Shown: piece by piece, positions 1 through 64,000 of the stretch | Layout: the number at the start of each line of letters is the position of its first letter | Numbering within the stretch: position 1 is the stretch's first letter | Source: Escherichia phage vB_EcoM_3HA14 | DNA: 64,000 nucleotides | Sequence record: MN342151.1 | Direction: 5' to 3' (one strand) | Translations under genes and position numbers: made by a program | Notes under the pieces: model-generated | What the model saw: the letters and a program-made list of their open reading frames with translations, nothing else | What the model was told of the DNA's origin: nothing | The model's database searches: none

Positions 1-2
1 AT

Positions 3-2192
3 ATTAAGATTAACGCCAAAACTAAACGTGCTCTTGATAATGAGTACCTCAAGCTTAAGAAGTGTGGTGTTGACACTTATGAAACCTACATGCGAGCTAA
101 AGAAACATCCTTCTGGATGAGTCAGCAAGCTATCAACGGTTGGAAAGCTGATGTAGAACTTATGCAGTTCCACGTTAAAGAACTTGACAAGTTAACTAAC
201 GAGTTGGCTGCTGAGGTTGAACCACACCTTCCACCAACTATTAAGACAAAAGGTAAAGTCACAGGTGAAGAATTTGCCAAGTCTTGGAACGAGTATGTAG
301 ATACATTTGGTCACGTTGATGGTTTGAAAAGGATTACCAAGTACCCTAAGACAAAGTATCGTGAACAGATGCGTGAAGGTGAGTTGAAGCAGTACCCTAT
401 CAAGCCGTATGGTAAGCCAACTACAAAGATTTTTAATGTTGAGAAGCGCAACTGCTACACTCCAACTAACACGGTCACAAAAGAAGAGTACCCTGAAGGT
501 TTTGTAGCAATGAAAGATGCTCGTGCAGTTTGTAATGAACTGAATGAGAAGATTGGCAAGAAGTGTAAAGATTGGAAGCCAGTTAAGACTGTGAAAACTG
601 TGAAGTACTACAACGTTCACGTTGTTAATCACTTTGAGTTAGAGTCTAGTCGCTACACTGGTTTGATTGATGCACCATTCACACCAATTGAGTTTGAAGT
701 TTCACGAATGACTCAGGTAGCTGTGGTGAAGGATTACTTAAAATCCGTTGGCTGGATTCCTGATGATTGGAACTATAAAAAAGATTCTGACGGTCGTCCT
801 ATCAAGGTTTGCAGGTTCAAAGACAACAAAAAGATGATTCGCAAACATCCTAAGTGGGATGAGATGGTTGAACGTTGTGGGTTGAACTATATTGAGCATG
901 AAGGTGTCTACTACATCGAGCATAACTGGTCTGTTAAGAAGTACACAGATGTGCTTGAGCCTTGCTTGATTAGGACTTCACCAAAGCTTACAGAATCTTC
1001 TTATGATACAATCGAAGGTGAGCTTGGACAGAAGATTGCGAAGTACTATACTTTGATGCACCGACGCAGGACTATCGAGAACTCAAAGGATGATGAGAAA
1101 GGTTGGCTGAACCAGATTCGTCCAGATGGTCGTTTGAGTGCAGGTGCAATGGTGTTTGGTACTTCTACTGGACGTATGACTCAGTATGGTATTGTGAACG
1201 TACCTTCTGGTGCTGCTGTGTACGGTGAGCCAATGAGGGCAGTGTGGATTTGTGAAGAGGGAACCAACGTAGTATCTGTTGATATGAACTCTGCACAGCT
1301 TGTACTACTCTGTAACTTCATGGGTGATAAAGACTTCACCAAAGCGGTAACAGAGGGTAAAGAAGAGATTGAGTTTGTCCGTCAAGAGGATGGAAGATAC
1401 TACTGTAAACACTTTGACCAGTATCTGAATCCAGAGATTGACAAGTATCTGCGTTACGACTCTGAAAACGATTTGTACGTAGTTTACTCAGGGACTGATG
1501 CTCACACTCTGAACAGTATCTACTTCAGCCTTAATGATGAGCAAGATATCTTGACTTGTCGTGCTACTCAGGATGAGAATCTTCTTCATGAGATTAGCAA
1601 GGGACGTAAGAAAGCTAAGAATGGTATCTATGCTTTGTTGTTCGGTGCAGGTGATGAGAAGTTTGCTAAAACAATTAAAGCAGCAACTACTCAGGAAGGT
1701 GCATTGACTAAGCAGACTTACTTTGTGCGTTTACCGAAGATTAAGAAACTGTTAGACAACTTGGAAGCTGATTTCAAAGCAACTAAGAAAGCACTTGAAG
1801 AGGTGTTTGGTAAAACTGCTGCAATCTCTAAAGGTGGTTTTGTGAAGGTTGCTGGGGCTTGGCTGTGGTGTAAGTCTCCACACAAACTCTTGAACTATTT
1901 GCTGATGGGTTCAGAAGCACAAGTTCAGAATGAAGCAATCAACCTTGCATGTCGTCGTATGATTGACGAAGGTTTGATGAAGTTGAATGGTCGTAAACCA
2001 GCTATTGGTGCTCGCTTACTCTGTGCTTACCACGATGAAACAAGCTGGGAATGTCCAGAGAGCATGACAGCAGATGTGAAAGCAGTAACTGACTGGTATT
2101 ATGGTCAAGCATCTAAGAACCTTGGGCTAAGAAAAGAGACATTGGTCACAGGTGCAGGGAAAGTTGGTAAATCGTGGCTTGAAGTCCACTAA
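3..2192 (+). CDS. DNA polymerase, family A (5'-truncated; gene continues upstream of window)
   Basis: Reading frame is open from window position 3 with no upstream stop. Pol A-like motifs seen: VSVDMNSAQL (motif A-like), RKKAKNGIYALLFGAG (motif B-like), LLCAYHDE (motif C-like). Confidence 0.85.
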   Translation: MKINAKTKRALDNEYLKLKKCGVDTYETYMRAKETSFWMSQQAINGWKADVELMQFHVKELDKLTNELAAEVEPHLPPTIKTKGKVTGEEFAKSWNEYVDTFGHVDGLKRITKYPKTKYREQMREGELKQYPIKPYGKPTTKIFNVEKRNCYTPTNTVTKEEYPEGFVAMKDARAVCNELNEKIGKKCKDWKPVKTVKTVKYYNVHVVNHFELESSRYTGLIDAPFTPIEFEVSRMTQVAVVKDYLKSVGWIPDDWNYKKDSDGRPIKVCRFKDNKKMIRKHPKWDEMVERCGLNYIEHEGVYYIEHNWSVKKYTDVLEPCLIRTSPKLTESSYDTIEGELGQKIAKYYTLMHRRRTIENSKDDEKGWLNQIRPDGRLSAGAMVFGTSTGRMTQYGIVNVPSGAAVYGEPMRAVWICEEGTNVVSVDMNSAQLVLLCNFMGDKDFTKAVTEGKEEIEFVRQEDGRYYCKHFDQYLNPEIDKYLRYDSENDLYVVYSGTDAHTLNSIYFSLNDEQDILTCRATQDENLLHEISKGRKKAKNGIYALLFGAGDEKFAKTIKAATTQEGALTKQTYFVRLPKIKKLLDNLEADFKATKKALEEVFGKTAAISKGGFVKVAGAWLWCKSPHKLLNYLLMGSEAQVQNEAINLACRRMIDEGLMKLNGRKPAIGARLLCAYHDETSWECPESMTADVKAVTDWYYGQASKNLGLRKETLVTGAGKVGKSWLEVH

Positions 2193-2197
2193 TAGTA

Positions 2198-2232
2198 TTG
2201 ACAAGGTGCTCATGGAAGAGTACCTTATACTA
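2198..2232 (+). promoter_or_regulatory. Possible sigma70-type promoter upstream of first small early gene
   Basis: TTGACA at 2198-2203; -10 candidates TACCTT/TATACT downstream with imperfect spacing; followed by AGGAG RBS and ATG at 2254. Confidence 0.25.
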
Positions 2233-2253
2233 TATATTGTATAGGAGACTTGT

Positions 2254-2454
2254 ATGACTATTTCAGAAATTGAAGTTCAACTGCAATGTGCTGGATATTC
2301 TCAAAGTGAGATTGAGGCTATGTGCATCATCATTTGCAGTAGCCATAAGCACCTCAAGCTTTCTAATGAAAATCTTCGCAAGGTTGATATTTTTATTGCT
2401 GGAGGTAAGATTATCAAGGATAAGACAGGCTACCTTAAAGGTGAACGTCTATGA
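2254..2454 (+). CDS. hypothetical protein (66 aa)
   Basis: ORF with AGGAG RBS 7 nt upstream; first gene after polymerase. Confidence 0.35.
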   Translation: MTISEIEVQLQCAGYSQSEIEAMCIIICSSHKHLKLSNENLRKVDIFIAGGKIIKDKTGYLKGERL

Positions 2455-2660
2455 GCCATCGTGGAAGAACTCATCTCGCCATGATGCAAGGTGCTTCAAA
2501 AGAGACTATCAAGAATCGGAAGAAAACTCTTTTTGACAGAATGAATAGACTCATCGATAATGCAAGCCTACCTAACTCTGAAAAGGTTTTCTTGAAAGGG
2601 AATCTGAAGAGTATTGCACAGGAACTTATTGACATTGAATTTTGGAGACACCAAAAATGA
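2451..2660 (+). CDS. hypothetical protein (69 aa)
   Basis: Start overlaps preceding stop (ATGA), suggesting translational coupling. Confidence 0.35.
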   Translation: MSHRGRTHLAMMQGASKETIKNRKKTLFDRMNRLIDNASLPNSEKVFLKGNLKSIAQELIDIEFWRHQK

Positions 2661-2848
2661 CATACGAAGAAGCTCTCGAAGCTATGAAACAGGGCAAGAA
2701 AGTTCGAAATGAAAATTTCACATCTGATGAGTTCTTTGAAATAAAAGACGGAAAGGTTGTATGTGAAATGGGTTACCCAATGGCTGCATGGTACAAGGGG
2801 GAACCTTGGCAGAAAACTGGATGGAGTATCTTTAATGAAACTTTATAG
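2657..2848 (+). CDS. small protein with DUF2829-like N-terminal motif (candidate Tad2-like)
   Basis: Chose internal ATG 2657 with GGAG RBS. N-terminus MTYEEALEAMKQGKKVRNENF resembles the conserved start recalled for DUF2829 phage proteins; assignment from memory only. Confidence 0.4.
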   Translation: MTYEEALEAMKQGKKVRNENFTSDEFFEIKDGKVVCEMGYPMAAWYKGEPWQKTGWSIFNETL

Positions 2849-2967
2849 CATTTGGGGAAGAGTTGGTGAAGGTTATGACTGGACTCTTCTTAAAACAAAT
2901 GTTAAAAGTAACGAGATAGCTTACTACAAAATCTATTACCATAAAACTTTTAGAGAGGTAGAGTATC

Positions 2968-3219
2968 GTGAGCAATAAAGAGCAAGAAGCTTTAGCAATC
3001 TTCAAGAGCGAAGACAAATCAATAGCTTTTGTCTCAGAGGCTTGGTGCAGGGATTTGGGGTATGATTGGTATCTCTTCTTATGCGCTAAGAAAGATGTTA
3101 AACCAGTTGATGAAACCCGATTCAAAGAACTGTATAATATCTGCCAAGAGGGTTATGAAGAACATTACGAAGGTTCTTTGAATCCTGTAAATTCAAAAGC
3201 TTCAGATTTATTTTATTGA
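2968..3219 (+). CDS. hypothetical protein (83 aa)
   Basis: ORF in co-directional early gene block. Confidence 0.35.
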   Translation: MSNKEQEALAIFKSEDKSIAFVSEAWCRDLGYDWYLFLCAKKDVKPVDETRFKELYNICQEGYEEHYEGSLNPVNSKASDLFY

Positions 3220-3229
3220 GAGGTTTGAA

Positions 3230-3475
3230 ATGTTAAAATTATTGATACCAGCTTTAGTAGTCCTACTGGTTGGATGTAACCCTTCTTATGAGAATAAGGA
3301 TGCTTCTTACAGACTTCCTCCAGAAATGCAAGACTGCAAGATTTATAAACTTAATGGTGATGCCATTAGCAGGGATGTTATTGTAGTTCGCTGCCCAAAT
3401 TCTCAGACGACAACTTCTTACAAGTATGGGAAGAATAGTCAGTCACACACCACAGTTTTTGATGGGGGATATTAA
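3230..3475 (+). CDS. putative lipoprotein (81 aa)
   Basis: N-terminus MLKLLIPALVVLLVGCN has a signal sequence plus lipobox (LVGC); GAGG RBS upstream. Confidence 0.5.
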   Translation: MLKLLIPALVVLLVGCNPSYENKDASYRLPPEMQDCKIYKLNGDAISRDVIVVRCPNSQTTTSYKYGKNSQSHTTVFDGGY

Positions 3476-3476
3476 T

Positions 3477-3683
3477 ATGCAGGTTCTGGTAAACTTTATC
3501 TATAAGTATGAAAACATCTTCAGCACTATGACTGTAGCTCAACGCAATCCAGTTATTCCACGAGAAGGGGAGACTGTTGAGATTAATGATTGGAACTACA
3601 GAGTTGAAGAGGTCAAGCATAAACTTAAAGATGGTTATGACCACCAAGTTGTAAATGTGTATTTAAAAGGTAAGTGGCAATGA
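3477..3683 (+). CDS. hypothetical protein (68 aa)
   Basis: ORF-track start at 3426 overlaps the lipoprotein gene; internal ATG 3477 has a GGGGGA RBS and abuts the upstream stop. Confidence 0.35.
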   Translation: MQVLVNFIYKYENIFSTMTVAQRNPVIPREGETVEINDWNYRVEEVKHKLKDGYDHQVVNVYLKGKWQ

Positions 3684-4213
3684 GTGAAAAAAGGTTATTC
3701 AAAGAGTCCTACAGTAATCTGAAGATGGGTTATCAAGGCTACTCAATACCTTGGTATGAAGATAAGAAAAAACAGTATTCAAACCCTTTTATATATCAAC
3801 CTGTAAAACTCTCTGTACTGGAGTTTTGGCATGAAACTGGAGCTACGCCATACCAATTTGACAACATGGAATATGCGCGTATTTGTAAAAGTCTTGGTGC
3901 AAGACAAGTTGATAATATCATTGAACATTTGAAGGATTTGTATAAAGATTTTGCTGGATACTTATACGAGAAACAGTTTGGGGAGTGCTTAAAATACCCA
4001 GATGGGTCACTTGTTCTGCTCTCATACATGTCTAATGGTAACATAAAAATTGCATACAAAGACCTGTGTGATAACTACTATGATTTTTATACTAGATTGA
4101 GACTACCATACCCAGATAGCTCCTTTTCCTTATCTAGCAATGCAATGACGCACTCTGGGAATATTGTTTCTGTTGAAAAATTAAAAAAGACGTGGGAGAA
4201 GAAAAATAAATGA
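3674..4213 (+). CDS. hypothetical protein (179 aa)
   Basis: Long ORF; start overlaps the previous stop. Confidence 0.45.
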   Translation: MAMSEKRLFKESYSNLKMGYQGYSIPWYEDKKKQYSNPFIYQPVKLSVLEFWHETGATPYQFDNMEYARICKSLGARQVDNIIEHLKDLYKDFAGYLYEKQFGECLKYPDGSLVLLSYMSNGNIKIAYKDLCDNYYDFYTRLRLPYPDSSFSLSSNAMTHSGNIVSVEKLKKTWEKKNK

Positions 4214-5310
4214 CAATTCTGTACAAACAAAATAAAGATGGTTCTTTCAACGTCTGGTCATGTGTTGCTGTAGGTGATAAAGTCGTCACAACTTATGGTA
4301 AAGAAAATGGCAAGATGATGTTTGAAGAGTACACAGCAGAGCCAAAGAACATCGGTAAGAAGAATGAGCGTAATGCTGAACAGCAAGCTCTTTTTGAAGT
4401 TGCTGCTAAGTACAAGAAGCAGGTTGACCGTAAAGGGTATGCTTACACAAAATCTGAAGCAGAGAATGTTGAAAAGGTTGGTGTACAGCTTGCTCAGGAT
4501 GCTTCCAAGATAAGTCACAAGAAGTATCTGGTATTTCCTGCCGATGCTCAACCTAAACTTGATGGGGTTCGTTGCAGGATTTCAAGAGATGCTGACTCAG
4601 AAAGTTTTACGGCATATTCTCGTGAGAACACGGTATACAACATTCCTGTAGAGTTGATTCCTGATGTTCTTCTTATGCTGAAACTGCACAAAGATGTTGA
4701 AGATTTCGATGGTGAGATTTATGCTCATGGTTGGGACTTGGAAGATATTGTATCTATGATTAAGAATGCTGACAATCCAGACCGTCACCTTCTTAAATTC
4801 TACTGGTATGATATCTGTGACAAGACTAAATCTTGGCCTGAGCGTCGTGAAGTTATTGATAATTCACCAATCGTTGAACTCGGTGATGCTTGCAGGGTTG
4901 TACCTGTTCAGACAATCCGTGTTAACTCTTGGGAAGAATTTGATAATGCTCATGACAACTGGGTTAAACTCAAGTTTGAAGGGGCAATGTATCGGTCAAT
5001 CTCACCAGATTCGTTCTATGAGTGTGGTCATCGCTCTTACTTCCTGATTAAGCACAAGAAGATGCACACACAGGAATTTAAAGTAACGGGTGTAAAGACT
5101 GATAAACGTGGTCATGGTAAGTTCGTTGTAGAGACTCTTCCTAACGTCTTTGTAGATGTTTCATGGAAAACTACACACGAGAAGAAAAAGTATCTTGCTG
5201 AACATCCTGAAGAGTTTATCGGGAAGCCTTTAACGGTTCAGTTCCAGAAGATGACTCGTAAGGGTTCTTTACAGTTCCCTGTTGGGCTAGTAATTCGAGA
5301 CTATGAATAG
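4210..5310 (+). CDS. ATP-dependent DNA ligase
   Basis: Adenylation motif I KxDG present as PKLDGVRC; size (366 aa) fits compact phage ligases. Confidence 0.8.
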   Translation: MTILYKQNKDGSFNVWSCVAVGDKVVTTYGKENGKMMFEEYTAEPKNIGKKNERNAEQQALFEVAAKYKKQVDRKGYAYTKSEAENVEKVGVQLAQDASKISHKKYLVFPADAQPKLDGVRCRISRDADSESFTAYSRENTVYNIPVELIPDVLLMLKLHKDVEDFDGEIYAHGWDLEDIVSMIKNADNPDRHLLKFYWYDICDKTKSWPERREVIDNSPIVELGDACRVVPVQTIRVNSWEEFDNAHDNWVKLKFEGAMYRSISPDSFYECGHRSYFLIKHKKMHTQEFKVTGVKTDKRGHGKFVVETLPNVFVDVSWKTTHEKKKYLAEHPEEFIGKPLTVQFQKMTRKGSLQFPVGLVIRDYE

Positions 5311-5318
5311 AGGTTAGT

Positions 5319-5468
5319 ATGTTTAGCACAATTATCCTGTTTGTTTTTGTTGTTTTATCATTATCTTACTTCATAAGTAAACTTTTAAGCATAACATACA
5401 AAGCAGCCTTAGCCCTTACTCTGTTGTCATTTGCAGTAAATGCAGCAGTTAGAATGTATTTAGTATAA
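5319..5468 (+). CDS. small hydrophobic protein (49 aa)
   Basis: Not in ORF track (under 60 aa). ATG 5319; product MFSTIILFVFVVLSLSYFISKLL... is largely hydrophobic. Confidence 0.3.
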   Translation: MFSTIILFVFVVLSLSYFISKLLSITYKAALALTLLSFAVNAAVRMYLV

Positions 5469-5473
5469 AATTG

Positions 5474-5501
5474 TTGACATGAGTAACCTGACGGGTATAC
5501 T
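5474..5501 (+). promoter_or_regulatory. sigma70-like promoter inside a palindrome
   Basis: TTGACA (5474-5479), 16-nt spacer, TATACT (5496-5501). Flanked by inverted repeat CTGACGGG...CCCGTCAG with inner CTATATAG palindromes; GGAGG RBS before ATG 5546. Confidence 0.5.
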
Positions 5502-5545
5502 ACCTATATAGAAAATTATATAGGAACCCGTCAGAAACCTCGGAG

Positions 5546-5932
5546 GTGTTTATGAAAAAGTTACTTGTTGGTGTCATTGCTATTGGTATGAGTTTTAGTG
5601 CAGCAGCTATGAAGATGCCTGAAGCAAACTTTAATGGTGTCGCTTTAGAATCTTGTAAGATTGTACAGAAAATCGCTTCAAATGCTGGAGAGTTGACTAA
5701 ACCGTTGTCTGCTCAGACTGTTCAAGAAATGACTGATAAGATGGTTGACTACAACTACCATTTTATGGGAGATTACTATGACAGATTAGCAGATGAGATG
5801 GTTACTCAGAACGTTGACCTTCTTGATAGCAAAGGTATTGAGACTGTAGAAGATGTGAAAGACAATTTTATGCGTGAGTCTTTCAAAGGTGTTCAATACT
5901 TTATTGAAAATCGTCACTGCATGGGTTTATAA
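5546..5932 (+). CDS. secreted or periplasmic protein (128 aa)
   Basis: N-terminal signal-peptide-like segment MFMKKLLVGVIAIGMSFSAAA; own promoter and strong RBS. Confidence 0.5.
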   Translation: MFMKKLLVGVIAIGMSFSAAAMKMPEANFNGVALESCKIVQKIASNAGELTKPLSAQTVQEMTDKMVDYNYHFMGDYYDRLADEMVTQNVDLLDSKGIETVEDVKDNFMRESFKGVQYFIENRHCMGL

Positions 5933-5934
5933 TC

Positions 5935-6138
5935 ATGAAGAAGAACATCTGTAGAGCAGACTACGGTGAAGTAGTCGATGATGACGGAGTAGTTATTTAC
6001 AGAGTTTGGGCAAGTGATTATTCAACCGTTGTAGAGTCTTTAGATAACTACATCAATGGGACTCGTGAAAACGTCAGAGCAACTAATCTTGATTCGTTAA
6101 TAGACACTTCTCGAAAACGGAGAAAGAAAGATGAATGA
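5935..6138 (+). CDS. hypothetical protein (67 aa)
   Basis: ORF in early block. Confidence 0.35.
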   Translation: MKKNICRADYGEVVDDDGVVIYRVWASDYSTVVESLDNYINGTRENVRATNLDSLIDTSRKRRKKDE

Positions 6139-6430
6139 AGTCTTTGACCCATATGCACCTCAAGATTCTTGGGAGGCTGATAGAGAGGCTGAAATGGAGA
6201 ATTATGTCTGTCCAATGGATATAGAAGAGATGAAAGACTTTGTATCTTTCAGATTCTCTAAAGAGATTGAGAAGCTAAAACTTTCTCAGGCTCAAGTAGC
6301 AACTGTTTGTGAAATCTCACAGAGTCGTGTATCAAATATCATTAACGACCCTCAAAAGATTTCTTTAGAGTACATGCTTAATGCTTGTACAAAACTTGGT
6401 GTAAATTTTAACTTAAGGCTGGCAGATTAA
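6131..6430 (+). CDS. putative HTH DNA-binding protein (99 aa)
   Basis: C-terminal segment LSQAQVATVCEISQSRVSNIIN resembles an XRE-type helix-turn-helix. Confidence 0.45.
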   Translation: MNEVFDPYAPQDSWEADREAEMENYVCPMDIEEMKDFVSFRFSKEIEKLKLSQAQVATVCEISQSRVSNIINDPQKISLEYMLNACTKLGVNFNLRLAD

Positions 6431-6431
6431 T

Positions 6432-6791
6432 ATGAAACGTGAAAATGCAATCTTTAACGATAACTTTGCAATTGGCTTCTATGGTAAACCAACTCCAGCA
6501 GAGAAGCTTTATGGTAATGCAATTCTGGAGACCTTGAAAGAGGTTTACACAACTGGTGGTATGAAGCATACTGAAGCAAACCGTGTAAGAGGTTATATGG
6601 CAATTGGCTCTGCAATCTCTAACATCAAACTTGAAACTACAAGTGCTAAAAAGGTACGAGACCACTTCATCAAAGAGTTGTCAGAGAACCTAGATGGTGT
6701 TGAAGTCAAGGCTGTCTGGTTAGATGTTGATGGTCACAACTATACAACTTTTGTGTTTAAAAATGAGGATATCAAATGTCTCTTCCCTTAA
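6432..6791 (+). CDS. hypothetical protein (119 aa)
   Basis: ORF in early block. Confidence 0.4.
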   Translation: MKRENAIFNDNFAIGFYGKPTPAEKLYGNAILETLKEVYTTGGMKHTEANRVRGYMAIGSAISNIKLETTSAKKVRDHFIKELSENLDGVEVKAVWLDVDGHNYTTFVFKNEDIKCLFP

Positions 6792-7279
6792 AACTCGATT
6801 TATACTTTGGGTACAGTGTATTGCAAGGCAGCATACTATCACTACCAAAGTCAGATTATCGTTGTGATTTAGGTTCTGTGAAACGTGCATCACACTTTAA
6901 CAACAATATCTTAGGCTTGCAGACACTTCACAGGTGGCTTGAGGAAGATGGACGGTTAAATGAATATCTTCACCAACTAGAACTAGCCAAAGAAGAGGGG
7001 CATATGGGTTGGAATTTACTACCCCATCTGTACAAACCTGCAAGTCCTATGGAGATACGCTATAACGAACAATCTGTTGATAGTTATAACAAATATAATA
7101 TAACTATTGGCTCAAGACCTTGGAAGGAGTATGGAAAGCTCCGTGAAATCATTATACAGACTATTGGAAAGCGTGTAGCAAAAGGTATTGCTTATGATGA
7201 AAAGGTTGACTGGAATACACAAAAGTGTATAAAATTCTTCAAGTACGATAATGACAAAGATACTTTTGTAGAGGTTTAA
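6776..7279 (+). CDS. hypothetical protein (167 aa)
   Basis: ORF in early block. Confidence 0.4.
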   Translation: MSLPLKLDLYFGYSVLQGSILSLPKSDYRCDLGSVKRASHFNNNILGLQTLHRWLEEDGRLNEYLHQLELAKEEGHMGWNLLPHLYKPASPMEIRYNEQSVDSYNKYNITIGSRPWKEYGKLREIIIQTIGKRVAKGIAYDEKVDWNTQKCIKFFKYDNDKDTFVEV

Positions 7280-7280
7280 C

Positions 7281-7796
7281 ATGAAAATTGGAATTACCCT
7301 TTGCCAGCCTGAAGCAGAGTTCTTGAAATCAATGTTGTCTGAGCATATGAAGTCCACAAATCACACTGAGAAGACATTCTTGATTGACACTAACTATGAT
7401 GCAGGAACTATTGAGTTCATTGATGAAGACACTGCTGATTCTCTGTGTGTTCTTCCTGCTCACTTATTTACTCCAGAGCTACGTGAAAGTCGTTCTATTG
7501 AAGTTAATCTGGAGCCAAGTATTGAACTGTACTCAGATACACAGTATCCAAGAAGCTTTAAAGCATTGCTAAACATCTTCGTAGCTGATATTGTAGAGAT
7601 TGTTAAACAGACTGAAGGTGGTCATGTAGTAACTGCTGAGTATGAACAAGGCACTATCAAACTGACAGGTGACTTTGGTTCTATGAGTTTCTTAGACTTT
7701 GTTCCAAAACACTTTGAAGACTTTCTATCAAGTGAAGTTGATGACCTCGATTTCATACTAAAATTTGAACGCACTTTTAAGGTAAACAAAAAATGA
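7281..7796 (+). CDS. hypothetical acidic protein (171 aa)
   Basis: ORF; product rich in D/E. Confidence 0.4.
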   Translation: MKIGITLCQPEAEFLKSMLSEHMKSTNHTEKTFLIDTNYDAGTIEFIDEDTADSLCVLPAHLFTPELRESRSIEVNLEPSIELYSDTQYPRSFKALLNIFVADIVEIVKQTEGGHVVTAEYEQGTIKLTGDFGSMSFLDFVPKHFEDFLSSEVDDLDFILKFERTFKVNKK

Positions 7797-8065
7797 AAAT
7801 CTTAAGCGGAGTATCACAGTGTTACATGAATGATGGTGAGCCAGTTAAATGCTGCCATTGTGGAGGTGAGAACTTCCAAGGTGAAGTTTCAGAGATTGTC
7901 TCTGGCAATATCGCTGAAGAGTACACCCGTTGCTGTGGATGTGGAAAGATTTTATCTTTTTGGGCTTATGGAAGTTATGAACCACAACCTCACCTTATTT
8001 ACCATCCAAACAGGATTGTGAAGCGTGTTCTGAACTGGTTCATTATCAAAGGATTTACAAAATGA
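7793..8065 (+). CDS. Cys-rich zinc-ribbon-like protein (90 aa)
   Basis: Paired CxxC-like motifs (CCHCGG ... CCGCG). Confidence 0.4.
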   Translation: MKILSGVSQCYMNDGEPVKCCHCGGENFQGEVSEIVSGNIAEEYTRCCGCGKILSFWAYGSYEPQPHLIYHPNRIVKRVLNWFIIKGFTK

Positions 8066-8607
8066 TTAAGTTAATTTTTGCAAGTGGTATTAACGGGGAG
8101 TTTGGCACAGCTACTGGAATGCCTTGGCCTCGTAATAAACAAGATATGGCAGAGTTTAAGAAGCAGACTGTTAACCAGTTAGTCTTGATGGGTAGCGAAA
8201 CTTGGAAGACTCTTGGGAGCAAGCCTTTGCCAAACCGTGAGAATATTGTCTTGACAAACTCTCTTGACTTTTACGGTCTGGACTTTAAAGATGACTCTCA
8301 TTGTAAAGCAAGAGTTAAGCCTGAAGCTTTTGGGGCTTTCCTGAAGTATATTGATAGCTCTATTGATGAAGATGTTTTAGTAATCGGTGGAGCCAATATC
8401 TTAATCTCAGCTTTGCCGTATGCTGACGTAGTTTTCCACAGTGTTATTAAGGAAGTTACTGAAGAGGCTACTGTCAAGCTACCTTATGAGGGTTTCTTCC
8501 AGTACTTGTATGACACAGAGTTATTTGCTAAAGTACAGTCCAAACCTTCAGAAGATAAGTCTGTTGTGTTTGATACCTATGTTCCACAAGTAAGAGGACG
8601 TTTCTAA
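8062..8607 (+). CDS. folA: dihydrofolate reductase
   Basis: N-terminus MIKLIFASGINGEFG..MPW...LVLMGSETW..LG..PLPNRENIVLT matches the DHFR family pattern; sits next to thymidylate synthase. Confidence 0.8.
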   Translation: MIKLIFASGINGEFGTATGMPWPRNKQDMAEFKKQTVNQLVLMGSETWKTLGSKPLPNRENIVLTNSLDFYGLDFKDDSHCKARVKPEAFGAFLKYIDSSIDEDVLVIGGANILISALPYADVVFHSVIKEVTEEATVKLPYEGFFQYLYDTELFAKVQSKPSEDKSVVFDTYVPQVRGRF

Positions 8608-8608
8608 T

Positions 8609-9508
8609 ATGTCACAAGCAGATGTAAGCTACAAAGCTATTTTAAACCATGTTTTATCAGTTGGTGAGTTGCGTAAAACCCGAACTGGCTCAGTGATTTC
8701 AACCTTTGCTCCACCTGAGTTCCGTTTTGATATGCGTAGTGGATTTCCATTAATCACCTCAAAACAAACATTCATGCGTCAAGTCCTCGGTGAAGCATTA
8801 TGGTTTATGAACGGTGAAAACCAACTAGGCCATTTGCGTTACAGAACTTGGGGAGAGAACGACGGAGAGCGTTGGACTATCTGGACAGATGATTTTAAAC
8901 GTTGGTTGAAAACAACCTATGCTACAGAGAATGATTGGCTGGAGGATGCTGGAGGAAGAATCTATGGAGTCCAATGGAGAGCCTACGAAGGTCATGGTGG
9001 CGTTGTTGTAGACCAGTTGAGTAATCTTGTAGAGAAGATGAGAAAGTCTCCTACAGACCGTTACATGCTCGTTAACGCATGGAATGCAGCAGATATCTCA
9101 AGTAACTCTATGGCATTAGCACCTTGCCATGTACTTTTTCAGATTTATATCTCGAACACTAATGAGGTGGATTTGAAATGGTATCAGCGTTCTTGTGATA
9201 CGTTCTTAGGGTTACCATTTAACATTGCTTCCTATGCCTTTATCTTGGAAGTGTTGTGTAAACTGACGGGATATACACCGCGATATCTGGTAGGGACTTA
9301 TGGTGATACTCAAATCTATCAGAACCATATGTCACAGGTTTTTCAGCTTCTTGGCAATGAAGAGTTCCCAGCACCTAAGTTTGAAATTCATCAAGATTTG
9401 AAGTCTCTTGAAGACTTGAGACATATGACAGCAGATGACTTCCTAGGTGGGTTGAAAGGGTATAAACATGCTGGTAAGATTGAAGCACCTTTATCAGTAG
9501 GTAAGTAG
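8609..9508 (+). CDS. thyA: thymidylate synthase
   Basis: Catalytic-site region ALAPCHVLFQ and QRSCDTFLGLPFNIASYA closely match ThyA conserved blocks. Confidence 0.9.
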   Translation: MSQADVSYKAILNHVLSVGELRKTRTGSVISTFAPPEFRFDMRSGFPLITSKQTFMRQVLGEALWFMNGENQLGHLRYRTWGENDGERWTIWTDDFKRWLKTTYATENDWLEDAGGRIYGVQWRAYEGHGGVVVDQLSNLVEKMRKSPTDRYMLVNAWNAADISSNSMALAPCHVLFQIYISNTNEVDLKWYQRSCDTFLGLPFNIASYAFILEVLCKLTGYTPRYLVGTYGDTQIYQNHMSQVFQLLGNEEFPAPKFEIHQDLKSLEDLRHMTADDFLGGLKGYKHAGKIEAPLSVGK

Positions 9509-9512
9509 AAAC

Positions 9513-9545
9513 AAAAAAGGCTCCCGTAAAAAGGAGCCTTAGAAT
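9513..9545. terminator. probable bidirectional rho-independent terminator between convergent genes
   Basis: Stem GGCTCC/GGAGCC with short loop; A-run upstream and T-rich downstream gives a T-tract on both strands. Confidence 0.5.
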
Positions 9546-9919
9546 TATTTCTTTTTAGTGCTTTGGGTATTTTGTTCTGTAATTGCTTGCAAAGCTGATA
9601 CAGATTGTGCTAAGTTGTTAACACTGTCAGAGAACTTATCAAGGGTCTTAGTCAACTTAGCGTTTTCTCCCTTAACATTCTCTAGCTGAACTTTCTGGTT
9701 CTCCATCCCTAATTGTAGGAGCTTCATATCAGATTGTAAGTCACGAATAGCTGAATAGTTACCTTTTGAGTAACCATCCAACTGCTGTAACTTATTTGTG
9801 ATAGACACTTCCTGTTTACCATCAGAGACCTGCATTGTAGTGTACATACCAATTACACTGAAAATACCTACAACGATTGCACCAATATTATTCTTAAAAG
9901 CATCTTCAAGCCACTTCAT
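9545..9919 (-). CDS. membrane-anchored coiled-coil protein (124 aa)
   Basis: N-terminal hydrophobic segment IGAIVVGIFSVIGMY followed by heptad-like Q/L/K-rich region. Confidence 0.45.
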   Translation of the reverse strand: MKWLEDAFKNNIGAIVVGIFSVIGMYTTMQVSDGKQEVSITNKLQQLDGYSKGNYSAIRDLQSDMKLLQLGMENQKVQLENVKGENAKLTKTLDKFSDSVNNLAQSVSALQAITEQNTQSTKKK

Positions 9920-10113
9920 TATTTCTCACCTTTAAAAGCCTTTTCCAAGGTATCTACAAATTCATCATCAATAGGTGTATCTGTTTTGCTCGCAAGGTAT
10001 CTTGCAAGCTTAAAGAACACTTTTTCAATCATGTATTCACTGAGAAGAGAAAAAAGAAGCTTCCAAAAGAATGCCCCAAGGTTTTTCATGAGGATTGCTA
10101 GAATGGTTGGCAT
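9919..10113 (-). CDS. small membrane protein (64 aa), holin-like candidate
   Basis: Hydrophobic N-terminal half, charged C-terminus; start overlaps downstream gene. Confidence 0.35.
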   Translation of the reverse strand: MPTILAILMKNLGAFFWKLLFSLLSEYMIEKVFFKLARYLASKTDTPIDDEFVDTLEKAFKGEK

Positions 10114-10199
10114 TTAATCACCTTACTTCTTGAGCCAAGATGGTGAGAATACCTACTAAGAAATATTAACACCATCTTGACAGTTAGTCAACAAGGTAA

Positions 10200-12578
10200 T
10201 TATGCAGTTCTTACCCAAGCCATTAATTTAATGTAAGTGTTCTGAACACTGAATGCTGCACCAGAACCAGTTGCACCAGTGTTACCACTAAATGTGTGGT
10301 TGTGAGCACCAATACCTACACCGTGACCGTGAGCACCTACCCAACTTGTTCTCCCTGTCCAAGTTCTTGATGCGTAGAAGTTGACAGGTGTACCATAAGT
10401 GAATTGTGAACCAGTATAACCTCTAGAGGCTTGTGAACCTGAGATAGCGAATGCCCCACTTGCTGTATAGAAGCTGTTTGCATCACTTCTGAAGAAACCA
10501 AAGTCACCAGAGATTTCCATGTTACCTCTGTCATGGTCGTGAGCACCTTGAGCGTCTGTGTACTTAGTACCATAATCAAATGTACTTGTTGTTCCAGAGA
10601 AGCTATGAGTGTGCGCAGGAATATGACCAACACTTAGAGCCACCGTATCAGAACCACCAAGACCTTTCACATCGGAACCATTTGCAGAACCAATCCTAAT
10701 AGTTCTGTTTGCACCTTCTGTCAAGTAAGTCCAAGTAGTGCCTGGGAAAGCTGTATTTGGGTTGACATTAGAAGCAAAGAACGTCACAATACCAACTGGA
10801 TACACTTTCTTAAGGTCTGTAGAATCAGTTACCGCAGAGGCAATACGTTGGTCTACTTCAGCCTTGGTGTAAGCACCAAGTTCAGAGGGTGTAGGTTTGT
10901 CTTGGTCTGTGTAGATTTTAGCCCAAACCTCTTCAAAACCAAATCCATCCCTTGCTGTTCTATAATAGATTCCAGTATTCTTGTAGTTAAATTTAAACTG
11001 TGCAGTCGGTGTAGATGTACCAACTCCAAGGTGCATTTGGTAAACTAAGTGAGTAGACCCACCAGTTGAATTTGTAACACTGTACAAACCTGTTTTTGAA
11101 TTCCAAGCAATACCTGTTGCATCACCTACTTCTGTTCCCGTTCCAGATACACCAGACAACATATATCTTGAGTTTGCAGCAGATTGTGTGTAGTATCTTG
11201 AGTCAAAGTTTGACCAATCTGTAGGCTGAACCTGACCAGTTACTGATACGCTTCTGTTGAACATGAAAGTGTCAGCAATTTCTAACTGTACACCACCACT
11301 TGAATAGTTGTACAGGAACAGAGAATTTGGCCTACTGCCTTCACCGTTACCAATATACCAACGTCTGTTGCCGTCTGCATTAGCGCCAACAATATACAGT
11401 GATGAATTAGCTGTCCCACTTTGCAATGTGAAAGCCGCATCTGTAGTAACAATAGTTTGTGGGTTAGTAAAAACGTTTGCAGCATTAGTTCTTGCAAGCA
11501 CGTTCGTTAAAGAGCTTGGAACATATCTTGTATCAAAGTTTGCGAAGTCACTTGGTTTTACCTGACCAGATACATTAATAGCTTTGTTAAATGAAAACTC
11601 TGTAGCAATTTTCAAGTTAACATTTGTCATCTGGTTTGCTAAAACAATCTCAGACTGCGTACCATCTGGTTGACCCACATACCAAGCACCTGTCCCAGCA
11701 CTGTTGTAACCACGCATAAATAATGCAGCATTCTCTGAAGCCGCTCTTAAGTTAAGTGCATTACTATCTGCAATAACATAAGTCTTCCCGTTGAAGTTGT
11801 TAACCCCAACAAAGTTATTACTTGCATTAAGTCTTGCAAATCTCTGGTCAGCAGCAGTCTGTGTAAAGAATCTTGCATCAAGGTTGTTCCAGTTATTAGG
11901 CTGAACCTGACCATTGATTTCAAAGTTCTTGTCAACACTAACAGAGTTTGTACCAAGAGTCAACGTAGCACCTTTGCTGTTAACTAATGTAACATCAGTC
12001 CCAGAAGTCAAGTTACCAACTGTGAATCTCAAAGCATTATTTGAGTCTCTTGCTTCAATATATGCTCCACCATCTGGTAAGATACTTTTAAGTGTCAAAC
12101 CAACACCGTTGATATTAATGATTTGTCTTGCCAAGAAAGTATTTTCAGTTTCCTTCATAGCATATCTTGCATCATTTTCAGTGTTAGTTCTCATACCTAA
12201 TTCATTAGGAGATGGTTTATTAAGTGTGTGATAAACTGTTGCAGACCTTGTGGCATCATTTACAGTTAATCTTAAAGCACTTGCATTAATTCTAAAGGTC
12301 TTGGCAGTGTCACCGAGAATAACTTCAGAAGAACCTGTTGGGTCTAATAAGTCTTTTCCACCGTATCTTAATTTAACGATGCCAAGATTTCCTGTCATAT
12401 CCCCACCAGTTAGTTGTAAGAATCTTTCTAGTTTGAAAGAGGCAAGGAAATTTGCATAGGTCATTTTACGGTCTTCATCACCTAGCATATCAGACCTTTT
12501 GATAATTCTTAGGTGAAGTAAATCTTCTGAGCGAACTGTATCAATACTGTTTAGCTCACTTAGCTTATATTCAGCCAT
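10200..12578 (-). CDS. tail fiber protein (792 aa)
   Basis: Large S/T/N/G-rich protein with repetitive N-rich segments and C-terminal His-x-His boxes (HIPAHTHSF, HDHD, HGHGVGIGAHNHTF); first gene of the tail module. Confidence 0.7.
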   Translation of the reverse strand: MAEYKLSELNSIDTVRSEDLLHLRIIKRSDMLGDEDRKMTYANFLASFKLERFLQLTGGDMTGNLGIVKLRYGGKDLLDPTGSSEVILGDTAKTFRINASALRLTVNDATRSATVYHTLNKPSPNELGMRTNTENDARYAMKETENTFLARQIININGVGLTLKSILPDGGAYIEARDSNNALRFTVGNLTSGTDVTLVNSKGATLTLGTNSVSVDKNFEINGQVQPNNWNNLDARFFTQTAADQRFARLNASNNFVGVNNFNGKTYVIADSNALNLRAASENAALFMRGYNSAGTGAWYVGQPDGTQSEIVLANQMTNVNLKIATEFSFNKAINVSGQVKPSDFANFDTRYVPSSLTNVLARTNAANVFTNPQTIVTTDAAFTLQSGTANSSLYIVGANADGNRRWYIGNGEGSRPNSLFLYNYSSGGVQLEIADTFMFNRSVSVTGQVQPTDWSNFDSRYYTQSAANSRYMLSGVSGTGTEVGDATGIAWNSKTGLYSVTNSTGGSTHLVYQMHLGVGTSTPTAQFKFNYKNTGIYYRTARDGFGFEEVWAKIYTDQDKPTPSELGAYTKAEVDQRIASAVTDSTDLKKVYPVGIVTFFASNVNPNTAFPGTTWTYLTEGANRTIRIGSANGSDVKGLGGSDTVALSVGHIPAHTHSFSGTTSTFDYGTKYTDAQGAHDHDRGNMEISGDFGFFRSDANSFYTASGAFAISGSQASRGYTGSQFTYGTPVNFYASRTWTGRTSWVGAHGHGVGIGAHNHTFSGNTGATGSGAAFSVQNTYIKLMAWVRTA

Positions 12579-12623
12579 TTATAAATCCTCTTTCTAGGGG
12601 CTGTGTAGCCCCTTATAAAATAA

Positions 12624-13799
12624 TTACGCAGTTCTCTTCCAAACATATACAACATAAGAAGGTTGCTCAATATTAAATGCTTGTCCAGCACCAAATGCAC
12701 CAGTTGTACCTGAGTGAGTGTGCTCAGAAGATTGAACTGTCACAGTACCTGAGTGTCCATGTGAACCAATTGCAACACTGTGTCCATGTGCTCCGATATA
12801 CACACTGTGAGAGTGGTTACCACCAACTGAAGAATTAACGTTGAAGGTATGTGTGTGAACCCCATCAAAGTCTGTATATGACGCATTACCAACACCTGCA
12901 TCAGCCGTTGCCGTAATAGCATTCACACCACCCCTGTCAGAACCCCTCAATGGAATCCTGTGGCTGTGACTACCAGCACTGCTTACAGAACCATTAACGT
13001 TATGAGCGTGGCTTCCAGAGTCGTTTGTGGCCTTAGAACCATAATCAAAACTTGATGTGCTCTTAGTCCCATAGTCAAAGTTAGAAATTACTACTGTTGC
13101 ATTGTGGGAGTGTCCACCACCAGTTAGTAATACAGAGTGTGTGTGACTTGGAATGTTATTTTGTGTAAGTGTTACAGTAGCAGAACCAAATACTGATTCT
13201 ACAGGTCTTGTATCTGTGTCATAACCGACAAGAGACCTTCCTTTAGAAACTAACTCCCAAGTACCACCACAAAGTAAATATGTAGATGGGTTTGCAGGGT
13301 TAACTGACAAATGAATAGTACCGATTGGATAGCTATTCTGGATAGCTCTATATAAAGCATTCACAGCTTTTGCAGTAGCATACTTATCAGCGTCTTCAGA
13401 GTAAGAGTTTGAATATGTCCAGTTTTGAATATTAGACAAACCTACTTGAATCTTGTTAGTGTTGTGAGGGTTATTCTTGTCATTAATGTGATTCTGAATA
13501 AGGGCATTAACTTCATCACTTGATAGAATATTAAGGTTCTGTCTAGCCTCTTCAACACTAACCACGTCTGACAAGTTATTAGCAGCCACTAATTGGAGCG
13601 CGTTAATAACATTACCAAGTTCTACGTGAACCTTTGTAACACCGTGTGGGTTATTTCTCAAAGATGCGTGTGGAGCAAGTAATTGCTCAAGTGTGCATCG
13701 TTTATCCTCAATACCTTGCTTAAGGTGAAAGATATCACTTAAATCAATAGGCAACGAGGCTTGAGGCAATGCACTAATTTGAATTTCACCTACTGGCAT
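12624..13799 (-). CDS. tail fiber protein 2 (391 aa)
   Basis: C-terminal third is dominated by repeated HxH boxes (HTHSV, HSHNA, HAHNV, HSHR, HTHTF, HSHSV, HGHSV, HGHSG, HTHSG); adjacent to the long fiber gene. Confidence 0.7.
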   Translation of the reverse strand: MPVGEIQISALPQASLPIDLSDIFHLKQGIEDKRCTLEQLLAPHASLRNNPHGVTKVHVELGNVINALQLVAANNLSDVVSVEEARQNLNILSSDEVNALIQNHINDKNNPHNTNKIQVGLSNIQNWTYSNSYSEDADKYATAKAVNALYRAIQNSYPIGTIHLSVNPANPSTYLLCGGTWELVSKGRSLVGYDTDTRPVESVFGSATVTLTQNNIPSHTHSVLLTGGGHSHNATVVISNFDYGTKSTSSFDYGSKATNDSGSHAHNVNGSVSSAGSHSHRIPLRGSDRGGVNAITATADAGVGNASYTDFDGVHTHTFNVNSSVGGNHSHSVYIGAHGHSVAIGSHGHSGTVTVQSSEHTHSGTTGAFGAGQAFNIEQPSYVVYVWKRTA

Positions 13800-13801
13800 T
13801 A

Positions 13802-14101
13802 TTAGCTCCCTTTATATTCGTATGTGTAAAGGTTAGTCGTGCTAGTGGGTGCAGTTCCTGTTACTGTGTCAATTAATTCCCAACCATTGGAAACTAAATC
13901 AGGTTGCTCCGTAGCAAATGAACGAACCTCTCCAACCGTACCATTTACTTTGTTAAGCAAATAGTTGATAATATAGTTAAACCACTGACGACCCATAGGT
14001 TCACCCCTTAATAGGCCAGTGGCTTGAATTTCTGGAGGTGGTAAAACTTTAAGCTGGTTACCATCAGCATCAACTGTATCTGTAGACCATGAAAGAGACA
14101 T
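13802..14101 (-). CDS. hypothetical tail protein (99 aa)
   Basis: Small ORF between baseplate and fiber genes. Confidence 0.4.
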
Positions 14102-14997
14102 TATGAACTTCCTTCTTGTTGAGATTTATCTTTTCTGCCTTTGACGATTTGGGCGACTTCTGCCATAATCCCATAATCACCACCTGCTACTGTTTCTTTA
14201 CCAGCAATGAAATAGTCGTTGCTATTGTTTGTTTTGCTGACTTTCAAATAATCTTTACTGGTACTTCCACCAGTTTTATCCACTCTTACATAACCATCTC
14301 TTACACCTGCATCTGCAAAACTACCTAATTTATTTGCTTCTAGAGAGCCACCTGTGTTGTTCGTAATAAGACCCTTGTTAGTGTTTGTTACAAACCAGTT
14401 ATTGTTCTCATCAGTAATTGCCAGAGATGAATCAGCAACCTCTACAGGAGTCCAAGCAGTACCATTTAAGGTAACATCTCTAAGGATAACTGCTGAACCA
14501 ATAGTTGTTGCAGCAATCTTAGAAAGTGTGTATGCTGTATCTAACACGTTATTACGAGTGTTTACACGGATAACAATTCCACCAGTCATTGGCGTAATGT
14601 GCTCAAAAATCTGGCTGAATGATGCGTTGTAAAGAGTCATAACAGCTCTTTGTAAGAAGCTTGGTGTGGTGTCAGAACGTCTTAAGAAAATTTGAATGTA
14701 GAGGATAGCTCTGTAAGTGTCATCATCAGCACCAATAGGTCTAGGGACTTTAATCAAAGCCCCGATGTTATCAAGTTGTGTGCCAACACCTACACGAATA
14801 TTTCTTTCAGTATATAACTGATTACTGATATCCTCTAATAATTGTAACTCATCTGTGATAGATTTCAATAGACTTGTGTAAATAAACTTATCTTTGAATT
14901 GAGTTACAGTTCTTTCGTCCAATGTTTTCTCATAAAAGTTTTCAATCTTTTTAAACATTGTTACTCCTTGGTAATTGTATACTGTGAGCTTTCCCAA
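14101..14997 (-). CDS. putative baseplate protein (298 aa)
   Basis: Position in baseplate block next to fiber genes. Confidence 0.4.
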
Positions 14998-16430
14998 ACA
15001 GTGTACTGGTCACCATCAATAGTGATTCTTGAAGTTGTGTACTGCCCCTCAGCAGGTGGAATTGCTTGGTTATTTGAAAGTGCAACCTTAATCTCATTAA
15101 TCTCGATACCTTGAATCACATCATAGATATGTCCATAGATTCTGTTAGGGATTACATCGTTACCAACTTTCAAAGTTCTACCGTAGGCATTAATACCTTG
15201 AACAATTCTGTCATGAATATCCTGTTCAGGGATGTTAAGAGTTTCTTCATCGTAAAGAGAGTAAGTAACCTTGACAAAAACGTATTTAGGCATTGGTCTA
15301 CTAAAGTAAACGTCGTGAGGGAGAGAACCTAAGTCATATGCAGTCCCAAAGATTGAACCATATGGGCGAATACCAGCAGGTTTCGTGTCCCAGATTGCCT
15401 GTGCAATATTATCATTCTGACCACCAACTACAACAATCTTAAAAGACTTCGGAGGAAGACCATCAGAGTTTGTTGTCTCAGTATCATTTTCTACACCAGA
15501 AGCATCAGACACACCTTGAACTCTCTTGACAGCAGCTACAATAGCATCTAGAGTACCTACACCAGTAACAGCCAAAGATTCTAAGTAACGCTGTCTCAGT
15601 TCTGTGTCAGTTTCCTCATCACGACCTGTTGTCAAGTCATATCTGTTGAAAACACTATCGAGACCATCTACAGTTGTTTCAATCTCAATCAAGGTTCCTG
15701 CCAGAGTCTGGATGGCTCCAGTTTCATCTGCTACAACGTCACTAATTGAAGTAATCTTTGTAAATGTTAAGAATGTCGTTGCGGTAACAACCATAGGGTT
15801 AGTTCTGGCAATGATATCTCCAGTGTCTTTATAGATTCTCAGAACTGAACCATCATTAGTAACTTCAGCCTTTGCAATAATACCACCATTAATAGCATCT
15901 GCAAGTTTCTGTAGCAATGTTGTAATGGTATCAGAACTAGTCGGCTGATATGAATACTCAATGTTGTCAATGATAATAACATAGTTTGCATCTGTTCGTA
16001 AAGAGTTAACTTCTAAGTTTGCCTCTACACAGTAAGATGGAGTCAGTGTGAAAGTTGACACAGGGTAAAAGATATTACCTGCTGTGCTTCTTAATCTTGT
16101 AGTGGCTGGTACAGGAGCACCAGAATTACCAGTGAACTCAGCTTGGCCTCTTGTAGCCTGTGCCACATATCTGTATACAGCATTCAAAGCTGTTACATCA
16201 TCTAAACTGAATCCTTCAGCTTTGTCAATAGTACCACCATCATAGATTTCTGACAAGATTTCATGAACGTCTGCAAGACCTCGGCAAACAGAAGCTAAGA
16301 ATAACCCAAGTTCGCTATCTTCAGAAACATCAAGGTTTGGTGAGATATCTCTATACAGACTTGCTTTAACATCATCCAAGATTTCTTGATATCTTTTTGT
16401 TTGTAAACCTGTAGTTGTTAATCCAGCCAT
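14961..16430 (-). CDS. putative baseplate wedge protein (J/gp6-like, 489 aa)
   Basis: Size and position downstream of a gp25/W-sized gene, as in P2/T4-type baseplate modules; inferred from synteny. Confidence 0.45.
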
Positions 16431-16845
16431 TAAATGTTTACCTCTGTATTAATTTCAACATCGTCAGCAGTTGTCGTTGCATTAAATCTTACTGACACTT
16501 TTCTCATTGCATTATCCATTGTTGAAGAGTAGTTGTAGATGTTTGTTACATCTCTCGTTTCAACAAGGTAACCTTTCATATAATTATCAAAAATAGAGGT
16601 CTTCTGCTTGAACTTAGCAAGCTGTAAATAAGGGAATCCAGCAGATGTATTAAAGAATACCTCTCCAGCCCTTAGAAGACACCTAATATGTAATCTTTGA
16701 GCTACCTGAGTAGCTTTATCGTCTTCTGGGATAATTCTAATCTGATTACCCGTAATTTTTAAATCTCCGTGAGCAACGTATACAGAATCATTTCCTAATT
16801 TAGCTACGTAGTCACCACCAAGATTGATTGCAAAATCTGTTTTCA

Positions 16846-16846
<1 letters not shown>
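16430..16846 (-). CDS. putative baseplate wedge protein (W/gp25-like, 138 aa)
   Basis: Size and synteny between spike-like and J-like genes. Confidence 0.45.
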
Positions 16847-19607
<2,761 letters not shown>

Positions 19608-19608
<1 letters not shown>

Positions 19609-21845
19609 TATTCATCCTCTGGGTAGCTAGAGTTTAACAGAATATCTTCCTGACTCTTATCAGTGATATCCACCATCTTAGTAGCAATCTGCTTACCATC
19701 CAGATTAAAGGAAACGTTAAGCGTCTGCTTAGTTTGCAATGGTAGTCCAGAAGGAGTCATCATCATAGGTGTCTGGTTAAACTTGTTTGCAAAGTTATTT
19801 AGAGACTCAGACAGGTTGTTCATGATAATATCCCAATTTGACAAACCATTATCAACTCTCTGAATATTTCCAGAAGTGTCTGTGGTATATTGTGCAAACT
19901 GAAGTTGTCCATTCTGGTCAAAGAACATTGGACGTTTTGGATTAGTGATTCCTGAGATAGCTTCATTGAAAGGATTAGGTGTGTTAACCTCGTTAAATCT
20001 CTTTCCAGCATTCTTGTCAACTGAACCAGATAACATTAATGCAGAACCACCTACACCAAGAGCCATTCTGGTTGCTGATACACCAGCCGTTGTAGCTGCT
20101 GTTTCTGCTGCTGTAGTTAATCCAAACTTCTGTGCAATCTTAGCTAAGATACCTTCTTCAAAGATACTCTTGACAAATGCTACAGTACCACCAAAGATTT
20201 TAGCGACTTTTGTAATAGCTGCAATTGAGACACCAATAGCGGTGAACGTAGCAACTAACTCAGCAGAATCCTTGATTAGTTTCTGTTGACTAGCATCTAA
20301 TTCCTTGAAATAGCCCATTGAGGTATAGTACAATGAAGAAATGCGGTACATGATATCTGTCACGAAGTCTAGAAGGTTACTAGCACCTTTTAAAAGGTAA
20401 CCAATACCTGTACCAAGTGCTTCAGATGTACCAAGGGAACCTTGCAAGAACATTGCAACTGAGTTAGAGAGTTGTGAAATACCTTCGCTAGAGTTGTTAA
20501 ACAAAGCTACAAGGGTGTTATCCCACATTGCCTTTGCTTGACCCATAGAGGTAGCTGTCTGCTTAGAAACTGCATTCATACCACCTGCTGCTTCAACAAG
20601 CTCTCTCATTTTTTCTGAGACTTTTGGTAGAACGTCTTTTGCAAGAAGCTGACCATCTTTCATCATCTTGTCAAGTTCTTGTGGAGTTTTACCAATAGCA
20701 TCAGAGAATAACTGAACAGCACCTGCCAAACGGTCACCTAACTGTCCACGAAGTTCTTCAGCCTGAATCTTACCTTTAGATGCCATTTGCTGGAAAGCAA
20801 CCATGATACCTTTCAAGTCTTCATCAGAAGCACCACGGATACGTGAGAACATAGCAGCATTCTTATAGAACTCTTGAGTCCCTTTAAAACCTAACTCTGG
20901 TTGAGCACCAGCAGCGAAGTTTGAGTACTGCTTCATAGTGTCTGTGTAGTTCTGACCAATCTGGTGAGAGAACGTAGCAGCGAACATTCTAGCTTGCTGT
21001 GTATCCCCTCCAAAGATAGCTGTTGAGGCTAACTGTGCAGACTGTCTCTTTACACCTGCATCAATAGTCTTCTGAGCTAATTCCAACATAGCATACGCTG
21101 AAACAAAACCACCTACAAGCTGTCTTAGTGAAGAGTTTGCTCTGTCTTGTAACCAAGCTGACTCTCTGACTGCCTTAAGTCTAGCATTTTCTGCAATAAC
21201 CCAACGTTTGGTAGTGTCAATGAGTTTCTTAACTTCCATTTCATACTCACCGACTTTACCACTACCTTTGTACTTATTATAGATTCCTTGTAAGCTTCCT
21301 CTGAAGGAAGTAGCCATTTGGTTACCTTGTCCACCAATTGTTTCAAGACGACGAGTCAAACCAGAATAGAAGTTGTTATTAAACATTCTTTCCATTTGTC
21401 TTTGAGCAATATCAGGTCTAACTCTAGGTGAACCACCACCCCCAACCGGAGGGATAGTGTTACCACGGCCTCTACCAACTCCACCACGAACATTGACTTT
21501 ACCTTCAACATTCATAGCTTGTCTTAGAGCCTTATTAATTTCTTTGGCTGTTTTCTTACCCTGTGTTTCTAATCTACGAAGTGATTTTACACCTTGTGAA
21601 TCTAAATTCATAGCATTGTTTAGGGATTTATTGATTCTGCCTGAAGCAGTCTGAGCGTTTTTTACAAGTCTGTTTAGAGCGTCTTGTGAACTTCTATTAG
21701 GCTTCACATCAAAGGCTTTATTGATATTGCGTTCGATACGTTGAGCAGACTGCATAGCCATTTTCTCAACTCTTTGCAAACCCTTAACAACCTTTTCACT
21801 GAATCCAAGTTCAACAATAAAACTATCAACTGTATATTGTGCCAT
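19608..21845 (-). CDS. tail tape measure protein (745 aa)
   Basis: Long helical A/Q/K-rich protein with Gly-rich segment, directly after the chaperone pair. Confidence 0.7.
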
Positions 21846-22072
21846 TAAATTTTACCTGCTTTTCTGAGTTCGTTGTAAGCCATTTCTTCTTTATATGACT
21901 TCTGGATTTCTAAATACTGACGTAGAGATAATAAATCAACGAAGGTCATATCAAAAAGTTGGTTGAGTGTTTCTTTACACCCATCCATACCATAAATAGC
22001 AAGCACAAATTTCATCTCATCTGCTTCATCATAAGTTGCCTTTACAGCCCCGTCAGTCAGCGGGGTCTGCAT
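21845..22072 (-). CDS. tail assembly chaperone, frameshift-extension (T) segment
   Basis: Lies in the -1 frame relative to the upstream 133-aa ORF; that frame stays open back to a TTTTTTC heptamer inside the upstream ORF. Confidence 0.5.
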   Translation of the reverse strand: MQTPLTDGAVKATYDEADEMKFVLAIYGMDGCKETLNQLFDMTFVDLLSLRQYLEIQKSYKEEMAYNELRKAGKI

Positions 22073-22080
22073 AGAATAAC

Positions 22081-22482
22081 TTAAGCTTCCTGCTGAGAAG
22101 TTAGGCTTTTGAAAATGCTTGCCTCGAAAAAACTTCCGAAGTTTGCCTCCAAAGCAAAAGCTAAGAAGTCAATAAATTCACCGTAGTTCGCTTGGAAGTA
22201 ACTATCAATTTTCAGTGGGAAGTCATTAACTGTTGCCCCCTGAAATAGTGTCTCTGCCATTGCATCAATATCTAGTTCATCAACCTTTTCAAAGCAAGCT
22301 TCAACGAGTTCTTTAAATGGGATTTTAGCTTCCCCATCTTTAGAGGTTAAACCAGAGAACATCTGTGCAAATGCTGGTACAACTGCTTTACCAAGTTTCA
22401 TAGAGATACGAATACCATCTCTTGCTCCAAGAAGAATAATAGTTACCTTCTTGCCGTTAATCATTTTAGTTTCAGTCTTCAT
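22081..22482 (-). CDS. tail assembly chaperone (G-like, 133 aa)
   Basis: Sits between tube and tape measure; contains slippery TTTTTTC heptamer 45 nt before its stop. Confidence 0.55.
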   Translation of the reverse strand: MKTETKMINGKKVTIILLGARDGIRISMKLGKAVVPAFAQMFSGLTSKDGEAKIPFKELVEACFEKVDELDIDAMAETLFQGATVNDFPLKIDSYFQANYGEFIDFLAFALEANFGSFFEASIFKSLTSQQEA

Positions 22483-22512
22483 TGTGATTCCTTAAAAGTT
22501 ATGCTATAAAAA

Positions 22513-22547
22513 CACAAAAGGGGAAGACCTTTTACAGTCTCCCCCTT
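22513..22547 (-). terminator. rho-independent terminator (attenuator candidate) after tail tube gene
   Basis: On - strand: GGGGAGAC ... GTCTTCCCC stem followed by TTTTGTGTT. Confidence 0.5.
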
Positions 22548-22558
22548 ATTAGGATTTG

Positions 22559-23005
22559 TTAAACGCTTGACGCAGGGATTGTTGAAGTGTAGTCTAACTT
22601 CTCACAACCGAAAATCCAAGTTTTCGAGTTCTGGTCACGACCTAATTCAATCTGTGGAAGCTCTTGCAACCAAGCATTAATACCTGTTGCCAGAACTGAA
22701 CCAGATGGGTCGTAAATTACAAAGTTAGATGAGATATCTTCTTCAAGTTCCATGTCATCTTGTTTAGCTTGAATTGCAGAAAGCATCTGGTTTGATAGAG
22801 AAGTCTGCATTAGCTCAATCTCAATCGTACCTGTCTTGTCTGCATTTCTTGTCAGAGCTACTTGACCACCTGCACCTACAACTGGCGTAACAAGTGGAGA
22901 AGTTCTCTGAAGACGCAAGAATGAGTCTGGTGCAAAACCTTCAATGGCAATGCCATTCCAGCTACAAACTACATCTTTAGGGGAATATTGCTGATACATA
23001 GCCAT
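22559..23005 (-). CDS. tail tube protein (148 aa)
   Basis: Small ORF immediately downstream of sheath-sized gene, followed by a terminator and the chaperone pair. Confidence 0.55.
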   Translation of the reverse strand: MAMYQQYSPKDVVCSWNGIAIEGFAPDSFLRLQRTSPLVTPVVGAGGQVALTRNADKTGTIEIELMQTSLSNQMLSAIQAKQDDMELEEDISSNFVIYDPSGSVLATGINAWLQELPQIELGRDQNSKTWIFGCEKLDYTSTIPASSV

Positions 23006-23019
23006 TCCTAATTACTCCT

Positions 23020-24372
23020 TTATTCGTAAGCCACTGTGCCTTTCAAGTCAACATCCAAGATAGCCCCTGCAAGAATACCGTGGAAGGTAACGTCTTTCAG
23101 GATACGTGCTTTCTTATCTGCCAATGCAACTTGTGAGGCTTTAGGAACAGTAACGGTGTAAGTTGACAAAAAGTTTCTGTTAACTGCTCGCTGAAGAGAT
23201 GTTTCAATGACCTGACGAATACGGGTAATACCAGTATCATCATAAGTAATCTTACCACCCTTCTGATTAATTAGCAAGTCTCTCAGAGATGTTTTCAAAT
23301 CAGATTCAAGCCAATCAACACCACGTACAATATCAATCCATTCACCACCAGAAGTGATACCTCTACGCACTACAGGAACCCCACCATCGAGGTCAATGAA
23401 GTTACAGCTACGGGTATCCAAAGCTGACTTCTGAATGCTTGTCAGTGGTCTCTGGTTAGCAGGTTGTAGAGATGCTGCAACACCAGTTAATTGAGCGTTA
23501 CCCCAAGCAATTGAACCTGCATCATATGGAGCACCATATGCGATGTAAGCCATTTCTGGGTAGTCATACTCGGCTGTGTGATGCCACAAGCAAACTGTAC
23601 GAGTGTACTTGCTCTTAGCTAACTGTGCCGGAACATCTGTTGCAGAGGTCAAATCAGTGCCTTGCAGAGCCTTAACGTCAGCATTAGCTGTGAAGAAAAT
23701 CTTCTTACGAGCCTGAATCTCTGAAGCCATTGCCAAGACAAACTGTTGAGTTCTGTCTTCTGCTGAGATGAAGTACCAATCTGTTGAATATGTCTCAATG
23801 GATGCCAGAGCAGCGGAAGCCGTGTCAGCAGTTGTTGCTGCAATAGACGTTGTAGGTGTAATAGATGTTACTTTTACGAAGTCATTATCACCAGCTTTAG
23901 TAATAATCATCGTCGCAGAAGCACCAGTACCTGTTACACTAGCATTAACACCATCTTTAATTGTTGGGCTTGCTTCAATCTGTGATTTAAACTCATTCAA
24001 GACAATAAGTGCTGTGTCGTTTTCTTTTGCAGTGTACTGGAATGGCTGAGAAACACCACCACCGATAGCAACTGTCAATGAATATTCACTTCCTTCAGCC
24101 ACTGTGTCAGGAATAGAAACAGTATATTGCATAGTTCTTCTACCAATATACAGTTGAGTTACTTTTGGAGTTTGGCTCCATAGCTGTTTTGCAGCTTTAT
24201 ACGCAGCAGTACTTTCATCAAAGTCTTCAGCTACTTCTGTTAATGAAGTATAACCACGGATTCTTTCTTCAAAGTTATCTGTTGAAGCAAGGAATAATGG
24301 TAAACCAAAACCTTCTCTTGTAGTTCCTGCTGTGTTCAATGTAATATCTACATTAACAATTGGATTCCACAT
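23020..24372 (-). CDS. tail sheath protein (450 aa)
   Basis: Size and position upstream of tube, chaperones and tape measure indicate a contractile tail. Confidence 0.6.
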   Translation of the reverse strand: MWNPIVNVDITLNTAGTTREGFGLPLFLASTDNFEERIRGYTSLTEVAEDFDESTAAYKAAKQLWSQTPKVTQLYIGRRTMQYTVSIPDTVAEGSEYSLTVAIGGGVSQPFQYTAKENDTALIVLNEFKSQIEASPTIKDGVNASVTGTGASATMIITKAGDNDFVKVTSITPTTSIAATTADTASAALASIETYSTDWYFISAEDRTQQFVLAMASEIQARKKIFFTANADVKALQGTDLTSATDVPAQLAKSKYTRTVCLWHHTAEYDYPEMAYIAYGAPYDAGSIAWGNAQLTGVAASLQPANQRPLTSIQKSALDTRSCNFIDLDGGVPVVRRGITSGGEWIDIVRGVDWLESDLKTSLRDLLINQKGGKITYDDTGITRIRQVIETSLQRAVNRNFLSTYTVTVPKASQVALADKKARILKDVTFHGILAGAILDVDLKGTVAYE

Positions 24373-24972
24373 TTATTTTACCCCTTTGGAGTCTACATCT
24401 AGATGGATAGTATATTCTGGTGGCTCCTGTCCTTCCTCGTAAACCAATTCACCATCCACAATGACACGTTCAATAATACTTCCACGTTCATCTTTTAATA
24501 CTGAATTTTTTACAAGGGTTACAACAAGAGGTGCAGAATTTTCAAAATCTGTGTTGAGATAAGTATAATCATTCGGGATAGCCCCTGTATCAAGTACTGA
24601 AGCACCTGTCATGTCAGCTAGATAATCTCTTGTAGTACTCATCTCTAATCTTTGTTTTAGCTCAAGCATAATACTGTGAGCACCTTTACCATTTACAGTA
24701 ATCAGTACAGGAATCTGGAAAGCAATTCTGTAACAAACTACATCATCTTCCACGAACTTATCAAGGACCCAACCATAAGGTGTGGTAGCATCTTGACAGT
24801 ATACTGTAATAAAAGGTTGGTCTGGTTTCAGACCTTTATCATTGGAATTATCTGAAGGGTAAGCCCTAATAACGTTTGGTCTGTTATTCTTGTCTCTCGC
24901 TAAACGGTGACCAATAACATCAACCAAAACTCGGACAATACCTTTCTCAAGTTCTGCTGTTTCTAACTGCAT
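24373..24972 (-). CDS. putative tail completion protein (199 aa)
   Basis: Synteny between head and sheath genes. Confidence 0.4.
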   Translation of the reverse strand: MQLETAELEKGIVRVLVDVIGHRLARDKNNRPNVIRAYPSDNSNDKGLKPDQPFITVYCQDATTPYGWVLDKFVEDDVVCYRIAFQIPVLITVNGKGAHSIMLELKQRLEMSTTRDYLADMTGASVLDTGAIPNDYTYLNTDFENSAPLVVTLVKNSVLKDERGSIIERVIVDGELVYEEGQEPPEYTIHLDVDSKGVK

Positions 24973-25348
24973 TCATCTTATCCCTTCTAATAATGATATA
25001 CTCATAATGGGATGTGTGAGCTAATTGTTCAGACCAATCCATTGTCATAAAGACTTCGTATTCGTGTCCCTTAATCATGACAATATCAGCTTCAGTCCAA
25101 TCAACATCATCAGATGTTCTTAACTCAGCTACAGTGAAAAGGATTCTTGTATCTGTCAGTCTGATACCTTCAGGTAAAACAATCTGTGTACCATTCTTTA
25201 CAGAACCCTTAATATAAGGTTGAATATTACCTTTGCAGTTAATTGATACAACATCCTGTGAAGCTACCCAATCACCATCTTCATTGTAATGACCATCTTC
25301 AGATACCTTTCTTTTAACTACAAAGCTGTGTCTATTTAAGAGTCTCAT
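24947..25348 (-). CDS. putative head-tail joining protein (133 aa)
   Basis: Synteny. Confidence 0.4.
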   Translation of the reverse strand: MRLLNRHSFVVKRKVSEDGHYNEDGDWVASQDVVSINCKGNIQPYIKGSVKNGTQIVLPEGIRLTDTRILFTVAELRTSDDVDWTEADIVMIKGHEYEVFMTMDWSEQLAHTSHYEYIIIRRDKMNAVRNSRT

Positions 25349-25827
25349 TTTTTAATACCTTTCTTAGTAGAGATTTTATAAGCAAGGTTATCTCGTAAAT
25401 CTCCAGTTTCTACAAGAGGGGCATTGAAGCCTTTCTTTTTAACTGTAGATGGAGCGTTAGGAGGCAATATAGCCGTATTACCAAAACCTCTTTTAATTGC
25501 TTTCTGAGCACTCTTTGCAAATGCTTCTAAAGTATCTGAGGGGTCAGTATTAAGACTGTTTAATTGCTTATAGAGATTCTTCTTAGTCTGCTCTAACAAG
25601 GTCTGTCTGTGTAACATCATAGTAATTTCAAACAACCTACGATATACTTTACCTGAAGCTGCTGGTACACCAATAACTTCATGCAAGTACATTAAAGCAG
25701 AGTAAGAAAAACCAGAGCTATGTTGACCTTGTTCCTGAAAATACCCAACTTGAGCATTAGCCGTATGCAAGTTCTTCATAGCCCCGACTAATTTAGCTCT
25801 AGCGGGGTGAATAACCCTTTTAACCAT
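25345..25827 (-). CDS. putative head-tail connector protein (160 aa)
   Basis: Synteny. Confidence 0.4.
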   Translation of the reverse strand: MVKRVIHPARAKLVGAMKNLHTANAQVGYFQEQGQHSSGFSYSALMYLHEVIGVPAASGKVYRRLFEITMMLHRQTLLEQTKKNLYKQLNSLNTDPSDTLEAFAKSAQKAIKRGFGNTAILPPNAPSTVKKKGFNAPLVETGDLRDNLAYKISTKKGIKK

Positions 25828-26276
25828 TATTCATCTCGCTCGATAATAAATACACCATTGACACGTTCACAGTAATCTCTACCGTAGTATCTAACAGCAT
25901 CGCCATATTCAGTATATTTCTTGACAGAGCAAGGATTTTGACGACGCATGTCAATATCACACTGGTTAATACCACCCGCATAAGGGAGGCCACTAACAGA
26001 GCTTTTAACTAGGTCGTCATAGACAGCTTTCAGAGATTTGAATCTGGAAGAGTTTCGTAAATAAACACCACCAACTTTCTCATCTCCCATCTTGGCTACT
26101 TGAAAGAGTAAATATTTAAGAGCTTTGATGGCTGCTTTCTTTTCATCCTTTCCAGATTCTTGGTAGAACCACTCTAGCACCGATTGGTCAATGAGGATTT
26201 CATTGTTGTCAGTATCGGTGCAGAGGATTCGAACTCTATCAAGAGGGTTATTAGCGGGGTCGCCTGTATAACACAT
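25827..26276 (-). CDS. putative head completion protein (149 aa)
   Basis: Synteny; directly downstream of capsid gene. Confidence 0.4.
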   Translation of the reverse strand: MCYTGDPANNPLDRVRILCTDTDNNEILIDQSVLEWFYQESGKDEKKAAIKALKYLLFQVAKMGDEKVGGVYLRNSSRFKSLKAVYDDLVKSSVSGLPYAGGINQCDIDMRRQNPCSVKKYTEYGDAVRYYGRDYCERVNGVFIIERDE

Positions 26277-26298
26277 TTATAACCCTCCTTTCAAGTTA

Positions 26299-27402
26299 TT
26301 ACTCAGCGTCTGAACGAACGTCAACAAGCAGTTGAGGACGTGTGCAGTATGGCAGCATGTAAGAGTGGGCTTCGAAGTCAATACCTTCGTCACGGTCTTT
26401 CTCATATTCGAACACATACAGTTCCTGACCCAGAGTGTTTGCATACCCCATCTTAGGACATGGAGCGTAAGCAACTTCGAAGATGTTGTTAGCTTCACCC
26501 AACATTGCTACGTTAGGGAATGCGTGACCTACACCAATATTAGTGTCAGATACACCATCAATGCTAACCAGAGTATGAGTCTTACCACGCTTGTCTTTGA
26601 ACTTACCGTTGTACTGTACGAATACAACACCACCGTAGTAGAAGCGGTTCATGTGAGCCTGAACACCATCAGTACCACCAGTTCTCAGAGAACCAGTAAT
26701 CTGTTGCCAAGCCAGCGGAGTCTGCTGTGCAAGGTATGCGTCACGAATCTTAGGATGCTTGATAAGCTTGCTGAAGAAAGTTCTGTCAACAACGATGTGA
26801 ATTTCTTCACCGTTGATTACAGTACCTGTCTTAGCTTCATCTTCCATGTGCATACGCAGGTCTTCAATGTGCGCATCGATATCAGAGTTCGGGTTGTCCA
26901 AGTCGAAGTAGATAGTCTTCTTAGTTACATCGAACTGCTTGTACAGGTCTGCGTACAGAACACCGTTAGCGTCGATAACTTTACCCTTCAGGGCTTGCAT
27001 AAACAAGAACTCACGAGTAATATCAAACTTGGTACGAATCTTCATCAGCTTCTTAGCACGTACAACTGCTTCAGTAGTCAGTTCATTTGCAGTGCCTGGC
27101 TGACGAACACCCTGAATCTCATCAGGAGTGATGCTCTCAACTTCCTTGAAGTACATCATCGGGAAGCTAATCTGACGAACACGCTCAGGAGCGCTAGTCT
27201 CAGCTTTACGGCTGGTACGGTCTACCGCATCCAGTAAGCTGATATCCCAATCAGTCAAGTCCATCAGGAAAGTAGTCTGTGTTTGTGGAGCAGAACGGAA
27301 CAGTCCCAGACCAGAGATATATCCGTAAGTATTTGGAATAGACTGGACTTCACCAGTTAAGTCAGCAAGGAAAAATCTGCTTTTTTCAGAATTAGTCAAC
27401 AT
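26299..27402 (-). CDS. major capsid protein (367 aa)
   Basis: Position after protease/scaffold and decoration-like gene; the segment is visibly more GC-rich than its neighbours, consistent with a highly expressed gene. Confidence 0.65.
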   Translation of the reverse strand: MLTNSEKSRFFLADLTGEVQSIPNTYGYISGLGLFRSAPQTQTTFLMDLTDWDISLLDAVDRTSRKAETSAPERVRQISFPMMYFKEVESITPDEIQGVRQPGTANELTTEAVVRAKKLMKIRTKFDITREFLFMQALKGKVIDANGVLYADLYKQFDVTKKTIYFDLDNPNSDIDAHIEDLRMHMEDEAKTGTVINGEEIHIVVDRTFFSKLIKHPKIRDAYLAQQTPLAWQQITGSLRTGGTDGVQAHMNRFYYGGVVFVQYNGKFKDKRGKTHTLVSIDGVSDTNIGVGHAFPNVAMLGEANNIFEVAYAPCPKMGYANTLGQELYVFEYEKDRDEGIDFEAHSYMLPYCTRPQLLVDVRSDAE

Positions 27403-27433
27403 TGTAAAATTCTCCAGAATGTCTTATTATTAA

Positions 27434-27811
27434 TTACAGGCCAGTTGGGACGAAATCAATACCTTTCGCCTTAAGAGCAGACTTGACAGCAGCAGCATCA
27501 ACACTATCTGCCAGAGTTAGCATGTCTTTCAGTTCAGCGTCACGGTAAATACCAACAACTTTTAACTGACCGTGGTAAGACAGTTGTAGGTCTGCGTAGA
27601 AGTTAACGATACATACAGAATCTGCCTGAGCTTCTTCACCTGCTGCAACTTTAGTACCATCAGCTTTCAGAACTTCACCTACACGATACTCAGTGCTGGC
27701 TACTGGAGCGTACTCTTTACGCGAGTGACCAGTTGGTGTAATCTGTTCCCAAAGGATGATATCGTTCAGAGGTTCTCTGTTACCTAATTTAGTAAAACCT
27801 TGATATGCCAT
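27434..27811 (-). CDS. putative head decoration or accessory protein (125 aa)
   Basis: Small gene between protease/scaffold and capsid genes. Confidence 0.4.
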   Translation of the reverse strand: MAYQGFTKLGNREPLNDIILWEQITPTGHSRKEYAPVASTEYRVGEVLKADGTKVAAGEEAQADSVCIVNFYADLQLSYHGQLKVVGIYRDAELKDMLTLADSVDAAAVKSALKAKGIDFVPTGL

Positions 27812-27823
27812 TATTTGTGTTCC

Positions 27824-29170
27824 TTATTTGATAAGAGTTTTCAAAGCATTCTGGAGAGCCAGTTTGCGTTGGTCAGCGTTAGCATTAGCATTTGCTTCTG
27901 GAGCGGTGTCTTTACCGTCATCCACTTCTGCTTCGCCGTCATTGCCAAGTTCTTCCATAGCGTTTGAGTGTTCCAGAACAGCACCAGCAGTTTCTTTCAG
28001 CTTAGTGATTTCAGAATCCTTCTCAGACATGGCAGAAGCATGGGACGCGATAGTTTCATTAAGTTTCTGGTTAGCACCTTCCATAGCATTCATAAACAGA
28101 ACACTCAGAGGGTTGTCAAGACCAGCACCTAAAATAGCTGTTGCAGCTTCTTTTGCATCAAACCCAAAAGCTTCAGCAGATGCAGAAATCTTACCAGTTA
28201 AATCTGTAAGAACTGCTTCCTGTTCCTTAGCTTTCATTTGAGCAACCTGAAGACGCAGAGCTTCTAGTTCTTGCTTTTCTTGTTCAGTCATTTCTTCACC
28301 TGAATTGTTTGTGTTTAAACTTACAGGAGCTTCTTCAGAACCTTGTAAGTAATTTAAGAAATCATCTTGAGACATGATAGAGTTAATTAAACCAAGTTCA
28401 AGAGCTTCCTGAGCAGAATAAACATTCGCCTCAGTATTCTTTACAGCTTCTTCAGAGATATTACGCGAGTCTGCAACAAAACTAGTAAAAGTCTTGTAAG
28501 TGTCATCAATTCTCTTTTGAAGTCTATTCTTGCTTTCTTCTGATAATGCTTGGAATGGGGAACCCATACCTTTAAATTCACCAGCTTTAATAACGTTAAT
28601 AGTTACGCCATTCTTTTCAAATGCTTTAGTTAATTCTTGGTGAACCATAATCACACCAATTGAACCAACATCTGCATCTGGTGATGCAATAATTTCTTCA
28701 GCGGAAGATGCAAGAGCGTATGCAGCAGAGCAAGCAAACTCATCTACATAAGCAATAATTTTCTTTTGGCCTCTTGAAGCCATGATGTGACGTGCCAACT
28801 CAAAACAACCTGACGCTTCACCACCACCTGAATCAACGTGCAGCACGATAGTCTTAATAGACTCATCTGCTAGGGCTTCGTCAAAGCCTCTGCGTAAACC
28901 TTCATAAGAACTTAGTCCACCAGTACACATTGCATCCATGAAGGTCATACGATGTGTTAGGCCACCCATAATAGGGATGATAGCAATGTCTTCTTTAACT
29001 TTTAAAAGACTTCTTGCTTCACCTTTTGGCTTATCGAAGTTTACTGCTGCTTGTACCTCACCTAACAAGCGGTTATTAACATAAGTCGCTGCTGAGTGGG
29101 CTAATGATTCTGTAGCTAGTAAAGGTTGGTTGAATAATCTGTCAGCAAGTCTGAAGATATTCGAACTCAT
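27824..29170 (-). CDS. prohead protease (ClpP/S49-like) fused to scaffold-like C-terminus
   Basis: N-terminal region (IVLHVDSGGGEASG...IAYVDEFACSAAYALASSAEE...VGSIGV) resembles SppA/ClpP-type peptidases; C-terminal A/E/K/Q-rich coiled coil typical of scaffolds. Confidence 0.65.
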   Translation of the reverse strand: MSSNIFRLADRLFNQPLLATESLAHSAATYVNNRLLGEVQAAVNFDKPKGEARSLLKVKEDIAIIPIMGGLTHRMTFMDAMCTGGLSSYEGLRRGFDEALADESIKTIVLHVDSGGGEASGCFELARHIMASRGQKKIIAYVDEFACSAAYALASSAEEIIASPDADVGSIGVIMVHQELTKAFEKNGVTINVIKAGEFKGMGSPFQALSEESKNRLQKRIDDTYKTFTSFVADSRNISEEAVKNTEANVYSAQEALELGLINSIMSQDDFLNYLQGSEEAPVSLNTNNSGEEMTEQEKQELEALRLQVAQMKAKEQEAVLTDLTGKISASAEAFGFDAKEAATAILGAGLDNPLSVLFMNAMEGANQKLNETIASHASAMSEKDSEITKLKETAGAVLEHSNAMEELGNDGEAEVDDGKDTAPEANANANADQRKLALQNALKTLIK

Positions 29171-29181
29171 TTTTACTCACC

Positions 29182-29514
29182 CTATTTATTTAAGTCAATG
29201 GATACTGAAGAGATAACATAAATTCCTTCTTCAGCAAAGAACTGAGGGCTACTTAGAGCACCTGTTGCCACGCACTTAGAGTTGTCATCCCATAAGCTAA
29301 AATGAGAAACTGTAGCAGAAGCCGGAACAGTAATATTAACTGTGTCTTCTGAAGCAATTAATCCATTATTAGGTTCTGAGAAGAAGATAGCCACTGGCTG
29401 AGTAACCTTGTTTGCTGTAGGGTCTGCCGTTGGGTCTACATTGTGTAATACAATAGTTGTCGGGGTTAGTGTGGCTAGGATTTTATTCTTACCATCAATC
29501 GTTAATGTTCCCAT
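29182..29514 (-). CDS. hypothetical head protein (110 aa)
   Basis: ORF between portal and protease. Confidence 0.4.
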   Translation of the reverse strand: MGTLTIDGKNKILATLTPTTIVLHNVDPTADPTANKVTQPVAIFFSEPNNGLIASEDTVNITVPASATVSHFSLWDDNSKCVATGALSSPQFFAEEGIYVISSVSIDLNK

Positions 29515-30014
29515 TAATTAAACCTTACTTTTTGTTTAAGGATTGTTGAATGGTTACCAGATTCATCTACCACATTTACAATCATATCATAAACTTTACC
29601 TTTGACAAGTACTTTGTAATCATTTTGTGAAAAAATGTACTCAAGTCTGTTAGACTCTTTATTTACTGTCATTGGAGATTGGAATGCTGTATCAATGGTA
29701 ATGAATGCAGCTTCAACACTATTAACGTTAACACGTTTATTCTCACAGTTATATAACTTTACACCCAAAAGGCATGAACTGTCAAATGGAATTTTAACAA
29801 TTTCGTTACAATTGTTTGAAATAAACTGTTTTCCGCTCATTGGAGCATCAAGTAACCTGCAAATAGTGAAAACGTCAGAGGTTCCACCATCACTAATATA
29901 CCCTGAAAGGCTGACCCTTGAGCCAGCCTCTACAGTTAATTCATCAGTGATAATTAAGACACCTCTATAAGAATGCACTCGCGTAGCATTGGAAATAGAG
30001 ATAACTTCTGCCAT
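29514..30014 (-). CDS. hypothetical head protein (166 aa)
   Basis: Start overlaps portal stop. Confidence 0.4.
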   Translation of the reverse strand: MAEVISISNATRVHSYRGVLIITDELTVEAGSRVSLSGYISDGGTSDVFTICRLLDAPMSGKQFISNNCNEIVKIPFDSSCLLGVKLYNCENKRVNVNSVEAAFITIDTAFQSPMTVNKESNRLEYIFSQNDYKVLVKGKVYDMIVNVVDESGNHSTILKQKVRFN

Positions 30015-31480
30015 TATTTGTTTGCCTTATTAGCTGTGCTTGGGTCTCTAGCTGAAGGAGTATTAGCAGTCCCTTCTCCAGCAGTTTGATAACCATCACC
30101 AGAACGACTTTGAGTGTTTGGAGATAGTTTCTCAGATACTGGTTTAGACTCATCAGCAGGTTCAAGGTCAAGATATTCTCTAAGCTTGTCAGACAATGGC
30201 TTGTCAACTTCCAGAGCACCAACTGCAACTGTTTTCTGAATGAATGATGCAATAGCTTCAAGGTCTGGTGTCTCAATATCATCATACACAATTTCTACGT
30301 GTTCTTCATCATCCCACATATTTAGTGCATAAGTCTGAGCAACCAAATCACGGTTAATTACATTCTTCACTTGCTTCAGAAGAATATCAACTGACATTGC
30401 CAGTAAGCTTGTCTTAGAATCTGCCAGAGAGAATGAGCCATACTTTGACTGTCCCATAGCAAGAACATCAGACATAAACGCCATCATAATTTGCTTAGAG
30501 TATCTATCAATGATAGAACCTGTATCATAAGCTTTAGCACCCTGTCGAGAAACTAATGAGAACTCAAAGATATCTTCTTTAGTTTCTGGGTCGATAAATC
30601 TAGGCCAAATTAAACCTGCTCTGTCATTAGCAATTAAATCATTTACTACTTCTTGGCAGTATTTAACAAAAGCTTTCTTTTCAGGTTCTGCATCTTCACC
30701 TAAGTAATCAGGTGGAAGACCAATCTTTGGCATACCTACTAAGTCTCTGGAAACACCAACTGCTTCAAACTCTTCAATTTGAACTTTGTATTTCCAAGGA
30801 ACATAAGCATTAAGCAATGGTGAACGTCCCTCTGGGTTACCATATTCATCGTCATACTTGAACAATAAGAATTTACTTCTGGGAAGCTTTCTTGTCAATG
30901 GTTGTTCACCAAGATTAATTGCTCCTGCAATATGGGAGACATTACGCAGGTTCTGTCTAACACCAATGACTTTTCTATAGTCAGAGTCAAAGTACCATTT
31001 ATCTAATGTAGTCTGATTACGGATTGGTAATTTAGCCCAACCAATTAAACCATCATTATATTTTGAAGGGTACTTACCTTTCTTACCTTGACGTTTCTTA
31101 TAAACTTTCTCGTTTACACAGAAACCGTAAGTACAGAATGACATTACAGAGTTAATAAAGTCAGCCCAATCGTGCTCCATGTCATTCATTAGTGAGTTAA
31201 AGAAATTAGCCCTTTCAATCATCTTGGCATCTTTCTCTTTTCCCTTCGGTGGTACGAATCTCCAGTTAACCTTTCTGACAAACATCTTAATAATATTTAC
31301 AGAGGCTGCTACTGAAGGGTCTCTCATCATAAGTTGGAAAGTCTTAATACTTTCTGGGAATCTTAAAGCCTGTCTAGGTTCTTCATAGATTCTTCCTGAG
31401 CGAACTTTAAGGCCAAGACTCCCAACCTCACCCATTCTGAATGGAGGAAGGCTTTCTTGTGTTTCTGTGATATCTGCCAT
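30014..31480 (-). CDS. portal protein (488 aa)
   Basis: Immediately downstream of large terminase; size typical; acidic C-terminus. Confidence 0.65.
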   Translation of the reverse strand: MADITETQESLPPFRMGEVGSLGLKVRSGRIYEEPRQALRFPESIKTFQLMMRDPSVAASVNIIKMFVRKVNWRFVPPKGKEKDAKMIERANFFNSLMNDMEHDWADFINSVMSFCTYGFCVNEKVYKKRQGKKGKYPSKYNDGLIGWAKLPIRNQTTLDKWYFDSDYRKVIGVRQNLRNVSHIAGAINLGEQPLTRKLPRSKFLLFKYDDEYGNPEGRSPLLNAYVPWKYKVQIEEFEAVGVSRDLVGMPKIGLPPDYLGEDAEPEKKAFVKYCQEVVNDLIANDRAGLIWPRFIDPETKEDIFEFSLVSRQGAKAYDTGSIIDRYSKQIMMAFMSDVLAMGQSKYGSFSLADSKTSLLAMSVDILLKQVKNVINRDLVAQTYALNMWDDEEHVEIVYDDIETPDLEAIASFIQKTVAVGALEVDKPLSDKLREYLDLEPADESKPVSEKLSPNTQSRSGDGYQTAGEGTANTPSARDPSTANKANK

Positions 31481-31492
31481 TCTTTCTACCTA

Positions 31493-33109
31493 TTATCGTC
31501 TTAGCCCCTGATATGGATTACTCTTCATAATATCTGTATGAGCACCCATTGAAGGTGGCTTGAATAGTTTAACTTCGTTTAGACTGTTGAAAGCATCACT
31601 GGTAGCATCCACTTGGTCATCCTTAGTACGACCGTCACCACAAAAACCTTCTAGTTCTTGGAAATATGCTTCATTCCAAGAGCCTCTAACAATTTTGACA
31701 AGTCCTGCCTCAGAAGCAGCAGAGAAACCCGCAAAACGGGTGACTTTATCTTTATTTGTTGGTTTAGCTCTTGCTCGGAAACCTTTCTCAGCAAGTTTTC
31801 TAATAAGGGAGGTTGCGTAGGATTTACCAGCAGCGCCGGGGTCTTGAGGGATAAAAATACCTGTGCGCTTACCATCACCTTCAGCAGTTTGGTTAATTTG
31901 TGTTTCAACTCCAGAAGGTCTATCTCTAAATCTTACTACGTTAATCACATAATAGCAACCATCTTTTTTAGATTTACCCATTTTAACACCTGCTGTCCAG
32001 TCAGGGTTAGGGTTAACCTCAGAAGGTAATGTTGCTGCTAAGTCCCATGCTCTTACGTCAAATACGTCTGCTGGAACACTATCAACAATTTCACACCATT
32101 GTCTTTGCCAGTAGTTTGAACCTTCAGCACGAGCTTTCCAGTTACCAAAACGTAAACGTGCAACGTTAACTGGTGTGTTGTTTTCTAATTTACCACGATA
32201 CTTAGGTTCAAGGAAATCTAGAATAGGGTTGTCATCAATTGTACCGGAAATAAAGGTATATGTTTGAGGAATCTCAAGAGGGAACATTTCAAGAATTTTA
32301 TCTCTATCCCAATCAGAAACCATGACACCATCATTCATAACATACCAACGAATCCTGCCGCACTTCTCTGGGTCTGGATATCCAGCATCATCTAGGAAAG
32401 GTTCTACCCAATCATAAATAAAGTGGTCTCTATCTGGGTTCATTGAGATTTTCATATATGAGTCACCTTCAGCGCCAGAACGTAAACGTGTCTGAAGATA
32501 TGAAATCTGTGAAGCCGAGAAGTGTGTACCTTCGTCGAAATAAATAGCTGAGTATTCGATACCTTGGTGACCTTCTGAGTGTTTCTCAAGTTCCAAATAA
32601 GTAAACTTGATAGTTGCTCCAGAAGGGAAAGTGATAGTCATTTTCTGTTCATGTGGAACTCCACCAAACTTACCAAATAACTTTTTAGCCGCAGGCCACA
32701 GACCACCTTGTAACTGTGTTGTATTTCGACGGAAATAAACAGCGTTATAGTTTGGGTCTTCAATAAACCTTAATGAGTCCATTAAAAGGGCAGCAGTCTT
32801 ACCAGCACCAGCAGCACCACCATATAGTACCAAGTCAGCATTAGTGTTCAAGAATACCTCTTGAGAGCCAGGCTGTGGAGCTACATAGTTCTTGTCAGTC
32901 ATCAATTTAAAGATGAGTCTTACTTGGTCTGGGGTGTATCTTAATAAAGTCAGAATTTGAGTTGGAAGGAATTTAGAGGGGTCTTTACCAAAGGATTTGA
33001 TAATATCTTTTACTTCTTCAGAAAGCCCCAACTCACCTGCTAGGACTTTCCTTACATCTTCCACTCGCTTCTGCTTAATAACATTTAAGTCCATTAAGCA
33101 CCTCTGCAA
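31493..33109 (-). CDS. terminase large subunit (538 aa)
   Basis: Walker A motif LYGGAAGAGKTAALL near N-terminus; C-terminal nuclease-sized domain; followed by portal. Confidence 0.85.
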   Translation of the reverse strand: MQRCLMDLNVIKQKRVEDVRKVLAGELGLSEEVKDIIKSFGKDPSKFLPTQILTLLRYTPDQVRLIFKLMTDKNYVAPQPGSQEVFLNTNADLVLYGGAAGAGKTAALLMDSLRFIEDPNYNAVYFRRNTTQLQGGLWPAAKKLFGKFGGVPHEQKMTITFPSGATIKFTYLELEKHSEGHQGIEYSAIYFDEGTHFSASQISYLQTRLRSGAEGDSYMKISMNPDRDHFIYDWVEPFLDDAGYPDPEKCGRIRWYVMNDGVMVSDWDRDKILEMFPLEIPQTYTFISGTIDDNPILDFLEPKYRGKLENNTPVNVARLRFGNWKARAEGSNYWQRQWCEIVDSVPADVFDVRAWDLAATLPSEVNPNPDWTAGVKMGKSKKDGCYYVINVVRFRDRPSGVETQINQTAEGDGKRTGIFIPQDPGAAGKSYATSLIRKLAEKGFRARAKPTNKDKVTRFAGFSAASEAGLVKIVRGSWNEAYFQELEGFCGDGRTKDDQVDATSDAFNSLNEVKLFKPPSMGAHTDIMKSNPYQGLRR

Positions 33110-33115
33110 ATAGAA

Positions 33116-33322
33116 TTATTCAGAAACTTCTTCAGATTCCTGTTTAGGTTCTACACCAAACTTTTCATCTACTAAATTAAGAAGTTTATCCATCGTTGCT
33201 TCTTGTGGGTTAATACCAGTTGCAACAATTAAACGTTCAGCCACAGCCATTACAGTTGCCTGAAGCATCTGAGCCTGTTTCTGAGTCTCATATAGTTCTT
33301 TGTAAACATTAGTCTCGTTCAT
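33116..33322 (-). CDS. hypothetical protein (68 aa), possible terminase partner
   Basis: Small ORF directly upstream of large terminase; too small to assign. Confidence 0.35.
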   Translation of the reverse strand: MNETNVYKELYETQKQAQMLQATVMAVAERLIVATGINPQEATMDKLLNLVDEKFGVEPKQESEEVSE

Positions 33323-33541
33323 TGTATTTCTCCAAAATTAAAGTTATAGTGATTCCCCTGAAAAAAGACGGTGCAGAGACCGTCAAGGAGAAACCACAAT
33401 GTATGCCAGAGACATACTGTATAGGTCTTCCCATAAAGTATAACTCTATAAAAAAGCCCTGTCTAAAAATACTCTCCGGTAGCGAAAGGGAGAATACTCA
33501 TAGCAGGGCATAATAACTTTGAGAGAGATATTAATATAAAT

Positions 33542-33617
33542 TGGAGTATCGGAAGGGACTCGAACCCTCATAAACCTGTTTTGCAGACAGGCACATAACC
33601 ATTTCTGACACCGACAC
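33542..33617 (-). tRNA. tRNA-Cys (GCA)
   Basis: Manual fold: acceptor GTGTCGG/CCGATAC, anticodon arm CCTGT-CTGCAAA-ACAGG, T-arm GAGGG-TTCGAGT-CCCTT, CCA encoded. Confidence 0.75.
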
Positions 33618-33623
33618 ATAATT

Positions 33624-33716
33624 TGGAGGAAGATACCAGACTTGAACTGGTACGCCGATTTCTCGGTTACTGGCAGTTTAGCAAACTGCTCCCTTACCTT
33701 TTAGGGTTAATCTTCC
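33624..33716 (-). tRNA. tRNA-Ser (GCT), long variable arm
   Basis: 93 nt; acceptor GGAAGAT/ATCTTCC perfect; anticodon loop TTGCTAA; long variable arm; T-loop TTCAAGT. Confidence 0.75.
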
Positions 33717-33717
33717 A

Positions 33718-34452
33718 TTATTTGTTCAGAGCTTCTTTCATCTCTGGAGTTGCGATAGTATCAATCACACCAGTTTTACATGAATCATCAAACCAGCTTG
33801 GTAGAACATTCGCAAGGAAACCATTAATATTTGTTTTCAGATATTCTGCAATCAGTGCTGCTTCATCTGCAATCATCTGAGTTACTTCGTTAGCATATGC
33901 AGTAATCTTTGCAATACCCTCATTAATCGCTGTAACGGCCTGTGTAGCGAGTTCAGAGATTGTATCTAGTCCTTGGTCGATTGCATCTTGCAAATCGCTT
34001 AGAACGCCATTTACAGCGTCTATGGAGGTATTAATCAAATCCATCGCTTTATTACCGTACTCGGTAGCTACGCCCATGATACCGCTAAACGGTGTACATC
34101 CAACCTGTTCACCTGCTGCTCCCATAACGTTAGAGTAACCTTTAGCTACTTGCATACGTTGTGAAAACTCATCTACAGACTTTTGTCCATACTCAGTAAG
34201 TGTACTTGTCGTTGAAGTTGTACTTCCAAGGCTTGTTGTGAAGCTTCCTAATAAGGCTGTTGTCAGTCCAGCAGCAACTAAAATCTGTTGTGTAGCTGGG
34301 TCTGTTACAGAACTAATTGAGTTAACTAATGATTGAGAGGCAGCTATAGTACCACCAAGAACTGCTGCACCAGTAATAAGAGGGTTTGAAAAACCATTAC
34401 CAGTTTTAAGGAGATTAAAAATCTCTTTACTTTGTTCTGTCATCTCTTTCAT
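33718..34452 (-). CDS. hypothetical Ala/Thr/Ser-rich protein (244 aa) within tRNA cluster
   Basis: ORF-track start (GTG at 34515) would run through a tRNA-Phe; ATG at 34452 has a GGTG RBS and avoids the tRNA. Confidence 0.5.
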   Translation of the reverse strand: MKEMTEQSKEIFNLLKTGNGFSNPLITGAAVLGGTIAASQSLVNSISSVTDPATQQILVAAGLTTALLGSFTTSLGSTTSTTSTLTEYGQKSVDEFSQRMQVAKGYSNVMGAAGEQVGCTPFSGIMGVATEYGNKAMDLINTSIDAVNGVLSDLQDAIDQGLDTISELATQAVTAINEGIAKITAYANEVTQMIADEAALIAEYLKTNINGFLANVLPSWFDDSCKTGVIDTIATPEMKEALNK

Positions 34453-34468
34453 TATGCACCTATAAAGT

Positions 34469-34545
34469 TGGTAGCCCATCGGGATTTGAACCCTGTTCTC
34501 ATGTTTTTCAGACACGCGCTTTAACCATATAAGCTAATTGAGCTA
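34469..34545 (-). tRNA. tRNA-Phe (GAA), atypical acceptor/D spacing
   Basis: Anticodon arm CGTGT-CTGAAAA-ACATG; D-arm GCTT-ATATGGTTA-AAGC; T-loop TTCAAAT; acceptor pairs only with a 1-2 nt offset and T-stem is weak. Confidence 0.55.
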
Positions 34546-34551
34546 TTAAAT

Positions 34552-34628
34552 TGGGGTGACCTACGGGAATCGAACCCGTATAGACCATGTTCACAGCATG
34601 GGTCATTATCCATTTATGATAAGGCCAC
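34552..34628 (-). tRNA. tRNA-His (GTG)
   Basis: Anticodon arm CCATG-CTGTGAA-CATGG; D-arm TCAT/ATGA; acceptor GTGGCCT/AGGTCAC; CCA encoded. Confidence 0.75.
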
Positions 34629-34659
34629 ATTTAAGGACTCTCGTAAGAATCCTTAGAAG

Positions 34660-34735
34660 TGGCAGCAGTATAAGGATTTGAACCTTAATCTTTCAGCTTC
34701 AGAGGCTGGAGCATTGCCAGTTATGCTATACTGCT
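34660..34735 (-). tRNA. tRNA-Gln (CTG)
   Basis: 76 nt; anticodon loop CTCTGAA; D-arm GCAT/ATGC; acceptor AGCAGTA/TACTGCT perfect. Confidence 0.7.
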
Positions 34736-34741
34736 AATATT

Positions 34742-34820
34742 TGGTACTCCATATCGGATTCGAACCGATACATAACACAGATTTTAAATCTGGCCTCTCT
34801 GCCAATTGGAGTAATGGAGC
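34742..34820 (-). tRNA. tRNA with Leu anticodon (TAA) but short variable arm
   Basis: Anticodon loop TTTAAAA; D-loop AATTGGCAGAG (Leu-like); variable region about 7 nt; discriminator A; T-arm ATCGG-TTCGAAT-CCGAT. Confidence 0.6.
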
Positions 34821-34822
34821 AT

Positions 34823-34898
34823 TGGCGGGGGATGATGGAATTGAACCATCTTCTTCGATTTCAAAGACCGAGGTTTTAACCTTGTAAACTAATCCCCT
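34823..34898 (-). tRNA. tRNA-Gln (TTG)
   Basis: Anticodon arm TCGGT-CTTTGAA-ATCGA; D-arm GTTT/AAAC; position 1:72 mismatched. Confidence 0.65.
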
Positions 34899-35124
34899 AA
34901 CGAACTCTTGAAAGAATATATGCGTTATTGCAAGTATCCTTATTTTCAGGTAGTGATGTTTCGAAGATAACTTGCTTAAGTTCTAATCCAGCAAAGTTAT
35001 AAACAACCTTTCTAACTTCTAACGGGTCACATTGCCAACCAACCGCTATAAAGAAAGTATCTCCAAATCTACCTGTTTCAATCTTGTGGTCATCTTTATG
35101 TTTTTCAACTATGAGTTTATACAT
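34897..35124 (-). CDS. hypothetical protein (75 aa) between tRNA genes
   Basis: ORF fills the gap between two tRNAs. Confidence 0.35.
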   Translation of the reverse strand: MYKLIVEKHKDDHKIETGRFGDTFFIAVGWQCDPLEVRKVVYNFAGLELKQVIFETSLPENKDTCNNAYILSRVR

Positions 35125-35142
35125 AATGTTACCTATTAAATT

Positions 35143-35219
35143 TGGTGCAGAATAGAGGATTCGAACCCCTAACTAACAACTTCGTAGGTTGCTGCTCTGT
35201 CCATTTGAACTAATTCTGC
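35143..35219 (-). tRNA. tRNA-Arg (ACG)
   Basis: Acceptor GCAGAAT/ATTCTGC perfect; anticodon arm GCAAC-CTACGAA-GTTGT. Confidence 0.75.
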
Positions 35220-35381
35220 AATATCCTTTTGAGATTCCTGTCTAGCTCTCTTCTTATCTCTTCTGAGAAAGCGTTTACGATGGTCTGTACGCCATTTGTA
35301 ATAATCTTCTTCACCATCATGCGCTGCACAGCAGCCACAACTTGCAATTTCAACTTTACCATGTCTACCATAAGGCTTCAT
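35169..35381 (-). CDS. hypothetical Cys-rich basic protein (70 aa)
   Basis: ORF whose 3' 51 nt overlap tRNA-Arg; CxC plus basic KRxRR-like segment. May be real or chance. Confidence 0.3.
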   Translation of the reverse strand: MKPYGRHGKVEIASCGCCAAHDGEEDYYKWRTDHRKRFLRRDKKRARQESQKDIAELVQMDRAATYEVVS

Positions 35382-35397
35382 AGGAATCTCCTAAAAT

Positions 35398-35475
35398 TGG
35401 TGTTCCAAGACGGATTCGAACCGTCACTAATACAAGGTTTGAGCTTGCATCCTCTGCCAATTGGGATACTGGAAC
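35398..35475 (-). tRNA. tRNA with Leu anticodon (CAA) but short variable arm
   Basis: Anticodon arm GCAAG-CTCAAAC-CTTGT; D-loop AATTGGCAGAG; variable region about 6 nt; discriminator A. Confidence 0.6.
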
Positions 35476-35476
35476 T

Positions 35477-35551
35477 TGGTACTCGCTGAAGGACTTGAAC
35501 CTTCTTCACCAACTTGTAAGGATGGGGCTTTACCATATAAACTAAGCGAGC
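35477..35551 (-). tRNA. tRNA-Val (TAC)
   Basis: Anticodon loop CTTACAA; T-arm GAAGG-TTCAAGT-CCTTC; separated by 1 nt from the neighbouring tRNA. Confidence 0.7.
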
Positions 35552-35646
35552 TTTGAAGAGGTCTGAAGCTGTGCCGCTAACTCAACTCCGTGGAATTTGT
35601 TACGGTCTTCAGTTGACTCAAGCGGTCTTTCACTTGACCTCAAAAT

Positions 35647-35723
35647 TGGTGCTGCTCACAGGACTCGAACCTGCATCTCCATCCTTACAAGGGATGTGCA
35701 ATAGCCAATTATACGAAAGCAGC
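35647..35723 (-). tRNA. tRNA-Thr (TGT)
   Basis: Anticodon arm CATCC-CTTGTAA-GGATG perfect; T-loop TTCGAGT. Confidence 0.75.
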
Positions 35724-35729
35724 ATTATT

Positions 35730-35804
35730 TGGAGCATCCAGAGGGAATCGAACCCTCAACCTCAGTTTGGAAGACTGTAATTTTCCCATTTAAACTATGG
35801 ATGC
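35730..35804 (-). tRNA. tRNA-Gly (TCC)
   Basis: Acceptor GCATCCA/TGGATGC perfect; anticodon loop CTTCCAA. Confidence 0.75.
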
Positions 35805-35810
35805 ACTAAT

Positions 35811-35886
35811 TGGTGGAGAAGCAGGGAATTGAACCCTGTACTTAAGTTTGCAAAACTTATGTTTTAACCATGTAAACTACATCCCC
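35811..35886 (-). tRNA. tRNA-Ala (TGC)
   Basis: Anticodon arm TAAGT-TTTGCAA-ACTTA perfect; D-arm GTTT/AAAC; G3:U70 wobble (Ala identity element) present. Confidence 0.8.
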
Positions 35887-35892
35887 ATTGTT

Positions 35893-35968
35893 TGGTACAG
35901 GTGGAGGGAATTGAACCCATCGTCTTACTGATTAAGAGTCAGCCGCATAACCATTTTGCTACACCTGC
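35893..35968 (-). tRNA. tRNA-Lys (CTT)
   Basis: Anticodon arm GCTGA-CTCTTAA-TCAGT; T-stem only 3 bp (GGG/CCC). Confidence 0.6.
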
Positions 35969-35975
35969 ATTAATT

Positions 35976-36052
35976 TGGTACACCTAGAGAGATTCGAACT
36001 CACACTGAGCAGATTCTAAGTCTGCTGCCTCTTCCAATTGGGCTATAGGTGC
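35976..36052 (-). tRNA. tRNA with Leu anticodon (TAG) but short variable arm
   Basis: 77 nt; anticodon arm GCAGA-CTTAGAA-TCTGC perfect; D-loop AATTGGAAGAG; 5-nt variable loop; discriminator A. Confidence 0.65.
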
Positions 36053-36305
36053 ATTAAATCTTTGTAGAGAACTGCTAAGACGCCAAAGCAACAATGGTAT
36101 CAAATGCCTTAACAATTCTCTAAAAAGACCTATTGGCCTCTGCATAGTCTTGCTTAATCCGGTGACTAGAACCTTTGGAGAGCTTGATACTATCTCTTCT
36201 CCGTGACACCTACTAGGTGCTTTACCAGTGCCGTGTACGCCAATACACGAAGAGGAAACCTGAAACACTTGCTCGAACAAATAGTCTCAGCTTTAAATCT
36301 TATTA

Positions 36306-36395
36306 GGCGGTAGATAAAGGAGTCGAACCCTCACCGTATCTCTACAATGGCAACTGTTTTCAAGACAGTTTGGCTTCCATTAGCCGCTACCTACC
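36306..36395 (-). tRNA. tRNA-Ser (TGA), long variable arm
   Basis: About 90 nt; anticodon arm ACTGT-CTTGAAA-ACAGT; long variable arm; 3' CC encoded but not the terminal A. Confidence 0.7.
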
Positions 36396-36408
36396 CCTAA
36401 TAAGACTT

Positions 36409-36491
36409 TGGCATGGGACGGAGGATTCGAACCCCTTTGAGTAAGTTTTGGAGGCTTACGCACATGCCTTAGTGTCTTAACATCGTCCCAT
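36409..36491 (-). tRNA. atypical tRNA-like gene, possibly tRNA-Trp (CCA)
   Basis: Perfect 7-bp acceptor ATGGGAC/GTCCCAT and T-arm. Anticodon stem GTAAG/CTTAC encloses a 9-nt loop CCTCCAAAA (CCA anticodon if the closing pair is unpaired); D region about 8 nt longer than canonical. Confidence 0.5.
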
Positions 36492-36656
36492 ACTATATTT
36501 CGAAGCTTACCCTGTTATCTCAACACTGTCAAGCTTCTTCTCAGATTATTTACATGTTCTGGAAAACATGAGATACAGACCACCTCCTTATGAGATTGAC
36601 TCTTTCAAGTCAATGCGGAGACCCATAAAGGTCGTCATAGTAATCTGCTAACTAAT

Positions 36657-36724
36657 TGGCAGTCAAGGTAGGAGTCGAACCTACTTACTATTAAAGGGAG
36701 CTACCCTTCAGCAACTATCCGACT
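36657..36724 (-). tRNA. tRNA-like element (truncated or non-canonical)
   Basis: Canonical T-arm GTAGG-TTCGACT-CCTAC and CCA end, but only about 68 nt to the best acceptor match; no convincing anticodon arm. Confidence 0.35.
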
Positions 36725-36785
36725 TTCGTTTATCTCTTAACGCGTATCCAAGATAACTTACTCGTGTTGTCTTGACCATTAAAAT

Positions 36786-36862
36786 TGGCACACCCTACAG
36801 GATTCGAACCTGTAACTGACGGTTTAGAAGACCGTTGCTCTATCCGTTTGAACTAAGGGTGC
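36786..36862 (-). tRNA. tRNA-Arg (TCT)
   Basis: Anticodon arm ACGGT-CTTCTAA-ACCGT perfect; T-arm ACAGG-TTCGAAT-CCTGT. Confidence 0.75.
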
Positions 36863-37066
36863 ATTATCTTTAAAGGCTCTCTTAGAAAACCCTTAAAGAT
36901 GCCCACTTTATTAATCATACCGTGGGCTAGTACGCCAAATTCTTTAACAGGGAGTTGGAATACCCTGCTGGTGTTTAGCCTATTAAGCTACTGCCAGAAA
37001 AACATTATCGTTTGCATTTATTTTTAAGTTTTTAAAATAGACGCTACGCTAACGAAAACTAAGGTT

Positions 37067-37095
37067 ATCTTAAAGTGGTCACATCTAAATGTCAA
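37067..37095 (-). promoter_or_regulatory. possible internal sigma70-like promoter in tRNA cluster spacer
   Basis: On - strand: TTGACA (37090-37095), 17-nt spacer, TAAGAT (37067-37072). Confidence 0.3.
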
Positions 37096-37109
37096 CAACT
37101 TTATGAAAT

Positions 37110-37187
37110 TGGTTGTAGGTGAGGGTATCGAACCCTCTTCTAACGGTTATCAGCCGTTTGCATTACCATTTATGCTAACCCACAATT
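37110..37187 (-). tRNA. tRNA-Ile (GAT)
   Basis: Anticodon arm AACGG-CTGATAA-CCGTT perfect; D-arm GCAT/ATGC. Confidence 0.75.
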
Positions 37188-37189
37188 GG

Positions 37190-37266
37190 AGGTTCAGGTG
37201 GGAATCGAACCCACATTCATAGGGCTTATGAAACCCTTGCATTACCTTATCTGCGACTGAACCATT
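37190..37266 (-). tRNA. tRNA-Met (CAT), elongator-like
   Basis: Acceptor GGTTCAG/CTGAACC perfect; anticodon arm AGGGT-TTCATAA-GCCCT; 1:72 paired, so not initiator-like. Confidence 0.7.
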
Positions 37267-37344
37267 ATAAGTTGCCCCTTTGTAGAGAACTGATTGAGTG
37301 GGTGTTTCCAGCCGCGCATGTGTTCTTCAGTTAAGGGGCGAATT

Positions 37345-37421
37345 TGGTAGAAGTGGAGGGATTCGAACCCGTCGCCTGTCAGATTAAAAGTCTGCCGCAT
37401 CACCATTCTGCTACACTTCCA
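37345..37421 (-). tRNA. tRNA-Lys (TTT)
   Basis: Anticodon region GCAGA-CTTTTAA-TCTGA; weak T-stem like the CTT isoacceptor. Confidence 0.65.
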
Positions 37422-37606
37422 TTAAATCATCTTTGCAGTAACCTACGCAAACCTTGCTAAAGGGTTTGTAGAGTCATCTCTTATAAGCTAATCTAGAATC
37501 ATGCTCAAGAGACTCTTCGGCACTCATGGGACGACTGGTTAGCTCCATAAGTCACTGCAAAGAGGATTACCAGACCGTATTTATCTTAAGTGCTTCCATT
37601 ACACCA

Positions 37607-37643
37607 ACACGCCGTAACGTGTGAAGGAATCGAACCTTCGCCT
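37607..37643 (-). ncRNA. orphan T-arm-like hairpin with adjacent stem-loop (tRNA-like module without acceptor or anticodon)
   Basis: Sense strand GAAGG-TTCGATT-CCTTC followed by ACACG-TTACGG-CGTGT; no pairing acceptor found within 100 nt. Confidence 0.3.
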
Positions 37644-37844
37644 TTTCTTTACCAGAGAAATAGATTGTTTATTGTTTGCTGTAAACGGTCTTCTGTAAAA
37701 TTGTTGGAACCAGACCAAGTTTTAAATTTTTCAAATTAAATTGGCTTGAAATATTAAAATTGCTTGCTGTATTTGGTCTTCTGCTCCTTTAAAGAATACT
37801 CGTAAGAACTCTTTAAGGGAGGGGCTAAAAAGCCCTCTCAAATT

Positions 37845-37921
37845 TGGCGGTTACGAAGGGATTCGAACCCTCATCATCCTCCGTGACAGGGAGGTATTTT
37901 GACCAGTTAAACTACATAACC
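37845..37921 (-). tRNA. tRNA-Asp (GTC)
   Basis: Anticodon arm CCTCC-CTGTCAC-GGAGG perfect; T-arm GAGGG-TTCGAAT-CCCTT. Confidence 0.75.
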
Positions 37922-37927
37922 TTTATT

Positions 37928-38015
37928 TGGTGCGCCGTGAAGGAGTCGAACCTCCCGAGTCATAATGACAAGTGATTTACAGTCACCACCGCTTCCATCT
38001 ACGGGATAACGACGC
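37928..38015 (-). tRNA. tRNA-Tyr (GTA), long variable arm
   Basis: 88 nt; anticodon arm GGTGA-CTGTAAA-TCACT; variable-arm hairpin TGTCA..TGACT. Confidence 0.7.
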
Positions 38016-38083
38016 ATTTTATTCTATTCAGGCTAAGGACTTGCACCTTACAAATCGGTGAGCAATCGCTTCTCTCCCAAATC

Positions 38084-38161
38084 TTGGCGGTTAGTCAGGG
38101 ATTCGAACCCTGTACCATTCGGTTAACAGCCGACCGCACATGCCTTATGTGCTTCCTAACC
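38084..38161 (-). tRNA. tRNA-Asn (GTT)
   Basis: Anticodon loop CTGTTAA; D-arm GCAC/GTGC; T-arm CAGGG-TTCGAAT-CCCTG. Confidence 0.7.
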
Positions 38162-38245
38162 ATGTTAGTATTACCAGACCGTATCTTTTCATTTTTTGCC
38201 TATAAAAAATTTTAAGTGTTTGCTGTAAACGGCCTTCTGTAAATT

Positions 38246-38322
38246 TGGAGGCGGGTGTAGGAGTCGAACCTACCGATAACATGCTAATGAGACATGTGAG
38301 ACACCCTTTCTCTATACCCGCA
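38246..38322 (-). tRNA. tRNA with CAT anticodon (Met or Ile2), 1:72 mismatch
   Basis: Anticodon arm CATGT-CTCATTA-GCATG; first acceptor pair unpaired (T:C). Confidence 0.6.
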
Positions 38323-38409
38323 ATTCTTAATGACCAGACCAAATCTTTTTTGGATTTCTATGCGCGAAATTGAAAAGTTTGTTTGCTGTAATTGGTCTTC
38401 TGTCAAAAC

Positions 38410-38487
38410 TGGCATTCCCGAAGGGACTTGAACCCTCAAACCACACCTTGAAAGGGTGTTGACTTTACCTAATTTGTCTACGGGAAT
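38410..38487 (-). tRNA. tRNA-Glu (TTC)
   Basis: Acceptor ATTCCCG/CGGGAAT perfect; anticodon arm ACACC-CTTTCAA-GGTGT perfect. Confidence 0.75.
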
Positions 38488-38493
38488 ATAATT

Positions 38494-38573
38494 TGGTCTC
38501 CGTTGAAGGATTTGAACCTTCGACCCCTTGCTCCCAAAGCAAGTGCTGCTAAACCAAACTGAGCTAAACGGAG
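38494..38573 (-). tRNA. tRNA-Pro (TGG)
   Basis: Acceptor CTCCGTT/AACGGAG perfect; anticodon arm CTTGC-TTTGGGA-GCAAG perfect. Confidence 0.75.
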
Positions 38574-38610
38574 ATAATCTTTTTAACAACCTATGTAACA
38601 ACTATAACAC

Positions 38611-38640
38611 TATTTTTTAGTGTCTGTCAAGAGGTTTTTT
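38611..38640 (-). promoter_or_regulatory. candidate sigma70-like promoter for the tRNA cluster
   Basis: On - strand: TTGACA (38635-38640), 18-nt spacer, TATAGT (38611-38616), about 40 nt upstream of tRNA-Pro. Confidence 0.4.
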
Positions 38641-38738
38641 AAAATAATTTGATTTATTTCAGAAAACTTCTTTTTCGTTTCTATGTAGAACATATTAAAG
38701 GGTATTAAACACTTTGTCAATACCCTTTTTAAAACTTT

Positions 38739-40154
38739 TTACCAATCGTAGCGTTCAACCATTACTGCTTTGAGCATTACGCTGATAGGGTCAAACTTCT
38801 CACCACCAAGCAAAGCTTTTAAAGTGGCTGGAGAGAAACCAGATACCATTGCTACACCGTTATCCTTTACAGACACTTCGCAAGTACCGTTACGGTTTGC
38901 TAAGTACCAGAATACCAGTTGTGGCATCTCATATCCAGCTTTCTTGTACTTTTCTTGAATTGCTTCAAAGTTAGTACGACCATCTGCTCCATCAACCTGA
39001 TTAAACTGCATATCAGAGAAGATGATAAGCTTACTAGGCATCTCTTTCTGAGTCAAGTTGTTTTTAACACCAATCTCAAGGATTCTTGCAAAAGCAGCTT
39101 GTAGGTCAGTTGAACCATACTCTACATGACTCTTCACTTGACGTAAGCGAGTCTGTAAATCACCACTCAATGTGATGAAGTGAGGTCTGCTAGAGTAAAC
39201 CATCAATTCATCTTTAAAGCAACCTGTATTACGTTCTGAAACGTACAGGGCTAAAGATACACCAATGTCTAGCGCTGTAACAGAACCATGTCGCTCCCAA
39301 GTCATAGATGAAGATACATCTGCCATGCACAGAATGTTCTCACCCTCTTTCATCCAGTTTGGTAAAGCTTTCCACTGCTCATTTGCAACGGTTGCATTAC
39401 CATAACCGACTGACTTTGTAATGTCATAAGGGTAGACTGCACCAGCATTAATCTTTGTCTCACCTTTAGTCAGTGCTGCAATGTATGCTGCATAACGCTC
39501 ACCATCTTTACGACTGAAGAGTTTTTGATAACGTGCAGCAGCCAGTGAAGGAAGCTTGCTGTAATCAATCTCTCCGAACTCATTTGCTGAAATCTTTTGT
39601 TCAACAGTATCAGACAGTGCTGACAGAAGAACTCGATACTGCTTCTCTGAAAGATTTGCAAACTTACAGAAACGACGAACAAAACGCATGTGTCGTGATT
39701 TTACTCGTGGTAACCATTTTGCTGCCAGAGCCGATGTTGCAGGGTCTAACAGTGCAGCTTCTAAATGCTTGAAAGCATCTGTTTCGTAACGTGTACCAAC
39801 AAAGATTTTAAAGTCGTCATAACGACCTAAATCAGAAATCTTGTCCATGATACGTAACACTTGGAACTCATCAAGAATCCCGTCAGAGATTGCTTTAGTA
39901 AGAGTATAACGGAACGCTTTACGCTCACCCATACCTTCTCGTGCATCTCGCATATGTAACAGGATTCGAACTGCTACATCAATATCTTCTCGCATTGCCT
40001 TGTAAAACAAGTTTGGAAGAACTTCTACATTTGTTCTGCTTGAACCAGCAGCTTTGTAGAAATCTACCAGTGCAGACATTGAAGAGGTGTGGTTAACAGC
40101 ACCGTTTTCAGTTAAACCTGCATGTAAATGCGAGTGCTTAAATAATTCGCTCAT
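38739..40154 (-). CDS. vWA-domain protein (471 aa), possibly TROVE/Ro60-like
   Basis: C-terminal half has vWA hallmarks: hydrophobic strand then DVSSSM (MIDAS DxSxS) and LIIFSDMQFN; N-terminal about 270 aa helical. Directly upstream of and co-oriented with the tRNA cluster. Confidence 0.55.
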   Translation of the reverse strand: MSELFKHSHLHAGLTENGAVNHTSSMSALVDFYKAAGSSRTNVEVLPNLFYKAMREDIDVAVRILLHMRDAREGMGERKAFRYTLTKAISDGILDEFQVLRIMDKISDLGRYDDFKIFVGTRYETDAFKHLEAALLDPATSALAAKWLPRVKSRHMRFVRRFCKFANLSEKQYRVLLSALSDTVEQKISANEFGEIDYSKLPSLAAARYQKLFSRKDGERYAAYIAALTKGETKINAGAVYPYDITKSVGYGNATVANEQWKALPNWMKEGENILCMADVSSSMTWERHGSVTALDIGVSLALYVSERNTGCFKDELMVYSSRPHFITLSGDLQTRLRQVKSHVEYGSTDLQAAFARILEIGVKNNLTQKEMPSKLIIFSDMQFNQVDGADGRTNFEAIQEKYKKAGYEMPQLVFWYLANRNGTCEVSVKDNGVAMVSGFSPATLKALLGGEKFDPISVMLKAVMVERYDW

Positions 40155-40230
40155 ATTAATTCTCTCTCGTTAGAATGTTTTGGTGAGACAGACTCTAACG
40201 TTTGATTTAGAACCTGTCAACACCTTTTTA

Positions 40231-40599
40231 TTATTTTTTCAGAGTTGCTACAGCAGAGAACGTTGGTTTGTTCTCCTGTGCTCCCTGATTCCCATTATCT
40301 GTAGTCTTTTTGTCTACAGCGATGGCTTTCATCTCACCTGCTGAGTGAGTCATGATAACTTTACCAGCTTCCATCATTGATTTGACTTGGATATCTTTTT
40401 GAGTCAAACCAAACTCAGCAAGCTTTACAGGGTCTCTTGTAACAATGGCCTCAAACAGTTTTGCAGCATACTCTGCTGAGTTATCAATAGTCAACTGTGC
40501 CTTGACCAGTGAACTCTTGTTACGTGAGCCTTTGGGTCTACCTGATGGGTTACCAGATTGACCTTTCTTGAATTGGCCTTTGTTTGTTCGTTTCGTCAT
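40231..40599 (-). CDS. basic DNA-binding-like protein with GNPxGRPKG motif (122 aa)
   Basis: N-terminus KKGQSGNPSGRPKGSRNK; GAGGTG RBS upstream. Confidence 0.45.
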   Translation of the reverse strand: MTKRTNKGQFKKGQSGNPSGRPKGSRNKSSLVKAQLTIDNSAEYAAKLFEAIVTRDPVKLAEFGLTQKDIQVKSMMEAGKVIMTHSAGEMKAIAVDKKTTDNGNQGAQENKPTFSAVATLKK

Positions 40600-40989
40600 T
40601 CTTCACCTCTTTTAAGAACTCTTAAAAGGCTTTTAAGATAAGAGATAGATATCCAGAAAGATATCTGTTTAAATAGCCTTTTTAGAAGAGTCTTTTAAGT
40701 AATCTTCTAAGTATTTATTAGGCTACACGTTGTCAAGAGGAATGTCAAGTAAATTTTTTAGTTGCAATACTTCTTGACTTGTTGTATGGATTACTGTACC
40801 ATCTTACTAAAGCTGTAGGTCTGCCTTTATCTACAAAGGAGACTTAATGAGAAACAATTCAAAATTGAAGACAGGTAATAATACCAATCACTGTAAGGAA
40901 TCAAAGCGGGTAGAATTACTCTATTACAAATCCTCTGAAATTGGTTTGTACCTATACTTTCAAAATTATAGACGACAAGAGGATTATTT

Positions 40990-41223
40990 ATGTGTAGCTC
41001 CCAACTAGAAATCACAGATATTATTGATTTATACCAAACTGCAAAGAGTCATGGGTATATCACTTCAATTGGAAAGAATAAGCACTATGATGCACTAACT
41101 GGTATGTATTTCAGAGCAATAGCTCAATCTAGTGAACAGGTTCTAATGGTTTCTTCCAGTGAATTTGCTTCATTTCTCTATTGCAGCAAGATTATCAATC
41201 GTAGGAGAACTGATAAATGTTAA
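40990..41223 (+). CDS. hypothetical protein (77 aa)
   Basis: First ORF of + strand block; AGAGGA RBS. An alternative 55-aa ORF from ATG 40847 (RBS AAAGGAGA) overlaps in another frame. Confidence 0.3.
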   Translation: MCSSQLEITDIIDLYQTAKSHGYITSIGKNKHYDALTGMYFRAIAQSSEQVLMVSSSEFASFLYCSKIINRRRTDKC

Positions 41224-41807
41224 ACGTGAGTTTTAATTATAATGGTGATGGGTCTGTATCAATCACTTCACCATATTCTGATGACCTTCTTAAAGAGTTG
41301 GTTAATCAATGTGAAAGAGGTATGCACTATGTACCTAATTCATTTAAACAGAAAACAATTGCAAATAACTTGATGCGTGTTACTGTTCAGTCCATGAACC
41401 CAGATTATAGCATTGATGGTGAAAGTCCATATTCACTCATGGCTCTAGGTGCTAATAGTGAATTTAAACTGGTATGTCATGATTCAGAAACATTCTTCAA
41501 AGTATTCTCAAATCTTATCCACAATGCTAAATACAGTTATGTGGCTGGTTCAACATCGTTCTCTCCAGCAAACTACACATGTGTTGTGATTGATAACCTC
41601 AGAGAGTCTGAAGAGGCATCCACAGAGATTTCTTTCGATGTGAACACCTCTCCAGAGTCCACTCCAAGTAATGACTTTGACATGAACTATGCGTTATCTC
41701 TGAGTAAGAAATCTGATTTCATTGAATACGTCAATGGATTTGGATTTAAGTTGGATGAGACAATGAATCTCAAAAAACTTAAAAACATGCTTAAGACTAT
41801 GGCTTAA
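41217..41807 (+). CDS. hypothetical protein (196 aa)
   Basis: ORF followed by a clear terminator. Confidence 0.45.
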   Translation: MLNVSFNYNGDGSVSITSPYSDDLLKELVNQCERGMHYVPNSFKQKTIANNLMRVTVQSMNPDYSIDGESPYSLMALGANSEFKLVCHDSETFFKVFSNLIHNAKYSYVAGSTSFSPANYTCVVIDNLRESEEASTEISFDVNTSPESTPSNDFDMNYALSLSKKSDFIEYVNGFGFKLDETMNLKKLKNMLKTMA

Positions 41808-41814
41808 GTTTTAT

Positions 41815-41836
41815 GGGGCGAAAGCCCCTTTTATTT
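41815..41836 (+). terminator. rho-independent terminator
   Basis: GGGGC-GAAA-GCCCC followed by TTTTATTT. Confidence 0.6.
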
Positions 41837-41850
41837 GTTAAGGATAGATA

Positions 41851-42219
41851 ATGAAGGCAAAGAGTGGAAAAGACTTTTATTGCTTCCTACAATCTTATGT
41901 CCAAAGTGTTCAAGAAGGTGACAGGTATAATCTTGATGATGTACTTCCGACACCCTTAACATGGCGTGATAGCAAATGGCCTGAGAAGGATATCAACCCT
42001 ACCGAAACATATTCCGAATACACACCTAAAATTCCTCTACCAGATACTGAAGAACTTCTTTACCCAATGTTTCATATCGTTGGTCTTGGTACATTTTTGA
42101 TGGATATTCAATATGTGATGGGTAAAGGCTATAAGATTGACGGAGTTGTTGTAGGTGATGTTTCACCGCAGCACAAAGGTTATTTTAGACTAAATGCAAG
42201 ATTAGAGGCTAAGAAATGA
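41851..42219 (+). CDS. hypothetical protein (122 aa), paralog of the N-domain of the next gene
   Basis: Shares order and motifs with residues 1-125 of the downstream protein (KxYxDFKEFV, LPxxYxxxWPExDI, YTP, EELLY, FMDLQY). Confidence 0.5.
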   Translation: MKAKSGKDFYCFLQSYVQSVQEGDRYNLDDVLPTPLTWRDSKWPEKDINPTETYSEYTPKIPLPDTEELLYPMFHIVGLGTFLMDIQYVMGKGYKIDGVVVGDVSPQHKGYFRLNARLEAKK

Positions 42220-43100
42220 TTAAAGCAAAGACATATCCAGATTTTAAAGAGTTCGTTAAGGATTTTGTAGCGAATGTTAAAGCTGGCAAAAGATACGACT
42301 TCAGAAAGTATCAGGAGGCTGTTCTGCCTCTGACATATAGCTCACCGTGGCCTGAGTCTGATATTCCAGAAGTTACTGACTTCAATTACACGCCAGACTA
42401 CACAGTTCCATTTAGTGAAGAACTCTTATATTCAGTTGGTGCTCAGATGAGGACTGCTGACTTCTTCATGGACTTGCAGTATGCAATCATCAATGGGAAA
42501 GATGTTGATACAGTTTATTGTGAATGGTTGGCAAGGGTTAAACCTTTCTCCATGCTTAATGCAAAGTTGAAGGATGCAATCACACCTCCAGTTATTACAC
42601 AGCAGCCAACTGACCAAACTGTTAACGAGGGTGGAACACTTACACTTTCAGTTGTTGCTACTGGTGCAACTGGTTATCAGTGGAAGAAAGGTGCATCAAA
42701 CATCTCTGGAGCAACCTCTGCAACATATACTAAGAATGGCGTAGTCCCTACTGATGCTGGCGCATACACCTGTGTAGTTTCTGGTGAAGGTGGCTCAAGT
42801 GTTAATTCCAACGCTGCCACAGTAACTGTGAATGCACTGCCTGTGATTACACAGCAACCTACTAACCAAGAGATTACAGAGGGAGATACACTCACCCTTA
42901 GCATCGTAGCCACTGGTGCAACTGGTTATCAGTGGAAGAAAGATGATGTAGATATCCCTTCAGCAACATCTGCAACATATGAAAAGACACCGACTTCTAA
43001 AGCTGATGATGAAGGTACTTACTCTTGTGTTGTAACTGGTGTAGGTGGCTCAATCACATCCCAATCTGCCAAGGTGGTTATTAACGCAGTAGGAGGTTGA
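42216..43100 (+). CDS. protein with two tandem Ig-like domains (294 aa)
   Basis: C-terminal half is two about 82-aa repeats (PVITQQPT.Q...TLTLS.VATGATGYQWKK...SATSATY...Y.CVV.G.GGS) with alternating beta-strand pattern; N-domain paralogous to the upstream gene. Confidence 0.6.
   Translation: MIKAKTYPDFKEFVKDFVANVKAGKRYDFRKYQEAVLPLTYSSPWPESDIPEVTDFNYTPDYTVPFSEELLYSVGAQMRTADFFMDLQYAIINGKDVDTVYCEWLARVKPFSMLNAKLKDAITPPVITQQPTDQTVNEGGTLTLSVVATGATGYQWKKGASNISGATSATYTKNGVVPTDAGAYTCVVSGEGGSSVNSNAATVTVNALPVITQQPTNQEITEGDTLTLSIVATGATGYQWKKDDVDIPSATSATYEKTPTSKADDEGTYSCVVTGVGGSITSQSAKVVINAVGG
42583..43080 (+). repeat. tandem direct duplication (about 2 x 246 bp) encoding the two Ig-like domains
   Basis: Nucleotide-level repeat with an identical core ACTGGTGCAACTGGTTATCAGTGGAAGAAAG in both copies. 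Confidence 0.7.
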
Positions 43101-43567
43101 TAATGCAACTCTCAAGTAAAGGCTTAGAAGCCATTAAGTTCTTTGAAGGGCTTCGCTTAGAAGCTTATAAAGACTCTGCTGGAATCCCCACAATCGGCTA
43201 TGGAACAATCCGTATCAACGGAAGACCTGTTACGATGGGTATGAAAATTACTGCCGAGCAAGCTGAACAATATCTCCTTGCAGATGTTGAGAACTATGTA
43301 GGTGCAGTAAACAAAGCAATCAAGGTTCCAACTACTCAGAATGAGTTTGATGCACTTGTTGTAGAGACTTACAACATTGGTATCGATGCTATGCAGGATT
43401 CAACTTTTATCAAGCGTCACAATGCTGGTAATAAAGCTGGGTGTGCAGAAGCTATGCAGTGGTGGAACAAGATTACAGTGAATGGTCAAAAAGTAACTTC
43501 CAAGGGTCTACAAAATAGACGTAGTTTGGAAGCCAAGATTTACCTTGACGCTGTTTATCCAAAATAG
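43097..43567 (+). CDS. endolysin, T4-lysozyme-like (glycoside hydrolase family 24)
   Basis: N-terminal catalytic region EGLRLEAYKDSAGIPTIGYGT matches the T4 lysozyme pattern (catalytic Glu, Asp, Thr spacing). Confidence 0.85.
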   Translation: MIMQLSSKGLEAIKFFEGLRLEAYKDSAGIPTIGYGTIRINGRPVTMGMKITAEQAEQYLLADVENYVGAVNKAIKVPTTQNEFDALVVETYNIGIDAMQDSTFIKRHNAGNKAGCAEAMQWWNKITVNGQKVTSKGLQNRRSLEAKIYLDAVYPK

Positions 43568-43575
43568 TAGATTAA

Positions 43576-43600
43576 GAGGCTCCTTCGGGAGCCTTTTTTA
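43576..43600 (+). terminator. rho-independent terminator after endolysin
   Basis: AGGCTCC-TTCG-GGAGCCT followed by TTTTTTATTTC. Confidence 0.6.
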
Positions 43601-43617
43601 TTTCTATGGAGAAAACT

Positions 43618-44016
43618 ATGAAGCTTTGGGCGAATGATAATGGTACTTTCAAGTACACAAGAAGTGGTATGAAGGTTCGTATTGCAGGAACCAAGTTGAT
43701 TACTATGGGTGACAAGGTGTTCACAAAGTTTGTTGTTGAGGTCATTGAACGCTCACCTATCACAATGGCTAACAAAGGCTTCTTTGCTGGTGAACTGTAC
43801 AACGTGGATGACAATGGTATGTTCTCACCTTTAGGTGAAAGTTCTCTTGATATTATTTCAGAACACCCCTTGACAAGAGAGCAGTTATCAGGTTACTATA
43901 AATTTCTACTTGAGCAGAAGAAGAAGTTACACCAGAGTGAGGCTACATACCATAACAATGAGTGTATCAAACTTCTGGATAAAATTGAGAAAGCTGAGAG
44001 AGGTTATTATGGATAA
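43618..44016 (+). CDS. hypothetical protein (132 aa)
   Basis: ATG 43618 chosen because GGAG RBS lies 6 nt upstream. Confidence 0.45.
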   Translation: MKLWANDNGTFKYTRSGMKVRIAGTKLITMGDKVFTKFVVEVIERSPITMANKGFFAGELYNVDDNGMFSPLGESSLDIISEHPLTREQLSGYYKFLLEQKKKLHQSEATYHNNECIKLLDKIEKAERGYYG

Positions 44017-44389
44017 GATTGATGTATTGGTTGACACATCCGGTCACGATTTAGATGAGTCTGGTGATTTTGCAAAAGCAATTATTTTCCAAGACAATGG
44101 AAGACTGAAATTGCAGTTTGAGTCAGGTAGCATACTATCATACCGTGGTGATGATGCAGATGGTTGTCCAATTTTTGGATGGTTTGACCTGAATTTTCAC
44201 AAATATGCTTACCACTACCCAGATGGTCAGGAAGATTGGACTACACAGGCTATCTTTGATGAACTGAATGGTGTACCTTTGGAAGATGAGGTTACAGAAC
44301 CAACTCTTCTAACTTTCACCTTCATCAAAGAAGAAAAAGTCGGTGATATCTCCGTAACAGAAGCATTGCAAGTTACACAGGTAGTTTGA
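44009..44389 (+). CDS. hypothetical protein (126 aa)
   Basis: Internal ATG with GAGAGG RBS overlapping the previous stop; the longer ORF-track start would overlap the upstream gene by about 100 nt. Confidence 0.4.
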   Translation: MDKIDVLVDTSGHDLDESGDFAKAIIFQDNGRLKLQFESGSILSYRGDDADGCPIFGWFDLNFHKYAYHYPDGQEDWTTQAIFDELNGVPLEDEVTEPTLLTFTFIKEEKVGDISVTEALQVTQVV

Positions 44390-44390
44390 T

Positions 44391-44684
44391 ATGAGTAAAG
44401 TACAGGTTATCTTTCCAATTAATGACTTCAGCTATGAAGCTGAGTTTGACCTGTACGAAGAACTCACTGATGATGTTATCTGGAGTGTGGTATCAAAGGC
44501 CATTAAGAAACTTTATGGTGGCCTTTTAAACCCTAATAACCCAAAAGTGTCAACAAAGCAAGTTTCCGAGCCATACACTAGCTATGATGCTGAAAAGAGT
44601 AAGTTCGAGATTACTTGCTATGACCTTCTGGTATCTGATAACAAAATCAACTACTTCTTCGTCAGAGAATACGCAGATGCTTAA
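44391..44684 (+). CDS. hypothetical protein (97 aa)
   Basis: ORF. Confidence 0.4.
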   Translation: MSKVQVIFPINDFSYEAEFDLYEELTDDVIWSVVSKAIKKLYGGLLNPNNPKVSTKQVSEPYTSYDAEKSKFEITCYDLLVSDNKINYFFVREYADA

Positions 44685-45021
44685 GCTCCACATCGTTGTT
44701 TATAAGAATTTTGCAGATATACAAGAAGCCCTGTCAACAAGGCTGGACAAATGTCAGCAAAGACTATTTCTGATGTTTGATATGCTTGACTATAAACAAC
44801 CTGATAAGCTTGTGTATAAAGATGGTACAGTAATCTTTAAAAGTGAAGAGTCAGTGACCATCTTTGTTAAGCATGATATGCCAGCTAAAAATATAGGGAT
44901 GCTTGAGTTCTACATCTACCAATCCACAGGTATGCGTGGTGAGAGCATCAAAATAGATTCTATTGAGGTCTTTGAAAAACCGAAGACACCACTTAAAAAG
45001 TATTTAGTGAGGAAGTTATAG
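44677..45021 (+). CDS. hypothetical protein (114 aa)
   Basis: Start moved to internal ATG that overlaps the previous stop. Confidence 0.4.
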   Translation: MLKLHIVVYKNFADIQEALSTRLDKCQQRLFLMFDMLDYKQPDKLVYKDGTVIFKSEESVTIFVKHDMPAKNIGMLEFYIYQSTGMRGESIKIDSIEVFEKPKTPLKKYLVRKL

Positions 45022-45022
45022 T

Positions 45023-45616
45023 ATGAGTGTACACATTAAAGAAAATGGTGGAGTTGATTCTCCACAAGTTGCATTAGTCCAACACTACGGCAATGTTCAG
45101 GGTGTGCTTGCTGCGTTCCAGCCAAACATTAACTCACCAGCAAAAGTTGTCAAATTGACTATGGATGTGAACAACATCTCTGCATGTATCATTGAAGATG
45201 TGCAGTACTTTAAGTTCTCATCTAAAGAAGTTGATGAAGCACTCCTGAAGTACCGTTTAGACCTTGAAAAAGACATTAACCACCAAGAGGTTGTGAAACT
45301 GTTTGGTGACCTACATGATATGCTTGATAAAGTCCACAAGCGTACATATTACATGAATGGTGGTTCAGTTATCACCACGTACACCTCCCCATTCACTAAA
45401 GAGGTCATCTTAACCGATGATGAGCAGTTCTTTGTTATGACTGCCTCAAGCTCAGATTGGTGGATGAAGAACACAGGTATGAAGACGATTATTGAAGCTA
45501 TTCGTCAACATATCCCAAACTTCAGCCCTTGGAAGGGTGCTTCTGATGACTTCATAGCTATCCTTGAAGATGTTCGAAGCAGAAAAAGTAAGTTACTGCC
45601 TAGAAAATATACTTGA
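45023..45616 (+). CDS. hypothetical protein (197 aa)
   Basis: ORF. Confidence 0.45.
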   Translation: MSVHIKENGGVDSPQVALVQHYGNVQGVLAAFQPNINSPAKVVKLTMDVNNISACIIEDVQYFKFSSKEVDEALLKYRLDLEKDINHQEVVKLFGDLHDMLDKVHKRTYYMNGGSVITTYTSPFTKEVILTDDEQFFVMTASSSDWWMKNTGMKTIIEAIRQHIPNFSPWKGASDDFIAILEDVRSRKSKLLPRKYT

Positions 45617-45686
45617 CAGTGATATCTAGAATTTTGTATGATGGGAGCTATCGAAAGGTGGTTCCCTTTTTTATTGGAGAGATAAA

Positions 45687-46427
45687 ATGGTTAAAGTTAA
45701 AGAGACAGACACAATTTACATCTATGTAAAAGCTTCACCAGCCCAAAGAACTAAGGCATTTGTTACGTATGTGTCTGATAGCGGGGTTGTGTACTTCCGA
45801 CCTATGAAGACATTACATTTCAAGATTTATCCAGCAACATCACTTGGTCCAGAAGCACACTTATGGGCTGGTAAAGTCTATTCGACCACTGATATTGAAA
45901 ACTTAACCTTCACAGGAAGCTTCAGAAAGATTCTGGGTATTTCTTTACAAGATACTGTGGTAGGGGATGAAGAAGAGTCTGAAAAGGCAACTTTTGAGGC
46001 AACTCCGACTATGAAGAAAGAGGCAACTCCAAAGGTTAGAACGGCTGATGTTACTATAGAGGCTCCTACACACAGACTTGATGATTTACCTGAGCAAGAA
46101 TCTCGATACCAAACTAAAGAAGACGGTCATCAAACTCTAGTTGTAGATAACGTCAGAGATTACTTCAAGTATTTCTGTGATGCGAATCCACATAGTCATG
46201 CTTGGACTACACCACAAAAGAAATTTGACTCTGTGTTGACCAGCACTTGTGAAGATGCTAAAAAGAATGTGGAAGAGTTAAAAGAAGCAATCAGTGTCAC
46301 AGACCATGTGGTTAATAAGAATGGCATTGAGTACACAGTCAGGATGATGTTAAAAGCTGGTTTCACACCTTATCAGATTGCTGAAGAGATTCAAAGGCAA
46401 TTCTACAACGCAATGGTGAAAGAATGA
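45687..46427 (+). CDS. hypothetical protein (246 aa)
   Basis: ORF with GGAGAGA RBS. Confidence 0.45.
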   Translation: MVKVKETDTIYIYVKASPAQRTKAFVTYVSDSGVVYFRPMKTLHFKIYPATSLGPEAHLWAGKVYSTTDIENLTFTGSFRKILGISLQDTVVGDEEESEKATFEATPTMKKEATPKVRTADVTIEAPTHRLDDLPEQESRYQTKEDGHQTLVVDNVRDYFKYFCDANPHSHAWTTPQKKFDSVLTSTCEDAKKNVEELKEAISVTDHVVNKNGIEYTVRMMLKAGFTPYQIAEEIQRQFYNAMVKE

Positions 46428-46642
46428 AAAAGTTTACAACTCTAGGTGAATACTGGAAGCTCTCTGTTTCTGAGCAGTACAGACGAGCTAAGAAGACTAA
46501 ACAGTGTTATGGCAAATTTGCCAGAGGTGATATCTTAGTATGTACTGAAGAATCACTTAAGAATGTTACTCCAAGGGGTAAGACATTCCAGAGAATGATT
46601 GACAGAGAGTGGAATGCACGATTAAAGAGGATTGAACAATGA
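46424..46642 (+). CDS. hypothetical protein (72 aa)
   Basis: Coupled start/stop overlaps. Confidence 0.4.
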   Translation: MKKFTTLGEYWKLSVSEQYRRAKKTKQCYGKFARGDILVCTEESLKNVTPRGKTFQRMIDREWNARLKRIEQ

Positions 46643-47145
46643 TTTACGAAGATTCAAGAGACCAGATTTCTTATGAGCAATCTAAGCACCATGTATCTTT
46701 CAAGATTGTGAAAGCAAACGGTGAAGAAGGTACTATTTCACACTTCGGAGGTGAAAATTGGTTTGGTACAGGATGCTTTGAAGGTTACAGCAGAGAGTAC
46801 TTGAAAGCTTTCTACAGAGACTTCTCAGCAGACTACAACGAACTTATCAATCTTGAAAATAAGCGTAGAAATGCTGAACATAATACCAGAGGGTGGGCAG
46901 GAATAGCAATCATGTTATCTGTATTCCTTGCTATGATTTGTGTAATCTCCTTCGGTGGCATGTACATGCAGGATTTAACGTTTAACCAAGCTGAGAAGAA
47001 AATTTCTGAGATTTGGTTCTTGTATGTGATTCCAATAGTTGGTATCATCCTCTCATGTTTGAGAATGACAACTTACAAGAAGAAGATTGTAGAGTTTGAG
47101 AGTAAGTTTGAAGAGGTAAGTAAAGAATGCAACCTAAAATTTTAG
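46639..47145 (+). CDS. membrane protein (168 aa)
   Basis: Two hydrophobic segments in C-terminal half (WAGIAIMLSVFLAMICVISFGG; IWFLYVIPIVGIILSCL). Confidence 0.45.
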   Translation: MIYEDSRDQISYEQSKHHVSFKIVKANGEEGTISHFGGENWFGTGCFEGYSREYLKAFYRDFSADYNELINLENKRRNAEHNTRGWAGIAIMLSVFLAMICVISFGGMYMQDLTFNQAEKKISEIWFLYVIPIVGIILSCLRMTTYKKKIVEFESKFEEVSKECNLKF

Positions 47146-47215
47146 TAGTTTGTATCCGCTATGCTATTGCGGAAATGATTAACCAGAAAATCTTAAAAGA
47201 TATCTCGGAGGGTAA

Positions 47216-47425
47216 ATGATTAGAACACCTGTCAAGCCTTTTGGCTTTAACACTCTGGAAGAGTTCAAAGAGTACCTTGAGAAAGGTTTCTACAACGAAC
47301 AACCAGTAACAGTGATTAAATCTGACTTAGCACAGCTTGTTGACATTGCTATTGCAGCAACTGAGACTAAGAAGAAAGATAAAAAGACTTCTTCAAAGAA
47401 AGATAAAGAATCTGCTGAAGAGTAA
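47216..47425 (+). CDS. hypothetical Lys-rich protein (69 aa)
   Basis: ORF with GGAGGG RBS. Confidence 0.35.
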   Translation: MIRTPVKPFGFNTLEEFKEYLEKGFYNEQPVTVIKSDLAQLVDIAIAATETKKKDKKTSSKKDKESAEE

Positions 47426-47467
47426 TCTGTCAAGGGGTGTAAAAGCCCCTGTTTAGAGGTAGCGAAA

Positions 47468-47911
47468 ATGGAACTTAAGAAGTATGAAGTAGTAGAGCTT
47501 GTAAACTATGCAACGAGAGAGCATGTAGCATTTGGTACAGTCAGAAACATTGAACAAGGCCGTTATCCATTCTCAGTAGAACTCACTAATGATTTCATCA
47601 TTGGTGAAGGTGATAAAGGAATGACATTTAAGTGCGGGGAGATTATCACGTTTGATAAAAACTTCTTGTACAGAGGTATAGCACATGCTGACCACAAAGT
47701 TTTTGATATCCAGATTGCAATGTTTGATGAGAAAGATGTAAGTGGGGTTTGCACATACAGTATCCTTCAAGAAGATATTGCAAAAGAAATCTTAGAAATG
47801 TCTGTTAAGATTGATAATGCACTAGAACCATTGCTTCCATACTTAAAATCTGGTAAGTTATCTAGACAAGCACTTTTGAATATCATTGATATAAAAATTT
47901 CTAAAGGTTGA
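47468..47911 (+). CDS. hypothetical protein (147 aa)
   Basis: ORF. Confidence 0.45.
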   Translation: MELKKYEVVELVNYATREHVAFGTVRNIEQGRYPFSVELTNDFIIGEGDKGMTFKCGEIITFDKNFLYRGIAHADHKVFDIQIAMFDEKDVSGVCTYSILQEDIAKEILEMSVKIDNALEPLLPYLKSGKLSRQALLNIIDIKISKG

Positions 47912-48210
47912 CTATGACTCCACAATCCAGAGGTGTTAAAGGTATCCACCCTCCAAAGGGTGGTTGGAAAGATAACACTTTCTACATCGTTGAAGTTGCT
48001 TACAAGCCACTTAACATGATTCATAAAGCGATGTTCTACACAGGGTTCTGTGATGATAACGGTGTACCTGCTGGTTACAACTGGCTTATGAATGGTGGTT
48101 ATGAAGAACTTTGCAGTATTCAAGAAGCTTATTACTTGAAAGCTATTGCAGAGTTACCTGATGAGTTTCAAATTGAGAGAGATGAGGATTGGAAAGATGA
48201 AGAATGTTAA
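47908..48210 (+). CDS. hypothetical protein (100 aa)
   Basis: ORF. Confidence 0.4.
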   Translation: MTMTPQSRGVKGIHPPKGGWKDNTFYIVEVAYKPLNMIHKAMFYTGFCDDNGVPAGYNWLMNGGYEELCSIQEAYYLKAIAELPDEFQIERDEDWKDEEC

Positions 48211-48661
48211 AGAGACAGTACGCAAAGCTTTGCTTAACAACGGGACTAAAGATGATATGTACAAAGATATCGTTGCAGAATTTGGTTGTTCAAGACATGC
48301 TGCAAAGGTTCTTCTTCATAGCTTTATCTGGGAGTGCTCAGAAGCTTACATGGTTCATGCAGCTTTTTCAGAATCTCACTTACAAGCCGATAAAGACTTG
48401 TTAGCACCATATGACTTACGTGAACAAGAGCATGAAAGTGACATTAAAACAAACACTGTGTACATGATTAGAGACACTCATACAGATTTGGTAGTAGCAA
48501 CTATCAAGATTGAGAGGGAAGTTCCTGATTGTGGTTTTGAAGGTGATATTAATAGTGCAGATTTAGACACGGTATTCAGTCGTGGTGGAAGATGGTTGGT
48601 AGGTTATGATGGTTATATCACAGTTGATTATCAACGTTCAAAGTATCAGATTAAAGTGTGA
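48197..48661 (+). CDS. hypothetical protein (154 aa)
   Basis: Start moved to internal ATG (MKNVKET...) overlapping the previous stop. Confidence 0.4.
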   Translation: MKNVKETVRKALLNNGTKDDMYKDIVAEFGCSRHAAKVLLHSFIWECSEAYMVHAAFSESHLQADKDLLAPYDLREQEHESDIKTNTVYMIRDTHTDLVVATIKIEREVPDCGFEGDINSADLDTVFSRGGRWLVGYDGYITVDYQRSKYQIKV

Positions 48662-49329
48662 TTATGGGACACCTACTGAAGAAGAGTTGGAAGAACTTAA
48701 CAGATATGGTTCCCCATCTGAAGAGGAAGAGAAAGAACTCCGAAGAATGGGAAGCAATTACTAAGAAATGCTTTAAGGATTTGATAGAGATGAAAAAGTT
48801 TAAACTTGACAGGAAGTATCTGGTACTGAGTGTGAATGATATTAACACTTATCTGTCAGAGGGTGAGCAAGAGTATCTTAATAACATTGTTGAAATACTC
48901 TACAATGCACGTATAGAGGATTGTAAAGACCAACTTGAAGGTATCTTTATCAAGAAGTCTTATCCGTTCTATGAAGATACTTTGAAGAAACTTGAGATGT
49001 ATGTTAAGCAGCAGAACCGTAAAGAGTTCTCTATGATTTCTCTTGGTGGACAACAAATGCTGGTTATGGAAGATATAAACCCTAAAAGAACCAACAAAGG
49101 TGTTTGTATCAAGGTCACAGGTAAAGAAGAATTTGTTGAATATGACATACTCAGACACATTATAGATGGTTTGGGTGCTGTACTGAACATGAATGAATAC
49201 CATATTAGTTCACACCCGATTAAGGGTGACCAGATAATGATTCAGGTAAGAGAACGTCATAATGGGTTCACACACTTCTTCCAGACTTCTAAAACTTCAT
49301 TGCAAACTATGCTTAGTGAAGTGATGTAA
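48658..49329 (+). CDS. hypothetical protein (223 aa)
   Basis: Last gene of + block; followed by terminator. Confidence 0.45.
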   Translation: MIMGHLLKKSWKNLTDMVPHLKRKRKNSEEWEAITKKCFKDLIEMKKFKLDRKYLVLSVNDINTYLSEGEQEYLNNIVEILYNARIEDCKDQLEGIFIKKSYPFYEDTLKKLEMYVKQQNRKEFSMISLGGQQMLVMEDINPKRTNKGVCIKVTGKEEFVEYDILRHIIDGLGAVLNMNEYHISSHPIKGDQIMIQVRERHNGFTHFFQTSKTSLQTMLSEVM

Positions 49330-49337
49330 AACTATAC

Positions 49338-49361
49338 AGCCCCTTAATTGGGGCTTTTATT
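49338..49361 (+). terminator. rho-independent terminator closing the + strand block
   Basis: AGCCCC-TTAATT-GGGGCT followed by TTTATTT. Confidence 0.6.
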
Positions 49362-49364
49362 TAG

Positions 49365-50870
49365 TAAAATTTACGAAATTTATAATTTTTATAAAATTTG
49401 GGATTCACTCCGTTCATCTTGGGTCACCATGATATGTGATAAAATATCTATACCCCTTCTAAACACCCTTTCTAAGCATCATCTCTATATAGTATTATAT
49501 AGTATCTATATAGCCTCTTAGTCCCTAAATAGTGCTCTCTATATAGCCCTCTATAAAGCCTTCTAAGCCTCCCATTAATCAACCCTATACAATCACCTTC
49601 CTAACCTCTTCATAGCCCCTTAGAAGCCCCTATACTCATCTTAATCTCTAGGTAAACGATAGTACCCTATATAGCAGAATCACTAGGTATTACTAAGCCT
49701 CTATATAGACTGTTATATAGCACTAAACAGGTATTCCCTGTAAATGCTTATCCTACAAGGTCTAACACGGTACTAACAAGGTCTCTTATAAGCCTGTTAA
49801 TTCCTGTTTTATATAAGATAGTGTATAGATAGTTATTCAGAATTATAAAATTTTTATAAAATAGACTAGGTAGGTTACTTTTTAGGTTCTTTGGAGAATC
49901 TGAAAAATATCTACAGAGTGTGTATATCTGCTTGGTAGCCCTTAACAGCCCTGTAACATCCCCTTTGCAAAATCTTAAAATATCATTAACAATCTCTTAA
50001 CAACTCTCCCAAGCTCTTAACATCTCTTCAAAGTTCTTAACAGTCTCTTAACAGAACTAACAAGAGCTTAACCATTCTGTAACATTACTAACAAGAGTCT
50101 AACAAGTTGCTTATAAGTTGCTAAATAGTTAAATCTTAAGAGTTATTTTGTTAAGATAATTAACAAGATGCTAACAAGTTCTAAACCTTTTTAACAGTCT
50201 CTTAACATGGTCACTATCTCTTGGTCTATAGTTCCCTTCCTCTTCTTAGTGATTCTCTATAAAGCCCTCTTAAAAGCTCTCTGTAGCTCTGTATAGCCTC
50301 TTCTAAGCTTCTCCCTAGTAACTACACCCCAACTACCTGTATAGCTCTTTATAGGGCTTTCTAGGGGCTTATACAGGGACTTCAAAGAGTCTAACAAGCT
50401 TTTAACATACCACTAACAAGGATTTAACAAGGGGCTAACAAGTCTCTAATAAGCATAACTATGTAGCATTTGTTAAGATTTTGTTAAGAGAATGTAAAGG
50501 GGGCTAACTTTTACGTTACTTTTAAGGTTCTTTTACGTTACTTTGAAGACTCCATAACATACTTTAAAGCTATTATCAAGCCCCTTTGTAACCATTCACA
50601 AGATACTAACGAGATAATAAAGCTTATACCCTTATAAGATTCTTTTAAGGCTCTAGAAAGCTCTATAAAGGGCTTTTAAGAGTAGGTTAATATGATTGCT
50701 TAAGATGAGATGATAAGCCCGTATAGAGCGTTATAGAGCGTTTTAGGGATTGCCCTTCCCTTTCGGGTTATGGGCTTATATTTAAGGGAATTTATAGTTG
50801 ATTTGATAAGAGGATATAGAGTAAGCTATAGAGTTATTGTTCTAAATGTCTGGTAAGATTCTAGGAAGAC
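49365..50870. other. about 1.5 kb ORF-free, repeat-dense non-coding region
   Basis: No ORF of 60 aa or more on either strand. Dense in short reiterated words: CTATATAG palindromes, TAACAAG, CTCTTAACA (about 7 copies in 49980-50060), CTATAAAGCCCTCT; AATTATAAAATTTTTATAAAAT near-palindrome at about 49376 and 49840. Flanked by convergent terminators. Confidence 0.6.
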
Positions 50871-50872
50871 GT

Positions 50873-50897
50873 AAAAAAGCCCCATCTAAGGGGCTGT
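50873..50897 (-). terminator. rho-independent terminator closing the - strand small-gene block
   Basis: On - strand: AGCCCC-TTAGATG-GGGCT followed by TTTTTT. Confidence 0.6.
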
Positions 50898-50936
50898 AAA
50901 GGTGTCTGGGGCTATTTGCCCCGTTGCGGCGACTTG

Positions 50937-51188
50937 TTAGTTATTGAAGCCGTCAACTTCATAGTAAAGCGTGATAAGAGAATCACCCCAATAGTAAGAG
51001 GATTTGCCATCCTTTAAGACTTCTTGTTTTACTTCTTTCCAGAACCACTCAGATTGATTGTAGTCCTGAATAGTTGCTTTTAGACACATATCAACCATGC
51101 CAAAAACATCGCCAGTTCCAACCATATCAAATTTAACATCTAATACATGGAAGCCAAAATTGTTAACAGTTGCGTGGATAGTAGCCAT
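50937..51188 (-). CDS. hypothetical small protein (83 aa)
   Basis: ORF immediately after a conserved leader cassette. Confidence 0.5.
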   Translation of the reverse strand: MATIHATVNNFGFHVLDVKFDMVGTGDVFGMVDMCLKATIQDYNQSEWFWKEVKQEVLKDGKSSYYWGDSLITLYYEVDGFNN

Positions 51189-51253
51189 TTTCAGATTCTC
51201 CAGTTTAGGAATTTAGGTTAGTGGGGAAGTCTCCCTCCCCGTTGAAAGTAATA

Positions 51254-51517
51254 TTAATTCATTGCTGCATAAGTTGCAAGTCTTTTTTCATTGTATTTTG
51301 TAAGAATCTCACAAGATAAAACGTCATACTTTGCAACGGCTTCAGATTTAGTTAAACCAAAATGGCTTACAATTTCACCATTCATGAATCCGACTACTTC
51401 ATAAGATTCTGCGATGATTTCACCGTTGAACCAATCACTTTCAATACGTTTGCAAAGTTGGATATCTTCTTTGTCAGTACCGATTTGTAACAGGATAGTG
51501 ATTTCTTGATTATTCAT
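51254..51517 (-). CDS. hypothetical small protein (87 aa)
   Basis: ORF directly after leader cassette. Confidence 0.5.
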   Translation of the reverse strand: MNNQEITILLQIGTDKEDIQLCKRIESDWFNGEIIAESYEVVGFMNGEIVSHFGLTKSEAVAKYDVLSCEILTKYNEKRLATYAAMN

Positions 51518-51577
51518 TTTCTAGTCTCCAGTTTAGGATTGTTGGGGAAGGTCATTCCCTCCCCGTTGATAAGTACT

Positions 51578-52105
51578 TTATAGATTTGTGATGATTTCGT
51601 CAAGGGAATTTTCTAAGTTTTTTAAAGATTGTTCGTAAAGCCTAATTCCCCTATTTAATGCTTCCCCTAACGTAATTTTAAAATTAGTTGTTGGGTAGTC
51701 ACTTGTAAAGATGTTTTCCACTTCATAGAGTGGGTATTGTTGGTTACCCGTTCCCATAGCATACATCCCTGTATAATGGATTGCAATAAAAAGATTATGG
51801 GACTTAATAGAGCGCTCATAAGCCATTTTAAAGCGGTTTAACTCGTTTTTAGTTGCCTTAATAGCCATTTCGTGAATTTCTGCGACTATAGCCATATAAT
51901 CATTCAGAATGAGAGAAATAGCCCCCATAAAGTTGTTAGCTGTTACCGCTTTTACATTTGGTCGGTGTACATAAAACTTCTTATCTTCCCCTTTTGTGAT
52001 AACTGCAAAAACTTTGCTCTTTAAGGTAAATTCCCAAGTATCTTTACAAGGCTTGCTCATCACTTCACGGCTACGGATTGCATTAACAGCATTAAACTTA
52101 TTCAT
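51578..52105 (-). CDS. hypothetical protein (175 aa)
   Basis: ORF directly after leader cassette. Confidence 0.5.
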   Translation of the reverse strand: MNKFNAVNAIRSREVMSKPCKDTWEFTLKSKVFAVITKGEDKKFYVHRPNVKAVTANNFMGAISLILNDYMAIVAEIHEMAIKATKNELNRFKMAYERSIKSHNLFIAIHYTGMYAMGTGNQQYPLYEVENIFTSDYPTTNFKITLGEALNRGIRLYEQSLKNLENSLDEIITNL

Positions 52106-52169
52106 TCTAGATTCTCCAGTTTAGGAATTTTGTTTAGTGGGGAAGTTTCCCTCCCCGTTGATGAATACT

Positions 52170-52310
52170 TTACTTGTTTTGATTCTGCATTGCAAGTAGT
52201 TTTTTATCAAAAACTTTATCTGAGATTTCACCAATGATGAGCATTGCTAATGGCAACACAACAGAAACAATCATACCGCAAAGGATAGGGTTTTTAATGA
52301 TATCTAGCAT
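52170..52310 (-). CDS. small membrane protein (46 aa)
   Basis: Not in ORF track. Hydrophobic product MLDIIKNPILCGMIVSVVLPLAMLIIGE...; C-terminus ...LAMQNQNK identical to the end of gene 55622..55969; preceded by a truncated cassette. Confidence 0.35.
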   Translation of the reverse strand: MLDIIKNPILCGMIVSVVLPLAMLIIGEISDKVFDKKLLAMQNQNK

Positions 52311-52506
52311 TTTGTGATTCTCCAGTTTAGGAAGTTGCCTTTTGAAGATACTATATAGATATGATTAGACCTTTGCAAGTACTTTTTACGCTTATCTATA
52401 AAGAATCTATTAAGTTAATCCCTTTTAGATAAACCCCCTCGAACAAAGTTACACTTGTCAAGGGGCATTGTCAATAGTTTTTCAAAAGATTTTTATAAGT
52501 TGTTGA

Positions 52507-52848
52507 TTAGCTTATAAAGATTTTTTCTGGCTTAACATAGGTTAATGACTGTTTTTTAAGCAAATCAGACCAAATGAGCGCGGCAATGTGACTATATCCC
52601 TTTTCTCTTAACTCCTGCATAGCTGATTTGCGAGTTTCGAAACGTGTAGCATAGTATTCAGTGTTAAGGGTAGTTTTATTCCCTTCATTGTCAACATGTA
52701 CAATCTGCATCACTTGAAACGGGCTTACATCTTCTCCCCTGTTCCATTGCTCAAAGTACTTGAGACACTGCATAGGTTTCATTTTGTCGTTAACTTGGGT
52801 AGACCATGACGAATTTTCTTTATCGGTGATAATTGTTACATAGGCCAT
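52507..52848 (-). CDS. hypothetical protein (113 aa)
   Basis: ORF after long-type cassette. Confidence 0.5.
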   Translation of the reverse strand: MAYVTIITDKENSSWSTQVNDKMKPMQCLKYFEQWNRGEDVSPFQVMQIVHVDNEGNKTTLNTEYYATRFETRKSAMQELREKGYSHIAALIWSDLLKKQSLTYVKPEKIFIS

Positions 52849-52933
52849 TTTCAGATTCTCCAGTTTAGGATTGTTGGTAAAGCTCTTTCTCTGGGGCTTA
52901 AGATACTAGCTTTTAAACCCCATGTAAAGCACT

Positions 52934-53131
52934 TTAATAAATTCTATCCATCAAATTATTCACGGCCATAATTGCATTATCTTTGAAGTGTGGATGACTG
53001 CTATTCTGTGAGAATAGTATTTCTCCATTGTATACTATTTTTAGGTCTATCTTTGAACCTTCCATGTTAAGGTTACACTCTACACCTTTTAAACACCACA
53101 AGGTAGAAAGTTTTTGCATCAGTGATAACAT
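52934..53131 (-). CDS. hypothetical small protein (65 aa)
   Basis: ORF after long-type cassette. Confidence 0.45.
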   Translation of the reverse strand: MLSLMQKLSTLWCLKGVECNLNMEGSKIDLKIVYNGEILFSQNSSHPHFKDNAIMAVNNLMDRIY

Positions 53132-53222
53132 TTTAGATTCTCCAGTTTAGGATTGTTGGTAAAGCTCTTTATCTGGGGCTTATCTTATCTAACTATAAAC
53201 CCCATGTAAAGCACTTTATTAG

Positions 53223-53444
53223 TTATTTGTAGTAATAGTATGTAAAATCATTTATCAGGCTTCCAGCCTCATCATTATACTGCTTATGACTAGCCAGATA
53301 ACCGCCATTAGCTAGAATTTCATCAATCAACTTTTTAGCGTCATCGTTGGGAATTCTAACAGGGTTATTAAACGGCTGTAAATAGGTACGACGAACATTT
53401 GAGAATTTAAAATCAATGGTTTTTACGTTAAGAACTTGCAACAT
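53223..53444 (-). CDS. hypothetical small protein (73 aa)
   Basis: ORF-track start at 53522 reads through the cassette in frame; true start taken as the ATG at 53442-53444 that abuts the cassette, as in all other copies. Confidence 0.45.
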   Translation of the reverse strand: MLQVLNVKTIDFKFSNVRRTYLQPFNNPVRIPNDDAKKLIDEILANGGYLASHKQYNDEAGSLINDFTYYYYK

Positions 53445-53522
53445 TTTTTGAATCTCCAGTTTAGGATTGTTGGGATGTTTCCCGTTGATGAATACTTTAC
53501 TTTCTTGCGTTTTCAGTGTCAA

Positions 53523-53753
53523 CTACTTTTCTATAAGAATCTCATATTCACCATTCACACTATCAAAGTAAATACCTTCATCATCTTCTGACTTATAGTA
53601 ACATTGGATATCATCCGATGTTGGGTAGTCTTGCCTTGCTATCTGACAGGCAACAATAGCATTATTTTCGCTACCTGTAAACTCTTCTAAACCTTTAAAG
53701 TCACATTGTGAACCATTGCAGATAGATAAGATAAGATAGATTGTTGTAAGCAT
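53523..53753 (-). CDS. hypothetical small protein (76 aa)
   Basis: ORF without its own cassette; N-terminus MLTTIYLILSICNGSQC is hydrophobic and Cys-containing. Confidence 0.4.
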   Translation of the reverse strand: MLTTIYLILSICNGSQCDFKGLEEFTGSENNAIVACQIARQDYPTSDDIQCYYKSEDDEGIYFDSVNGEYEILIEK

Positions 53754-53770
53754 CTTTTAAGCCTCTTGTA

Positions 53771-53793
53771 AGCCCCTGTGCGGGGCTTTTCTA
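53771..53793 (+). terminator. terminator-like hairpin oriented for the + strand, inside the - strand gene island
   Basis: AGCCCC-TGTGC-GGGGCT followed by TTTTCT on the + strand; no T-tract on the - strand. Confidence 0.35.
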
Positions 53794-53816
53794 GTGAACT
53801 GGCATGATTCTATGGT

Positions 53817-54374
53817 TTATGCTGTTAATTCGTTTATAGCCGTTTCTGCTACGTTACATTGCATTGTGTCAAAGATATCACAATATACATTGCTCATCTC
53901 ATCACTACGTTGGACTATTGCCGCAATGTTGCGTAATTCATCCGGTATATAACCCAAGTTCCTATTATTCAGGTTAGGGACAAAGAAAGGCGCATACATA
54001 GCATTAAATTCAGTTGTGTAAACCTTTTTAATCCATTCTTTATCGAAATATTCTGTAAAGCTTGCTACGTCGCTCATGTTCTCACAGCTCCAGTCATCTT
54101 GTAAATCATCTTCTGGAATATCCAGTTCCAAGATAACAAGCTTTTGTGACTTCATTTGATAGGCTGCTGTAATGCTTGCGCTATCAAGCGCGTTTCTAAT
54201 ACCTTCATCTATGATTTGTTCGTCATCCAGATTTTCTACATCATAGAACTTACTAACAGGGTAGACATAAAAACATCCATCCATATCAGAGCAATTCCAG
54301 ACTCCTGATGGTTTATCACCGCCATTAATAAGGTTTACAAAGTTTTCTTGTGTAGTACCATGAAAGCATTTCAT
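53817..54374 (-). CDS. hypothetical protein (185 aa) with N-terminal H-G-T and G-x-F-Y motifs
   Basis: MKCFHGTT...GCFYVYP pattern is reminiscent of ADP-ribosyltransferase or Tpt1-like folds; speculative. Preceded by long-type cassette. Confidence 0.45.
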   Translation of the reverse strand: MKCFHGTTQENFVNLINGGDKPSGVWNCSDMDGCFYVYPVSKFYDVENLDDEQIIDEGIRNALDSASITAAYQMKSQKLVILELDIPEDDLQDDWSCENMSDVASFTEYFDKEWIKKVYTTEFNAMYAPFFVPNLNNRNLGYIPDELRNIAAIVQRSDEMSNVYCDIFDTMQCNVAETAINELTA

Positions 54375-54458
54375 TTTTGATTCTCCAGTTTAGGATTGTT
54401 GGTAAAGCTCTTTATCTGGGGCTTATCTTAGCTAACTATAAACCCCATGTAAAGGACT

Positions 54459-54707
54459 TTATTTAGTTTTCTTTGTAAAGATTAGTTTAACGGCAACAGT
54501 TGGTAACTCTTCAATACTTGTGAACAAAGTCACTTTTTGAGTCTTGACATTATAGCCATACTTTGAACCATAAGCCGTAAAACGGTTTACAATGTAACTG
54601 TAAGTTTTTGCAGTGTTATCTGGCATATGATATAAAAACGGCTTGCCAAGGTTATCAAGTTGTGTTAAGAGTCGGCAAGTGTCAGGGATATTCAACATAT
54701 TAAACAT
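54459..54707 (-). CDS. hypothetical small protein (82 aa)
   Basis: ORF after short-type cassette. Confidence 0.5.
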   Translation of the reverse strand: MFNMLNIPDTCRLLTQLDNLGKPFLYHMPDNTAKTYSYIVNRFTAYGSKYGYNVKTQKVTLFTSIEELPTVAVKLIFTKKTK

Positions 54708-54792
54708 TTTCAGATTCTCCAGTTTAGGATTGTTGGGGCTTATAACTTGCCCCGTTGATGAGTACTCTACTACTATGCTTTTGCAATGTCAA

Positions 54793-55200
54793 TCAAATCT
54801 CTGAATAAATTGCATCGCAGATTTCACGGAAAACTTCCACCGGTAAGTTACGCTGTAACCATGTTGCAAAGAAATCAGCAATTGCAAAGTTTGCATCAAA
54901 ATCAACACATAGCCACACTTTAACAGCAAATCTAAACATTTTCAAGTCAAGTTCTTTATTCATTACTTTTGACTTTGACAGCATTTCCTTCATCTCATAT
55001 TGAGCACCGTCAATTATAGCTCCTGCTGCTACATCTTGCAAGGATTCTTTAAGCTGTTTTGTGTCTACTACTGCGCCCTGAATTTTACCGATGATATTAT
55101 GTAGTGTTTCGTCTGGTGCTGCTGATGTTACAATGTTGATGCGGTTAATGGTCAAACGTGCTTTCAAAATTGCAACTTCTTTGTGATTAACATTAGTCAT
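54793..55200 (-). CDS. hypothetical protein (135 aa)
   Basis: ORF after long-type cassette. Confidence 0.5.
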   Translation of the reverse strand: MTNVNHKEVAILKARLTINRINIVTSAAPDETLHNIIGKIQGAVVDTKQLKESLQDVAAGAIIDGAQYEMKEMLSKSKVMNKELDLKMFRFAVKVWLCVDFDANFAIADFFATWLQRNLPVEVFREICDAIYSEI

Positions 55201-55289
55201 TTTCTAGTCTCCAGTTTAGGTTAGTTTTAGATAAATCTCTTTATCTGGGGCTATCTTAGCAACTTGATAACCCCATGTAAAGCAATTTA

Positions 55290-55562
55290 TTAGACTAAAT
55301 ACAATTTTTTACCGCTAACAATAATATAACTTACACCACTATTACTATAAACATCTTGATAAATTCTGCGTAACTTTCCAAGGTATCGAACTTTCCAAGA
55401 TGTAGGAATTTTCTTTCCATATCCTGTAGCGGTTTTTTGTAAACCTGCTACTTGCCAATCTAATAGGTGCTGTTCTGCTCTTAACTCTTCAAAGTTTAAT
55501 ACACCGTCTACATAGTGTTTTAAAGTTACGTTCAAAGTGCGACCGTCATTAGTAGTATACAT
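55290..55562 (-). CDS. hypothetical small protein (90 aa)
   Basis: ORF after short-type cassette. Confidence 0.5.
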   Translation of the reverse strand: MYTTNDGRTLNVTLKHYVDGVLNFEELRAEQHLLDWQVAGLQKTATGYGKKIPTSWKVRYLGKLRRIYQDVYSNSGVSYIIVSGKKLYLV

Positions 55563-55621
55563 TTTCAGATTCTCCAGTTTAGGATTGTTGGGGCTTCTAT
55601 CTTGCCCCGTTGATGAATACT

Positions 55622-55969
55622 TTACTTGTTTTGATTCTGCATTGCAAGCTCTTTTTTATTAATTTCTTGTGCTATCACGATATAATAATCTTTTAGGTTT
55701 ATGTCTTGAATTGACTCTAGAAGTATGTCATAATCACTGATTAATTTAAAATCACCGTCTAGAATGTTATCAATCCGGTATGTCTCTGCTTTAAATCGAA
55801 AGCTCATCTCTAAACGTTTCAATTGTTCTAAGCTCAAACGCTCTAAAAAGCCCCGTACAAGATTTATTTTTAAATCCCTTGTAAGTGCCTTATTAGCTAT
55901 ACTGTGCGCTTGCAAAGCTTTATAGAGCGCCACAATAGAGATAAAAATAGCAGTGTATGTGATTAACAT
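55622..55969 (-). CDS. membrane-anchored protein (115 aa)
   Basis: N-terminal TM-like MLITYTAIFISIVALY; C-terminal ...ELAMQNQNK shared with the 46-aa gene at 52170..52310. Confidence 0.45.
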   Translation of the reverse strand: MLITYTAIFISIVALYKALQAHSIANKALTRDLKINLVRGFLERLSLEQLKRLEMSFRFKAETYRIDNILDGDFKLISDYDILLESIQDINLKDYYIVIAQEINKKELAMQNQNK

Positions 55970-56259
55970 TTGTTTTTACCTTTGTGGAATAGTTTACCAG
56001 TGTGACTAATTTCATATGAATCAACCATATCTCTAGTAGTCTTAATAGATGACTTATTAGTGTTATCATATATATCAACCTGAAGCAATGGTTTTTTGTA
56101 TTCTTTGCAAAAGTTCCATACACAAATTATTACTTCTTTTTTGTTAATCTTTCCATGATACCACTCTACGGCTTCAGAAGTACGGCGCATGGATTCAATG
56201 AATTGGATATTGCTTAATAGCTGGCTTAATTTAGTTCTAACGTTTGCGGCAATAAACAT
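55963..56259 (-). CDS. hypothetical protein (98 aa)
   Basis: ORF after long-type cassette. Confidence 0.5.
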   Translation of the reverse strand: MFIAANVRTKLSQLLSNIQFIESMRRTSEAVEWYHGKINKKEVIICVWNFCKEYKKPLLQVDIYDNTNKSSIKTTRDMVDSYEISHTGKLFHKGKNKC

Positions 56260-56343
56260 TTTAGGTTCTCCAGTTTAGGATTGTTTGTAAAGCTCTTTAT
56301 CTGGGGCTATCTTATCAACTTGATAACCCCATGTAAAGCACTT

Positions 56344-56856
56344 TTAGATATTAAAGATATTCATAACAGAATCTTTCAAGGCTTCTAAACGTTCCATTAC
56401 TTCAGATTCTCCATCGGAGTTCGACACTTCCTCTTCTAATCGTGATTCTAAATCTTCCCCGTCAAGATAGCACCAATCGAAGCCATAAGCAAGAGAAAAG
56501 CTATTTAATACTGTATTACCTTCTTTATCTTCTACCTTTGCAAATAGCACGTAGCTGTTAGCCTCTAAATCTCTTTGTAATTCATCTTGTAAGCTCTTGT
56601 AAGCCTCTATAGATGGATTTTCGCGGCCTTGTTTAGCATAATCACTCATCAATTGTGAAAGGCTGTAATGCTGTGGAATTGCATATTTGTACCCGTTACG
56701 CTCTGGATTTTTAAGTTTGATTGTAACCCCGCCTTTGTGCTCATCGGTAAACTTCCAATTCTCCACACAATGGGATGCTTCACAAATATTAACAGCTTCA
56801 TAGATGATAGTGAATTTTTCTTTTTGGACTTCAAAGGTAGCTTCAACAAAATTCAT
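56344..56856 (-). CDS. hypothetical acidic protein (170 aa)
   Basis: ORF after long-type cassette. Confidence 0.5.
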   Translation of the reverse strand: MNFVEATFEVQKEKFTIIYEAVNICEASHCVENWKFTDEHKGGVTIKLKNPERNGYKYAIPQHYSLSQLMSDYAKQGRENPSIEAYKSLQDELQRDLEANSYVLFAKVEDKEGNTVLNSFSLAYGFDWCYLDGEDLESRLEEEVSNSDGESEVMERLEALKDSVMNIFNI

Positions 56857-56947
56857 TTTAGATTCTCCAGTTTAGGACTATTGGTTAGTAAAGCTCTTTA
56901 TCTGGGGCTTATATTATCTAACTATAAACCCCATGTAAAGCACTTTA

Positions 56948-57205
56948 TCAGATTAAATTGTCAGTTAATGATAAGTGCATTTTATAACCTTTCTTCGTGT
57001 AGACGTTAGTTCTACCGATTGCTTTTACACCTTTGAAAAGGTCATAGGAACTACGTTTTAAAGTAATTTCCTTATCACATTTTACGCCCCATCTTACAGC
57101 AGATTCTTTTCCGTTGTCAACCACTTTACCATTTAGTTTTTTAGCAGTTGCGCGAGCGTCATCACGAGATTTTGCAGATACAATGATGTTTTTGATAGTA
57201 GCCAT
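56948..57205 (-). CDS. hypothetical small basic protein (85 aa)
   Basis: ORF after long-type cassette. Confidence 0.5.
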   Translation of the reverse strand: MATIKNIIVSAKSRDDARATAKKLNGKVVDNGKESAVRWGVKCDKEITLKRSSYDLFKGVKAIGRTNVYTKKGYKMHLSLTDNLI

Positions 57206-57296
57206 TTTTGATACTCCAGTTTAGGTTATTGTTTGGTAAAGCTCTTTATCTGGGGCTTATCTTATCTAACTATAAACCCCATGTAAAGGACTTTAT

Positions 57297-57677
57297 TTAG
57301 TTAATTTTGAAAACTGTAACGTAGCCGTCACTACCAATAGTTTGAGATACTCCAGCTTTCTCTACATCATACCCCATTTTATCAAGATGGTACATTGCAT
57401 CTTCATACCCATATTTACCGCCTTGATAGCGTCTTTTTTCACAGCGTATCACAGTTTTACCACGTCCTGCAATAGCATTTATTATAGCTTTTTCACCGGA
57501 TAGTGTACCGTCAAGCATAGTAGCTTTGTAGTGGTTAATACGGTTACCATTAACATCATACTTAAAATTGTAAGCGTGAACAACAATTATTTTTCCTTTG
57601 AAGTTTTCTTTCATAGTTTCCTCTAAGATACTACGAAAGTTTTCTTTGTTGATAAATTTAGGCGCACGATATTTCAT
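57297..57677 (-). CDS. hypothetical protein (126 aa)
   Basis: ORF after long-type cassette. Confidence 0.5.
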   Translation of the reverse strand: MKYRAPKFINKENFRSILEETMKENFKGKIIVVHAYNFKYDVNGNRINHYKATMLDGTLSGEKAIINAIAGRGKTVIRCEKRRYQGGKYGYEDAMYHLDKMGYDVEKAGVSQTIGSDGYVTVFKIN

Positions 57678-57761
57678 TTTAGATTCTCCAGTTTAGGATT
57701 GTTGGTAAAGCTCTTTATCTGGGGCTTAAGATACCAGCTTTTAAACCCCATGTAAAGTACT

Positions 57762-57923
57762 TTATGCAATAATTTTTATAAAATCTTTCATGGTTATTTT
57801 GTCGCTATTTGTAAGGGCTATACAGTCATTACCCATAGCAGACTTATAGAGATAGAAGACTTTACCAATTTTTGGGTATCCGTCTAAATCTTTGTATTGT
57901 ATTAAATCGTTTTCTTTAATCAT
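57762..57923 (-). CDS. hypothetical small protein (53 aa)
   Basis: Not in ORF track. ATG at 57921-57923; product MIKENDLIQYKDLDGYPKIGKVFYLYK...; no cassette of its own. Confidence 0.3.
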   Translation of the reverse strand: MIKENDLIQYKDLDGYPKIGKVFYLYKSAMGNDCIALTNSDKITMKDFIKIIA

Positions 57924-57935
57924 TGTCAAGCCTTT

Positions 57936-58142
57936 TTAAACGTTGTAATAATAAATTGCTGTATGCCTTGTGTAATGCCTTGTGTGAGTTGTCAAATAAC
58001 AATCAGACCTGATTGACGTATCAACATATTCATCAAAATCCTTTTCTGAGATACGTTGCCAAACATCACAAATTAGCATATAGAAACGACGTTTATTTGT
58101 TTTGTTGTTGTCAACAATCATTAACTCACGTTGATATAACAT
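57936..58142 (-). CDS. hypothetical small protein (68 aa)
   Basis: First gene of the island; preceded by short-type cassette at 58143-58200. Confidence 0.45.
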   Translation of the reverse strand: MLYQRELMIVDNNKTNKRRFYMLICDVWQRISEKDFDEYVDTSIRSDCYLTTHTRHYTRHTAIYYYNV

Positions 58143-58393
58143 TTTTAGATTCTCCAGTTTAGGATTGTTGGGATGTTTCCCGTTGATGCAAATACTATAA
58201 GACTGGATTTATGAAGTCAACAAAAATTTTTAAAATATTTTTGATGTTTCGTGAATAGAACGCACGTATGCGGGTACACTAAAACAGAAACCTAGTCAAG
58301 AATTATTTTTGAGTTCTCTACAAATTTCTCTCTTGACTTTTGGGAGGAAGGGGAGTAAGAGGGGATGGTGGGGCTGGTTTCCTACAGCTACCT

Positions 58394-58600
58394 ACCTGCA
58401 CAATTTGAAAATGAATTTTCCCTTTGGAGTCCAACTGCATCTGCACAGATTGAAAATGAAAAAGCTCTTTGGAGTCTAAACCTGCACAAATTTGAAATGA
58501 ATTTTCCCTTTGGAGTTCAGCTAAAGAAATCTGTCCAGAGTTCTATGCAACTATACCTGCACAAATTTAAAATGAAAAAGCCCTCCTTACCTGAGATTTT
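58394..58600. repeat. four direct repeats of about 40-45 bp in intergenic region
   Basis: CCTGCACA(A/G)ATTTGAAAATGAA-(TTTTCCC or AAAAGCTC)-TTTGGAGT at about 58394, 58440, 58481, 58555; two alternating subtypes. ORF 58365..58643 across them is probably not coding. Confidence 0.65.
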
Positions 58601-58623
58601 TAAACTCAAACTTTGGAGGGCTT
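58573..58623 (-). terminator. possible terminator after macro-domain gene (large loop)
   Basis: On - strand: AAGCCCTCC ... GGAGGGCTT 9-bp stem with about 28-nt loop, followed by TTTTTCATTTT. Confidence 0.3.
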
Positions 58624-58647
58624 GTCTATGTCTAGCTAGGTGACTTA

Positions 58648-59499
58648 TTAGTTACGTGCTTCAACATAGCTTACGTTTTCATGTGTGATATAATCTTCTG
58701 CAAACTCTTCTGTAGTCGCATTGATATATACACTTGCATCATCACTAAACGTTACCGCTCTGTGGTGGTGGCCTTGTAACGGGTGGGTAACTTGAGCGTT
58801 ACTTCGATTGTACTTCTCAACCGGAGGGTAACTGGTGTGTACCTTGCCATTACGCTTCACCTTGAGGGTAACTTTATCCTTGCCTACCACAGCAACACCA
58901 TCAAAGTATTGAGGCTCACTGAAGTTCTCCCAACCAGTAACAGGATTAGTCAACTGACTGTACATCTTATCTTCATAGACATACATATAAACGTCAACAT
59001 CCTTCATAGTCTGGTTGATAATGGACAGTACAGCCATGCTATCAAGACCACCAATCCCTGCACCAACCATTGGAAGCCCAACTTTCTTAAGTTGGTTAAC
59101 TTTACAGTAGTTATTAAGACGCTGTAAAGCTGCTTCTAAGGCGTTGTATCGTGCATCTTTGCCAGTGATAACCTGAGTGTAAAGGTTAGCAATTCGACCC
59201 TGCTTAAAACGTGCTACAGAGATGTTACCAAGCATTAGATGCTTAGGGTTATGATTTTCACCACCTACTGTAGCATAAACTTCAGCGTCAGTTTCATAAG
59301 CTTTTGGGTAGCGTTTAGCAATTGTTGCTGCGATACCTGCACCCATCAAGTTCATGCAGTTACAGCCGTGACCAATGATATCAAACTTCTTACCATCAAA
59401 GTCTTTAAAGATATCACCTTTAATAATTTTTACGATACCCATATTAGTAATGCTCCCAACGTTCGTTATCTTCAGATGGTTTAACTCGGTTACCTTCAT
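58648..59499 (-). CDS. macro-domain protein (TARG1/DarG-like ADP-ribose-binding or hydrolase fold) with C-terminal extension
   Basis: GDIF...DIIGHGCNCMNLMGAGIAATIAKRYP and VGLPMVGAGIGGLD match the Gly-rich ADP-ribose-binding loops of macro domains; about 110 aa extra C-terminal region with a His-rich patch. Confidence 0.6.
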   Translation of the reverse strand: MKVTELNHLKITNVGSITNMGIVKIIKGDIFKDFDGKKFDIIGHGCNCMNLMGAGIAATIAKRYPKAYETDAEVYATVGGENHNPKHLMLGNISVARFKQGRIANLYTQVITGKDARYNALEAALQRLNNYCKVNQLKKVGLPMVGAGIGGLDSMAVLSIINQTMKDVDVYMYVYEDKMYSQLTNPVTGWENFSEPQYFDGVAVVGKDKVTLKVKRNGKVHTSYPPVEKYNRSNAQVTHPLQGHHHRAVTFSDDASVYINATTEEFAEDYITHENVSYVEARN

Positions 59500-59644
59500 G
59501 GTCTACCCATAAAGCACCACAACCTTCACAGATTACTGGCATTGCTGAACCAGCTTCAAACTCTGCTTTTGTAAAGAGACCTTTTAAGTCTCCTGTATCT
59601 CTGCCAAACATATCAATAGAACACTTAGTGCAGAAGTCAGCCAT
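59444..59644 (-). CDS. zinc-ribbon-like small protein (66 aa)
   Basis: CxxC ... CxxC pairs (CTKCS, CEGCG). Confidence 0.35.
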   Translation of the reverse strand: MADFCTKCSIDMFGRDTGDLKGLFTKAEFEAGSAMPVICEGCGALWVDHEGNRVKPSEDNERWEHY

Positions 59645-59861
59645 TTAAGATTACCTCTTGAATAATAGTACGATTACTCTTAAAAGTCTTCTTGAAATCT
59701 TCAACATTTGAGCGGCAAAATTCACTATTCAAGTAATTTGTATAGCTCTTGTTTTCATGTGAGAAGATTTCAGTAAATGGTACTACTTCATTGCGACCTA
59801 CATAAACGCCAGTTGCAATAATCTGACGAGTCTTTTTATTTCTGATTAACAGAATTTTCAT
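59637..59861 (-). CDS. hypothetical small protein (74 aa)
   Basis: ORF. Confidence 0.4.
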   Translation of the reverse strand: MKILLIRNKKTRQIIATGVYVGRNEVVPFTEIFSHENKSYTNYLNSEFCRSNVEDFKKTFKSNRTIIQEVILNG

Positions 59862-60165
59862 ACATCACCTTTTCAGTTATCTCAAACAGGTCAACATGTT
59901 CGATGCTTTCAATATGGATACCAACTTTTGCATAGCGTTCTTTAACATTCTCTGCATTAAGCCATATCAGACACCAATGATTCTCTATGGATTCTTCAAG
60001 CTTGTCAACACAATCTTTAAAAGATTTCATATCTCCACGAGTGCCAATGAATGCAACAACCCCATAGAGAAATTCTTTACCACTGTGACAGACTTGTGCT
60101 GTACCAATTTCCTTTTCACCGTCTGAGAAGACGGCTACATAATTCTTACCATCTAGTTGCATCAC
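59836..60165 (-). CDS. hypothetical protein (109 aa)
   Basis: ORF. Confidence 0.4.
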   Translation of the reverse strand: MMQLDGKNYVAVFSDGEKEIGTAQVCHSGKEFLYGVVAFIGTRGDMKSFKDCVDKLEESIENHWCLIWLNAENVKERYAKVGIHIESIEHVDLFEITEKVMYENSVNQK

Positions 60166-60171
60166 TAACCC

Positions 60172-60441
60172 TCACTTCCTCGTTTTAAGGACTGCATAGA
60201 TTTCTTTAGAATCTTCCCCGAACCATGTGTAGTGATTCTCGTTGATTTCAGGATGGTTGTCAACACGTATTTTGCAATCTCTTCCAACATGTTTAAGTTG
60301 TGCAGAAACACCCTGCATAAAGATGTGACAAGTTACATCATCCATAACCGTTGGCATAATGTCAAATCTCATGTAAGTGTTACTTGGTCTTGGTAACAGA
60401 AGATAACCTTCCACAAAAAATGTTTCATTCTTCTCTGTCAT
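60172..60441 (-). CDS. hypothetical protein (89 aa)
   Basis: ORF. Confidence 0.4.
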   Translation of the reverse strand: MTEKNETFFVEGYLLLPRPSNTYMRFDIMPTVMDDVTCHIFMQGVSAQLKHVGRDCKIRVDNHPEINENHYTWFGEDSKEIYAVLKTRK

Positions 60442-60707
60442 TACTGCTTATTCCCTAACAAAATCATATCAATTAAATTGTTTGCCTTAATAGTACATTC
60501 ATAGTAACCATCACGATAAAACTCAAGAGCACTTGCAAGGTCTTCACCTTTAGTACCTTTAACCTCATACCGTGCTTCTTCTTGAGTGTACTTGTCACTC
60601 TCACTTACTTGGGAGTTTTTGAAGGTACTGTTCACTTTGTTCGTTGAACACCCTGACATAAGGCTCAGTAGCACAATCATTAATAAAGACTGTCTTAGTT
60701 TTTTCAT
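60441..60707 (-). CDS. lipoprotein (88 aa), o-spanin-like candidate
   Basis: Signal sequence with lipobox LMSGC; its start lies inside the 3' end of the upstream membrane-protein gene in another frame. Confidence 0.4.
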   Translation of the reverse strand: MKKLRQSLLMIVLLSLMSGCSTNKVNSTFKNSQVSESDKYTQEEARYEVKGTKGEDLASALEFYRDGYYECTIKANNLIDMILLGNKQ

Positions 60708-60948
60708 AGTTCAATACCTCTTTGGTGTGTTTGTTTTTAGCAAGCACATCTTTCAAATCATTTTTGTAATTGGAGCTAAGATTTGATAAACCCTCTTGAT
60801 AAGCATCTTTAGCAACACTCACAAGTCTCTGGTTAGTTAACTCCTTTTCATTAACTTGGCTGGTCTTGTAAGTGTAACCTCCCCAAGCACCAACACCTGT
60901 TAAGAAAATGATTACAAAAGCTGCTTGACAAAATTCTTTAAACGTCAT
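60601..60948 (-). CDS. N-terminally anchored membrane protein (115 aa), i-spanin-like candidate
   Basis: N-terminal TM-like FVIIFLTGVGAWGG followed by charged coiled-coil-like region; overlaps the lipoprotein gene by about 107 nt. Confidence 0.4.
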   Translation of the reverse strand: MTFKEFCQAAFVIIFLTGVGAWGGYTYKTSQVNEKELTNQRLVSVAKDAYQEGLSNLSSNYKNDLKDVLAKNKHTKEVLNYEKTKTVFINDCATEPYVRVFNEQSEQYLQKLPSK

Positions 60949-60964
60949 TTAACTTCTCCTAGAA

Positions 60965-60990
60965 ATGAAAAAGGCTCCCGAAGGAGCCTC
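60965..60990 (-). terminator. rho-independent terminator
   Basis: On - strand: GAGGCTCC-TTCG-GGAGCC followed by TTTTTCATTT. Confidence 0.55.
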
Positions 60991-61000
60991 TATAATAACT

Positions 61001-61465
61001 TTAACCAAGAACTTTCGCAAGGACATTTGCTGCCATTGTTGAGGCTTTTGAAGCAGCAGCTACGCCAGCCTTAATGGTATTGTCCTTAATCGCAGAAACC
61101 GTTGCAGTATCTGTGAAGAGGTAAGTGGTAGTCTGAGAACCACTTGTAAAGGAAAGCATAAGAGCAGTTTCCAGATTGAAAGAACGGTAAGGAGCACCGG
61201 ATTGTACAATCCCTTTTGCACCTAACTCTGAAGCCATACCCATATCATAGATAGTCATCAGATTTTCTTTATGAGCAGTAGTTGAACCAACACCCTTAAC
61301 GTGTTTTGTGACATTCAACATTGCACGATACTCACGAATGTTACCATCAGCTTTCACGTTTACTGCACGAAAGATTTTACCATCGAAATTACTTTTGATA
61401 ATCTCACGAACTACCTGTGATTTGTTACCGGAAGCATCGATAGCTACTGTAATAATGTTTTGCAT
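61001..61465 (-). CDS. hypothetical protein (154 aa)
   Basis: ORF followed by terminator. Confidence 0.45.
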   Translation of the reverse strand: MQNIITVAIDASGNKSQVVREIIKSNFDGKIFRAVNVKADGNIREYRAMLNVTKHVKGVGSTTAHKENLMTIYDMGMASELGAKGIVQSGAPYRSFNLETALMLSFTSGSQTTTYLFTDTATVSAIKDNTIKAGVAAASKASTMAANVLAKVLG

Positions 61466-61476
61466 GGTTTACTCTC

Positions 61477-62172
61477 TCAGTTTTTAACAAGCATTGTTTT
61501 GATGTGTGGTAAGATTCTTTCAACCTTCTCCACGTTCTTCACTGTATCTTCTATAAAGCATACTACATCATAGTAAGGTAGAATGCAAGACTGAAGCATA
61601 CGAACTTTCAAACTTTCTGCACTAATCTCATTGTCACCAAATCCACGCATAAACAGTAGGAAATCACTGTCTACATTCTCATTCAGGAAAAGATGTGTGA
61701 CAACTCTTTGTGATTCACCACGAGCGGTTAAGAATCCTATATCAGCATTTCTTGATATACCACACAGAATGTTAAAAACATATGTTGGTTTAGCTCTGCA
61801 AGATTCTACCAAATCAGTATACTGTGAGTAAGTACCATCAGTTAGCAGAGTTGCATTAAGCTCCTTATTAAAGCTTGTAAGAACACCGTCAATGTCTGCT
61901 AAGACCATTTTACGTTTTTCTTCCAAGTTCTTTGCAACCAAGATAAGGCTGTTACGACCAACATATACAGTTTTACCTGTTAGCAAATCCTGACAAGGAA
62001 TCTGTGTCTTTGTTGAGTGGAAGTCTTCAAAGCTACACACAACATATCTTGCTGTATCTGCAAAGTCAGCTTTAGCAATATCTGACCAACTTGCAGAACT
62101 GATATCTAAATCAAGTGGCTTAATATCATAAGCATGACACAGAACCATATCAAATTGTTTTGATTCGCTCAT
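61477..62172 (-). CDS. HAD-family phosphatase-like protein (231 aa), possible 5'-nucleotidase
   Basis: Motif I-like VLADIDGVL (hhhDxDGxL) at residue about 100; later FIEDT resembles motif IV. Confidence 0.4.
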   Translation of the reverse strand: MSESKQFDMVLCHAYDIKPLDLDISSASWSDIAKADFADTARYVVCSFEDFHSTKTQIPCQDLLTGKTVYVGRNSLILVAKNLEEKRKMVLADIDGVLTSFNKELNATLLTDGTYSQYTDLVESCRAKPTYVFNILCGISRNADIGFLTARGESQRVVTHLFLNENVDSDFLLFMRGFGDNEISAESLKVRMLQSCILPYYDVVCFIEDTVKNVEKVERILPHIKTMLVKN

Positions 62173-62722
62173 ATTTTACCTTTTTAATGTTTGTTGCAAA
62201 CTCACATTGAGCCAGCAGTTTCATGTTATTGTACACATCTTGAGAGTATTGTCTAGCCTTTGGAATCTTGTATTTGTAACCAGCATTATAAGAAGCTAGG
62301 ACACGCTTCATAGGGTACTTTCCATCTGGGTTACCATGAACCTTAGTCCAGAATAATAGCTCCTTATGAGCCTCTTTCGCTGAGTAATGGAAGTCACTTA
62401 CTAGCTTCTTCTTAGCAACCTTTGGAGATACCTTGTTACGCTTTACAACAGTCTTCAAGTGATTCTGGAAAACACCATAATCATGAGTCTTTTTATTTTC
62501 TAACATGACACCTAATTGTGACTCTTGTAAGGCTATAGCTGCTAAAGGGATTCCCCAACCTTTTCCCATCTGCCCTTCGCCATAGTTATATGCTTTTAAC
62601 ATATTAACTTTCTGGCTGATTGTAAGCTCTGGACAGTCAGATGCTGTAGCTAAATGTGCTGTAAAGAATAAGCACAAACCTAAAACAAATTTCTTCATTT
62701 GCACTCCTATTTTGTTAAACAT
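62150..62722 (-). CDS. secreted lytic transglycosylase-like protein (190 aa)
   Basis: N-terminal signal peptide (MKKFVLGLCLFFTAHLATA); AIALQESQLG resembles the SLT-domain catalytic Glu-Ser motif. Confidence 0.5.
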   Translation of the reverse strand: MFNKIGVQMKKFVLGLCLFFTAHLATASDCPELTISQKVNMLKAYNYGEGQMGKGWGIPLAAIALQESQLGVMLENKKTHDYGVFQNHLKTVVKRNKVSPKVAKKKLVSDFHYSAKEAHKELLFWTKVHGNPDGKYPMKRVLASYNAGYKYKIPKARQYSQDVYNNMKLLAQCEFATNIKKVKYERIKTI

Positions 62723-62754
62723 GCAGACAATTATACACTAACCTGCACATTTTT

Positions 62755-62785
62755 CAAATAAAAAAGGCTGCCGAAGCAGCCCCTT
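62755..62785 (-). terminator. rho-independent terminator
   Basis: On - strand: GGGGCTGC-TTCG-GCAGCC followed by TTTTTTATTT. Confidence 0.55.
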
Positions 62786-62799
62786 TAGGAATTTACTTA

Positions 62800-63921
62800 T
62801 TAAACTTCACGTTTACGCTGAGAAATCAGTTCACCAGCAGTACCTACAACTACGTGGAGTGCTTCTGAACCATCCCACTCTTTGATGACTTCGCGACGAC
62901 TATTTACAATCGCTGCAACTTCATAGCGGGAAGCTCGCATTTTCATGTCGTTGTAGTCAGTTGGTACTGAAACAACATCACGAGGATGAACACGAACTTT
63001 CAGGATAGTGTCACCAGAGAAGCTAGTTACATAATCCCAAGCACCAACGTGCAGACCCTGAGAGCAGGTTACATGACGATTATTATCAACCATCCAACGT
63101 GGCATCTCTACAATGTTACCCAAATCATTTGGAACTTTGCAGGTACGAGAGTCAAACAGTTTACCACTACGAGTTGTGACTTTCTTCCAGCCGATGATAT
63201 AACCTTCTTCATCAATTTCAACATCAAGGTGTGATACGAAGCCCCAAAGTTGTTCTACAGAGTCTTTTGATGGGTTTTCCATCAGTTTTTCGAAGAATGC
63301 AATCAGTCGAACAAAACCATTATCACCTTTCTTCATCATATCCAGAATACGGTCTACCAGAGTTGAGCGCATCTGAACAGCACCGTAATACAGGTTGTCA
63401 CCTTTGATGGTTACAGCACCTTGAGTGAAGTTCTCAATAGACTTGCGAATGTTCATCAGTTCAAAAGCTTTCTTGTACTCACCTGAAACAACAGCCATTA
63501 CAATATCAGTGTAGTTAGGATGAGTTGACTCAACAATCTCAGACTCTGCACCGAAAGTCATGATAACAGAATCACCAGTAATCATGTATTCAATCTGGCT
63601 GTTATTCTGCATTGCTTCATGCAGAGCATTCACAGGTTCTGCTTTGACTGCTTCTTTAACAGCTTTTGCAACAGGTTTCTGCTTAGATACTTTCTTGGTT
63701 GCTTTAGCTTTCTTAGCACTCTTTGCAATATCTTTCAGAGTCTTTGCAGGTTTTGCTTTGGTTTTCCCTGACAGCAGCGTTGCTTCATGACGCTCTACAG
63801 CACGACCTACCGAACGGGTTGAAGTGTTATACTTCAGAGCAATTGCAGTTTTGGTAAGTTTACCTTCTTTAACCAGTGCATAGATTTCTGCGTCGATTTG
63901 TGCTTTAGTCTTAGTAGTCAT
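62800..63921 (-). CDS. DNA-binding-like protein: N-terminal HTH-like segment, Lys/Ala-rich linker, about 270-aa C-terminal domain (373 aa)
   Basis: TKTAIALKYNTSTRSVGRAVER looks HTH-like; KAKPAKTLKDIAKSAKKAKATKKVSKQKPVAKAVKEAVKAEP is histone-H1-like low complexity; C-domain unassigned. Confidence 0.5.
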   Translation of the reverse strand: MTTKTKAQIDAEIYALVKEGKLTKTAIALKYNTSTRSVGRAVERHEATLLSGKTKAKPAKTLKDIAKSAKKAKATKKVSKQKPVAKAVKEAVKAEPVNALHEAMQNNSQIEYMITGDSVIMTFGAESEIVESTHPNYTDIVMAVVSGEYKKAFELMNIRKSIENFTQGAVTIKGDNLYYGAVQMRSTLVDRILDMMKKGDNGFVRLIAFFEKLMENPSKDSVEQLWGFVSHLDVEIDEEGYIIGWKKVTTRSGKLFDSRTCKVPNDLGNIVEMPRWMVDNNRHVTCSQGLHVGAWDYVTSFSGDTILKVRVHPRDVVSVPTDYNDMKMRASRYEVAAIVNSRREVIKEWDGSEALHVVVGTAGELISQRKREV

Positions 63922-64000
63922 TTCAATATCTCTCTTTGTTGTTTAAAATTACTTATTGGTTCGTATTCTAAGGGGCTTTTCAGCCCCTGTCAAACTATTT

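Follow-up and report, generated by a model that had tools for sequence, protein, structure and literature searches.

A 63-residue protein from an accessory cassette of Escherichia phage vB_EcoM_3HA14 is a remote Tad2 homologue with a putatively altered ligand pocket

The 63-amino acid product of a small gene of Escherichia phage vB_EcoM_3HA14 (record MN342151.1; the window analyzed here is the whole 64,000-nucleotide stretch) is a remote homologue of the Tad2/DUF2829 proteins with the Tad2 core fold. It is not a canonical Tad2 and belongs to a separate clade of about 60-amino acid proteins with invariant motifs of their own. Among the families of phage immune-signal sponges, Tad2 is both the most widespread and the most plastic in function; its fold and family are known, and what is new is an uncharacterized short clade with a putatively altered pocket. 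The first-pass annotation, which had proposed a candidate of the Tad2 family of Thoeris anti-defence proteins, was right about the fold and the family but went too far on function.

The open reading frame is a real gene, as had been claimed. It runs over 63 codons from the ATG at 2657 to the TAG at 2846-2848, its start is preceded by a GGAG sequence (Table 1), and its product, MTYEEALEAMKQGKKVRNENFTSDEFFEIKDGKVVCEMGYPMAAWYKGEPWQKTGWSIFNETL, is identical to the annotated gp57 of Shigella phage Sf15 (Ounavirinae, Mooglevirus), where it is labeled "hypothetical". Over its first 8 kb, the window, itself of a Mooglevirus, is 98.9% identical to Sf15. The ATGA overlap suggests that the preceding 69-amino acid ORF (2451-2660) and the 63-amino acid gene may be translationally coupled, and the close packing around the gene is a usual trait of co-translated phage operons. 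The gene lies on the same strand as the DNA polymerase gene and upstream of the DNA ligase gene. It had been placed directly after the polymerase gene on the plus strand; the strand holds but the adjacency does not, because the polymerase gene ends at 2192 and ORFs 2254-2454 and 2451-2660 intervene, which makes it the third small ORF thereafter. Judging from this position, the gene would be expressed early. The neighbors offer no functional context, because none of ten small ORFs nearby has a Pfam match, and a scan of positions 1-6000 for σ70 promoters and terminators revealed no enrichment over shuffled sequences.

Table 1. Features of the locus in window coordinates and, below them, residues of the 63-amino acid protein aligned with the ligand contacts of SPO1 Tad2; the residue rows follow the HHalign mapping, in which positions 33-50 fall in the low-confidence part and have a register uncertain by about one residue.
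Feature	Position	Strand	Remarks
CDS, 63-aa minimal Tad2-fold protein	2657..2848	+	Identical to Sf15 gp57; PHROG 3474
Clade-invariant codons in the CDS	F21 2717-2719, E25 2729-2731, E37 2765-2767, W45 2789-2791, W56 2822-2824	+	
Shine-Dalgarno-like GGAG	2644..2647	+	9 nt 5' of ATG 2657; sequence read directly
ATGA start/stop overlap with preceding 69-aa ORF	2657..2660	+	Also left junction of accessory cassette
47-aa ORF (Sf15 gp58)	2835..2978	+	Start overlaps 3' end of 63-aa gene; shares the cassette
Accessory cassette, 308 bp	2661..2968	.	63-aa gene and overlapping 47-aa ORF; missing in Shigella phage Sf14
SPO1 Tad2 W25	F21		Clade F 93%, W 1%
SPO1 Tad2 N26	T22		Clade T 57%, S 16% (T/S 73%)
SPO1 Tad2 I63	V34		Clade I 67%, V 13%, L 13%
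SPO1 Tad2 T65	C36		Clade D 31%, T 22%, C 19%
SPO1 Tad2 D67	M38		Clade D 41%
SPO1 Tad2 H71	M42		Clade M 40%, F 22%
SPO1 Tad2 W73	W45		Clade W 42%, F 34%
SPO1 Tad2 S76	G48		Clade G 30%
SPO1 Tad2 T78	E49		Clade E 36%
SPO1 Tad2 D79	P50		Clade D/E 40%

Some other elements of the window were observed. It opens within a family-A DNA polymerase gene (1-2192, plus strand), of which the listed ORF (90-2192) is the 3' part, the full gene being 2700 nt in Sf15. The intergenic region directly 3' of this gene (2196-2247) holds a block of about 48 bp that contains a perfect TTGACA followed, 22 nt further on, by TATACT; the block is present in a single copy in the window. Many Felixounavirus genomes have this block at 92-98% identity, versus only about 76% for the flanking DNA. 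It is annotated as a "promoter" in phage AYO145A and, in other phages, lies beside genes for HNH homing endonucleases, and it could be a promoter for the small-gene block or a homing-endonuclease target. An 81-amino acid ORF (3230-3475, plus strand) that starts with MLKLLIPALVVLLVGC has a lipoprotein-like signal peptide and a lipobox, and corresponds to Sf15 gp60, a "predicted membrane protein". On the minus strand, positions 33542-38573 carry a cluster of 26 tRNA genes for most of the amino acids, as is usual in Felix O1-like phages.

The resemblance of the N terminus to the DUF2829 signature, which the first-pass annotation had noticed, goes beyond chance. The sole Pfam match is PF11195 (Tad2-like/DUF2829; E 3.7e-5), with a borderline score of 24.6 bits that misses the gathering cutoff of 25 bits by 0.4 bits, and the match is limited to the N-terminal half of the model (profile positions 1-40 of 73). 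When a 166-sequence non-redundant domain profile of the clade was compared by HHalign with 52 canonical SPO1-Tad2 homologues, a probability of 93% (E 3e-7) was obtained, and a narrower clade profile gave 77% (E 2e-5). The alignment with the 166-sequence profile is confident over residues 1-32, and in the extended mode it covers the full length and is interrupted once, by a deletion of 24 residues that faces Tad2 residues 39-62. In agreement with this homology, a canonical Tad2 HMM searched against all window ORFs matched only 2657-2848. In PHROGs, the protein is assigned to phrog_3474 (E 3e-33), which is labeled as of unknown function. A sequence search of the PDB with the single protein as query yielded only noise, and with family profiles the top matches were Tad2 but weak (E 0.05-0.7, over the N-terminal 20-24 residues); NCBIfam contains no model matching either the 63-amino acid protein or SPO1 Tad2.

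The distance between the two clades was evident from their HMM scores, which are at most 21 bits across clades versus 60-110 bits within each of them. PF11195 is reached by few members of the short clade (18 of 70 at E<=0.01 and 13 of 127 at E<=0.001), and, among the matches listed, a precomputed PF11195 assignment is carried by 0 of 120 relatives of the 63-amino acid protein versus 120 of 120 SPO1-Tad2 homologues. The clade is, however, continuous with PF11195, because some short-form members score over the cutoff (P0175 with 28.7 bits, P0180 with 30.1 and P0215 with 42.6, which have Trp at position 21 or tandem domains), phage proteins of 60-63 amino acids and similar shape bear the DUF2829/Tad2-like label in UniProt (virus sp. 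ctML55, Klebsiella phage KpS110), and canonical Tad2 proteins can be as short as 69-72 amino acids.

The AlphaFold2 model, built with an alignment of 70 relatives (pLDDT 89.5, pTM 0.73), consists of helices at residues 3-11 and 50-53 and strands at 16-18, 27-30, 33-36 and 56-58, i.e., an N-terminal helix on an antiparallel β-sheet, a short α3 and a terminal β-strand, as in the Tad2 fold. A Foldseek search of the PDB with this model returned Tad2 structures (SPO1, Spt, Mod) as the best 12 matches, with TM values up to 0.70, followed by a drop to about 0.3. The part missing from the 63-amino acid protein is the β2-β3 insertion with helix α2, the region that is variable in Tad2, and α1 is kept. 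Tad2 is a homotetramer in which V-shaped dimers form through α2/β2 and interlock along α1, and its pockets lie between non-dimeric protomers.

In SPO1 Tad2, 1''-3' gcADPR is contacted by W25, N26, W73 and D79 together with I63, T65, D67, H71, S76 and T78. The invariant residues in an alignment of 52 canonical sequences are R22, W25, N26, G27, K28, T65, S76, Q77, D79 and W85, and all solved Tad2 proteins retain R-x-G-W-N-G-K and W-x2-S-x-[TS]-D-x-L-A-x-D-W, irrespective of whether the ligand is 3'cADPR, His-ADPR or c-di-GMP. The N-terminal register of the 63-amino acid protein is unambiguous (G13-x2-V16-x4-F21 corresponds to G17-x2-V20-x4-W25), and minimal canonical Tad2 proteins of 72 amino acids align with it without gaps over residues 1-21. 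Seven of the 10 contact positions show a non-conservative change. The β1-β2 motif G-W-N-G-K, in which W25 stacks on the ligand and N26 binds the phosphates, is replaced by N20-F21-T22-S23-D24. As for the C-terminal motif W73-x2-S76-Q-T78-D79-x-L-A-x-D-W85, W45 and W56 are retained and S76, T78 and D79 become G48, E49 and P50, with a register certain to about ±1 residue. The two positions that sandwich the ligand are both still aromatic. The alignment with characterized Tad2 proteins thus bears out the homology but not the gcADPR contacts, and the proposed Tad2 candidate stands as a remote homologue with the core fold and not as a canonical Tad2.

The clade has its own set of near-invariant residues, i.e., A6, G13, [H/N]18, F21 (93%), E25 (97%), E37 (95%), G39, Y40, W51, G55 and W56. 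According to the model, these would sit in the parts of the fold from which the Tad2 pocket is built (loops β1-β2, β3-β4 and β4-α3, and helix α3), at the pocket end of the sheet. Because canonical Tad2 proteins may be of nearly the same length, pocket chemistry and not size would be the defining difference of the clade. The canonical site is kept in about 99% of Tad2 proteins (Li et al.), and, therefore, the clade would be classed as non-binding for gcADPR according to the criteria of that study. Binding of 3'cADPR by the 63-amino acid protein is not supported by its sequence, and since the gcADPR contacts are replaced, the protein may act as a gcADPR sponge against Thoeris, yet such a role is not inferable from the sequence.

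The clade is large and scattered. The 63-amino acid protein was found by tblastn in 455 phage genomes (169 of Klebsiella, 109 of Escherichia, 74 of Salmonella, and others), and an exhaustive profile search gathered the PHROG 3474 clade into 231 clusters at 50% identity. Members occur in at least six unrelated virulent phage lineages, with a protein identity of 45-60% across six of them, and include phages of Enterobacteria that are T5-like (in the pre-early region), T4-like, rV5-like, phi92-like or Chaseviridae. Copies were confirmed in Mooglevirus, Seunavirus PVP-SE1, Chaseviridae, the T4-like Jiaodavirus and Stephanstirmvirinae. The copy of the T5-like Epseptimavirus lies inside the left terminal repeat, i.e., in pre-early DNA; the first-step-transfer DNA of T5 itself has no homologue, and only T5-like phages of the Epseptimavirus type have one. 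No neighboring or partner gene is conserved across the lineages examined.

The domain also appears in longer polypeptides. In the Stephanstirmvirinae copies (L006 1992-2363 and L007 1992-2420) it is fused to an extension ending in ...YKGKGHNKLQKRKKK, and these two copies share with P0125, P0129, P0130, P0136 and P0250 an arrangement of domain, variable linker and very basic conserved tail, ...(I/L)YKGKGHNKL(Q/K)K(R/G)KKK. Other C-terminal fusions comprise a SEC-C motif (P0188, P0243) and Cys-rich or zinc-finger-like tails (P0264, P0215, P0218, P0145), whereas fusions to known sponge families were not found among 127 representatives. In four metagenomic representatives (P0180, P0208, P0215 and P0257), the domain is naturally duplicated in tandem on a single chain, and P0257 combines one short-type copy with one canonical PF11195 copy (54 bits).

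Within Ounavirinae, the 63-amino acid gene is a dispensable accessory gene. The blastn breakpoints with Sf14 lie at window positions 2100-2660 and 2969-3684, the flanks are 97% identical, and at this locus Sf15 and Sf14 differ by the 308-bp cassette alone, whose junctions share [A/G]TGA microhomology at start/stop overlaps. In Felixounavirus proper, the DNA similarity ends at about window position 2662, right at the start of the gene, and no family match was found in Mijalis or in Felixounavirus Shy. The 47-amino acid ORF is not obligately linked to the Tad2-like gene, since Shy carries a 57%-identical homologue of that ORF without it. Moreover, gp067 of Shigella phage vB_SflM_004 (P0008, 83 amino acids) is a deletion-fusion in which residues 1-16 (helix α1) are swapped for the N terminus of another small protein, and the Tad2-like gene is probably inactivated in that phage. 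Presence or absence between near-identical phages is reported to be the signature by which Tad2 was discovered.

By analogy with the characterized members of the fold, the 63-amino acid protein might well be a self-associating Tad2-fold counter-defence sponge with a specificity other than that of canonical Tad2, a reading that we favor tentatively. The protein is a stand-alone minimal Tad2 fold (α1, small antiparallel sheet, short helix, final strand) and would self-associate as Tad2 does. At one end of the sheet, the loops β1-β2 (F21/T22/E25) and β3-β4 (E37-x-G39-Y40) and the W45...W51 segment would close around a small host signal, probably derived from a nucleotide, and sequester it. This ligand may be a molecule other than 3'cADPR, and it is probably not recognized in the way that canonical Tad2 recognizes 3'cADPR, because the polar contacts are replaced by a clade-invariant set with two Glu and with Phe for Trp. 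We infer the oligomerization, the pocket, the ligand binding and the anti-defence role. Several properties speak for a sponge: the protein is below 100 amino acids and acidic like SPO1 Tad2 (pI 4.8 versus 4.9), and its size, its Sf14 indel and the pre-early location in T5-like phages fit the description of sponges as short (<100 amino acids) accessory phage genes (10.1101/2025.07.12.664507). The tandem duplications are consistent with domain-domain pairing. The conserved residues of the putative pocket, the presence or absence of the cassette between phages with 97%-identical flanks, the scatter of the clade over unrelated lineages and the known plasticity of Tad2 specificity also agree with this reading. 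Against a sponge stand the loss of the insertion with helix α2, on which the V-shaped dimer of Tad2 depends, the seven changed contact positions, the lack of fusions to known sponge families among the 127 representatives and the zinc-finger-like, SEC-C or basic tails of some relatives. A more specific version of the proposal, which looks doubtful at present, is that the whole clade constitutes a distinct class of minimal Tad2-fold sponges for a signal other than 3'cADPR, with a pocket remodeled around Phe, two Glu and Trp and an assembly based on dimers and not tetramers; that signal could be one used by enterobacterial defence systems that still lack a known viral sponge.

The protein might instead be a bona fide but shorter Tad2, with a pocket like that of SPO1 Tad2 in which it sequesters 3'cADPR (1''-3' gcADPR), the signal of type I Thoeris. 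The common core fold and the remote homology agree with this possibility, as do F21 and W45, which keep the ligand-stacking positions aromatic, and many members of the clade have an acidic residue at the equivalent of D79 or beside it (E49 in 36% and D/E at position 50 in 40% of the clade, within the register limits of Table 1). Small size is no obstacle either, with canonical Tad2 proteins going down to 69-72 amino acids, and coliphage T4 also has an anti-Thoeris sponge. However, the invariant GWNGK and SQTD motifs are missing (W25 to F, N26 to T, T65 to C, S76 to G and D79 to P), the Pfam score is under the cutoff, the cross-clade HMM scores stay far below the intra-clade ones and the α2 dimer element is absent. 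The missing contacts disfavor this explanation, which we consider improbable.

It is possible, although we would not expect it, that the Tad2-like fold has been re-used to bind or inhibit a host protein, such as a defence effector or a housekeeping enzyme, or to bind a nucleic acid in the early stage of host takeover. The invariant residues are two glutamates and several aromatics without the canonical nucleotide contacts, the tetramer-forming α2 is missing, and the DUF2829 protein AcrIIA7 was first reported as an anti-CRISPR; the zinc-finger-like, SEC-C or highly basic tails of relatives, including the one ending in ...YKGKGHNKLQKRKKK, would also fit protein or nucleic-acid binding. On the contrary, all the Tad2-fold proteins characterized so far, AcrIIA7/HgmTad2 included, are signal sponges, the conserved positions coincide with the elements of the Tad2 pocket, and no partner gene accompanies the clade across lineages. 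Finally, a chance ORF or a decaying gene without function would agree with the absence from Sf14 and Mijalis and with the disruption in vB_SflM_004, but it is extremely improbable and is effectively refuted by the conservation pattern, i.e., the 45-60% identity over six lineages, the 231 clusters and the invariant residues, to which a confident compact fold, a ribosome-binding site and coupled start and stop codons can be added.

Should the preferred sponge reading be correct, a minimal clade with a different but strictly conserved pocket, present in hundreds of enterobacterial phages of the therapeutic type, could reveal a new ligand specificity and show the smallest scaffold that works as a sponge. 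Differences in host range between phages as close to each other as Sf15 and Sf14 could likewise be explained by the cassette. If no signal is bound, the protein would be the first case of a Tad2 fold that serves a purpose other than that of a sponge, and such a role would advise caution against an "anti-Thoeris" annotation for every DUF2829-like match.

As to known systems, the helical Sequestin and the hexameric Lockin were rejected as counterparts because their folds differ from that of the 63-amino acid protein. No paper describing the short clade was found in literature searches, and a motif search in the available portion of the supplementary tables of two 2025 surveys, on Tad2 and on sponges, found no member, which is weak evidence of absence. 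The closest reference is SPO1 Tad2 (gp34.65; PDB 8SME/8SMF/8SMG, 8WJE), the founder of the Thoeris anti-defence 2 family (PF11195, DUF2829). Both are small acidic phage proteins with aromatics at the two ligand-stacking positions, and they share the α1 motif A-x6-G-x2-V (A6, G13 and V16 correspond to A10, G17 and V20), the antiparallel sheet, the short α3 and a final strand ending in W-x-I-V (W56 corresponds to W85). In contrast, SPO1 Tad2 has 89 amino acids, and its residues ~39-62, which hold the β2-β3 insertion and the α2 dimer interface, are missing in the 63-amino acid protein; W25-N26-G27-K28 are changed to F21-T22-S23-D24, T65, D67, S76, T78 and D79 to C36, M38, G48, E49 and P50 (to within about one residue), and the invariant E25 and E37 are new in the short clade. 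HgmTad2/AcrIIA7 (PDB 8KBI) and ModTad2 (PDB 9EIB), at a sequence identity of 20-23%, differ from the 63-amino acid protein in keeping both GWNGK and W..S.(T/S)D..LA.DW and in having long insertions that form a second pocket for CDN or cUMP. The specificity of Tad2 is highly plastic and extends to 3'cADPR, His-ADPR, N7-cADPR, CDNs and cUMP/cCMP. The proteins of PHROG 3474 and PHROG 22208 and the 60-63-amino acid DUF2829 proteins of UniProt share the short architecture and are of the same clade or near neighbors, the members of PHROG 22208 being distinguished from the 63-amino acid protein by a C-terminal extension with a basic tail.

Follow-up and report, generated by a model that had tools for sequence, protein, structure and literature searches.

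Llp of bacteriophage T5 is a lytic conversion lipoprotein that jams FhuA from the periplasm, and its gene divergently adjoins oad, which encodes the receptor-binding protein (RBP). Cor and Rtp45 of the T1-like siphophages are also small periplasmic lipoproteins. Rtp45 binds LptDE by beta-strand pairing (PMC12685063), and genes of the Cor/Rtp45 type lie directly downstream of the gpJ/RBP genes (PMC8594841, PMC11990801), a position in which a lipoprotein ORF is visible in phage pSf-1. Masking genes are characteristically located at the RBP locus (PMC8594841, PMC11990801). T4 Sp (spackle, gene 61.3), also small, exported and periplasmic, comes from a virulent phage as well, and its gene lies with the early replication genes.

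The locus compared here with these systems lies in a stretch of 64,000 nucleotides (the window) from phage vB_EcoM_3HA14, a Felix O1-like myovirus (Mooglevirus) with 98.9% identity to Shigella phage Sf15. The gene and the signals for export of its product are as follows.

3220..3223, + strand: Shine-Dalgarno sequence GAGG, 6 nt 5' of the lipoprotein ATG, read from the sequence
3230..3475, + strand: prolipoprotein coding sequence of 81 codons, ATG at 3230 and TAA at 3473-3475
3230..3274, + strand: signal peptide, residues 1-15, with K3 in the n-region and the h-region LLIPALVVLL, by direct reading
3266..3277, + strand: lipobox L13-V14-G15-C16, the Cys16 codon TGT (3275-3277) being the predicted site of acylation and cleavage

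The initial annotation had described an 81-aa lipoprotein with a canonical lipobox, and the ORF lies exactly where it was placed, with a lipobox that is conserved throughout its family. It is a genuine gene. The ORF is tightly packed between its neighbours, with the stop codon of the preceding ORF at 3217-3219 and the start of the following one at 3477, and it is identical to Sf15 gp60, annotated there as 'hypothetical, predicted membrane protein'; the mature part is 100% identical to deposited 'hypothetical' proteins. Purifying selection on the gene is strong, with dN/dS of 0.02-0.11 among relatives with measurable dS, while in most other comparisons dS is saturated and dN is <= 0.1.

Read directly from the sequence, the N-terminus MLKLLIPALVVLLVGC fits the classical lipoprotein rule, with M-L-K3 followed by a stretch, positions 4-15, that carries no charged residue. 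When every ORF of the 64 kb window, taken from start to stop codon, was scanned for a strict lipobox ([LVI][ASTVI][GAS]C, the Cys falling at residues 15-35), the matches were the lipoprotein ORF and one antisense ORF with two alternative starts; shuffled windows gave a mean of 0.12 matches. The only credible lipoprotein added by a looser scan was the o-spanin at 60441..60707. By these criteria the gene product is a predicted prolipoprotein and substrate of Lgt and LspA. A regular expression finds the lipobox in 147 of 160 family sequences, the remainder having either a variant box or an N-terminus that was truncated or wrongly called, and the Pfam model LPAM_1 matches 16 family members. As expected of a cleaved signal, the signal peptide drifts among homologues whereas the mature part is conserved.

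The residue that follows the acylated cysteine bears on localisation, Asn at +2 (here Asn17) predicting sorting to the outer membrane and Asp at +2 predicting retention in the inner membrane. Asp is found at this position in 20 of the 147 members (~14%), several enterobacterial phages among them, and takes the form CDN or CDG in members from Klebsiella and Yersinia phages. Given this variation the family may occupy either membrane, which complicates a model with a single target.

Beyond the cleavage site the following features can be placed on the sequence.

3275..3472, + strand: mature domain of 66 residues, modelled as five beta-strands (19-22, 37-42, 49-54, 60-66 and 69-75)
3335..3337, + strand: Cys36 codon TGC, first half of a predicted disulfide, an invariant column at the start of strand 37-42
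3392..3394, + strand: Cys55 codon TGC, partner of Cys36 in the predicted disulfide, an invariant column at the end of strand 49-54
3389..3415, + strand: signature loop R54-C-P-N-S-Q-T-T-T62, the part of the surface conserved most strongly, a candidate binding site

The structure was modelled with AlphaFold2 from a 92-sequence alignment of diverse homologues at moderate confidence (mean pLDDT 75.7), an earlier model from 10 close homologues having been poor (pLDDT 59). The mature domain is modelled as a beta-meander in which C36 and C55 sit at the base of one hairpin, opposed in register, such that a disulfide between them would staple the hairpin. C16, C36 and C55 are invariant across the 92 homologues; the extra Cys pairs in some family members would fit an oxidising compartment. 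The family consensus reads Y-x-L-P-x-E-L-x-D-C ... V-V-R-C-P-N-S-x-T-T-T ... G-K, and P56 and T60 of the signature loop are each at least 90% conserved in the 92 sequences. A degenerate DNA pattern for VVRCPNSxTxT recovered 31 viral contigs. A search of the PDB with the mature-domain model gave no significant fold match. The idea that the terminal Tyr forms part of a C-terminal 'beta-signal-like' element was dropped, as most close homologues end earlier.

The lipoprotein matches phrog_902 (E 5.1e-17) over residues 1-76, and this family has 627 representatives at E <= 1e-3 when clustered at 50% identity. Precomputed tables label all homologues PF16225 (DUF4884), but a local Pfam-A scan gave no PF16225 match for the query or for any of the 92 aligned sequences with cutoffs as loose as E <= 1-10; the discrepancy is probably one of release. 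A 'DUF4884' gene has been reported in phage Henu8 (PMC12210894); the T1-like phage pSf-1, when examined for this gene, had no member of the lipoprotein family. Sequence searches of Pfam, NCBIfam, PADLOC and the PDB with the lipoprotein returned signal-peptide noise only, searches of PHROG, Pfam, NCBIfam, PADLOC and the PDB gave no homology link from the family to any function, and literature searches under the family names found no mention of it. All records examined list its members as 'hypothetical'. Its members, such as Sf15 gp60, Moogle gp40, Felix O1 ORF91, Acj61p058 and fHe-Yen9-04 g072, have in common the lipobox, the three cysteines, VVRCPNSxTTT and a length of ~80 aa, and no feature distinguishes the 3HA14 protein from them. 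It is an ordinary conserved hypothetical member of a large uncharacterised phage family.

In its general character the 3HA14 protein resembles Llp, both being small lipoproteins of virulent phages, produced before lysis, with a sorting signal of the outer-membrane type and a periplasmic domain that contains cysteines. The initial annotation had offered superinfection exclusion or receptor masking as a candidate function; a protein of the Llp/Cor/Rtp45 type would distort the phage's own outer-membrane receptor from the periplasm and so block adsorption of sister phages to cells or debris. Consistent with this are the production before lysis of a small lipoprotein with Asn at +2 and a size near those of Llp (77 aa) and Rtp45 (~6 kDa, PMC12685063), and the beta-sheet augmentation used by Rtp45 (PMC12685063) would be possible for the predicted beta-meander too. 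The comparison does not extend to sequence. Alignment by hhalign of the 92-sequence profile with Llp (a sequence verified as 100% T5) covers 18 columns, all in the signal peptide, and no exclusion lipoprotein was matched in PHROG, Pfam, NCBIfam or the PDB, nor is there a sequence or fold match in the PDB even though FhuA-Llp and LptDE-Rtp45 structures have been described with PDB depositions. For the Cor-annotated families in particular, no PHROG or Pfam match was found at E <= 0.1, and the location differs as well. The tail-fibre/RBP locus of 3HA14 lies at ~10-14 kb on the other strand, beyond the holin gene and at least 6 kb from the lipoprotein gene. Nor is the nature of the receptor favourable, the Felix O1-like phages (Ounavirinae) being reported to target LPS rather than a protein (PMC8594841); LPS offers nothing to jam from the periplasm (PMC8594841), and to modify abundant glycans completely is regarded as futile (PMC11990801). 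Llp is found in 34 FhuA-using T5-like records, whereas the 3HA14 family spans ~570 records from many lineages, and the phages that conserve its domain infect unrelated hosts and cannot all use a single receptor. Members with Asp at +2 are, moreover, predicted to stay in the inner membrane. Because there is no likeness in sequence or fold to Llp, Cor or Rtp45 and because LPS is the reported receptor of Felix O1-like phages, masking by the lipoprotein of 3HA14's own receptor is unlikely, and we give this reading very little credence.

The homologues occur in unrelated phage lineages, including phages of Vibrio, Acinetobacter, Aeromonas, Erwinia, Yersinia and Klebsiella, and the genes around them are always small early ones or replication genes. 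Searches of 5,426 complete E. coli genomes as DNA and of 72,556 plasmids as protein returned no family member, and as far as searched the family appears confined to phages, mostly large virulent ones. A comparison over 11 lineages found no conserved neighbour, and none of the homologue loci examined adjoins a receptor-binding gene; in several lineages small membrane proteins directly adjoin the homologue. In 3HA14 the locus lies between the polymerase and ligase genes, in a variable islet made up of small accessory genes. The lipoprotein gene is itself accessory, since the relative SUSP1 is cleanly without it, a presence/absence difference of the size of the gene. SUSP1 forms plaques on K-12 (PMC11879866), and at least one relative can thus do without the gene. 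As SUSP1 is without the gene, the CRISPRi-ART fitness data for this phage do not apply to it.

Two genes upstream of the lipoprotein gene is a Tad2-like anti-defence candidate (PF11195, E 4.9e-5, just under the cutoff). The shared islet is among the observations that would fit a role in counter-defence or host takeover, in which the lipoprotein would neutralise an envelope-located host function that aborts or senses infection, candidates being an envelope-stress sensor, a periplasmic protease or nuclease, or a membrane-anchored abortive-infection effector. A stand-alone accessory gene with gene-sized presence/absence, a wide host range, a conserved surface and a family found only in phages in our searches are all compatible with such a role. 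However, the Tad2-like match falls below the threshold and closeness to it counts for little where early genes are so densely packed, the lipoprotein matches nothing in PADLOC or any anti-defence family, and no known envelope defence is common to all these hosts. We consider counter-defence rather unlikely.

The gene lies within a transcription unit of replication and nucleotide metabolism that comprises the genes for DNA polymerase, ligase and thymidylate synthase, for which two signals were noted.

2533..2561, + strand: candidate sigma-70 promoter TTGACA-17-GATAAT (11/12), within the unit and ~670 nt upstream of the lipoprotein gene, from a scan that as a whole was not above chance
9517..9540, bidirectional: intrinsic terminator that closes the + strand unit

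The site at 9517..9540 is the only + strand terminator-like site that the scan detected in 1..10200, so there is no terminator between the polymerase gene and 9517. The hairpin corresponds to the Felix O1 terminators t79 and t80 (PMC3185647). ORFs 88, 89, 90, 93 and 96 of Felix O1, which flank the homologue ORF91, peak at 25 min and are classed as 'middle', and ORF95 peaks at 5 min, transcription of the flanking ORFs having begun early in infection; ORF91 itself, the lipoprotein homologue, was not in the RT-PCR set (PMC3185647). A literature search found no Felixounavirus transcriptome. From the shared unit we infer that the lipoprotein is expressed with the replication genes, early to mid infection. 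The original placement 'among early genes' thus stands as regards the replication transcription unit, while 'early' is presumptive, most of the flanking Felix O1 ORFs peaking in mid-infection.

The gene was also said to lie outside the lysis module, and no lysis gene adjoins it. This is a weak point, as the lysis genes of 3HA14 are scattered:

9545..9919, - strand: holin
43097..43567, + strand: endolysin
60441..60948, - strand: overlapped spanin pair (phrog_1152, E 7e-38), with the i-spanin at 60601..60948 and the o-spanin at 60441..60707

The same pair is named as spanins in the annotation of SUSP1. With the Rz1-type o-spanins the lipoprotein shares its outer-membrane type, a similar length and an origin in a phage of a Gram-negative host, but it is not proline-rich and has no overlapping or adjoining i-spanin gene; no transmembrane segment occurs in the ORF on either side (83 aa and 68 aa). 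As a canonical overlapped pair exists elsewhere and no i-spanin gene overlaps or adjoins this one, identity as the o-spanin was rejected. A looser connection to lysis was also considered, with the protein acting as an extra outer-membrane spanin-like component or controlling the timing of lysis from the periplasm (as an antiholin, or by inhibiting endolysin or spanin), in the latter case to keep the envelope intact until assembly is complete. Beyond the o-spanin-like topology, there is a faint PHROG match to an Rz-like spanin (E 0.09) and there are faint Lysis_col matches in 2 of 92 members, both confined to the signal peptide, and these phages have rIIA/rIIB-type genes, the homologue in PspYZU05 following rIIB. 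Against these stand the spanin pair that 3HA14 already has, the lack of an adjoining type-II membrane partner, the distance of the gene from those for holin and endolysin, its co-transcription with replication rather than late genes, and the ability of SUSP1 to lyse and form plaques without it, and a role in lysis appears very improbable.

The comparison with T4 Sp is of a different kind. The features of Sp given above, export to the periplasm, small size and a gene among early replication genes of a virulent phage, are shared by the lipoprotein, but Sp is soluble, of the signal-peptidase-I type and a member of phrog_1586, whereas the lipoprotein matches phrog_902 only and has no sequence similarity to Sp. 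In the T4-like phage Acj61 the gene directly downstream of the family member is a spackle homologue (phrog_1586, E 9e-17), after which come 61.1 and 61; the control sequences T4 Sp and Acj61p057 both match phrog_1586. Only this one instance of the adjacency is seen, and it falls in a hyperplastic region, and in PspYZU05 the homologue follows rIIB-dam without spackle next to it. Since Acj61 retains both, Sp and the lipoprotein are not simple substitutes. Replacement of spackle by the lipoprotein in T4-like phages was likewise rejected, the Acj61 neighbour being itself a spackle homologue.

The adjacency also bears on whether the domain could inhibit a periplasmic enzyme, blocking a peptidoglycan hydrolase (the tail lysozyme of a superinfecting phage or a host autolysin) in the manner of MliC/PliC or T4 Sp. 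Many lysozyme inhibitors are, as predicted here, small, periplasmic, membrane-tethered and stabilised by disulfides. There is, however, no similarity in sequence or fold to Sp, MliC, PliC or Ivy, Acj61 has kept Sp as well, and in the model the domain would directly follow the lipid anchor and hence have only a short reach to the murein layer. Inhibition of such an enzyme has a low probability in our view.

Our best guess, held tentatively, is that the lipoprotein serves in general exclusion or protection at the level of the envelope. After Sec export, Cys16 would be acylated by Lgt and LspA would cleave before it, such that a disulfide-stapled beta-sheet domain of ~66 residues would face the periplasm, where it would act without a phage-encoded partner. 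The conserved RCPNSxTTT face would then bind a periplasm-exposed envelope component that is common to Gammaproteobacteria and is other than the LPS receptor of 3HA14. Binding would alter the envelope of the infected cell so that later envelope-crossing events, such as DNA entry by a secondary phage or attack by its tail lysozyme, fail. The protein would on this account exclude or protect in a general way, much as T4 Sp/Imm do, rather than jam a receptor as T5 Llp does. The steps of binding and exclusion are the part of this explanation held with the lowest certainty.

With regard to exclusion or competition, the position next to spackle in Acj61 is the only direct hint; further hints are the small membrane-protein neighbours in several lineages and the Tad2-like candidate. 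The absence of the same arrangement from PspYZU05, the retention of Sp alongside the family member in Acj61, the variable +2 residue and a model of moderate confidence that resembles no known fold point the other way.

A more specific form of exclusion, which we regard as improbable, would be a pan-lineage system that seals the envelope, a single disulfide-stapled lipoprotein of ~65 residues docking by beta-strand pairing on a conserved, essential envelope machine and blocking secondary infection regardless of receptor. Candidates for the docking site would be the LptDE, BAM, Lol or Tol-Pal assemblies or the phage DNA-entry conduit. Such a system would explain both the retention of the RCPNSxTTT surface by unrelated phages and the Acj61 gene order.

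Whichever role applies, the family can be defined by its anchor Cys, the predicted disulfide and the signature loop, and this, together with the unlikelihood of an Llp-like function and the dispensability of the gene in at least one relative, is a useful outcome of the analysis. A function, if found, would annotate several hundred 'hypothetical' genes in phages that are therapeutic candidates (Felix O1-like, Vequintavirinae, jumbo and T4-like). If the protein is indeed a receptor-independent exclusion factor, this would matter for phage cocktails, in which one phage could block another, and it would indicate a conserved, druggable target in the periplasm.

The initial annotation placed an 81-residue lipoprotein with a canonical lipobox at 3230-3475, and the reading frame is found there, its N-terminus fitting the classical lipoprotein rule on direct reading, with Lys3, an uncharged hydrophobic core and the lipobox L13-V14-G15-C16. 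The gene is tightly flanked, the upstream ORF ending at 3219 and the downstream ORF starting at 3477.

The lipoprotein gene and the motif preceding it
3220-3223, + strand: GAGG, 6 nt 5' of the start codon
3230 (ATG) to 3473-3475 (TAA), + strand: lipoprotein coding sequence, 81 residues, MLKLLIPALVVLLVGCNPSYENKDASYRLPPEMQDCKIYKLNGDAISRDVIVVRCPNSQTTTSYKYGKNSQSHTTVFDGGY

A strict lipobox scan of all ORFs in the window returned this gene and one antisense ORF (with two alternative start codons), against a mean of 0.12 hits in shuffled sequence; a looser scan added one further credible lipoprotein, at 60441..60707. The phage is a Felix O1-like myovirus (Ounavirinae, Mooglevirus); over its first 9 kb the window shares 98.9% identity with Shigella phage Sf15 and resembles 261 phage records. 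The identical ORF in Sf15, gp60, is annotated as 'hypothetical, predicted membrane protein', and the homologues in Mijalis, Felix O1 (ORF91) and many others as hypothetical. Compared with 21 distinct alleles from Ounavirinae, the mature part gave dN/dS values of 0.02-0.11 where dS was estimable; for most other allele pairs synonymous sites were saturated, with dN <= 0.1. Unlike the conserved mature domain, the signal peptides differ from homologue to homologue (MLKLLIPALVVLLVGC, MWKTIIALGVLFLTGC), as is usual where the signal is cleaved off.

The protein matches phrog_902, a PHROG labelled as of unknown function (E 5e-17). Searched with a profile, 1.8 billion cluster representatives yielded 627 proteins at E <= 1e-3, of which 86 reach E <= 1e-10; the length of nearly all 627 is 75-100 amino acids. 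A regular expression found the lipobox in 147 of 160 collected family sequences, and in the other 13 the box is a variant or the N-terminus is mis-called or truncated. In an alignment of 92 sequences, with a mean column identity of 26%, no column is invariant apart from C16, C36 and C55; conservation reaches 90% or more at P30, P56, T60 and K68. The consensus reads Y-x-L-P-x-E-L-x-D-C-K-x-Y ... V-V-R-C-P-N-S-x-T-T-T-x-Y-x-x-G-K, and a subset of members has two extra cysteines or repeats a C-terminal 'VVIDGVxY' strand. Precomputed tables give all members the label PF16225 (DUF4884), contrary to which none of the 92 hit this entry in the copy of Pfam-A scanned, probably because Pfam releases or models differ. 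The sequence has already been deposited many times as hypothetical and phrog_902, with its DUF4884 label, is catalogued and uncharacterised; no paper discussing the family was found in the literature searched. Modelling with AlphaFold2 from 10 close homologues was poor (pLDDT 59), but with 92 diverse homologues the pLDDT rose to 75.7, giving a signal-peptide helix followed by five strands (19-22, 37-42, 49-54, 60-66 and 69-75). In this model C36 and C55 lie at the two ends of the hairpin 37-42/49-54, in a register that allows a disulfide; such a predicted bond fits both the invariance of the two cysteines and a periplasmic location.

The gene lies in a run of co-oriented genes closed by the sole + strand terminator-like site that a terminator scan found in 1..10200.

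Features of the gene run holding the lipoprotein gene
90..2192, + strand: DNA polymerase, first in the run
between the DNA polymerase and lipoprotein genes, + strand: six small ORFs
2533-2561, + strand: candidate near-consensus sigma-70 promoter, from a scan that overall was not above chance
between the lipoprotein and DNA ligase genes, + strand: a 68-aa ORF, then a ~170-aa ORF
4210..5310, + strand: DNA ligase, with further small genes 3' of it
8062..8607, + strand: dihydrofolate reductase
8609..9508, + strand: thymidylate synthase, end of the run
9517-9540, both strands: bidirectional terminator-like hairpin

In Felix O1, RT-PCR covered syntenic ORFs that flank ORF91, the homologue of the lipoprotein gene: ORFs 88, 89, 90, 93 and 96 reach their maximum at 25 min ('middle'), ORF95 reaches it at 5 min, and the polymerase transcript is detectable within 5 min (PMC3185647). 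From its position among these flanking ORFs we infer that the gene is expressed early to middle. The same transcription unit holds a 49-aa single-pass membrane protein (5319..5468, +) and a 128-aa signal-peptide protein (5546..5932, +; phrog_4332), and so encodes several small envelope-directed proteins. Two genes upstream of the lipoprotein, a small protein (2642..2848, +; annotated start in relatives near 2657) scores E 4.9e-5 and 24.2 bits, for a cutoff of 25, against the Tad2-like (Thoeris anti-defence 2) model PF11195, making it a possible anti-defence sponge in the accessory islet of the lipoprotein.

The accessory status of the gene is seen in SUSP1, a member of the Ounavirinae that forms plaques on E. 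coli K-12 and served in a genome-wide knock-down screen (PMC11879866). SUSP1 lacks the gene altogether: the family HMM found nothing over its 90.7 kb, and only 8 nt separate its Tad2-like gene from the homologue of the 68-aa gene downstream, a clean gene-sized indel, so that the lipoprotein gene is accessory and behaves as a stand-alone cassette. The SUSP1 gene agp043 (30793..31220) resembles the Tad2-like protein fused to a C-terminal 'KASDLFF' tail, which is the tail of an 83-aa ORF at 2968..3219 in the window. The gene is conserved, under selection and accessory, and its product carries both a canonical lipoprotein signal and a pair of invariant cysteines.

Of 50,697 phage records, about 570 carry the domain by tblastn, and all of them annotate it as hypothetical. 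Carriers include some 200 Ounavirinae, some 290 T5-sized (~114 kb) Vibrio phages, jumbo phages (~350 kb) of Erwinia, Yersinia, Serratia and E. coli, Vequintavirinae-like phages of Klebsiella, Cronobacter and Pantoea, T4-like phages of Acinetobacter and Pseudomonas, 45-kb and 100-235-kb Acinetobacter phages, and phages of Aeromonas and Pectobacterium. In each lineage examined the gene sits among small early or replication-associated genes, and an all-against-all comparison of the flanking ORFs of 11 lineages gave no shared neighbour, one pair of closely related jumbo phages excepted. A protein-level search of 72,556 plasmids was negative, as was a search of 5,426 complete E. coli genomes at the DNA level only, which divergent prophage copies could escape. 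The family seems to be restricted to phages, for the most part large virulent ones. One member was found on the 2.23-Mb JGI contig Ga0495683_0000001 (8001..8255), among ankyrin-repeat proteins, a Cys-tRNA synthetase, a dUTPase and mostly ORFans; this may be a giant virus or symbiont genome, an unexpected home for a family otherwise found here only in phages. An 82% identical copy of this Gram-negative-type gene in Staphylococcus phage SA1 (GU169904.1, 94358..94555) probably reflects a record that is chimeric or contaminated with Felix O1-like sequence.

The gene had also been placed outside the lysis module, and this holds, the lysis genes of the window being scattered with none nearby.

Lysis genes of the window
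9545..9919, - strand: holin
43097..43567, + strand: endolysin
60601..60948, - strand: i-spanin (phrog_1152 'Rz-like spanin', E 7e-38)
60441..60707, - strand: o-spanin lipoprotein, overlapping the i-spanin gene (MKKLRQSLLMIVLLSLMSGC...)

The pair at 60441..60948 has no spanin annotation in Sf15, the closest relative, whereas the syntenic SUSP1 genes are spanins in RefSeq. Since the phage has this separate overlapped pair, a role as o-spanin for the lipoprotein at 3230 is ruled out; that it regulates lysis timing is improbable. Just past the spanins, 62150..62722 (-) encodes another exported protein, of 190 aa, that has a signal peptide at its N-terminus (phrog_600, of unknown function).

The initial annotation further proposed the protein as a candidate superinfection-exclusion or receptor-masking factor. 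Masking, for which Llp of T5, Cor and Rtp45 are the model cases, fared poorly as a reading. When the family profile was compared with an Llp sequence 100% identical to T5 llp, the alignment covered 18 signal-peptide columns only. T5 llp, found in 34 records only, divergently adjoins the receptor-binding gene oad. According to the BASEL papers, exclusion genes of this kind are encoded at the receptor-binding protein locus and are typically carried by virulent phages that target porins (PMC8594841, PMC11990801). Llp binds the periplasmic face of FhuA (PMC9586334) and Rtp45 binds LptDE at the periplasmic interface (PMC12685063). For Felix O1-like phages the reported receptor is LPS, not proteins (PMC8594841). 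The lipoprotein at 3230 shows neither homology to these archetypes nor a fold match with them, its gene has no linkage to tail-fibre genes, and the reported host receptor class of its phage is a different one. Moreover, one conserved domain is common to phages unable to share a receptor. The +2 residue also varies, being S in 25, N in 23, D in 20, E in 20 and T in 19 of the 147 lipobox sequences, with Asp seen in C-D-N of Klebsiella phage KaOmega and C-D-G of Yersinia phage fHe-Yen9-04. Asp at +2 leads to Lol avoidance and inner-membrane retention, and members with this residue are predicted to stay in the inner membrane. Together these points make Llp-type masking very unlikely. A small lipoprotein ORF of Shigella phage pSf-1 (45529..45759, -; MKELIAVLIAAVALTGC...), directly downstream of a gpJ-like tail protein and a 'membrane protein', is, unlike the gene at 3230, at the position expected of a Cor/Rtp45-type exclusion gene.

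In the T4-like phage Acj61 the family member Acj61p058 lies directly upstream of Acj61p057, a spackle homologue not annotated as such (phrog_1586, E 9e-17, with T4 Sp as control), which is followed by 61.1 and 61, mirroring T4 sp-61.2-61.1-61.

The Acj61 locus
3667..5591: Acj61p058, family member, directly upstream of Acj61p057, spackle homologue

That Acj61 keeps both genes argues against simple redundancy with Sp, and inhibition of a peptidoglycan hydrolase is an improbable role for the family. This adjacency is a single instance in a hyperplastic region and is absent in PspYZU05, where the gene follows rIIA-rIIB-dam. Acj61p062, four genes upstream of Acj61p058, is another lipoprotein with weak phrog_902 similarity (E 0.0036). 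Small membrane proteins are direct neighbours of the family gene in five lineages; like the spackle adjacency and the Tad2-like gene, they are weakly associated hints of exclusion or protection. Judged from sequence, the family traits (exported, tethered, predicted disulfide-bonded, pre-late and with no linked partner) point in the same direction.

Very probably, the protein would be exported by Sec, processed by Lgt and LspA at Cys16 and, through Asn at +2, anchored in the outer membrane in a Lol-dependent manner, with a periplasmic beta-domain carrying a C36-C55 disulfide. Tentatively, the conserved RCPNSxTTT face might then bind a conserved periplasm-exposed host component and so protect or close the envelope of the infected cell, giving general exclusion or protection instead of masking the receptor that the phage itself uses. 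Less probable, and on balance unlikely, is counter-defence aimed at a host function located in the envelope. The protein is one more small phage-encoded periplasmic lipoprotein, outside the Llp, Cor, Rtp45, Sp and spanin families. The present evidence points to no surprising mechanism; for experiments the family is nonetheless a reasonable target, given its breadth and the sharp conservation of its surface.

Follow-up and report, generated by a model that had tools for sequence, protein, structure and literature searches.

The 64,000-nt stretch analysed here, referred to as the window, belongs to a Mooglevirus (Felix O1-like, Ounavirinae) and is 98.2% identical to Shigella phage Sf15. The promoter considered below lies inside a rightward block of genes for DNA replication and nucleotide metabolism, whose features are collected in Table 1. 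A variable slot separates the ligase gene from the promoter; in this phage it holds a small ORF whose stop codon lies 5 nt 5' of the -35 box, and in relatives it is empty or otherwise filled, giving four different occupancies. Downstream, the gene for a 126-aa protein is followed by genes for a 67-aa protein at 5935-6138, a Cro/CI-type HTH protein, proteins of 119, 167, 171 and 90 aa, dihydrofolate reductase and thymidylate synthase. The terminator behind them is the sole canonical plus-strand terminator within positions 1-12000 and corresponds to t79/t80 in the Felix O1 listing (Felix O1 paper). A consensus scan found no canonical plus-strand terminator between 1 and 9517, so that read-through from upstream into the promoter region is plausible. 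The locus had been assigned to an "early region", a label that fits loosely, as it lies in a replication and nucleotide metabolism block; RT-PCR placed the peak of most tested ORFs in the corresponding Felix O1 transcription unit at 25 min. The Felix O1 genome paper describes the organisation and timing of transcription in these phages as unknown, and its promoter list does not include the present one. Neither that paper nor the UAB_Phi87 paper describes the promoter/hairpin element, and a literature search for Felixounavirus transcription start maps returned nothing useful.

Table 1. Features of the locus, the second module in the window and the versions of the outer stem arms (V1-V6)
Feature	Position	Strand	Remarks
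Second promoter-plus-hairpin module	2193..2253	+	polymerase / gp55 intergenic region
Parts of second module	TTGACA 2198-2203; TATACT 2226-2231; ATG 2254	+	22-nt spacer between boxes; ATATATTGTATAGGAG between TATACT and ATG
Ligase gene	4210-5310		upstream of variable slot
49-aa membrane-type ORF	5319..5468	+	fills variable slot between ligase gene and promoter
-35 hexamer TTGACA	5474..5479	+	invariant in 18/18 distinct orthologous sequences
Outer stem, left arm CTGACGGGT	5488..5496	+	about -20 to -12; 3' half of spacer plus T-12
-10 hexamer TATACT	5496..5501	+	16 nt after -35; hexamer and spacing invariant in relatives
Inner AT-rich palindrome CCTATATA-GAAAAT-TATATAGG	5503..5524	+	about -5 to +17; upper stem of hairpin
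Conserved block ATATAGGAAC	5518..5527	+	V1-V5; ATATAGTAAC in L067 and L068; last A pairs with T-12
Outer stem, right arm ACCCGTCAG	5526..5534	+	about +19 to +27; 5' UTR, 7 nt before RBS
Shine-Dalgarno GGAGG	5542..5546	+	5 nt 5' of ATG 5552; RBS annotated at same spot in phage Michonne
First operon gene, 126 aa	5552..5932	+	Sf15 gp64 / Michonne gp48; PHROG 4332
Rest of operon, eight genes	5935..9508	+	tightly packed or overlapping
Cro/CI-type HTH protein, 99 aa	6131-6430	+	Pfam HTH_3, E = 2.8e-8
Dihydrofolate reductase gene	8062-8607	+	operon member
Thymidylate synthase gene	8609-9508	+	last operon gene
Bidirectional intrinsic terminator	9517..9540	both	closes rightward block; called by consensus scan
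V1 arms	CTGACGGGT / ACCCGTCAG		version of present phage
V2 arms	TCCGGTAGTT / AACTACCGGA		
V3 arms	AAACATAGCAAGT / ACTTGCTATGTTT		
V4 arms	TAGTGGGT / ACCCACTA		
V5 arms	AACCTAGTAGGT / ACTTACTAGGTT		
V6 arms	TGGTGAGTA / TACTCACCA		loop sequence unrelated to other versions

The near-consensus promoter is present as originally predicted, TTGACA-16-TATACT matching the consensus at 11 of 12 positions, with an RBS and a signal-peptide ORF 3' of it. An exact TTGACA-N15-18-TATAMT occurs once in the 64 kb, but the motif alone is not rare, with 0.25 occurrences expected by chance and at least one in 25% of shuffles. Among 18 distinct orthologous sequences, the hexamers and the 16-nt spacing never vary, while the spacer sequence is free to do so. 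It is this conservation, together with the covariation described below, and not the motif match, that gives the element its non-chance status. The position of the promoter places the predicted start site at about 5507-5509. The comparative sequence evidence supports a promoter for host sigma70 RNA polymerase, heading a ~4-kb operon that reaches from the 126-aa protein to thymidylate synthase and ends at the terminator at 9517-9540. The original idea that it drives one secreted protein is too narrow, as this operon has nine genes.

That first product had been taken as a 128-aa protein, a length that we revise: the GTG at 5546 that would start it overlaps GGAGG, and all homologues begin instead at the equivalent of ATG 5552, as do the annotated genes of Sf15 and Michonne. 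The N-terminus of the resulting 126-aa protein is signal-peptide-like (MKK, a hydrophobic core, SAAA), its body is predicted to form a three-helix bundle (AlphaFold2, mean pLDDT 89), and Cys35 and Cys123 are invariant. Neither the sequence (Pfam, NCBIfam, PDB) nor the model (significant matches outside its own family in PDB or BFVD) gave a match. A role as a T4 Spackle-like periplasmic superinfection-exclusion protein was considered and dropped, as no structure or sequence match supported it.

Two inverted repeats, one within the other, occupy the region around the start site. The outer one, CTGACGGGT/ACCCGTCAG, is a perfect 9-bp repeat with 29 nt between its arms. The promoter had been described as lying inside it; the repeat encloses the -10 box and the predicted start site together with the 3' half of the spacer, but the -35 box stands outside. 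The arms of the inner repeat are 8 bp long (CCTATATA at 5503-5510 and TATATAGG at 5517-5524). Where several CTATATAG palindromes had been seen between promoter and RBS, we find one exact copy (5504-5511), the second reading TTATATAG/TATATAGG. RNA folding yields a two-tier hairpin of -22.3 kcal/mol (z = -7.6), which ranks ninth among all non-overlapping 55-nt segments on both strands of the 64 kb. Its lower stem of 9 bp is separated from the upper stem of 8 bp by an asymmetric internal loop of 6 x 1 nt, and the upper stem is closed by a loop of 6 nt. By the same measure, transcripts that start at the promoter itself have an unstructured leader (z = +0.97). DNA folding likewise gives a stable structure for both strands (-12 kcal/mol, z about -6 to -7). 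A search of Rfam 15 with the region 5300-5700 gave nothing meaningful even at E <= 5, and with the whole window at gathering score it gave tRNAs only.

The outer arms exist in six unrelated sequence versions that are always complementary, and the arm changes that separate close relatives are compensatory substitutions. When the alignment is registered on the arms, pairing holds in 92% of cells, with changes on both sides at 8 of 10 pairs; the covariation score of 0.589 (0.316 in shuffles) was reached by none of 500 shuffles, and pairing drops to 26-50% when the partners are slid. Arm length ranges from 7 to 13 bp, the distance between arm centres from about 33 to 46 bp and the loop from 24 to 32 nt across versions; in one relative (L075) the stem is weakened to 7 bp. 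The two-tier fold is shared by all four versions tested, V1-V4, at -15 to -22 kcal/mol. A bracketing repeat is absent from nine unrelated TTGACA-16-TATACT sites in other contigs (eight metagenomic, one viral), and in shuffled sequence only about 2% of promoter-like sites have one; pattern scans of metagenomes and viral sequences for further arm versions returned mostly chance matches, which served as negative controls. The alignments show that the outer repeat is under selection for base pairing and not for sequence, the stem having been kept foldable while its sequence was rewritten at least six times.

This pattern bears directly on the original prediction that CTGACGGG...CCCGTCAG is an operator. 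A dimeric phage or host repressor bound to CTGACGGGT/ACCCGTCAG would occlude the -10 box, which the perfect 9-bp repeat flanks, and CTGACGGG is over-represented in the window (5 copies, 0.48 expected). However, the other three copies, at 9263, 22049 and 39879, which we considered as operator sites, are lone half-sites inside genes, and the window holds no second copy of the outer palindrome. The arms are wholly different in six lineages and change in a compensatory manner between close relatives, and with their variable length and centre spacing they are too distant and too variable for a single dimer. The only recognisable DNA-binding protein nearby is the Cro/CI-type protein of the operon, whose recognition helix, ISQ(A/S)RVSNI, is near-invariant across phages with different arms and does not co-vary with them. 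Since this helix hardly changes while arm length and spacing do, the outer palindrome is not the operator of that regulator. The operator claim is thus not supported, and repressor binding to the outer repeat in general seems to us very improbable.

Could the same protein act on the inner repeat instead, in a narrower version of the original operator idea? Autoregulation of the operon by its Cro/CI-type protein, with CCTATATA-N6-TATATAGG and the block ATATAGGAAC as the operator, would fit the presence of the gene in the same operon and its near-invariant recognition helix. In all Ounavirinae, both promoter types found before the gene have a related block, ATA-CAAAAT-N-TATATAGG, after TATACT, and TATATAG-type motifs are enriched in the window (CTATATAG with 7 copies, 1.07 expected). 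Yet the palindromic symmetry is poorly kept: the inner palindrome is only loosely retained in relatives and missing from V6, CTATATAG is confined to V1 and its closest relatives, and the conserved part comes down to the block ATATAG(G/T)AAC. In addition, the inner 21-nt element has no second copy in the window, and the AU-rich leader would equally suit a translational enhancer or a feature of the initially transcribed region. We therefore consider an inner operator unlikely. Elsewhere in the window, CTATATAG is clustered at 49485-49708, in a conserved non-coding repeat region; any tie between this cluster and the promoter is speculative, because the promoter motif is not conserved across arm versions.

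Does the stem act as DNA or as RNA? Covariation alone cannot tell the two apart. The folding energies of the plus and minus strands do not differ consistently, and an assignment of the strand by this route was dropped. One-sided changes comprise three cases of G.T or T.G on the plus strand against one C.A, a small count. The left arm ends at T-12 or A-11 in all 18 sequences, which is where strand separation by sigma70 starts, and fork-junction DNA is the form that sigma70 binds best. It is conceivable, although very unlikely in our estimate, that the stem acts in DNA, the extruded or paired arms presenting a single-stranded -10 box beside a duplex that ends at -12, so that promoter strength would depend on supercoiling, replication or passing polymerases. 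The stable DNA fold on either strand, with similar energies, would agree with such a role. The 24-32-nt central spacer, on the other hand, makes cruciform extrusion very unfavourable, V6 lacks an inner repeat that could nucleate it, the G.T positions favour plus-strand RNA, and the anchoring at -12 is also explained if the spacer is simply the only free sequence near the start site. The stricter proposition that the stem is a structural part of the promoter, a protein-free, structure-operated switch in which arm pairing in supercoiled, replicating or transcribed DNA creates a fork-junction -10 box, we regard as very improbable indeed. One point against our favoured RNA reading is that the stem is anchored exactly at -12/-11 in all versions, which may reflect a connection with promoter melting and not economy of space alone.

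On balance, and with moderate confidence, we propose that the locus carries a sigma70 promoter fused to a hairpin that forms in read-through RNA, a composite cassette resembling the PeSLs discussed below, and not a repressor site. The left arm exploits the only sequence-free part of the promoter, its spacer, and the right arm lies in the 5' UTR. This arrangement puts the predicted start site between the arms, and formation of the hairpin would consequently be limited to read-through RNA from the upstream polymerase-ligase genes. Transcripts from the promoter itself would lack the left arm and, from this geometry, begin with an unstructured leader. By analogy with the PeSLs of T4-type phages, the hairpin on read-through RNA may serve as an attenuator or insulator by bringing about partial termination or a pause next to the RBS; it would then be mainly the operon's own promoter that determines how strongly the downstream genes are expressed. 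Termination, if any, is probably weak, because V1, V2 and V6 have no U tract and the 24-32-nt loop is unlike that of a canonical terminator. In the present phage the 29-nt loop and stem are followed by AAACC, and the terminator scan made no call. V3 and V5 carry 4-5 U at or after the stem.

The absence of a U tract in V1, which speaks against a classical terminator, would also agree with a different function in read-through RNA, namely processing or stabilisation rather than attenuation. In phage T7, RNase III sites lie between genes and next to promoters. After cleavage at a site of this type, the ligase message would end in a protective 3' hairpin and the RBS downstream would be released, and both the two-tier V1 fold with its asymmetric internal loop (9 + 8 bp, 6 x 1 nt) and the location between two gene blocks, 7 nt 5' of the RBS, would suit such a role. 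The upper stem, however, is only 3-5 bp long in V2-V5 and absent from V6, which leaves the helix often well below the ~20 bp that the enzyme prefers; RNase III processing thus strikes us as rather unlikely, if worth keeping in view.

The proposed promoter-hairpin cassette has one counterpart in the window, and the two modules, at 2193-2253 and 5474-5551, are the only ones in the 64 kb. In the second, the 22-nt spacer is itself the hairpin, AGGTGCTC / GAGTACCT, with one plus-strand G.T pair (-20.3 kcal/mol, z = -3.9). The conserved blocks have no further copies in the window, and we count against a PeSL-like reading that the motif is not highly repeated. A genome-wide rule of promoters set in hairpins was rejected, as a bracketing repeat is found at just 2 of 46 promoter-like sites. 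A repeat at 7219-7269 around TTGACT-18-TAAAAT was likewise considered as a module; it is not kept in relatives and lies within conserved codons, and we attribute it to chance. We also observed a 12-bp repeat at 3119-3184 with one uncompensated change, for which few divergent relatives are available for comparison.

Relatives carry two further module types at the locus studied here. Sf17, which is conspecific with Sf15, carries a two-gene cassette of 1.7 kb between a V6 and a "type B" module; the present window lacks this cassette. The breakpoints between Sf17 and Sf15 or the window fall inside the modules, in the spacer and just after TATACT. This comparison indicates that the modules mark crossover points for the gain and loss of gene cassettes.

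What would such an element mean more broadly? Felix O1-like phages are widely used in typing and biocontrol of Salmonella and E. coli. The locus offers a concrete and well-conserved test case, a host-type promoter with its start site inside a stem that evolution has remade six times or more, and its natural compensatory variants amount to a ready-made mutant series. If the PeSL-like reading is correct, promoter/stem-loop cassettes are not peculiar to T4-type phages and may represent a convergent way in which large virulent phages insulate and shuffle their gene modules. In practical terms the gain is modest, consisting of an improved annotation of the operon and a candidate strong, self-insulating promoter part.

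Several known systems invite comparison. Operators of the lambda OR/OL type also place a palindrome over a promoter, with a Cro/CI-type HTH gene downstream in the same transcription unit; here, however, the half-sites are ~38 bp apart instead of ~10 bp, there is a single site instead of an array, and conservation extends to the recognition helix but not to the sequence of the arms. Intrinsic terminators share the stable, GC-containing stem at the end of a gene block and, for V3 and V5, the 4-5 U, but not the 24-32-nt loop or the missing U tract of V1, V2 and V6, and the consensus scan is silent here, unlike at 9517-9540. The RNase III hairpins of T7 and T3, such as R1.1, are likewise two-tiered with an asymmetric internal loop, lie between gene blocks near a promoter and just upstream of an RBS, and keep their structure and not their sequence. 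In those phages the promoter stands beside the hairpin and not inside it, and most versions of the present element have a weak upper stem or none.

The closest parallel is with the PeSL cassettes of the T4-type phages phi1/RB49, PST and nt-1 (Arbiol et al. 2010, PMC2839356; Comeau et al. 2014, PMC4122927). A PeSL combines a sigma70-like promoter, a stem-loop and a Shine-Dalgarno sequence; the stem-loops, which lie between the boxes or over the -10 or -35 box, act as terminators of upstream transcription and mediate the shuffling of cassettes (PMC2839356; PMC4122927). Promoter, terminator and mini-circle activities have been demonstrated for PeSLs (PMC2839356; PMC4122927). Unlike the PeSL phages, which carry dozens, this genome has two modules in 64 kb, and it belongs to the Ounavirinae, with no sequence homology between the elements. 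PeSL stem-loops are compact polyG/polyC hairpins; the present element is a long-range, mixed-sequence stem whose 24-32-nt loop holds the -10 box and the start site, in V1 without a U tract. The mixed-sequence arms, the long loop and the Ounavirinae genome make it a PeSL analogue and not a homologue. In both systems an intergenic module runs from an upstream stop codon through sigma70 boxes, a promoter-overlapping stem-loop and a Shine-Dalgarno sequence to a start codon, and the stems contain G.T pairs. Three of the five positional subclasses are found here: between the boxes (2193-2253), over the -10 box (the element described above) and over the -35 box ("type B", in relatives). As with PeSLs, near-identical phages differ in the cassettes that the modules flank, and the crossovers fall inside the modules themselves.

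The promoter and inverted repeats originally predicted upstream of the gene of interest were recovered with small corrections: TTGACA, the 16-nt spacer, TATACT and both repeats are all present. If transcription starts at about 5508, the outer arms span -20 to -12 and +19 to +27; the repeat therefore encloses the -10 box and start site, as had been claimed for the whole promoter, but not the -35 box. Folded as RNA, this stretch gives a two-tier hairpin of -22.3 kcal/mol (z = -7.6), ninth in stability among 55-nt windows on both strands of the 64 kb; the most stable local hairpin, an 18-bp stem of -27.7 kcal/mol, lies on the minus strand at 41605-41659. No other exact TTGACA-N15-18-TATAMT occurs in the 64 kb, against a chance expectation of 0.25, so the motif alone is not improbable. 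The start codon is the ATG at 5552, 5 nt past GGAGG, and not the GTG at 5546; the product is therefore 126 rather than 128 residues long.

The window shares 98.2% identity with Shigella phage Sf15 and 92-98% with Citrobacter and Shigella Mooglevirus phages (Ounavirinae, Felix O1-like); its 23 tRNA genes, clustered on the minus strand at 33545-38573, are expected in a Felix O1-like phage. The rightward block runs from DNA polymerase through small ORFs and an ATP-dependent DNA ligase to the gene of interest (Sf15/Michonne annotation), followed by a 67-aa ORF, a Cro/CI-type helix-turn-helix (HTH) protein, four ORFs without an assigned function, dihydrofolate reductase and thymidylate synthase. 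The terminator closing the block is the sole canonical plus-strand terminator within 1-12000.

Features of the promoter region and its counterparts in relatives (window positions, except in lines naming an upstream-region sequence of a relative, L076 or L078)
Feature	Position	Sequence	Remark
Second module, -35 box	2198-2203	TTGACA	22-nt spacer follows
Second module, -10 box	2226-2231	TATACT	followed by ATATATTGTATAGGAG
Second module, start codon	2254	ATG
ATP-dependent DNA ligase	4210-5310		rightward; Sf15/Michonne annotation
Slot, 49-aa membrane ORF	5319-5468		window; also Felix-type L076
-35 box	5474-5479	TTGACA	plus strand
-10 box	5496-5501	TATACT	plus strand, after 16-nt spacer
Outer repeat	5488-5496 / 5526-5534	CTGACGGGT / ACCCGTCAG
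Inner repeat	5503-5510 / 5517-5524	CCTATATA / TATATAGG
Gene of interest	5552 (start)	ATG	Sf15 gp64, Michonne gp48
Bidirectional terminator	9517-9540		closes rightward block
Outer arms, V1		CTGACGGGT / ACCCGTCAG	window, Sf15, Michonne, L067
Outer arms, V2		TCCGGTAGTT / AACTACCGGA	PC79-13, EcSzw_1
Outer arms, V3		AAACATAGCAAGT / ACTTGCTATGTTT	Sf13
Outer arms, V4		TAGTGGGT / ACCCACTA	L041
Outer arms, V5		AACCTAGTAGGT / ACTTACTAGGTT	L069-L073; internal G.T pair
Outer arms, V6		TGGTGAGTA / TACTCACCA	Felix-type phages, Moogle, Sf17
Slot, empty			Sf13, PC79-13
Slot, uncalled basic, Cys-containing open frame, ~60 aa			L067-L073; sequence inspection
Slot, two-gene cassette			Sf17
GT-rich tracts, L078 (Sf17)	1560-1790, 2990-3150
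GT-rich tracts, L076	about 1150-1420

Upstream regions gathered from GenBank phages, IMG/VR, metagenomes and Logan/ENA assemblies include 18 distinct sequences with TTGACA-16-TATACT at the orthologous site, immediately preceded by the ligase gene or by a small ORF. Hexamers and spacing are invariant in all 18 while the spacer sequence varies, the pattern expected of a functional sigma70 promoter, which bears out the promoter reading. The outer repeat is present in 18/18 as well, as six unrelated sequence versions (V1-V6); the V6 loop is also unrelated to the other loops. In every version T-12 pairs with an A as the innermost pair. Stems comprise 7-13 contiguous pairs around loops of 26-32 nt (24 nt when counting an extra A-11:T pair, possible in V6 only), and the V1 stem is extended to 10 bp in Michonne and L067, each by a different single substitution. 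In an alignment of the orthologous regions, fitted to the structure only in that the arms were put in register by trimming the loop, 92% of cells are paired and both-sided changes occur at 8 of 10 pairs (27 cells); three cells that count as "unpaired" in a single column do so artefactually, since V2 is shifted there by one base. Covariation scores 0.589, compared with 0.316 in shuffles, none of 500 reaching it, and sliding the partners by 1-3 columns reduces pairing to 26-50%. Nine unrelated TTGACA-16-TATACT sites from the pattern scans, taken as negative controls, have no such repeat, and about 2% of promoter-like sites in shuffled window sequence have a bracketing one. Covariation, controls and shuffles together thus show that the pairing is under selection, and we consider both basic claims, that the promoter is real and that the stem is selected for its pairing, highly probable.

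Does the stem act as RNA or as DNA? One-sided changes produce a plus-strand G.T or T.G pair in three cases (V4, V5 and Felix-type V6), the second module described below also has a plus-strand G.T pair, and one C.A pair, which would wobble on the minus strand, occurs in a single relative (L075); this thin evidence leans toward plus-strand RNA. Computed folding energies differ in no consistent way between the strands, and the sequence folds as DNA too; a structural switch at the DNA level seems very unlikely to us. The geometry is more telling. Because the arms bracket the start site, the promoter's own transcripts cannot form the stem, and their leader is unstructured (z = +0.97). Read-through RNA coming from the polymerase and ligase genes is able to form this stem, with no intervening terminator. 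The left arm always lies in the spacer, ending at -12, because the spacer is the only start-adjacent stretch free of sigma70 sequence constraint.

By analogy with the promoter-early stem-loop (PeSL) cassettes of T4-type phages, we lean toward a composite mechanism. The sigma70 promoter would drive a nine-gene operon and be fused to a hairpin forming in read-through RNA only; this hairpin would attenuate or insulate that RNA, and the composite element would double as a cassette boundary. That the stem, formed in the same read-through RNA, is an RNase III or stability site appears unlikely. Likelihoods were estimated separately for each statement, not as shares of one total; some of the readings overlap or are compatible with one another, and the estimates sum to slightly more than one.

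The original proposal that the outer palindrome is an operator is contradicted by its evolution. The Cro/CI-type protein (Pfam HTH_3, E = 2.8e-8), encoded three genes downstream, has an HTH, SQAQVA..CEISQ(A/S)RVSNI, that is near-invariant across V1-V4 and one Felix-type phage, and the 67-aa protein's basic tail is likewise near-invariant; with its reading head unchanged, one protein cannot track six different half-site sequences. Neither arm length nor centre-to-centre distance (about 33-46 bp) is constant, and the outer palindrome has no second copy, the three further CTGACGGG octamers in the window being single copies within genes. Close versions differ by compensatory changes (three double changes from V1 to V4, two from V3 to V5), which is helix-like behaviour. 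An operator in the outer arms is thus scarcely credible. An autoregulatory operator in the inner AT-rich element, which could coexist with a hairpin acting on read-through RNA, is improbable.

In the 67-aa ORF (5935-6138) the basic C-terminus, VRAT..DSLIDTSRKRRKKDE, is invariant; the ORF gives a weak winged-helix match (Trans_reg_C, E = 0.011) and has an 8-nt overlap with the HTH gene. Its product is perhaps a small partner of the HTH regulator that binds nucleic acid. A TTGAAA-18-TATAAT (5904-5933; 11/12 consensus match) lies in the last codons of the 126-aa gene, abutting this ORF. The 126-aa protein itself belongs to a family of 258 Ounavirinae records (31-100% identity; PHROG 4332, limited to Ounavirinae and without annotated function). 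By inspection, its N-terminus is signal-peptide-like, as first described, with a tripartite arrangement of MKK, LLVGVIAIGMSF and SAAA and no lipobox. Cys35 and Cys123 are invariant, the AlphaFold2 model has three long helices (mean pLDDT 89; residues 1-16 of low confidence), and PDB, BFVD, Pfam and NCBIfam contain no fold or sequence match. At most, sequence and model suggest an exported, possibly disulfide-bonded protein.

The block has just one more intergenic gap of notable size, at 2193-2253, where the polymerase gene is separated from a gp55(-like) gene, and it contains a related module. Its spacer is a hairpin, AGGTGCTC-ATGGAA-GAGTACCT, of 8-9 bp; the module has a folding energy of -20.3 kcal/mol (z = -3.9), Sf13 and L041 conserve it, and its 22-nt spacing exceeds that of ordinary sigma70 promoters. 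A third module, type B, with a similar spacing of 23 nt, precedes the 126-aa gene in most Felix-type phages. It reads AAGCTATAA-aatctgTTGACAagtcaggtg-TTATAGCTT-ATTTT-TATACT, the stem enclosing the -35 box, and continues with the same ATA-CAAAAT-TATATAGG leader.

The slot upstream of the -35 box has four fillings (table). Sf17 and Sf15 belong to one species, and the gp64 of Sf17 shares 97.6% identity with the window's protein. In Sf17, ligase is followed by a 49-aa ORF and a V6 module; then come two genes and a terminator, with GT-rich repeats before and after them, and finally a type B module and gp64. This 1.7-kb cassette is missing from the window and Sf15, which have a single V1 module in its place; divergence begins within the spacer and the sequences rejoin right after TATACT. 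V1-V5 resemble hybrids in which a V6-type module supplied the upstream half and type B the downstream half, with a new right arm; if so, the stem was rebuilt after the deletion. In relatives, GT-rich (GGTNN)n tracts lie on both sides of the two-gene cassette, along with a hairpin, CATCACTTAAGAG...TTAAGTGATG, that is itself repeated; the tracts, annotated as direct repeat DR_4 in wV8, are absent from the window.

Two further repeat regions were noted. A perfect 12-bp inverted repeat, GATTCAAAGAAC / GTTCTTTGAATC (3119-3130 / 3173-3184), surrounds a TATAAT at the 3' end of an Sf15-gp59-like ORF, immediately ahead of the next gene; Michonne has one uncompensated right-arm change, and divergent relatives for comparison are few. 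A long non-coding stretch (49360-50500) is rich in short repeats, with five CTATATAG at 49485-49708 and many CTTAACA and CTAACAAG copies; 254 Ounavirinae records share it at 70-98% identity, some annotating a repeat_region, and it might mark the end of the genome or serve as an origin or as an array for protein binding.

Of the five promoters given in the Felix O1 genome paper, none is at this locus, and the paper describes transcriptional regulation as unknown. We found no literature report of promoter/stem-loop elements in Felix O1-like phages, and a PeSL full-text search returned no Felix O1-like phage paper among the matches listed. The case made here is one of compensatory evolution, clean and several times repeated, at a promoter of bacterial type, extending a known PeSL-type idea to a new phage group rather than describing a new kind of system. 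PeSLs combine an intergenic sigma70-consensus early promoter, a stem-loop, a Shine-Dalgarno sequence and a start codon; the stem-loop, which contains G.T pairs, lies between the boxes, over -10, over -35, upstream or just downstream, terminated upstream transcription in reporter assays, and PeSL-PeSL recombination shuffles gene cassettes (Arbiol et al. 2010, PMC2839356; Comeau et al. 2014, PMC4122927). Unlike PeSLs, which occur in dozens of copies, the Ounavirinae modules number two per 64 kb and have no homology to them; their stems are of mixed sequence with 24-32-nt loops, in contrast to compact G/C hairpins, and V1, V2 and V6 lack a U tract. Like PeSLs, they flank an indel between near-identical phages, and the three modules correspond to three of the five PeSL positional subclasses.

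Follow-up and report, generated by a model that had tools for sequence, protein, structure and literature searches.

Paired histidine boxes in the two tail fibers of a Mooglevirus phage suggest receptor-binding tips of the T4 gp37 type

Two tail fiber genes in an Ounavirinae structural block

Positions 10200 to 13799 of the 64,000-nucleotide stretch of Escherichia phage vB_EcoM_3HA14 analyzed here (the window) encode two proteins whose C-terminal regions are crowded with His-x-His (HxH) motifs, and the question raised by the locus is what these boxes do and whether they take part in recognizing the host. An earlier note, made from the letters of the DNA, had read two fiber genes in this interval, and two minus-strand ORFs, 12624..13799 (391 aa) and 10200..12578 (792 aa), do fill it exactly; all features described below lie on the minus strand. 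Our answer, which we regard as very probable, is that both fibers end in a receptor-binding module of the T4 gp37 type, in which the chain passes from a collar into a needle, forms a head and returns to the collar.

The phage belongs to the genus Mooglevirus (subfamily Ounavirinae), with 98-99% identity to Shigella phages Sf15 and Sf19 over the 64-kb window, and the DNA of the two-fiber region is 95.6-98.8% identical to that of Sf13-Sf19. That both products are tail fibers, as had been proposed, agrees with independent evidence. The short protein matches phrog_2097, a tail fiber family (E = 4.8e-131), and is 99% identical to P0001 in the homolog listing, and the long one matches phrog_4277 over its full length and is listed with 100% identity to P0121, the tail fiber of vB_EcoM_3HA14, at 100% coverage. 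GenBank records of near-identical phages annotate both as tail fibers, and Sf14 gp52 (391 aa) and gp53 (792 aa) are virion proteins according to mass spectrometry and cryo-EM (PMC11821841).

The order of the genes (wedge 2, wedge 1, long tail fiber (LTF) platform, short tail fiber (STF), LTF) is that of the Ounavirinae structural module, and the Sf19 annotation is colinear with this wedge-platform-fiber block. ORFs 14961-16430, 14101-14997 and 13802-14101 match gp23, gp24 and gp25 in PDB 9NDY, the baseplate of phage Bas63 (E = 1e-278, 4.5e-152 and 1.3e-54, respectively). The last of them (13802..14101, 99 aa) matches chain S, 'LTF platform protein (gp025)', which the Bas63 paper likened functionally to T4 gp9 (PMC12609058), and by analogy it would be the adaptor attaching the long fiber to wedge protein 1. 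The two genes are hence the STF (391 aa) and LTF (792 aa) of a Mooglevirus, the equivalents of Bas63 gp26 and gp27 and of Sf14 gp52 and gp53, and their near-identity to the latter suggests that both are carried on the virion as separate fibers, as in Sf14 and Bas63. 'Short tail fiber' is here a name by analogy only; PDB sequence searches gave no T4 gp12 chain at E <= 1 for either fiber.

Homology of the histidine boxes to the T4 gp37 tip

Nine HxH motifs are present in the short fiber, at aa 219, 230, 264, 278, 315, 329, 338, 347 and 360, so that the count of nine given in the earlier note stands, although they occupy 144 aa (aa 219-362) and not about 130. Within the C-terminal 181 aa every histidine (18/18) belongs to an HxH pair. 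The long fiber has four motifs, at aa 656, 680, 750 and 759 (span aa 656-761). Shuffling of the whole proteins reached the observed numbers in 0/20000 trials for the short and 0/20000 for the long fiber, and composition-keeping local shuffling of the His-rich C-terminal segment did so in 0/200000 trials for the short fiber (mean 1.7) and 63/200000 for the long one (mean 0.5).

These numbers bear on the notion that the clusters are a functionless by-product of a low-complexity or disordered linker rich in Gly, Ser, Thr and His. The C-terminal segments are compositionally biased, with G, S, T and H dominant, and the confidence of AF2 monomer models is low for both fibers (mean pLDDT of 64 in the STF, of 47 in the C-terminal part of the LTF, and below 50 at short-fiber aa 281-314), which would speak for such a linker; low monomer pLDDT is, however, to be expected of an obligate intertwined trimer. 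Opposed to the linker are the local shuffles, the significant homology to a crystallised fold, the HxH spacing shared with T4 and the near-invariance of the histidines across homologs of 35-99% identity. Conservation and homology refute the linker, and we give it a negligible probability. Foldseek searches against the PDB yielded non-significant matches to gp10 and C24 alone (E about 0.08-0.4), 2XGF not being returned.

Comparison with the T4 gp37 tip (2XGF) gave E = 9.4e-25 (phmmer) and 3.5e-27 (tblastn) for short-fiber aa 146-363, and 4.6e-5 (single sequence) and 2.7e-11 (profile) for the long fiber, the two tips being themselves paralogous (29% identity, E = 5e-18). In the MAFFT alignment T4 positions 883, 915 and 929 pair with short-fiber positions 219, 264 and 278, and positions 966, 980, 989 and 998 with 315, 329, 338 and 347, the HxH spacings of 14, 37, 14, 9 and 9 being identical between both proteins. 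All T4 iron sites (7/7) have hence a partner in the short fiber, which has two boxes more (230 and 360 by MAFFT); because T4 H883 is aligned to H219 by MAFFT and to H230 by phmmer, the identity of these two 'extra' sites is uncertain. The register is partial in the long fiber, where T4 H883 and H915 pair with the boxes at 656 and 680, and H989 and H998 with those at 750 and 759 (spacing 9): the four collar-proximal sites (4/7) are present and the distal three are replaced, F693-G-F695 standing in register with T4 H929-S-H931. The T4 gp37 tip binds seven irons through HxH motifs, of which H929/H931 is essential, and one iron is coordinated by the three H929 of the trimer (PMC6957217). The likeness to metal-coordinating boxes of phage fiber tips, pointed out at the outset, is on these alignments one of homology to the iron-coordinating motifs of T4 gp37 and not of mere similarity, from which metal binding would follow for this phage.

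The Pfam family Gp10_C (PF21939) matches the short fiber with 63.7 bits (cutoff 27), and because the match spans aa 155-390 (profile positions 4-139 of 139) the needle can be placed as an insertion in the collar, in the way that D11 is inserted in D10 of T4 gp37 (PMC6957217). In the long fiber the Gp10_C match stays below threshold (22.9 bits against the cutoff of 27), but the last 30 aa of the protein can be aligned with both the STF and T4. The segments of the short fiber follow from these alignments. Residues 1-145 (13365..13799) would form the N-terminal baseplate-binding part and a helical shaft, with two 'NNPH..TK.QVGL.N' repeats and a DNA repeat (D8) that pairs 13442-13475 with 13622-13655; helices are predicted at aa 37-45, 67-106 and 139-156 in the AF2 monomer. 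The N-terminal part of the collar, similar to T4 gp10 and gp37 D10, takes up aa 146-217 (13149..13364), as placed by phmmer and Gp10_C, the collar matching T4 gp10 (2FKK and 5HX2, E about 5e-7) and aa 144-229 matching gp37 2XGF, all in phmmer. An ascending needle strand with the boxes at 219, 230, 264 and 278 (aa 218-280, 12960..13148), the putative head (aa 281-314, 12858..12959), a descending needle strand with those at 315, 329, 338, 347 and 360 (aa 315-362, 12714..12857) and a C-terminal return strand that would close the collar (aa 363-391, 12627..12713) were delimited by alignment to T4, the head also by its variability and the return strand also by Pfam.

In the long fiber, the N-terminal attachment and shaft (aa 1-476, 11151..12578) contain three repeats of ~112 aa, matched by gp37_trimer (PF20744, E = 8.7e-45 over three stretches) and visible in the DNA as a repeat family (D1) with a spacing of 330/345 nt; a profile search moreover linked this region weakly to T7 gp17 (4A0T, E = 2e-4). 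A domain similar to phage Mu tail fiber S follows (aa 477-587, 10818..11150; gp37_C PF12604, E = 6.2e-18), and matches Mu S/S' (PDB 8JU3) with E = 2.7e-22, or 1.9e-24 with a profile. Alignments with the short fiber and T4 gp37 then place the N-terminal part of the collar (aa 588-654, 10617..10817), a short ascending strand with the boxes at 656 and 680 (aa 655-682, 10533..10616), an enlarged, aromatic-rich head cassette of 67 aa (aa 683-749, 10332..10532) that is delimited also by comparison with relatives, a descending strand with the boxes at 750 and 759 (aa 750-761, 10296..10331) and the C-terminal return strand closing the collar (aa 762-792, 10203..10295). The description of both fibers as ending in HxH clusters should hence be amended: judged by homology, the chain turns back at the head (aa 281-314 in the short and aa 683-749 in the long fiber) and the C-terminus lies again at the collar.

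In the trimeric geometry proposed from T4, the chain would leave the collar, run outward as a beta-strand, form a small distal head and return to finish the collar, and three such chains would build a six-stranded needle. With both imidazoles of each HxH directed at the three-fold axis, six histidines from three chains could bind one metal ion octahedrally, which in T4 is iron. With seven T4-equivalent sites and two at the base of the needle, the STF may therefore hold up to nine ions per trimer, and the LTF, with its larger, aromatic-rich head, would keep only the four collar-proximal ones. The ions would serve as rivets, helping the thin needle to fold and making it stiff, with no contact to the receptor, which would be touched by the variable head that the boxes of the ascending and descending strands enclose. 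Because the chain doubles back in the T4 alignment, aa 281-314, central in the sequence of the short fiber, would be its spatial tip.

The same fold could hold another metal, such as zinc, or sites that are partly empty, the boxes still being structural rivets. The first box of each fiber (IPSHTHS and IPAHTHS) lies within a motif common to collars of the gp10/gp12 type, the T4 gp12 collar binds zinc at the equivalent HxH, and metals are indistinguishable from sequence. On the other hand, gp12 chains are absent from the results of the PDB sequence searches, and gp37, by far the closest solved homolog (E = 9e-25), has iron at all seven sites (PMC6957217). We consider another metal or incomplete occupancy rather unlikely, and iron rivets remain our preferred reading.

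T4 gp37 needs the chaperones gp38 and gp57A to fold. A tblastn search with T4 gp38 gave no match within the 64-kb window (best E = 2.7), which covers about three quarters of the genome (genomes of relatives measure 87-90 kb). Folding may therefore differ from that of T4 gp37, but chaperone dependence concerns how a fiber is put together and is not a defining feature of the tip fold.

Conserved boxes and variable putative heads

In 52 homologs, some with as little as 35% identity, the HxH histidines of the short fiber are conserved at 92-100%, with the exception of site 264 (39/52); those of the descending strand reach at least 92%, and the middle residue of the motif varies freely. All eight HxH histidines of the long fiber are invariant in 35 homologs. 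The most variable segment of the short fiber is aa 281-314 (identity 0.14, entropy 3.1 bits in the 52 homologs), which aligns with residues 932-959 of the T4 gp37 tip with equal 37-residue HxH-to-HxH spacing, and it is likely the receptor-contact segment. In the long fiber, relatives such as Michonne (P0237) have an alternative head cassette with two more HxH at the position of aa 683-749, and identity to them drops to 0.15-0.2 solely between the conserved His boxes; the return strand (aa 762-792) is highly conserved, with an identity of about 0.81 among homologs. Among the best 120 homologs listed, 105 have the tip class of this long fiber, with aromatic residues in register and the large head in place of the three head-proximal metal sites. 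It is possible, though we hold it doubtful, that its 67-aa Tyr/Phe-rich head is a distinct fold without a solved structure, exchanged as a cassette with the six-HxH tip of the Bas63/Michonne type. If this were true, the conserved His boxes would, besides holding metal, be the joints at which recombination switches host range.

The head segments of the two fibers resemble each other neither in sequence nor in length (34 and 67 aa), and each varies independently among relatives. As far as can be judged from sequence, this fits the two specificities envisaged in the earlier note, the paralogous tips differing most at the segment that in T4 contacts the receptor; use of two receptors by this phage is accordingly a prediction, and the ligands of the heads are probably LPS core structures. 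Both fibers may instead act in sequence on one molecule, LPS, the LTF scanning reversibly and the STF binding irreversibly once the baseplate has rearranged, as in T4. The reported receptor dependence of Ounavirinae and Mooglevirus phages, on LPS core rather than on a protein, fits such a sequence; in the Bas63 3D classes the STF lies constantly along the sheath and LTF occupancy is variable, and the authors suggested T4-like sampling by the LTF with later deployment of the STF (PMC12609058). Unrelated heads that vary independently fit different ligands, and different receptors were proposed by the authors of the Sf14 study (PMC11821841). We regard sequential action on one molecule as a serious but less probable option, and it does not exclude two specificities.

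The constancy of the histidines also bears on the 'Ferrojan horse' hypothesis, published for fibers with HxH motifs (Bonnain et al. 2016, as cited in PMC11705849), by which fiber iron would be a bait for siderophore and iron-uptake receptors and the His boxes would take part in recognition. In Bas63, however, the HxH motifs are inside the six-stranded needle barrel and receptor contact in T4 is made by the head (PMC12609058), the three H929 of the T4 trimer are occupied with one iron (PMC6957217), the histidines are invariant while host range varies, and relatives rely on LPS core. We therefore consider this role highly improbable and retain the rivet reading.

The density of motifs, taken at first as high, is not unusual: in the set of short-fiber homologs that was retrieved, nine boxes is the commonest number (from 3 to 14 in those with at least one), and T-even gp37 variants have 7-9 (PMC6563267). 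The value of the analysis is mainly annotational, in that STF aa 281-314 and LTF aa 683-749 are the segments most likely setting host range. The invariant flanking His boxes may serve as natural junctions for engineered tip swaps in therapeutic phages of Shigella and E. coli.

Comparison with known systems

Iron binding by the His boxes of the T4 gp37 needle has been on record since 2010. The T4 tip (gp37 residues 785-1026, 2XGF) has, like the STF, a collar (D10) into which a needle and head (D11) are inserted, and a C-terminus back at the collar. The STF differs from it by two extra boxes and the LTF by the loss of three distal boxes, the head sequences being unrelated; T4 gp37 (1026 aa) moreover makes up the distal half of a fiber built from four proteins, whereas the fibers here consist of one protein each.

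Likeness to phage Mu is limited to one domain, LTF aa 477-582 matching residues 327-429 of Mu S (8JU3, the match of E = 2.7e-22 given above). Mu S has its own receptor-binding domain at its end and needs a chaperone, whereas in this LTF the gp37-type collar-needle-head module comes after the Mu-like domain. Downstream of the fibers, two ORFs of 64 and 124 aa gave no match to a chaperone in Pfam or PHROGs, whether of the Mu U/U' type or another, and Sf14, with a Mu-like baseplate, encodes no homologs of the Mu chaperones (PMC11821841). The Bizionia argentinensis prophage protein C24 (PDB 6OV6), cited as gp52-like by the Sf14 authors (PMC11821841), has no significant sequence or fold match to the fibers here (Foldseek E about 0.2).

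Closest are the fibers of Shigella phage Sf14, also a Mooglevirus, with gp52 and gp53 of equal lengths and 95.6% DNA identity over the two genes. In the cryo-EM study (Commun Biol 2025), docking of AlphaFold trimers gave fibers of about 430 and 630 Å, and two receptors were proposed; the only passage on HxH or iron that a text search of that paper returned concerns the central needle gp47 (PMC11821841).

Bas63 (Escherichia phage JohannRWettstein, a Felixounavirus) shares the subfamily Ounavirinae but not the genus. Cryo-EM of its STF gp26 and LTF gp27 (Sci Adv 2025; baseplate PDB 9NDY) revealed in both a collar like that of T4 gp37, a six-stranded HxH needle and a head, an organisation equated by the authors to Sf14 gp52/gp53 (PMC12609058). 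The collar-needle-head plan with HxH is hence already known for Ounavirinae fibers, and since the feature has been published for close relatives, the finding of His boxes here is correct but ordinary. As compared by description, the Bas63 STF needle has seven di-His motifs by the authors' count, against nine in total here including the collar-edge box, and the Bas63 LTF has six motifs including HHxH, against four HxH and a 67-aa aromatic head here. In both phages variability is concentrated in the tips.

Histidine boxes of the two tail fibers and their conservation

Coordinates 10200-13799 are occupied by just two open reading frames, both on the minus strand, encoding a short tail fiber (STF, 12624..13799, 391 amino acids) and a long tail fiber (LTF, 10200..12578, 792 amino acids). 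An earlier note had proposed that both proteins end in clusters of His-x-His (HxH) boxes, at least nine of them in the shorter one, and the positions bear this out: STF carries nine (starting at amino acids 219, 230, 264, 278, 315, 329, 338, 347 and 360) and LTF four (656, 680, 750 and 759), and all 18 histidines in the last 181 residues of STF belong to the nine pairs. Shuffling the whole proteins never matched the observed number of boxes (0/20000 for STF and 0/20000 for LTF), and shuffles within the His-rich C-terminal segment matched it in 0/200000 cases for STF and 63/200000 for LTF. On the strength of these shuffles and of the conservation of the histidines, the idea that the boxes arose by chance or from low complexity was rejected. 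A DNA-level repeat search of the boxes returned short matches only (65-93% identity), mirroring the protein repeats, and gave no sign of a recent duplication.

Conservation was examined in 52 full-length homologs of STF (35-99% identity) and in 35 homologs of LTF. The STF pairs H230/232 and H347/349 are invariant in 52/52 sequences and the remaining boxes are 92-98% conserved, with the exception of box 264 (39/52), while the middle residue varies freely, with S, T, A, N and G among those seen; in LTF none of the eight box histidines varies in the 35 homologs. Variability in STF reaches its maximum at amino acids 281-300 (identity 0.14, entropy 3.1 bits) and declines toward the flanking boxes, and in LTF the variable parts are the shaft repeats and amino acids 681-740. 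Among the best 120 LTF homologs listed, 105 have the tip with four boxes found here and 13 have a tip with six, as in the Citrobacter phage Michonne. The switch between these classes falls exactly between the invariant boxes 680 and 750, identity being 0.15-0.2 inside and 0.65-0.85 in the flanks, and on these alignments it looks like an exchange of cassettes between invariant histidine boxes.

The density of nine boxes, which had been taken as high, proved to be ordinary. In the C-terminal 260 amino acids of the best 120 STF homologs the commonest number of boxes is nine; two of the proteins have none and the others 3-14. Enterobacterial prophage fibers have mostly 6-8, and T-even gp37 variants are reported to have seven to nine (PMC6563267).

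Homology to the T4 gp37 tip and register of the sites

Database comparisons relate both C-termini to fibers of known structure. In STF, the Pfam domain Gp10_C (PF21939) scores 63.7 bits (cutoff 27) over amino acids 155-390, amino acids 146-363 match the receptor-binding tip of T4 gp37 (PDB 2XGF) with E=9.4e-25, and the collar matches T4 gp10 with E about 5e-7. LTF contains three gp37_trimer repeats, a gp37_C domain at amino acids 478-587 and a sub-threshold Gp10_C match; its amino acids 477-582 match the Mu fiber protein S (8JU3, E=2.7e-22), and amino acids 629-770 match 2XGF with E=4.6e-5 as a single sequence and 2.7e-11 with a profile of 35 sequences. When the T4 tip was used as a query against the whole window, it matched in the STF and LTF genes only. 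The C-terminal modules of the two fibers are 29% identical over 242 amino acids (E=5e-18) and, judging from this similarity, are paralogs. The N-terminal half of STF has two copies of the motif NNPH(G/N)xTKxQVxLxN(V/I) about 60 amino acids apart (amino acids 49-64 and 109-124), visible in the DNA too (13442-13475 and 13622-13655, minus strand); the motif probably marks a helix-turn unit that recurs in the shaft.

The AlphaFold2 (AF2) monomer model of the full STF, built with the 52-sequence alignment, has a mean pLDDT of 64 and a pTM of 0.25; strands start right after each box and the head segment is of low confidence (below 50). Such a single-chain model is blind to the clustering of histidines, the likely fold being an intertwined trimer. 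Foldseek comparison of this model with the PDB gave T4/KP1 gp10 and C24 as the best matches (E 0.08-0.4), with nothing at E<=0.001 and 2XGF absent, and the monomer model of the C-terminal 208 amino acids of LTF reached a pLDDT of 47. These low-confidence models and the Foldseek search speak neither for nor against the homology.

Alignment of T4 gp37 residues 785-1026 with both C-termini yielded a site-by-site register. The T4 boxes stand at 883, 915 and 929 on the ascending part of the chain and at 966, 980, 989 and 998 on the descending part (spacings 32, 14, 37, 14, 9, 9), and those of STF at 219, 230, 264 and 278 ascending and 315, 329, 338, 347 and 360 descending (spacings 11, 34, 14, 37, 14, 9, 9, 13). 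All seven T4 sites have an STF counterpart and the distal spacings 14, 37, 14, 9, 9 are equal to those of T4, with boxes 230 and 360 being extra and located in the part of the needle next to the collar. Phmmer, unlike this alignment, pairs T4 883 with STF 230, and hence which of the basal STF boxes is the extra one is ambiguous. LTF, with 656 and 680 ascending and 750 and 759 descending (spacings 24, 70, 9), retains the four T4 sites nearest to the collar. Its F693-G-F695, in the stretch of amino acids 683-708 (10454-10532, minus strand), falls in the alignment columns of the iron-binding H929-S-H931 of T4, within a segment of 67 amino acids (683-749) rich in Phe, Tyr and Trp, and its relatives have V/F-G-F/W/Y at these columns. 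This suggests that a Phe-Gly-Phe layer may be a hydrophobic substitute for the metal site in this class of LTF tip.

Papers that cite the T4 structure give residues 811-881 and 1010-1026 as the collar of gp37 (D10), with the stem and tip (D11, 882-1009) as an insertion and the tip at roughly 932-959; the needle coordinates seven irons, and H929/H931 are essential (PMC6957217). By homology, the spatial tip would be formed by amino acids 281-314 in STF and 683-749 in LTF, and both C-termini would go back to the collar.

Gene neighbourhood of the fibers

The two genes show 95.6-98.8% DNA identity to those of Shigella phages Sf13-Sf19, KPS64, ESh20 and others, and the first 25 kb of the window are 98.9% identical to Sf15; these phages belong to the genus Mooglevirus in the subfamily Ounavirinae. 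LTF is listed as identical (100%, over its full length) to the tail fiber of Escherichia phage vB_EcoM_3HA14. A minus-strand cluster of 26 tRNA genes (33542-38573), including tRNA-His(GTG) and two tRNA-Met, is also present, and such clusters are typical of Ounavirinae.

Upstream of the fibers, comparison with the baseplate structure of the Felixounavirus Bas63 (PDB 9NDY) identified wedge 2 (14961-16430; Bas63 gp23, E=1e-278), wedge 1 (14101-14997, minus strand; gp24, E=4.5e-152) and the LTF platform (13802-14101, minus strand, 99 amino acids; gp25, chain S, E=1.3e-54), so that the gene order is wedge 2, wedge 1, LTF platform, STF, LTF. The platform gene lies just upstream of STF; its Sf19 homolog is annotated as a hypothetical protein, and that of Sf14 appears in the Sf14 paper as "Homolog of T4 gp11?", not detected by mass spectrometry (PMC11821841). 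Wedge 1 was called with a TTG start (298 amino acids). Bas63 gp24 (285 amino acids) and the Sf19 annotation align with it from Met14 (MFKKIENF), and therefore the true start is probably 39 nt downstream of that TTG; the overlap between the genes of wedge 1 and wedge 2 would then largely disappear.

Directly downstream of LTF there are two small membrane-type ORFs (9545-10113, minus strand). The first encodes 64 amino acids with a hydrophobic N-terminus (phrog_402), and the second 124 amino acids with an N-terminal transmembrane segment and coiled-coil-like sequence, named holin in the Sf19 record. By gene order, its counterpart is probably Sf14 gp55 ("Holin or lysozyme"), which a table of the Sf14 paper gives as detected in virions by mass spectrometry, odd for a holin (PMC11821841). 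This arrangement, with a small ORF between fiber and holin, is reminiscent of T4 genes 37-38-t; these small ORFs carry no detectable chaperone signature, and no homolog of the T4 gp38-type chaperone was found in the 64-kb window. Dihydrofolate reductase and thymidylate synthase genes (8062-9508, plus strand) converge on this fiber and lysis block, and the sign of the GC skew switches near 10 kb, the border between the oppositely transcribed modules.

Proposed metal binding, receptors and comparison with known phages

What the sequences show is homology, register and conservation; the homology supports the reading of the boxes as metal-coordinating, metal binding itself being our inference. Each fiber would be a trimer whose boxes put six imidazoles on the three-fold axis, with one metal ion per level, up to nine in STF and four in LTF, riveting a thin six-stranded needle that would present the variable head to the cell surface. 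By analogy with T4 the metal would be iron, although it may be zinc or the sites may be partly occupied. The idea that the boxes of the fibers act as iron bait was rejected as unsupported.

That the two fibers have different receptor specificities, as also proposed earlier, fits the observation that the heads of STF and LTF are unrelated in sequence, as would be expected with different ligands. The Sf14 authors likewise write that the two fibers may bind different receptors (PMC11821841). Equally possible is a T4-like two-step use of both fibers on the same LPS molecule. LPS use is stated for Mooglevirus at the genus level, and a Henu12-resistant mutant combined a waaH mutation with lowered LPS-gene expression, LPS use there being suggested and not proven.

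The HxH feature is already on record for Ounavirinae and, for practical purposes, for STF and LTF themselves. In Bas63, STF gp26 and LTF gp27 both have a T4 gp37-like tip made up of a collar, a needle of six strands bearing conserved HxH (seven in STF and six in LTF as the authors count) and a head where the chain doubles back; their domain organisation is identical to that of Sf14 gp52 and gp53, with variability concentrated in the tips (PMC12609058). The Sf14 virions contain gp52 (391 amino acids) and gp53 (792 amino acids), whose AlphaFold trimers were docked as fibers measuring about 430 and 630 Å (PMC11821841). Modestly new are the exact register of the boxes with those of T4, the presence of two additional basal boxes in STF, the aromatic residues that replace three distal sites in LTF tips of this class, and the cassette boundary at the invariant LTF boxes.

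The central spike protein (213 amino acids, 16846-17487, minus strand) has an HxH of its own (NEHTHHYYW, H194/H196). A text search of the Sf14 paper for HxH and iron found a single passage, on the central needle gp47 (PMC11821841). The window's H194/H196 matches the iron-binding apex of Sf14 gp47 and of the Bas63 puncturing apparatus (H188/H190), and thus, counting the spike with both fibers, at least three proteins of the virion would carry axial HxH boxes.
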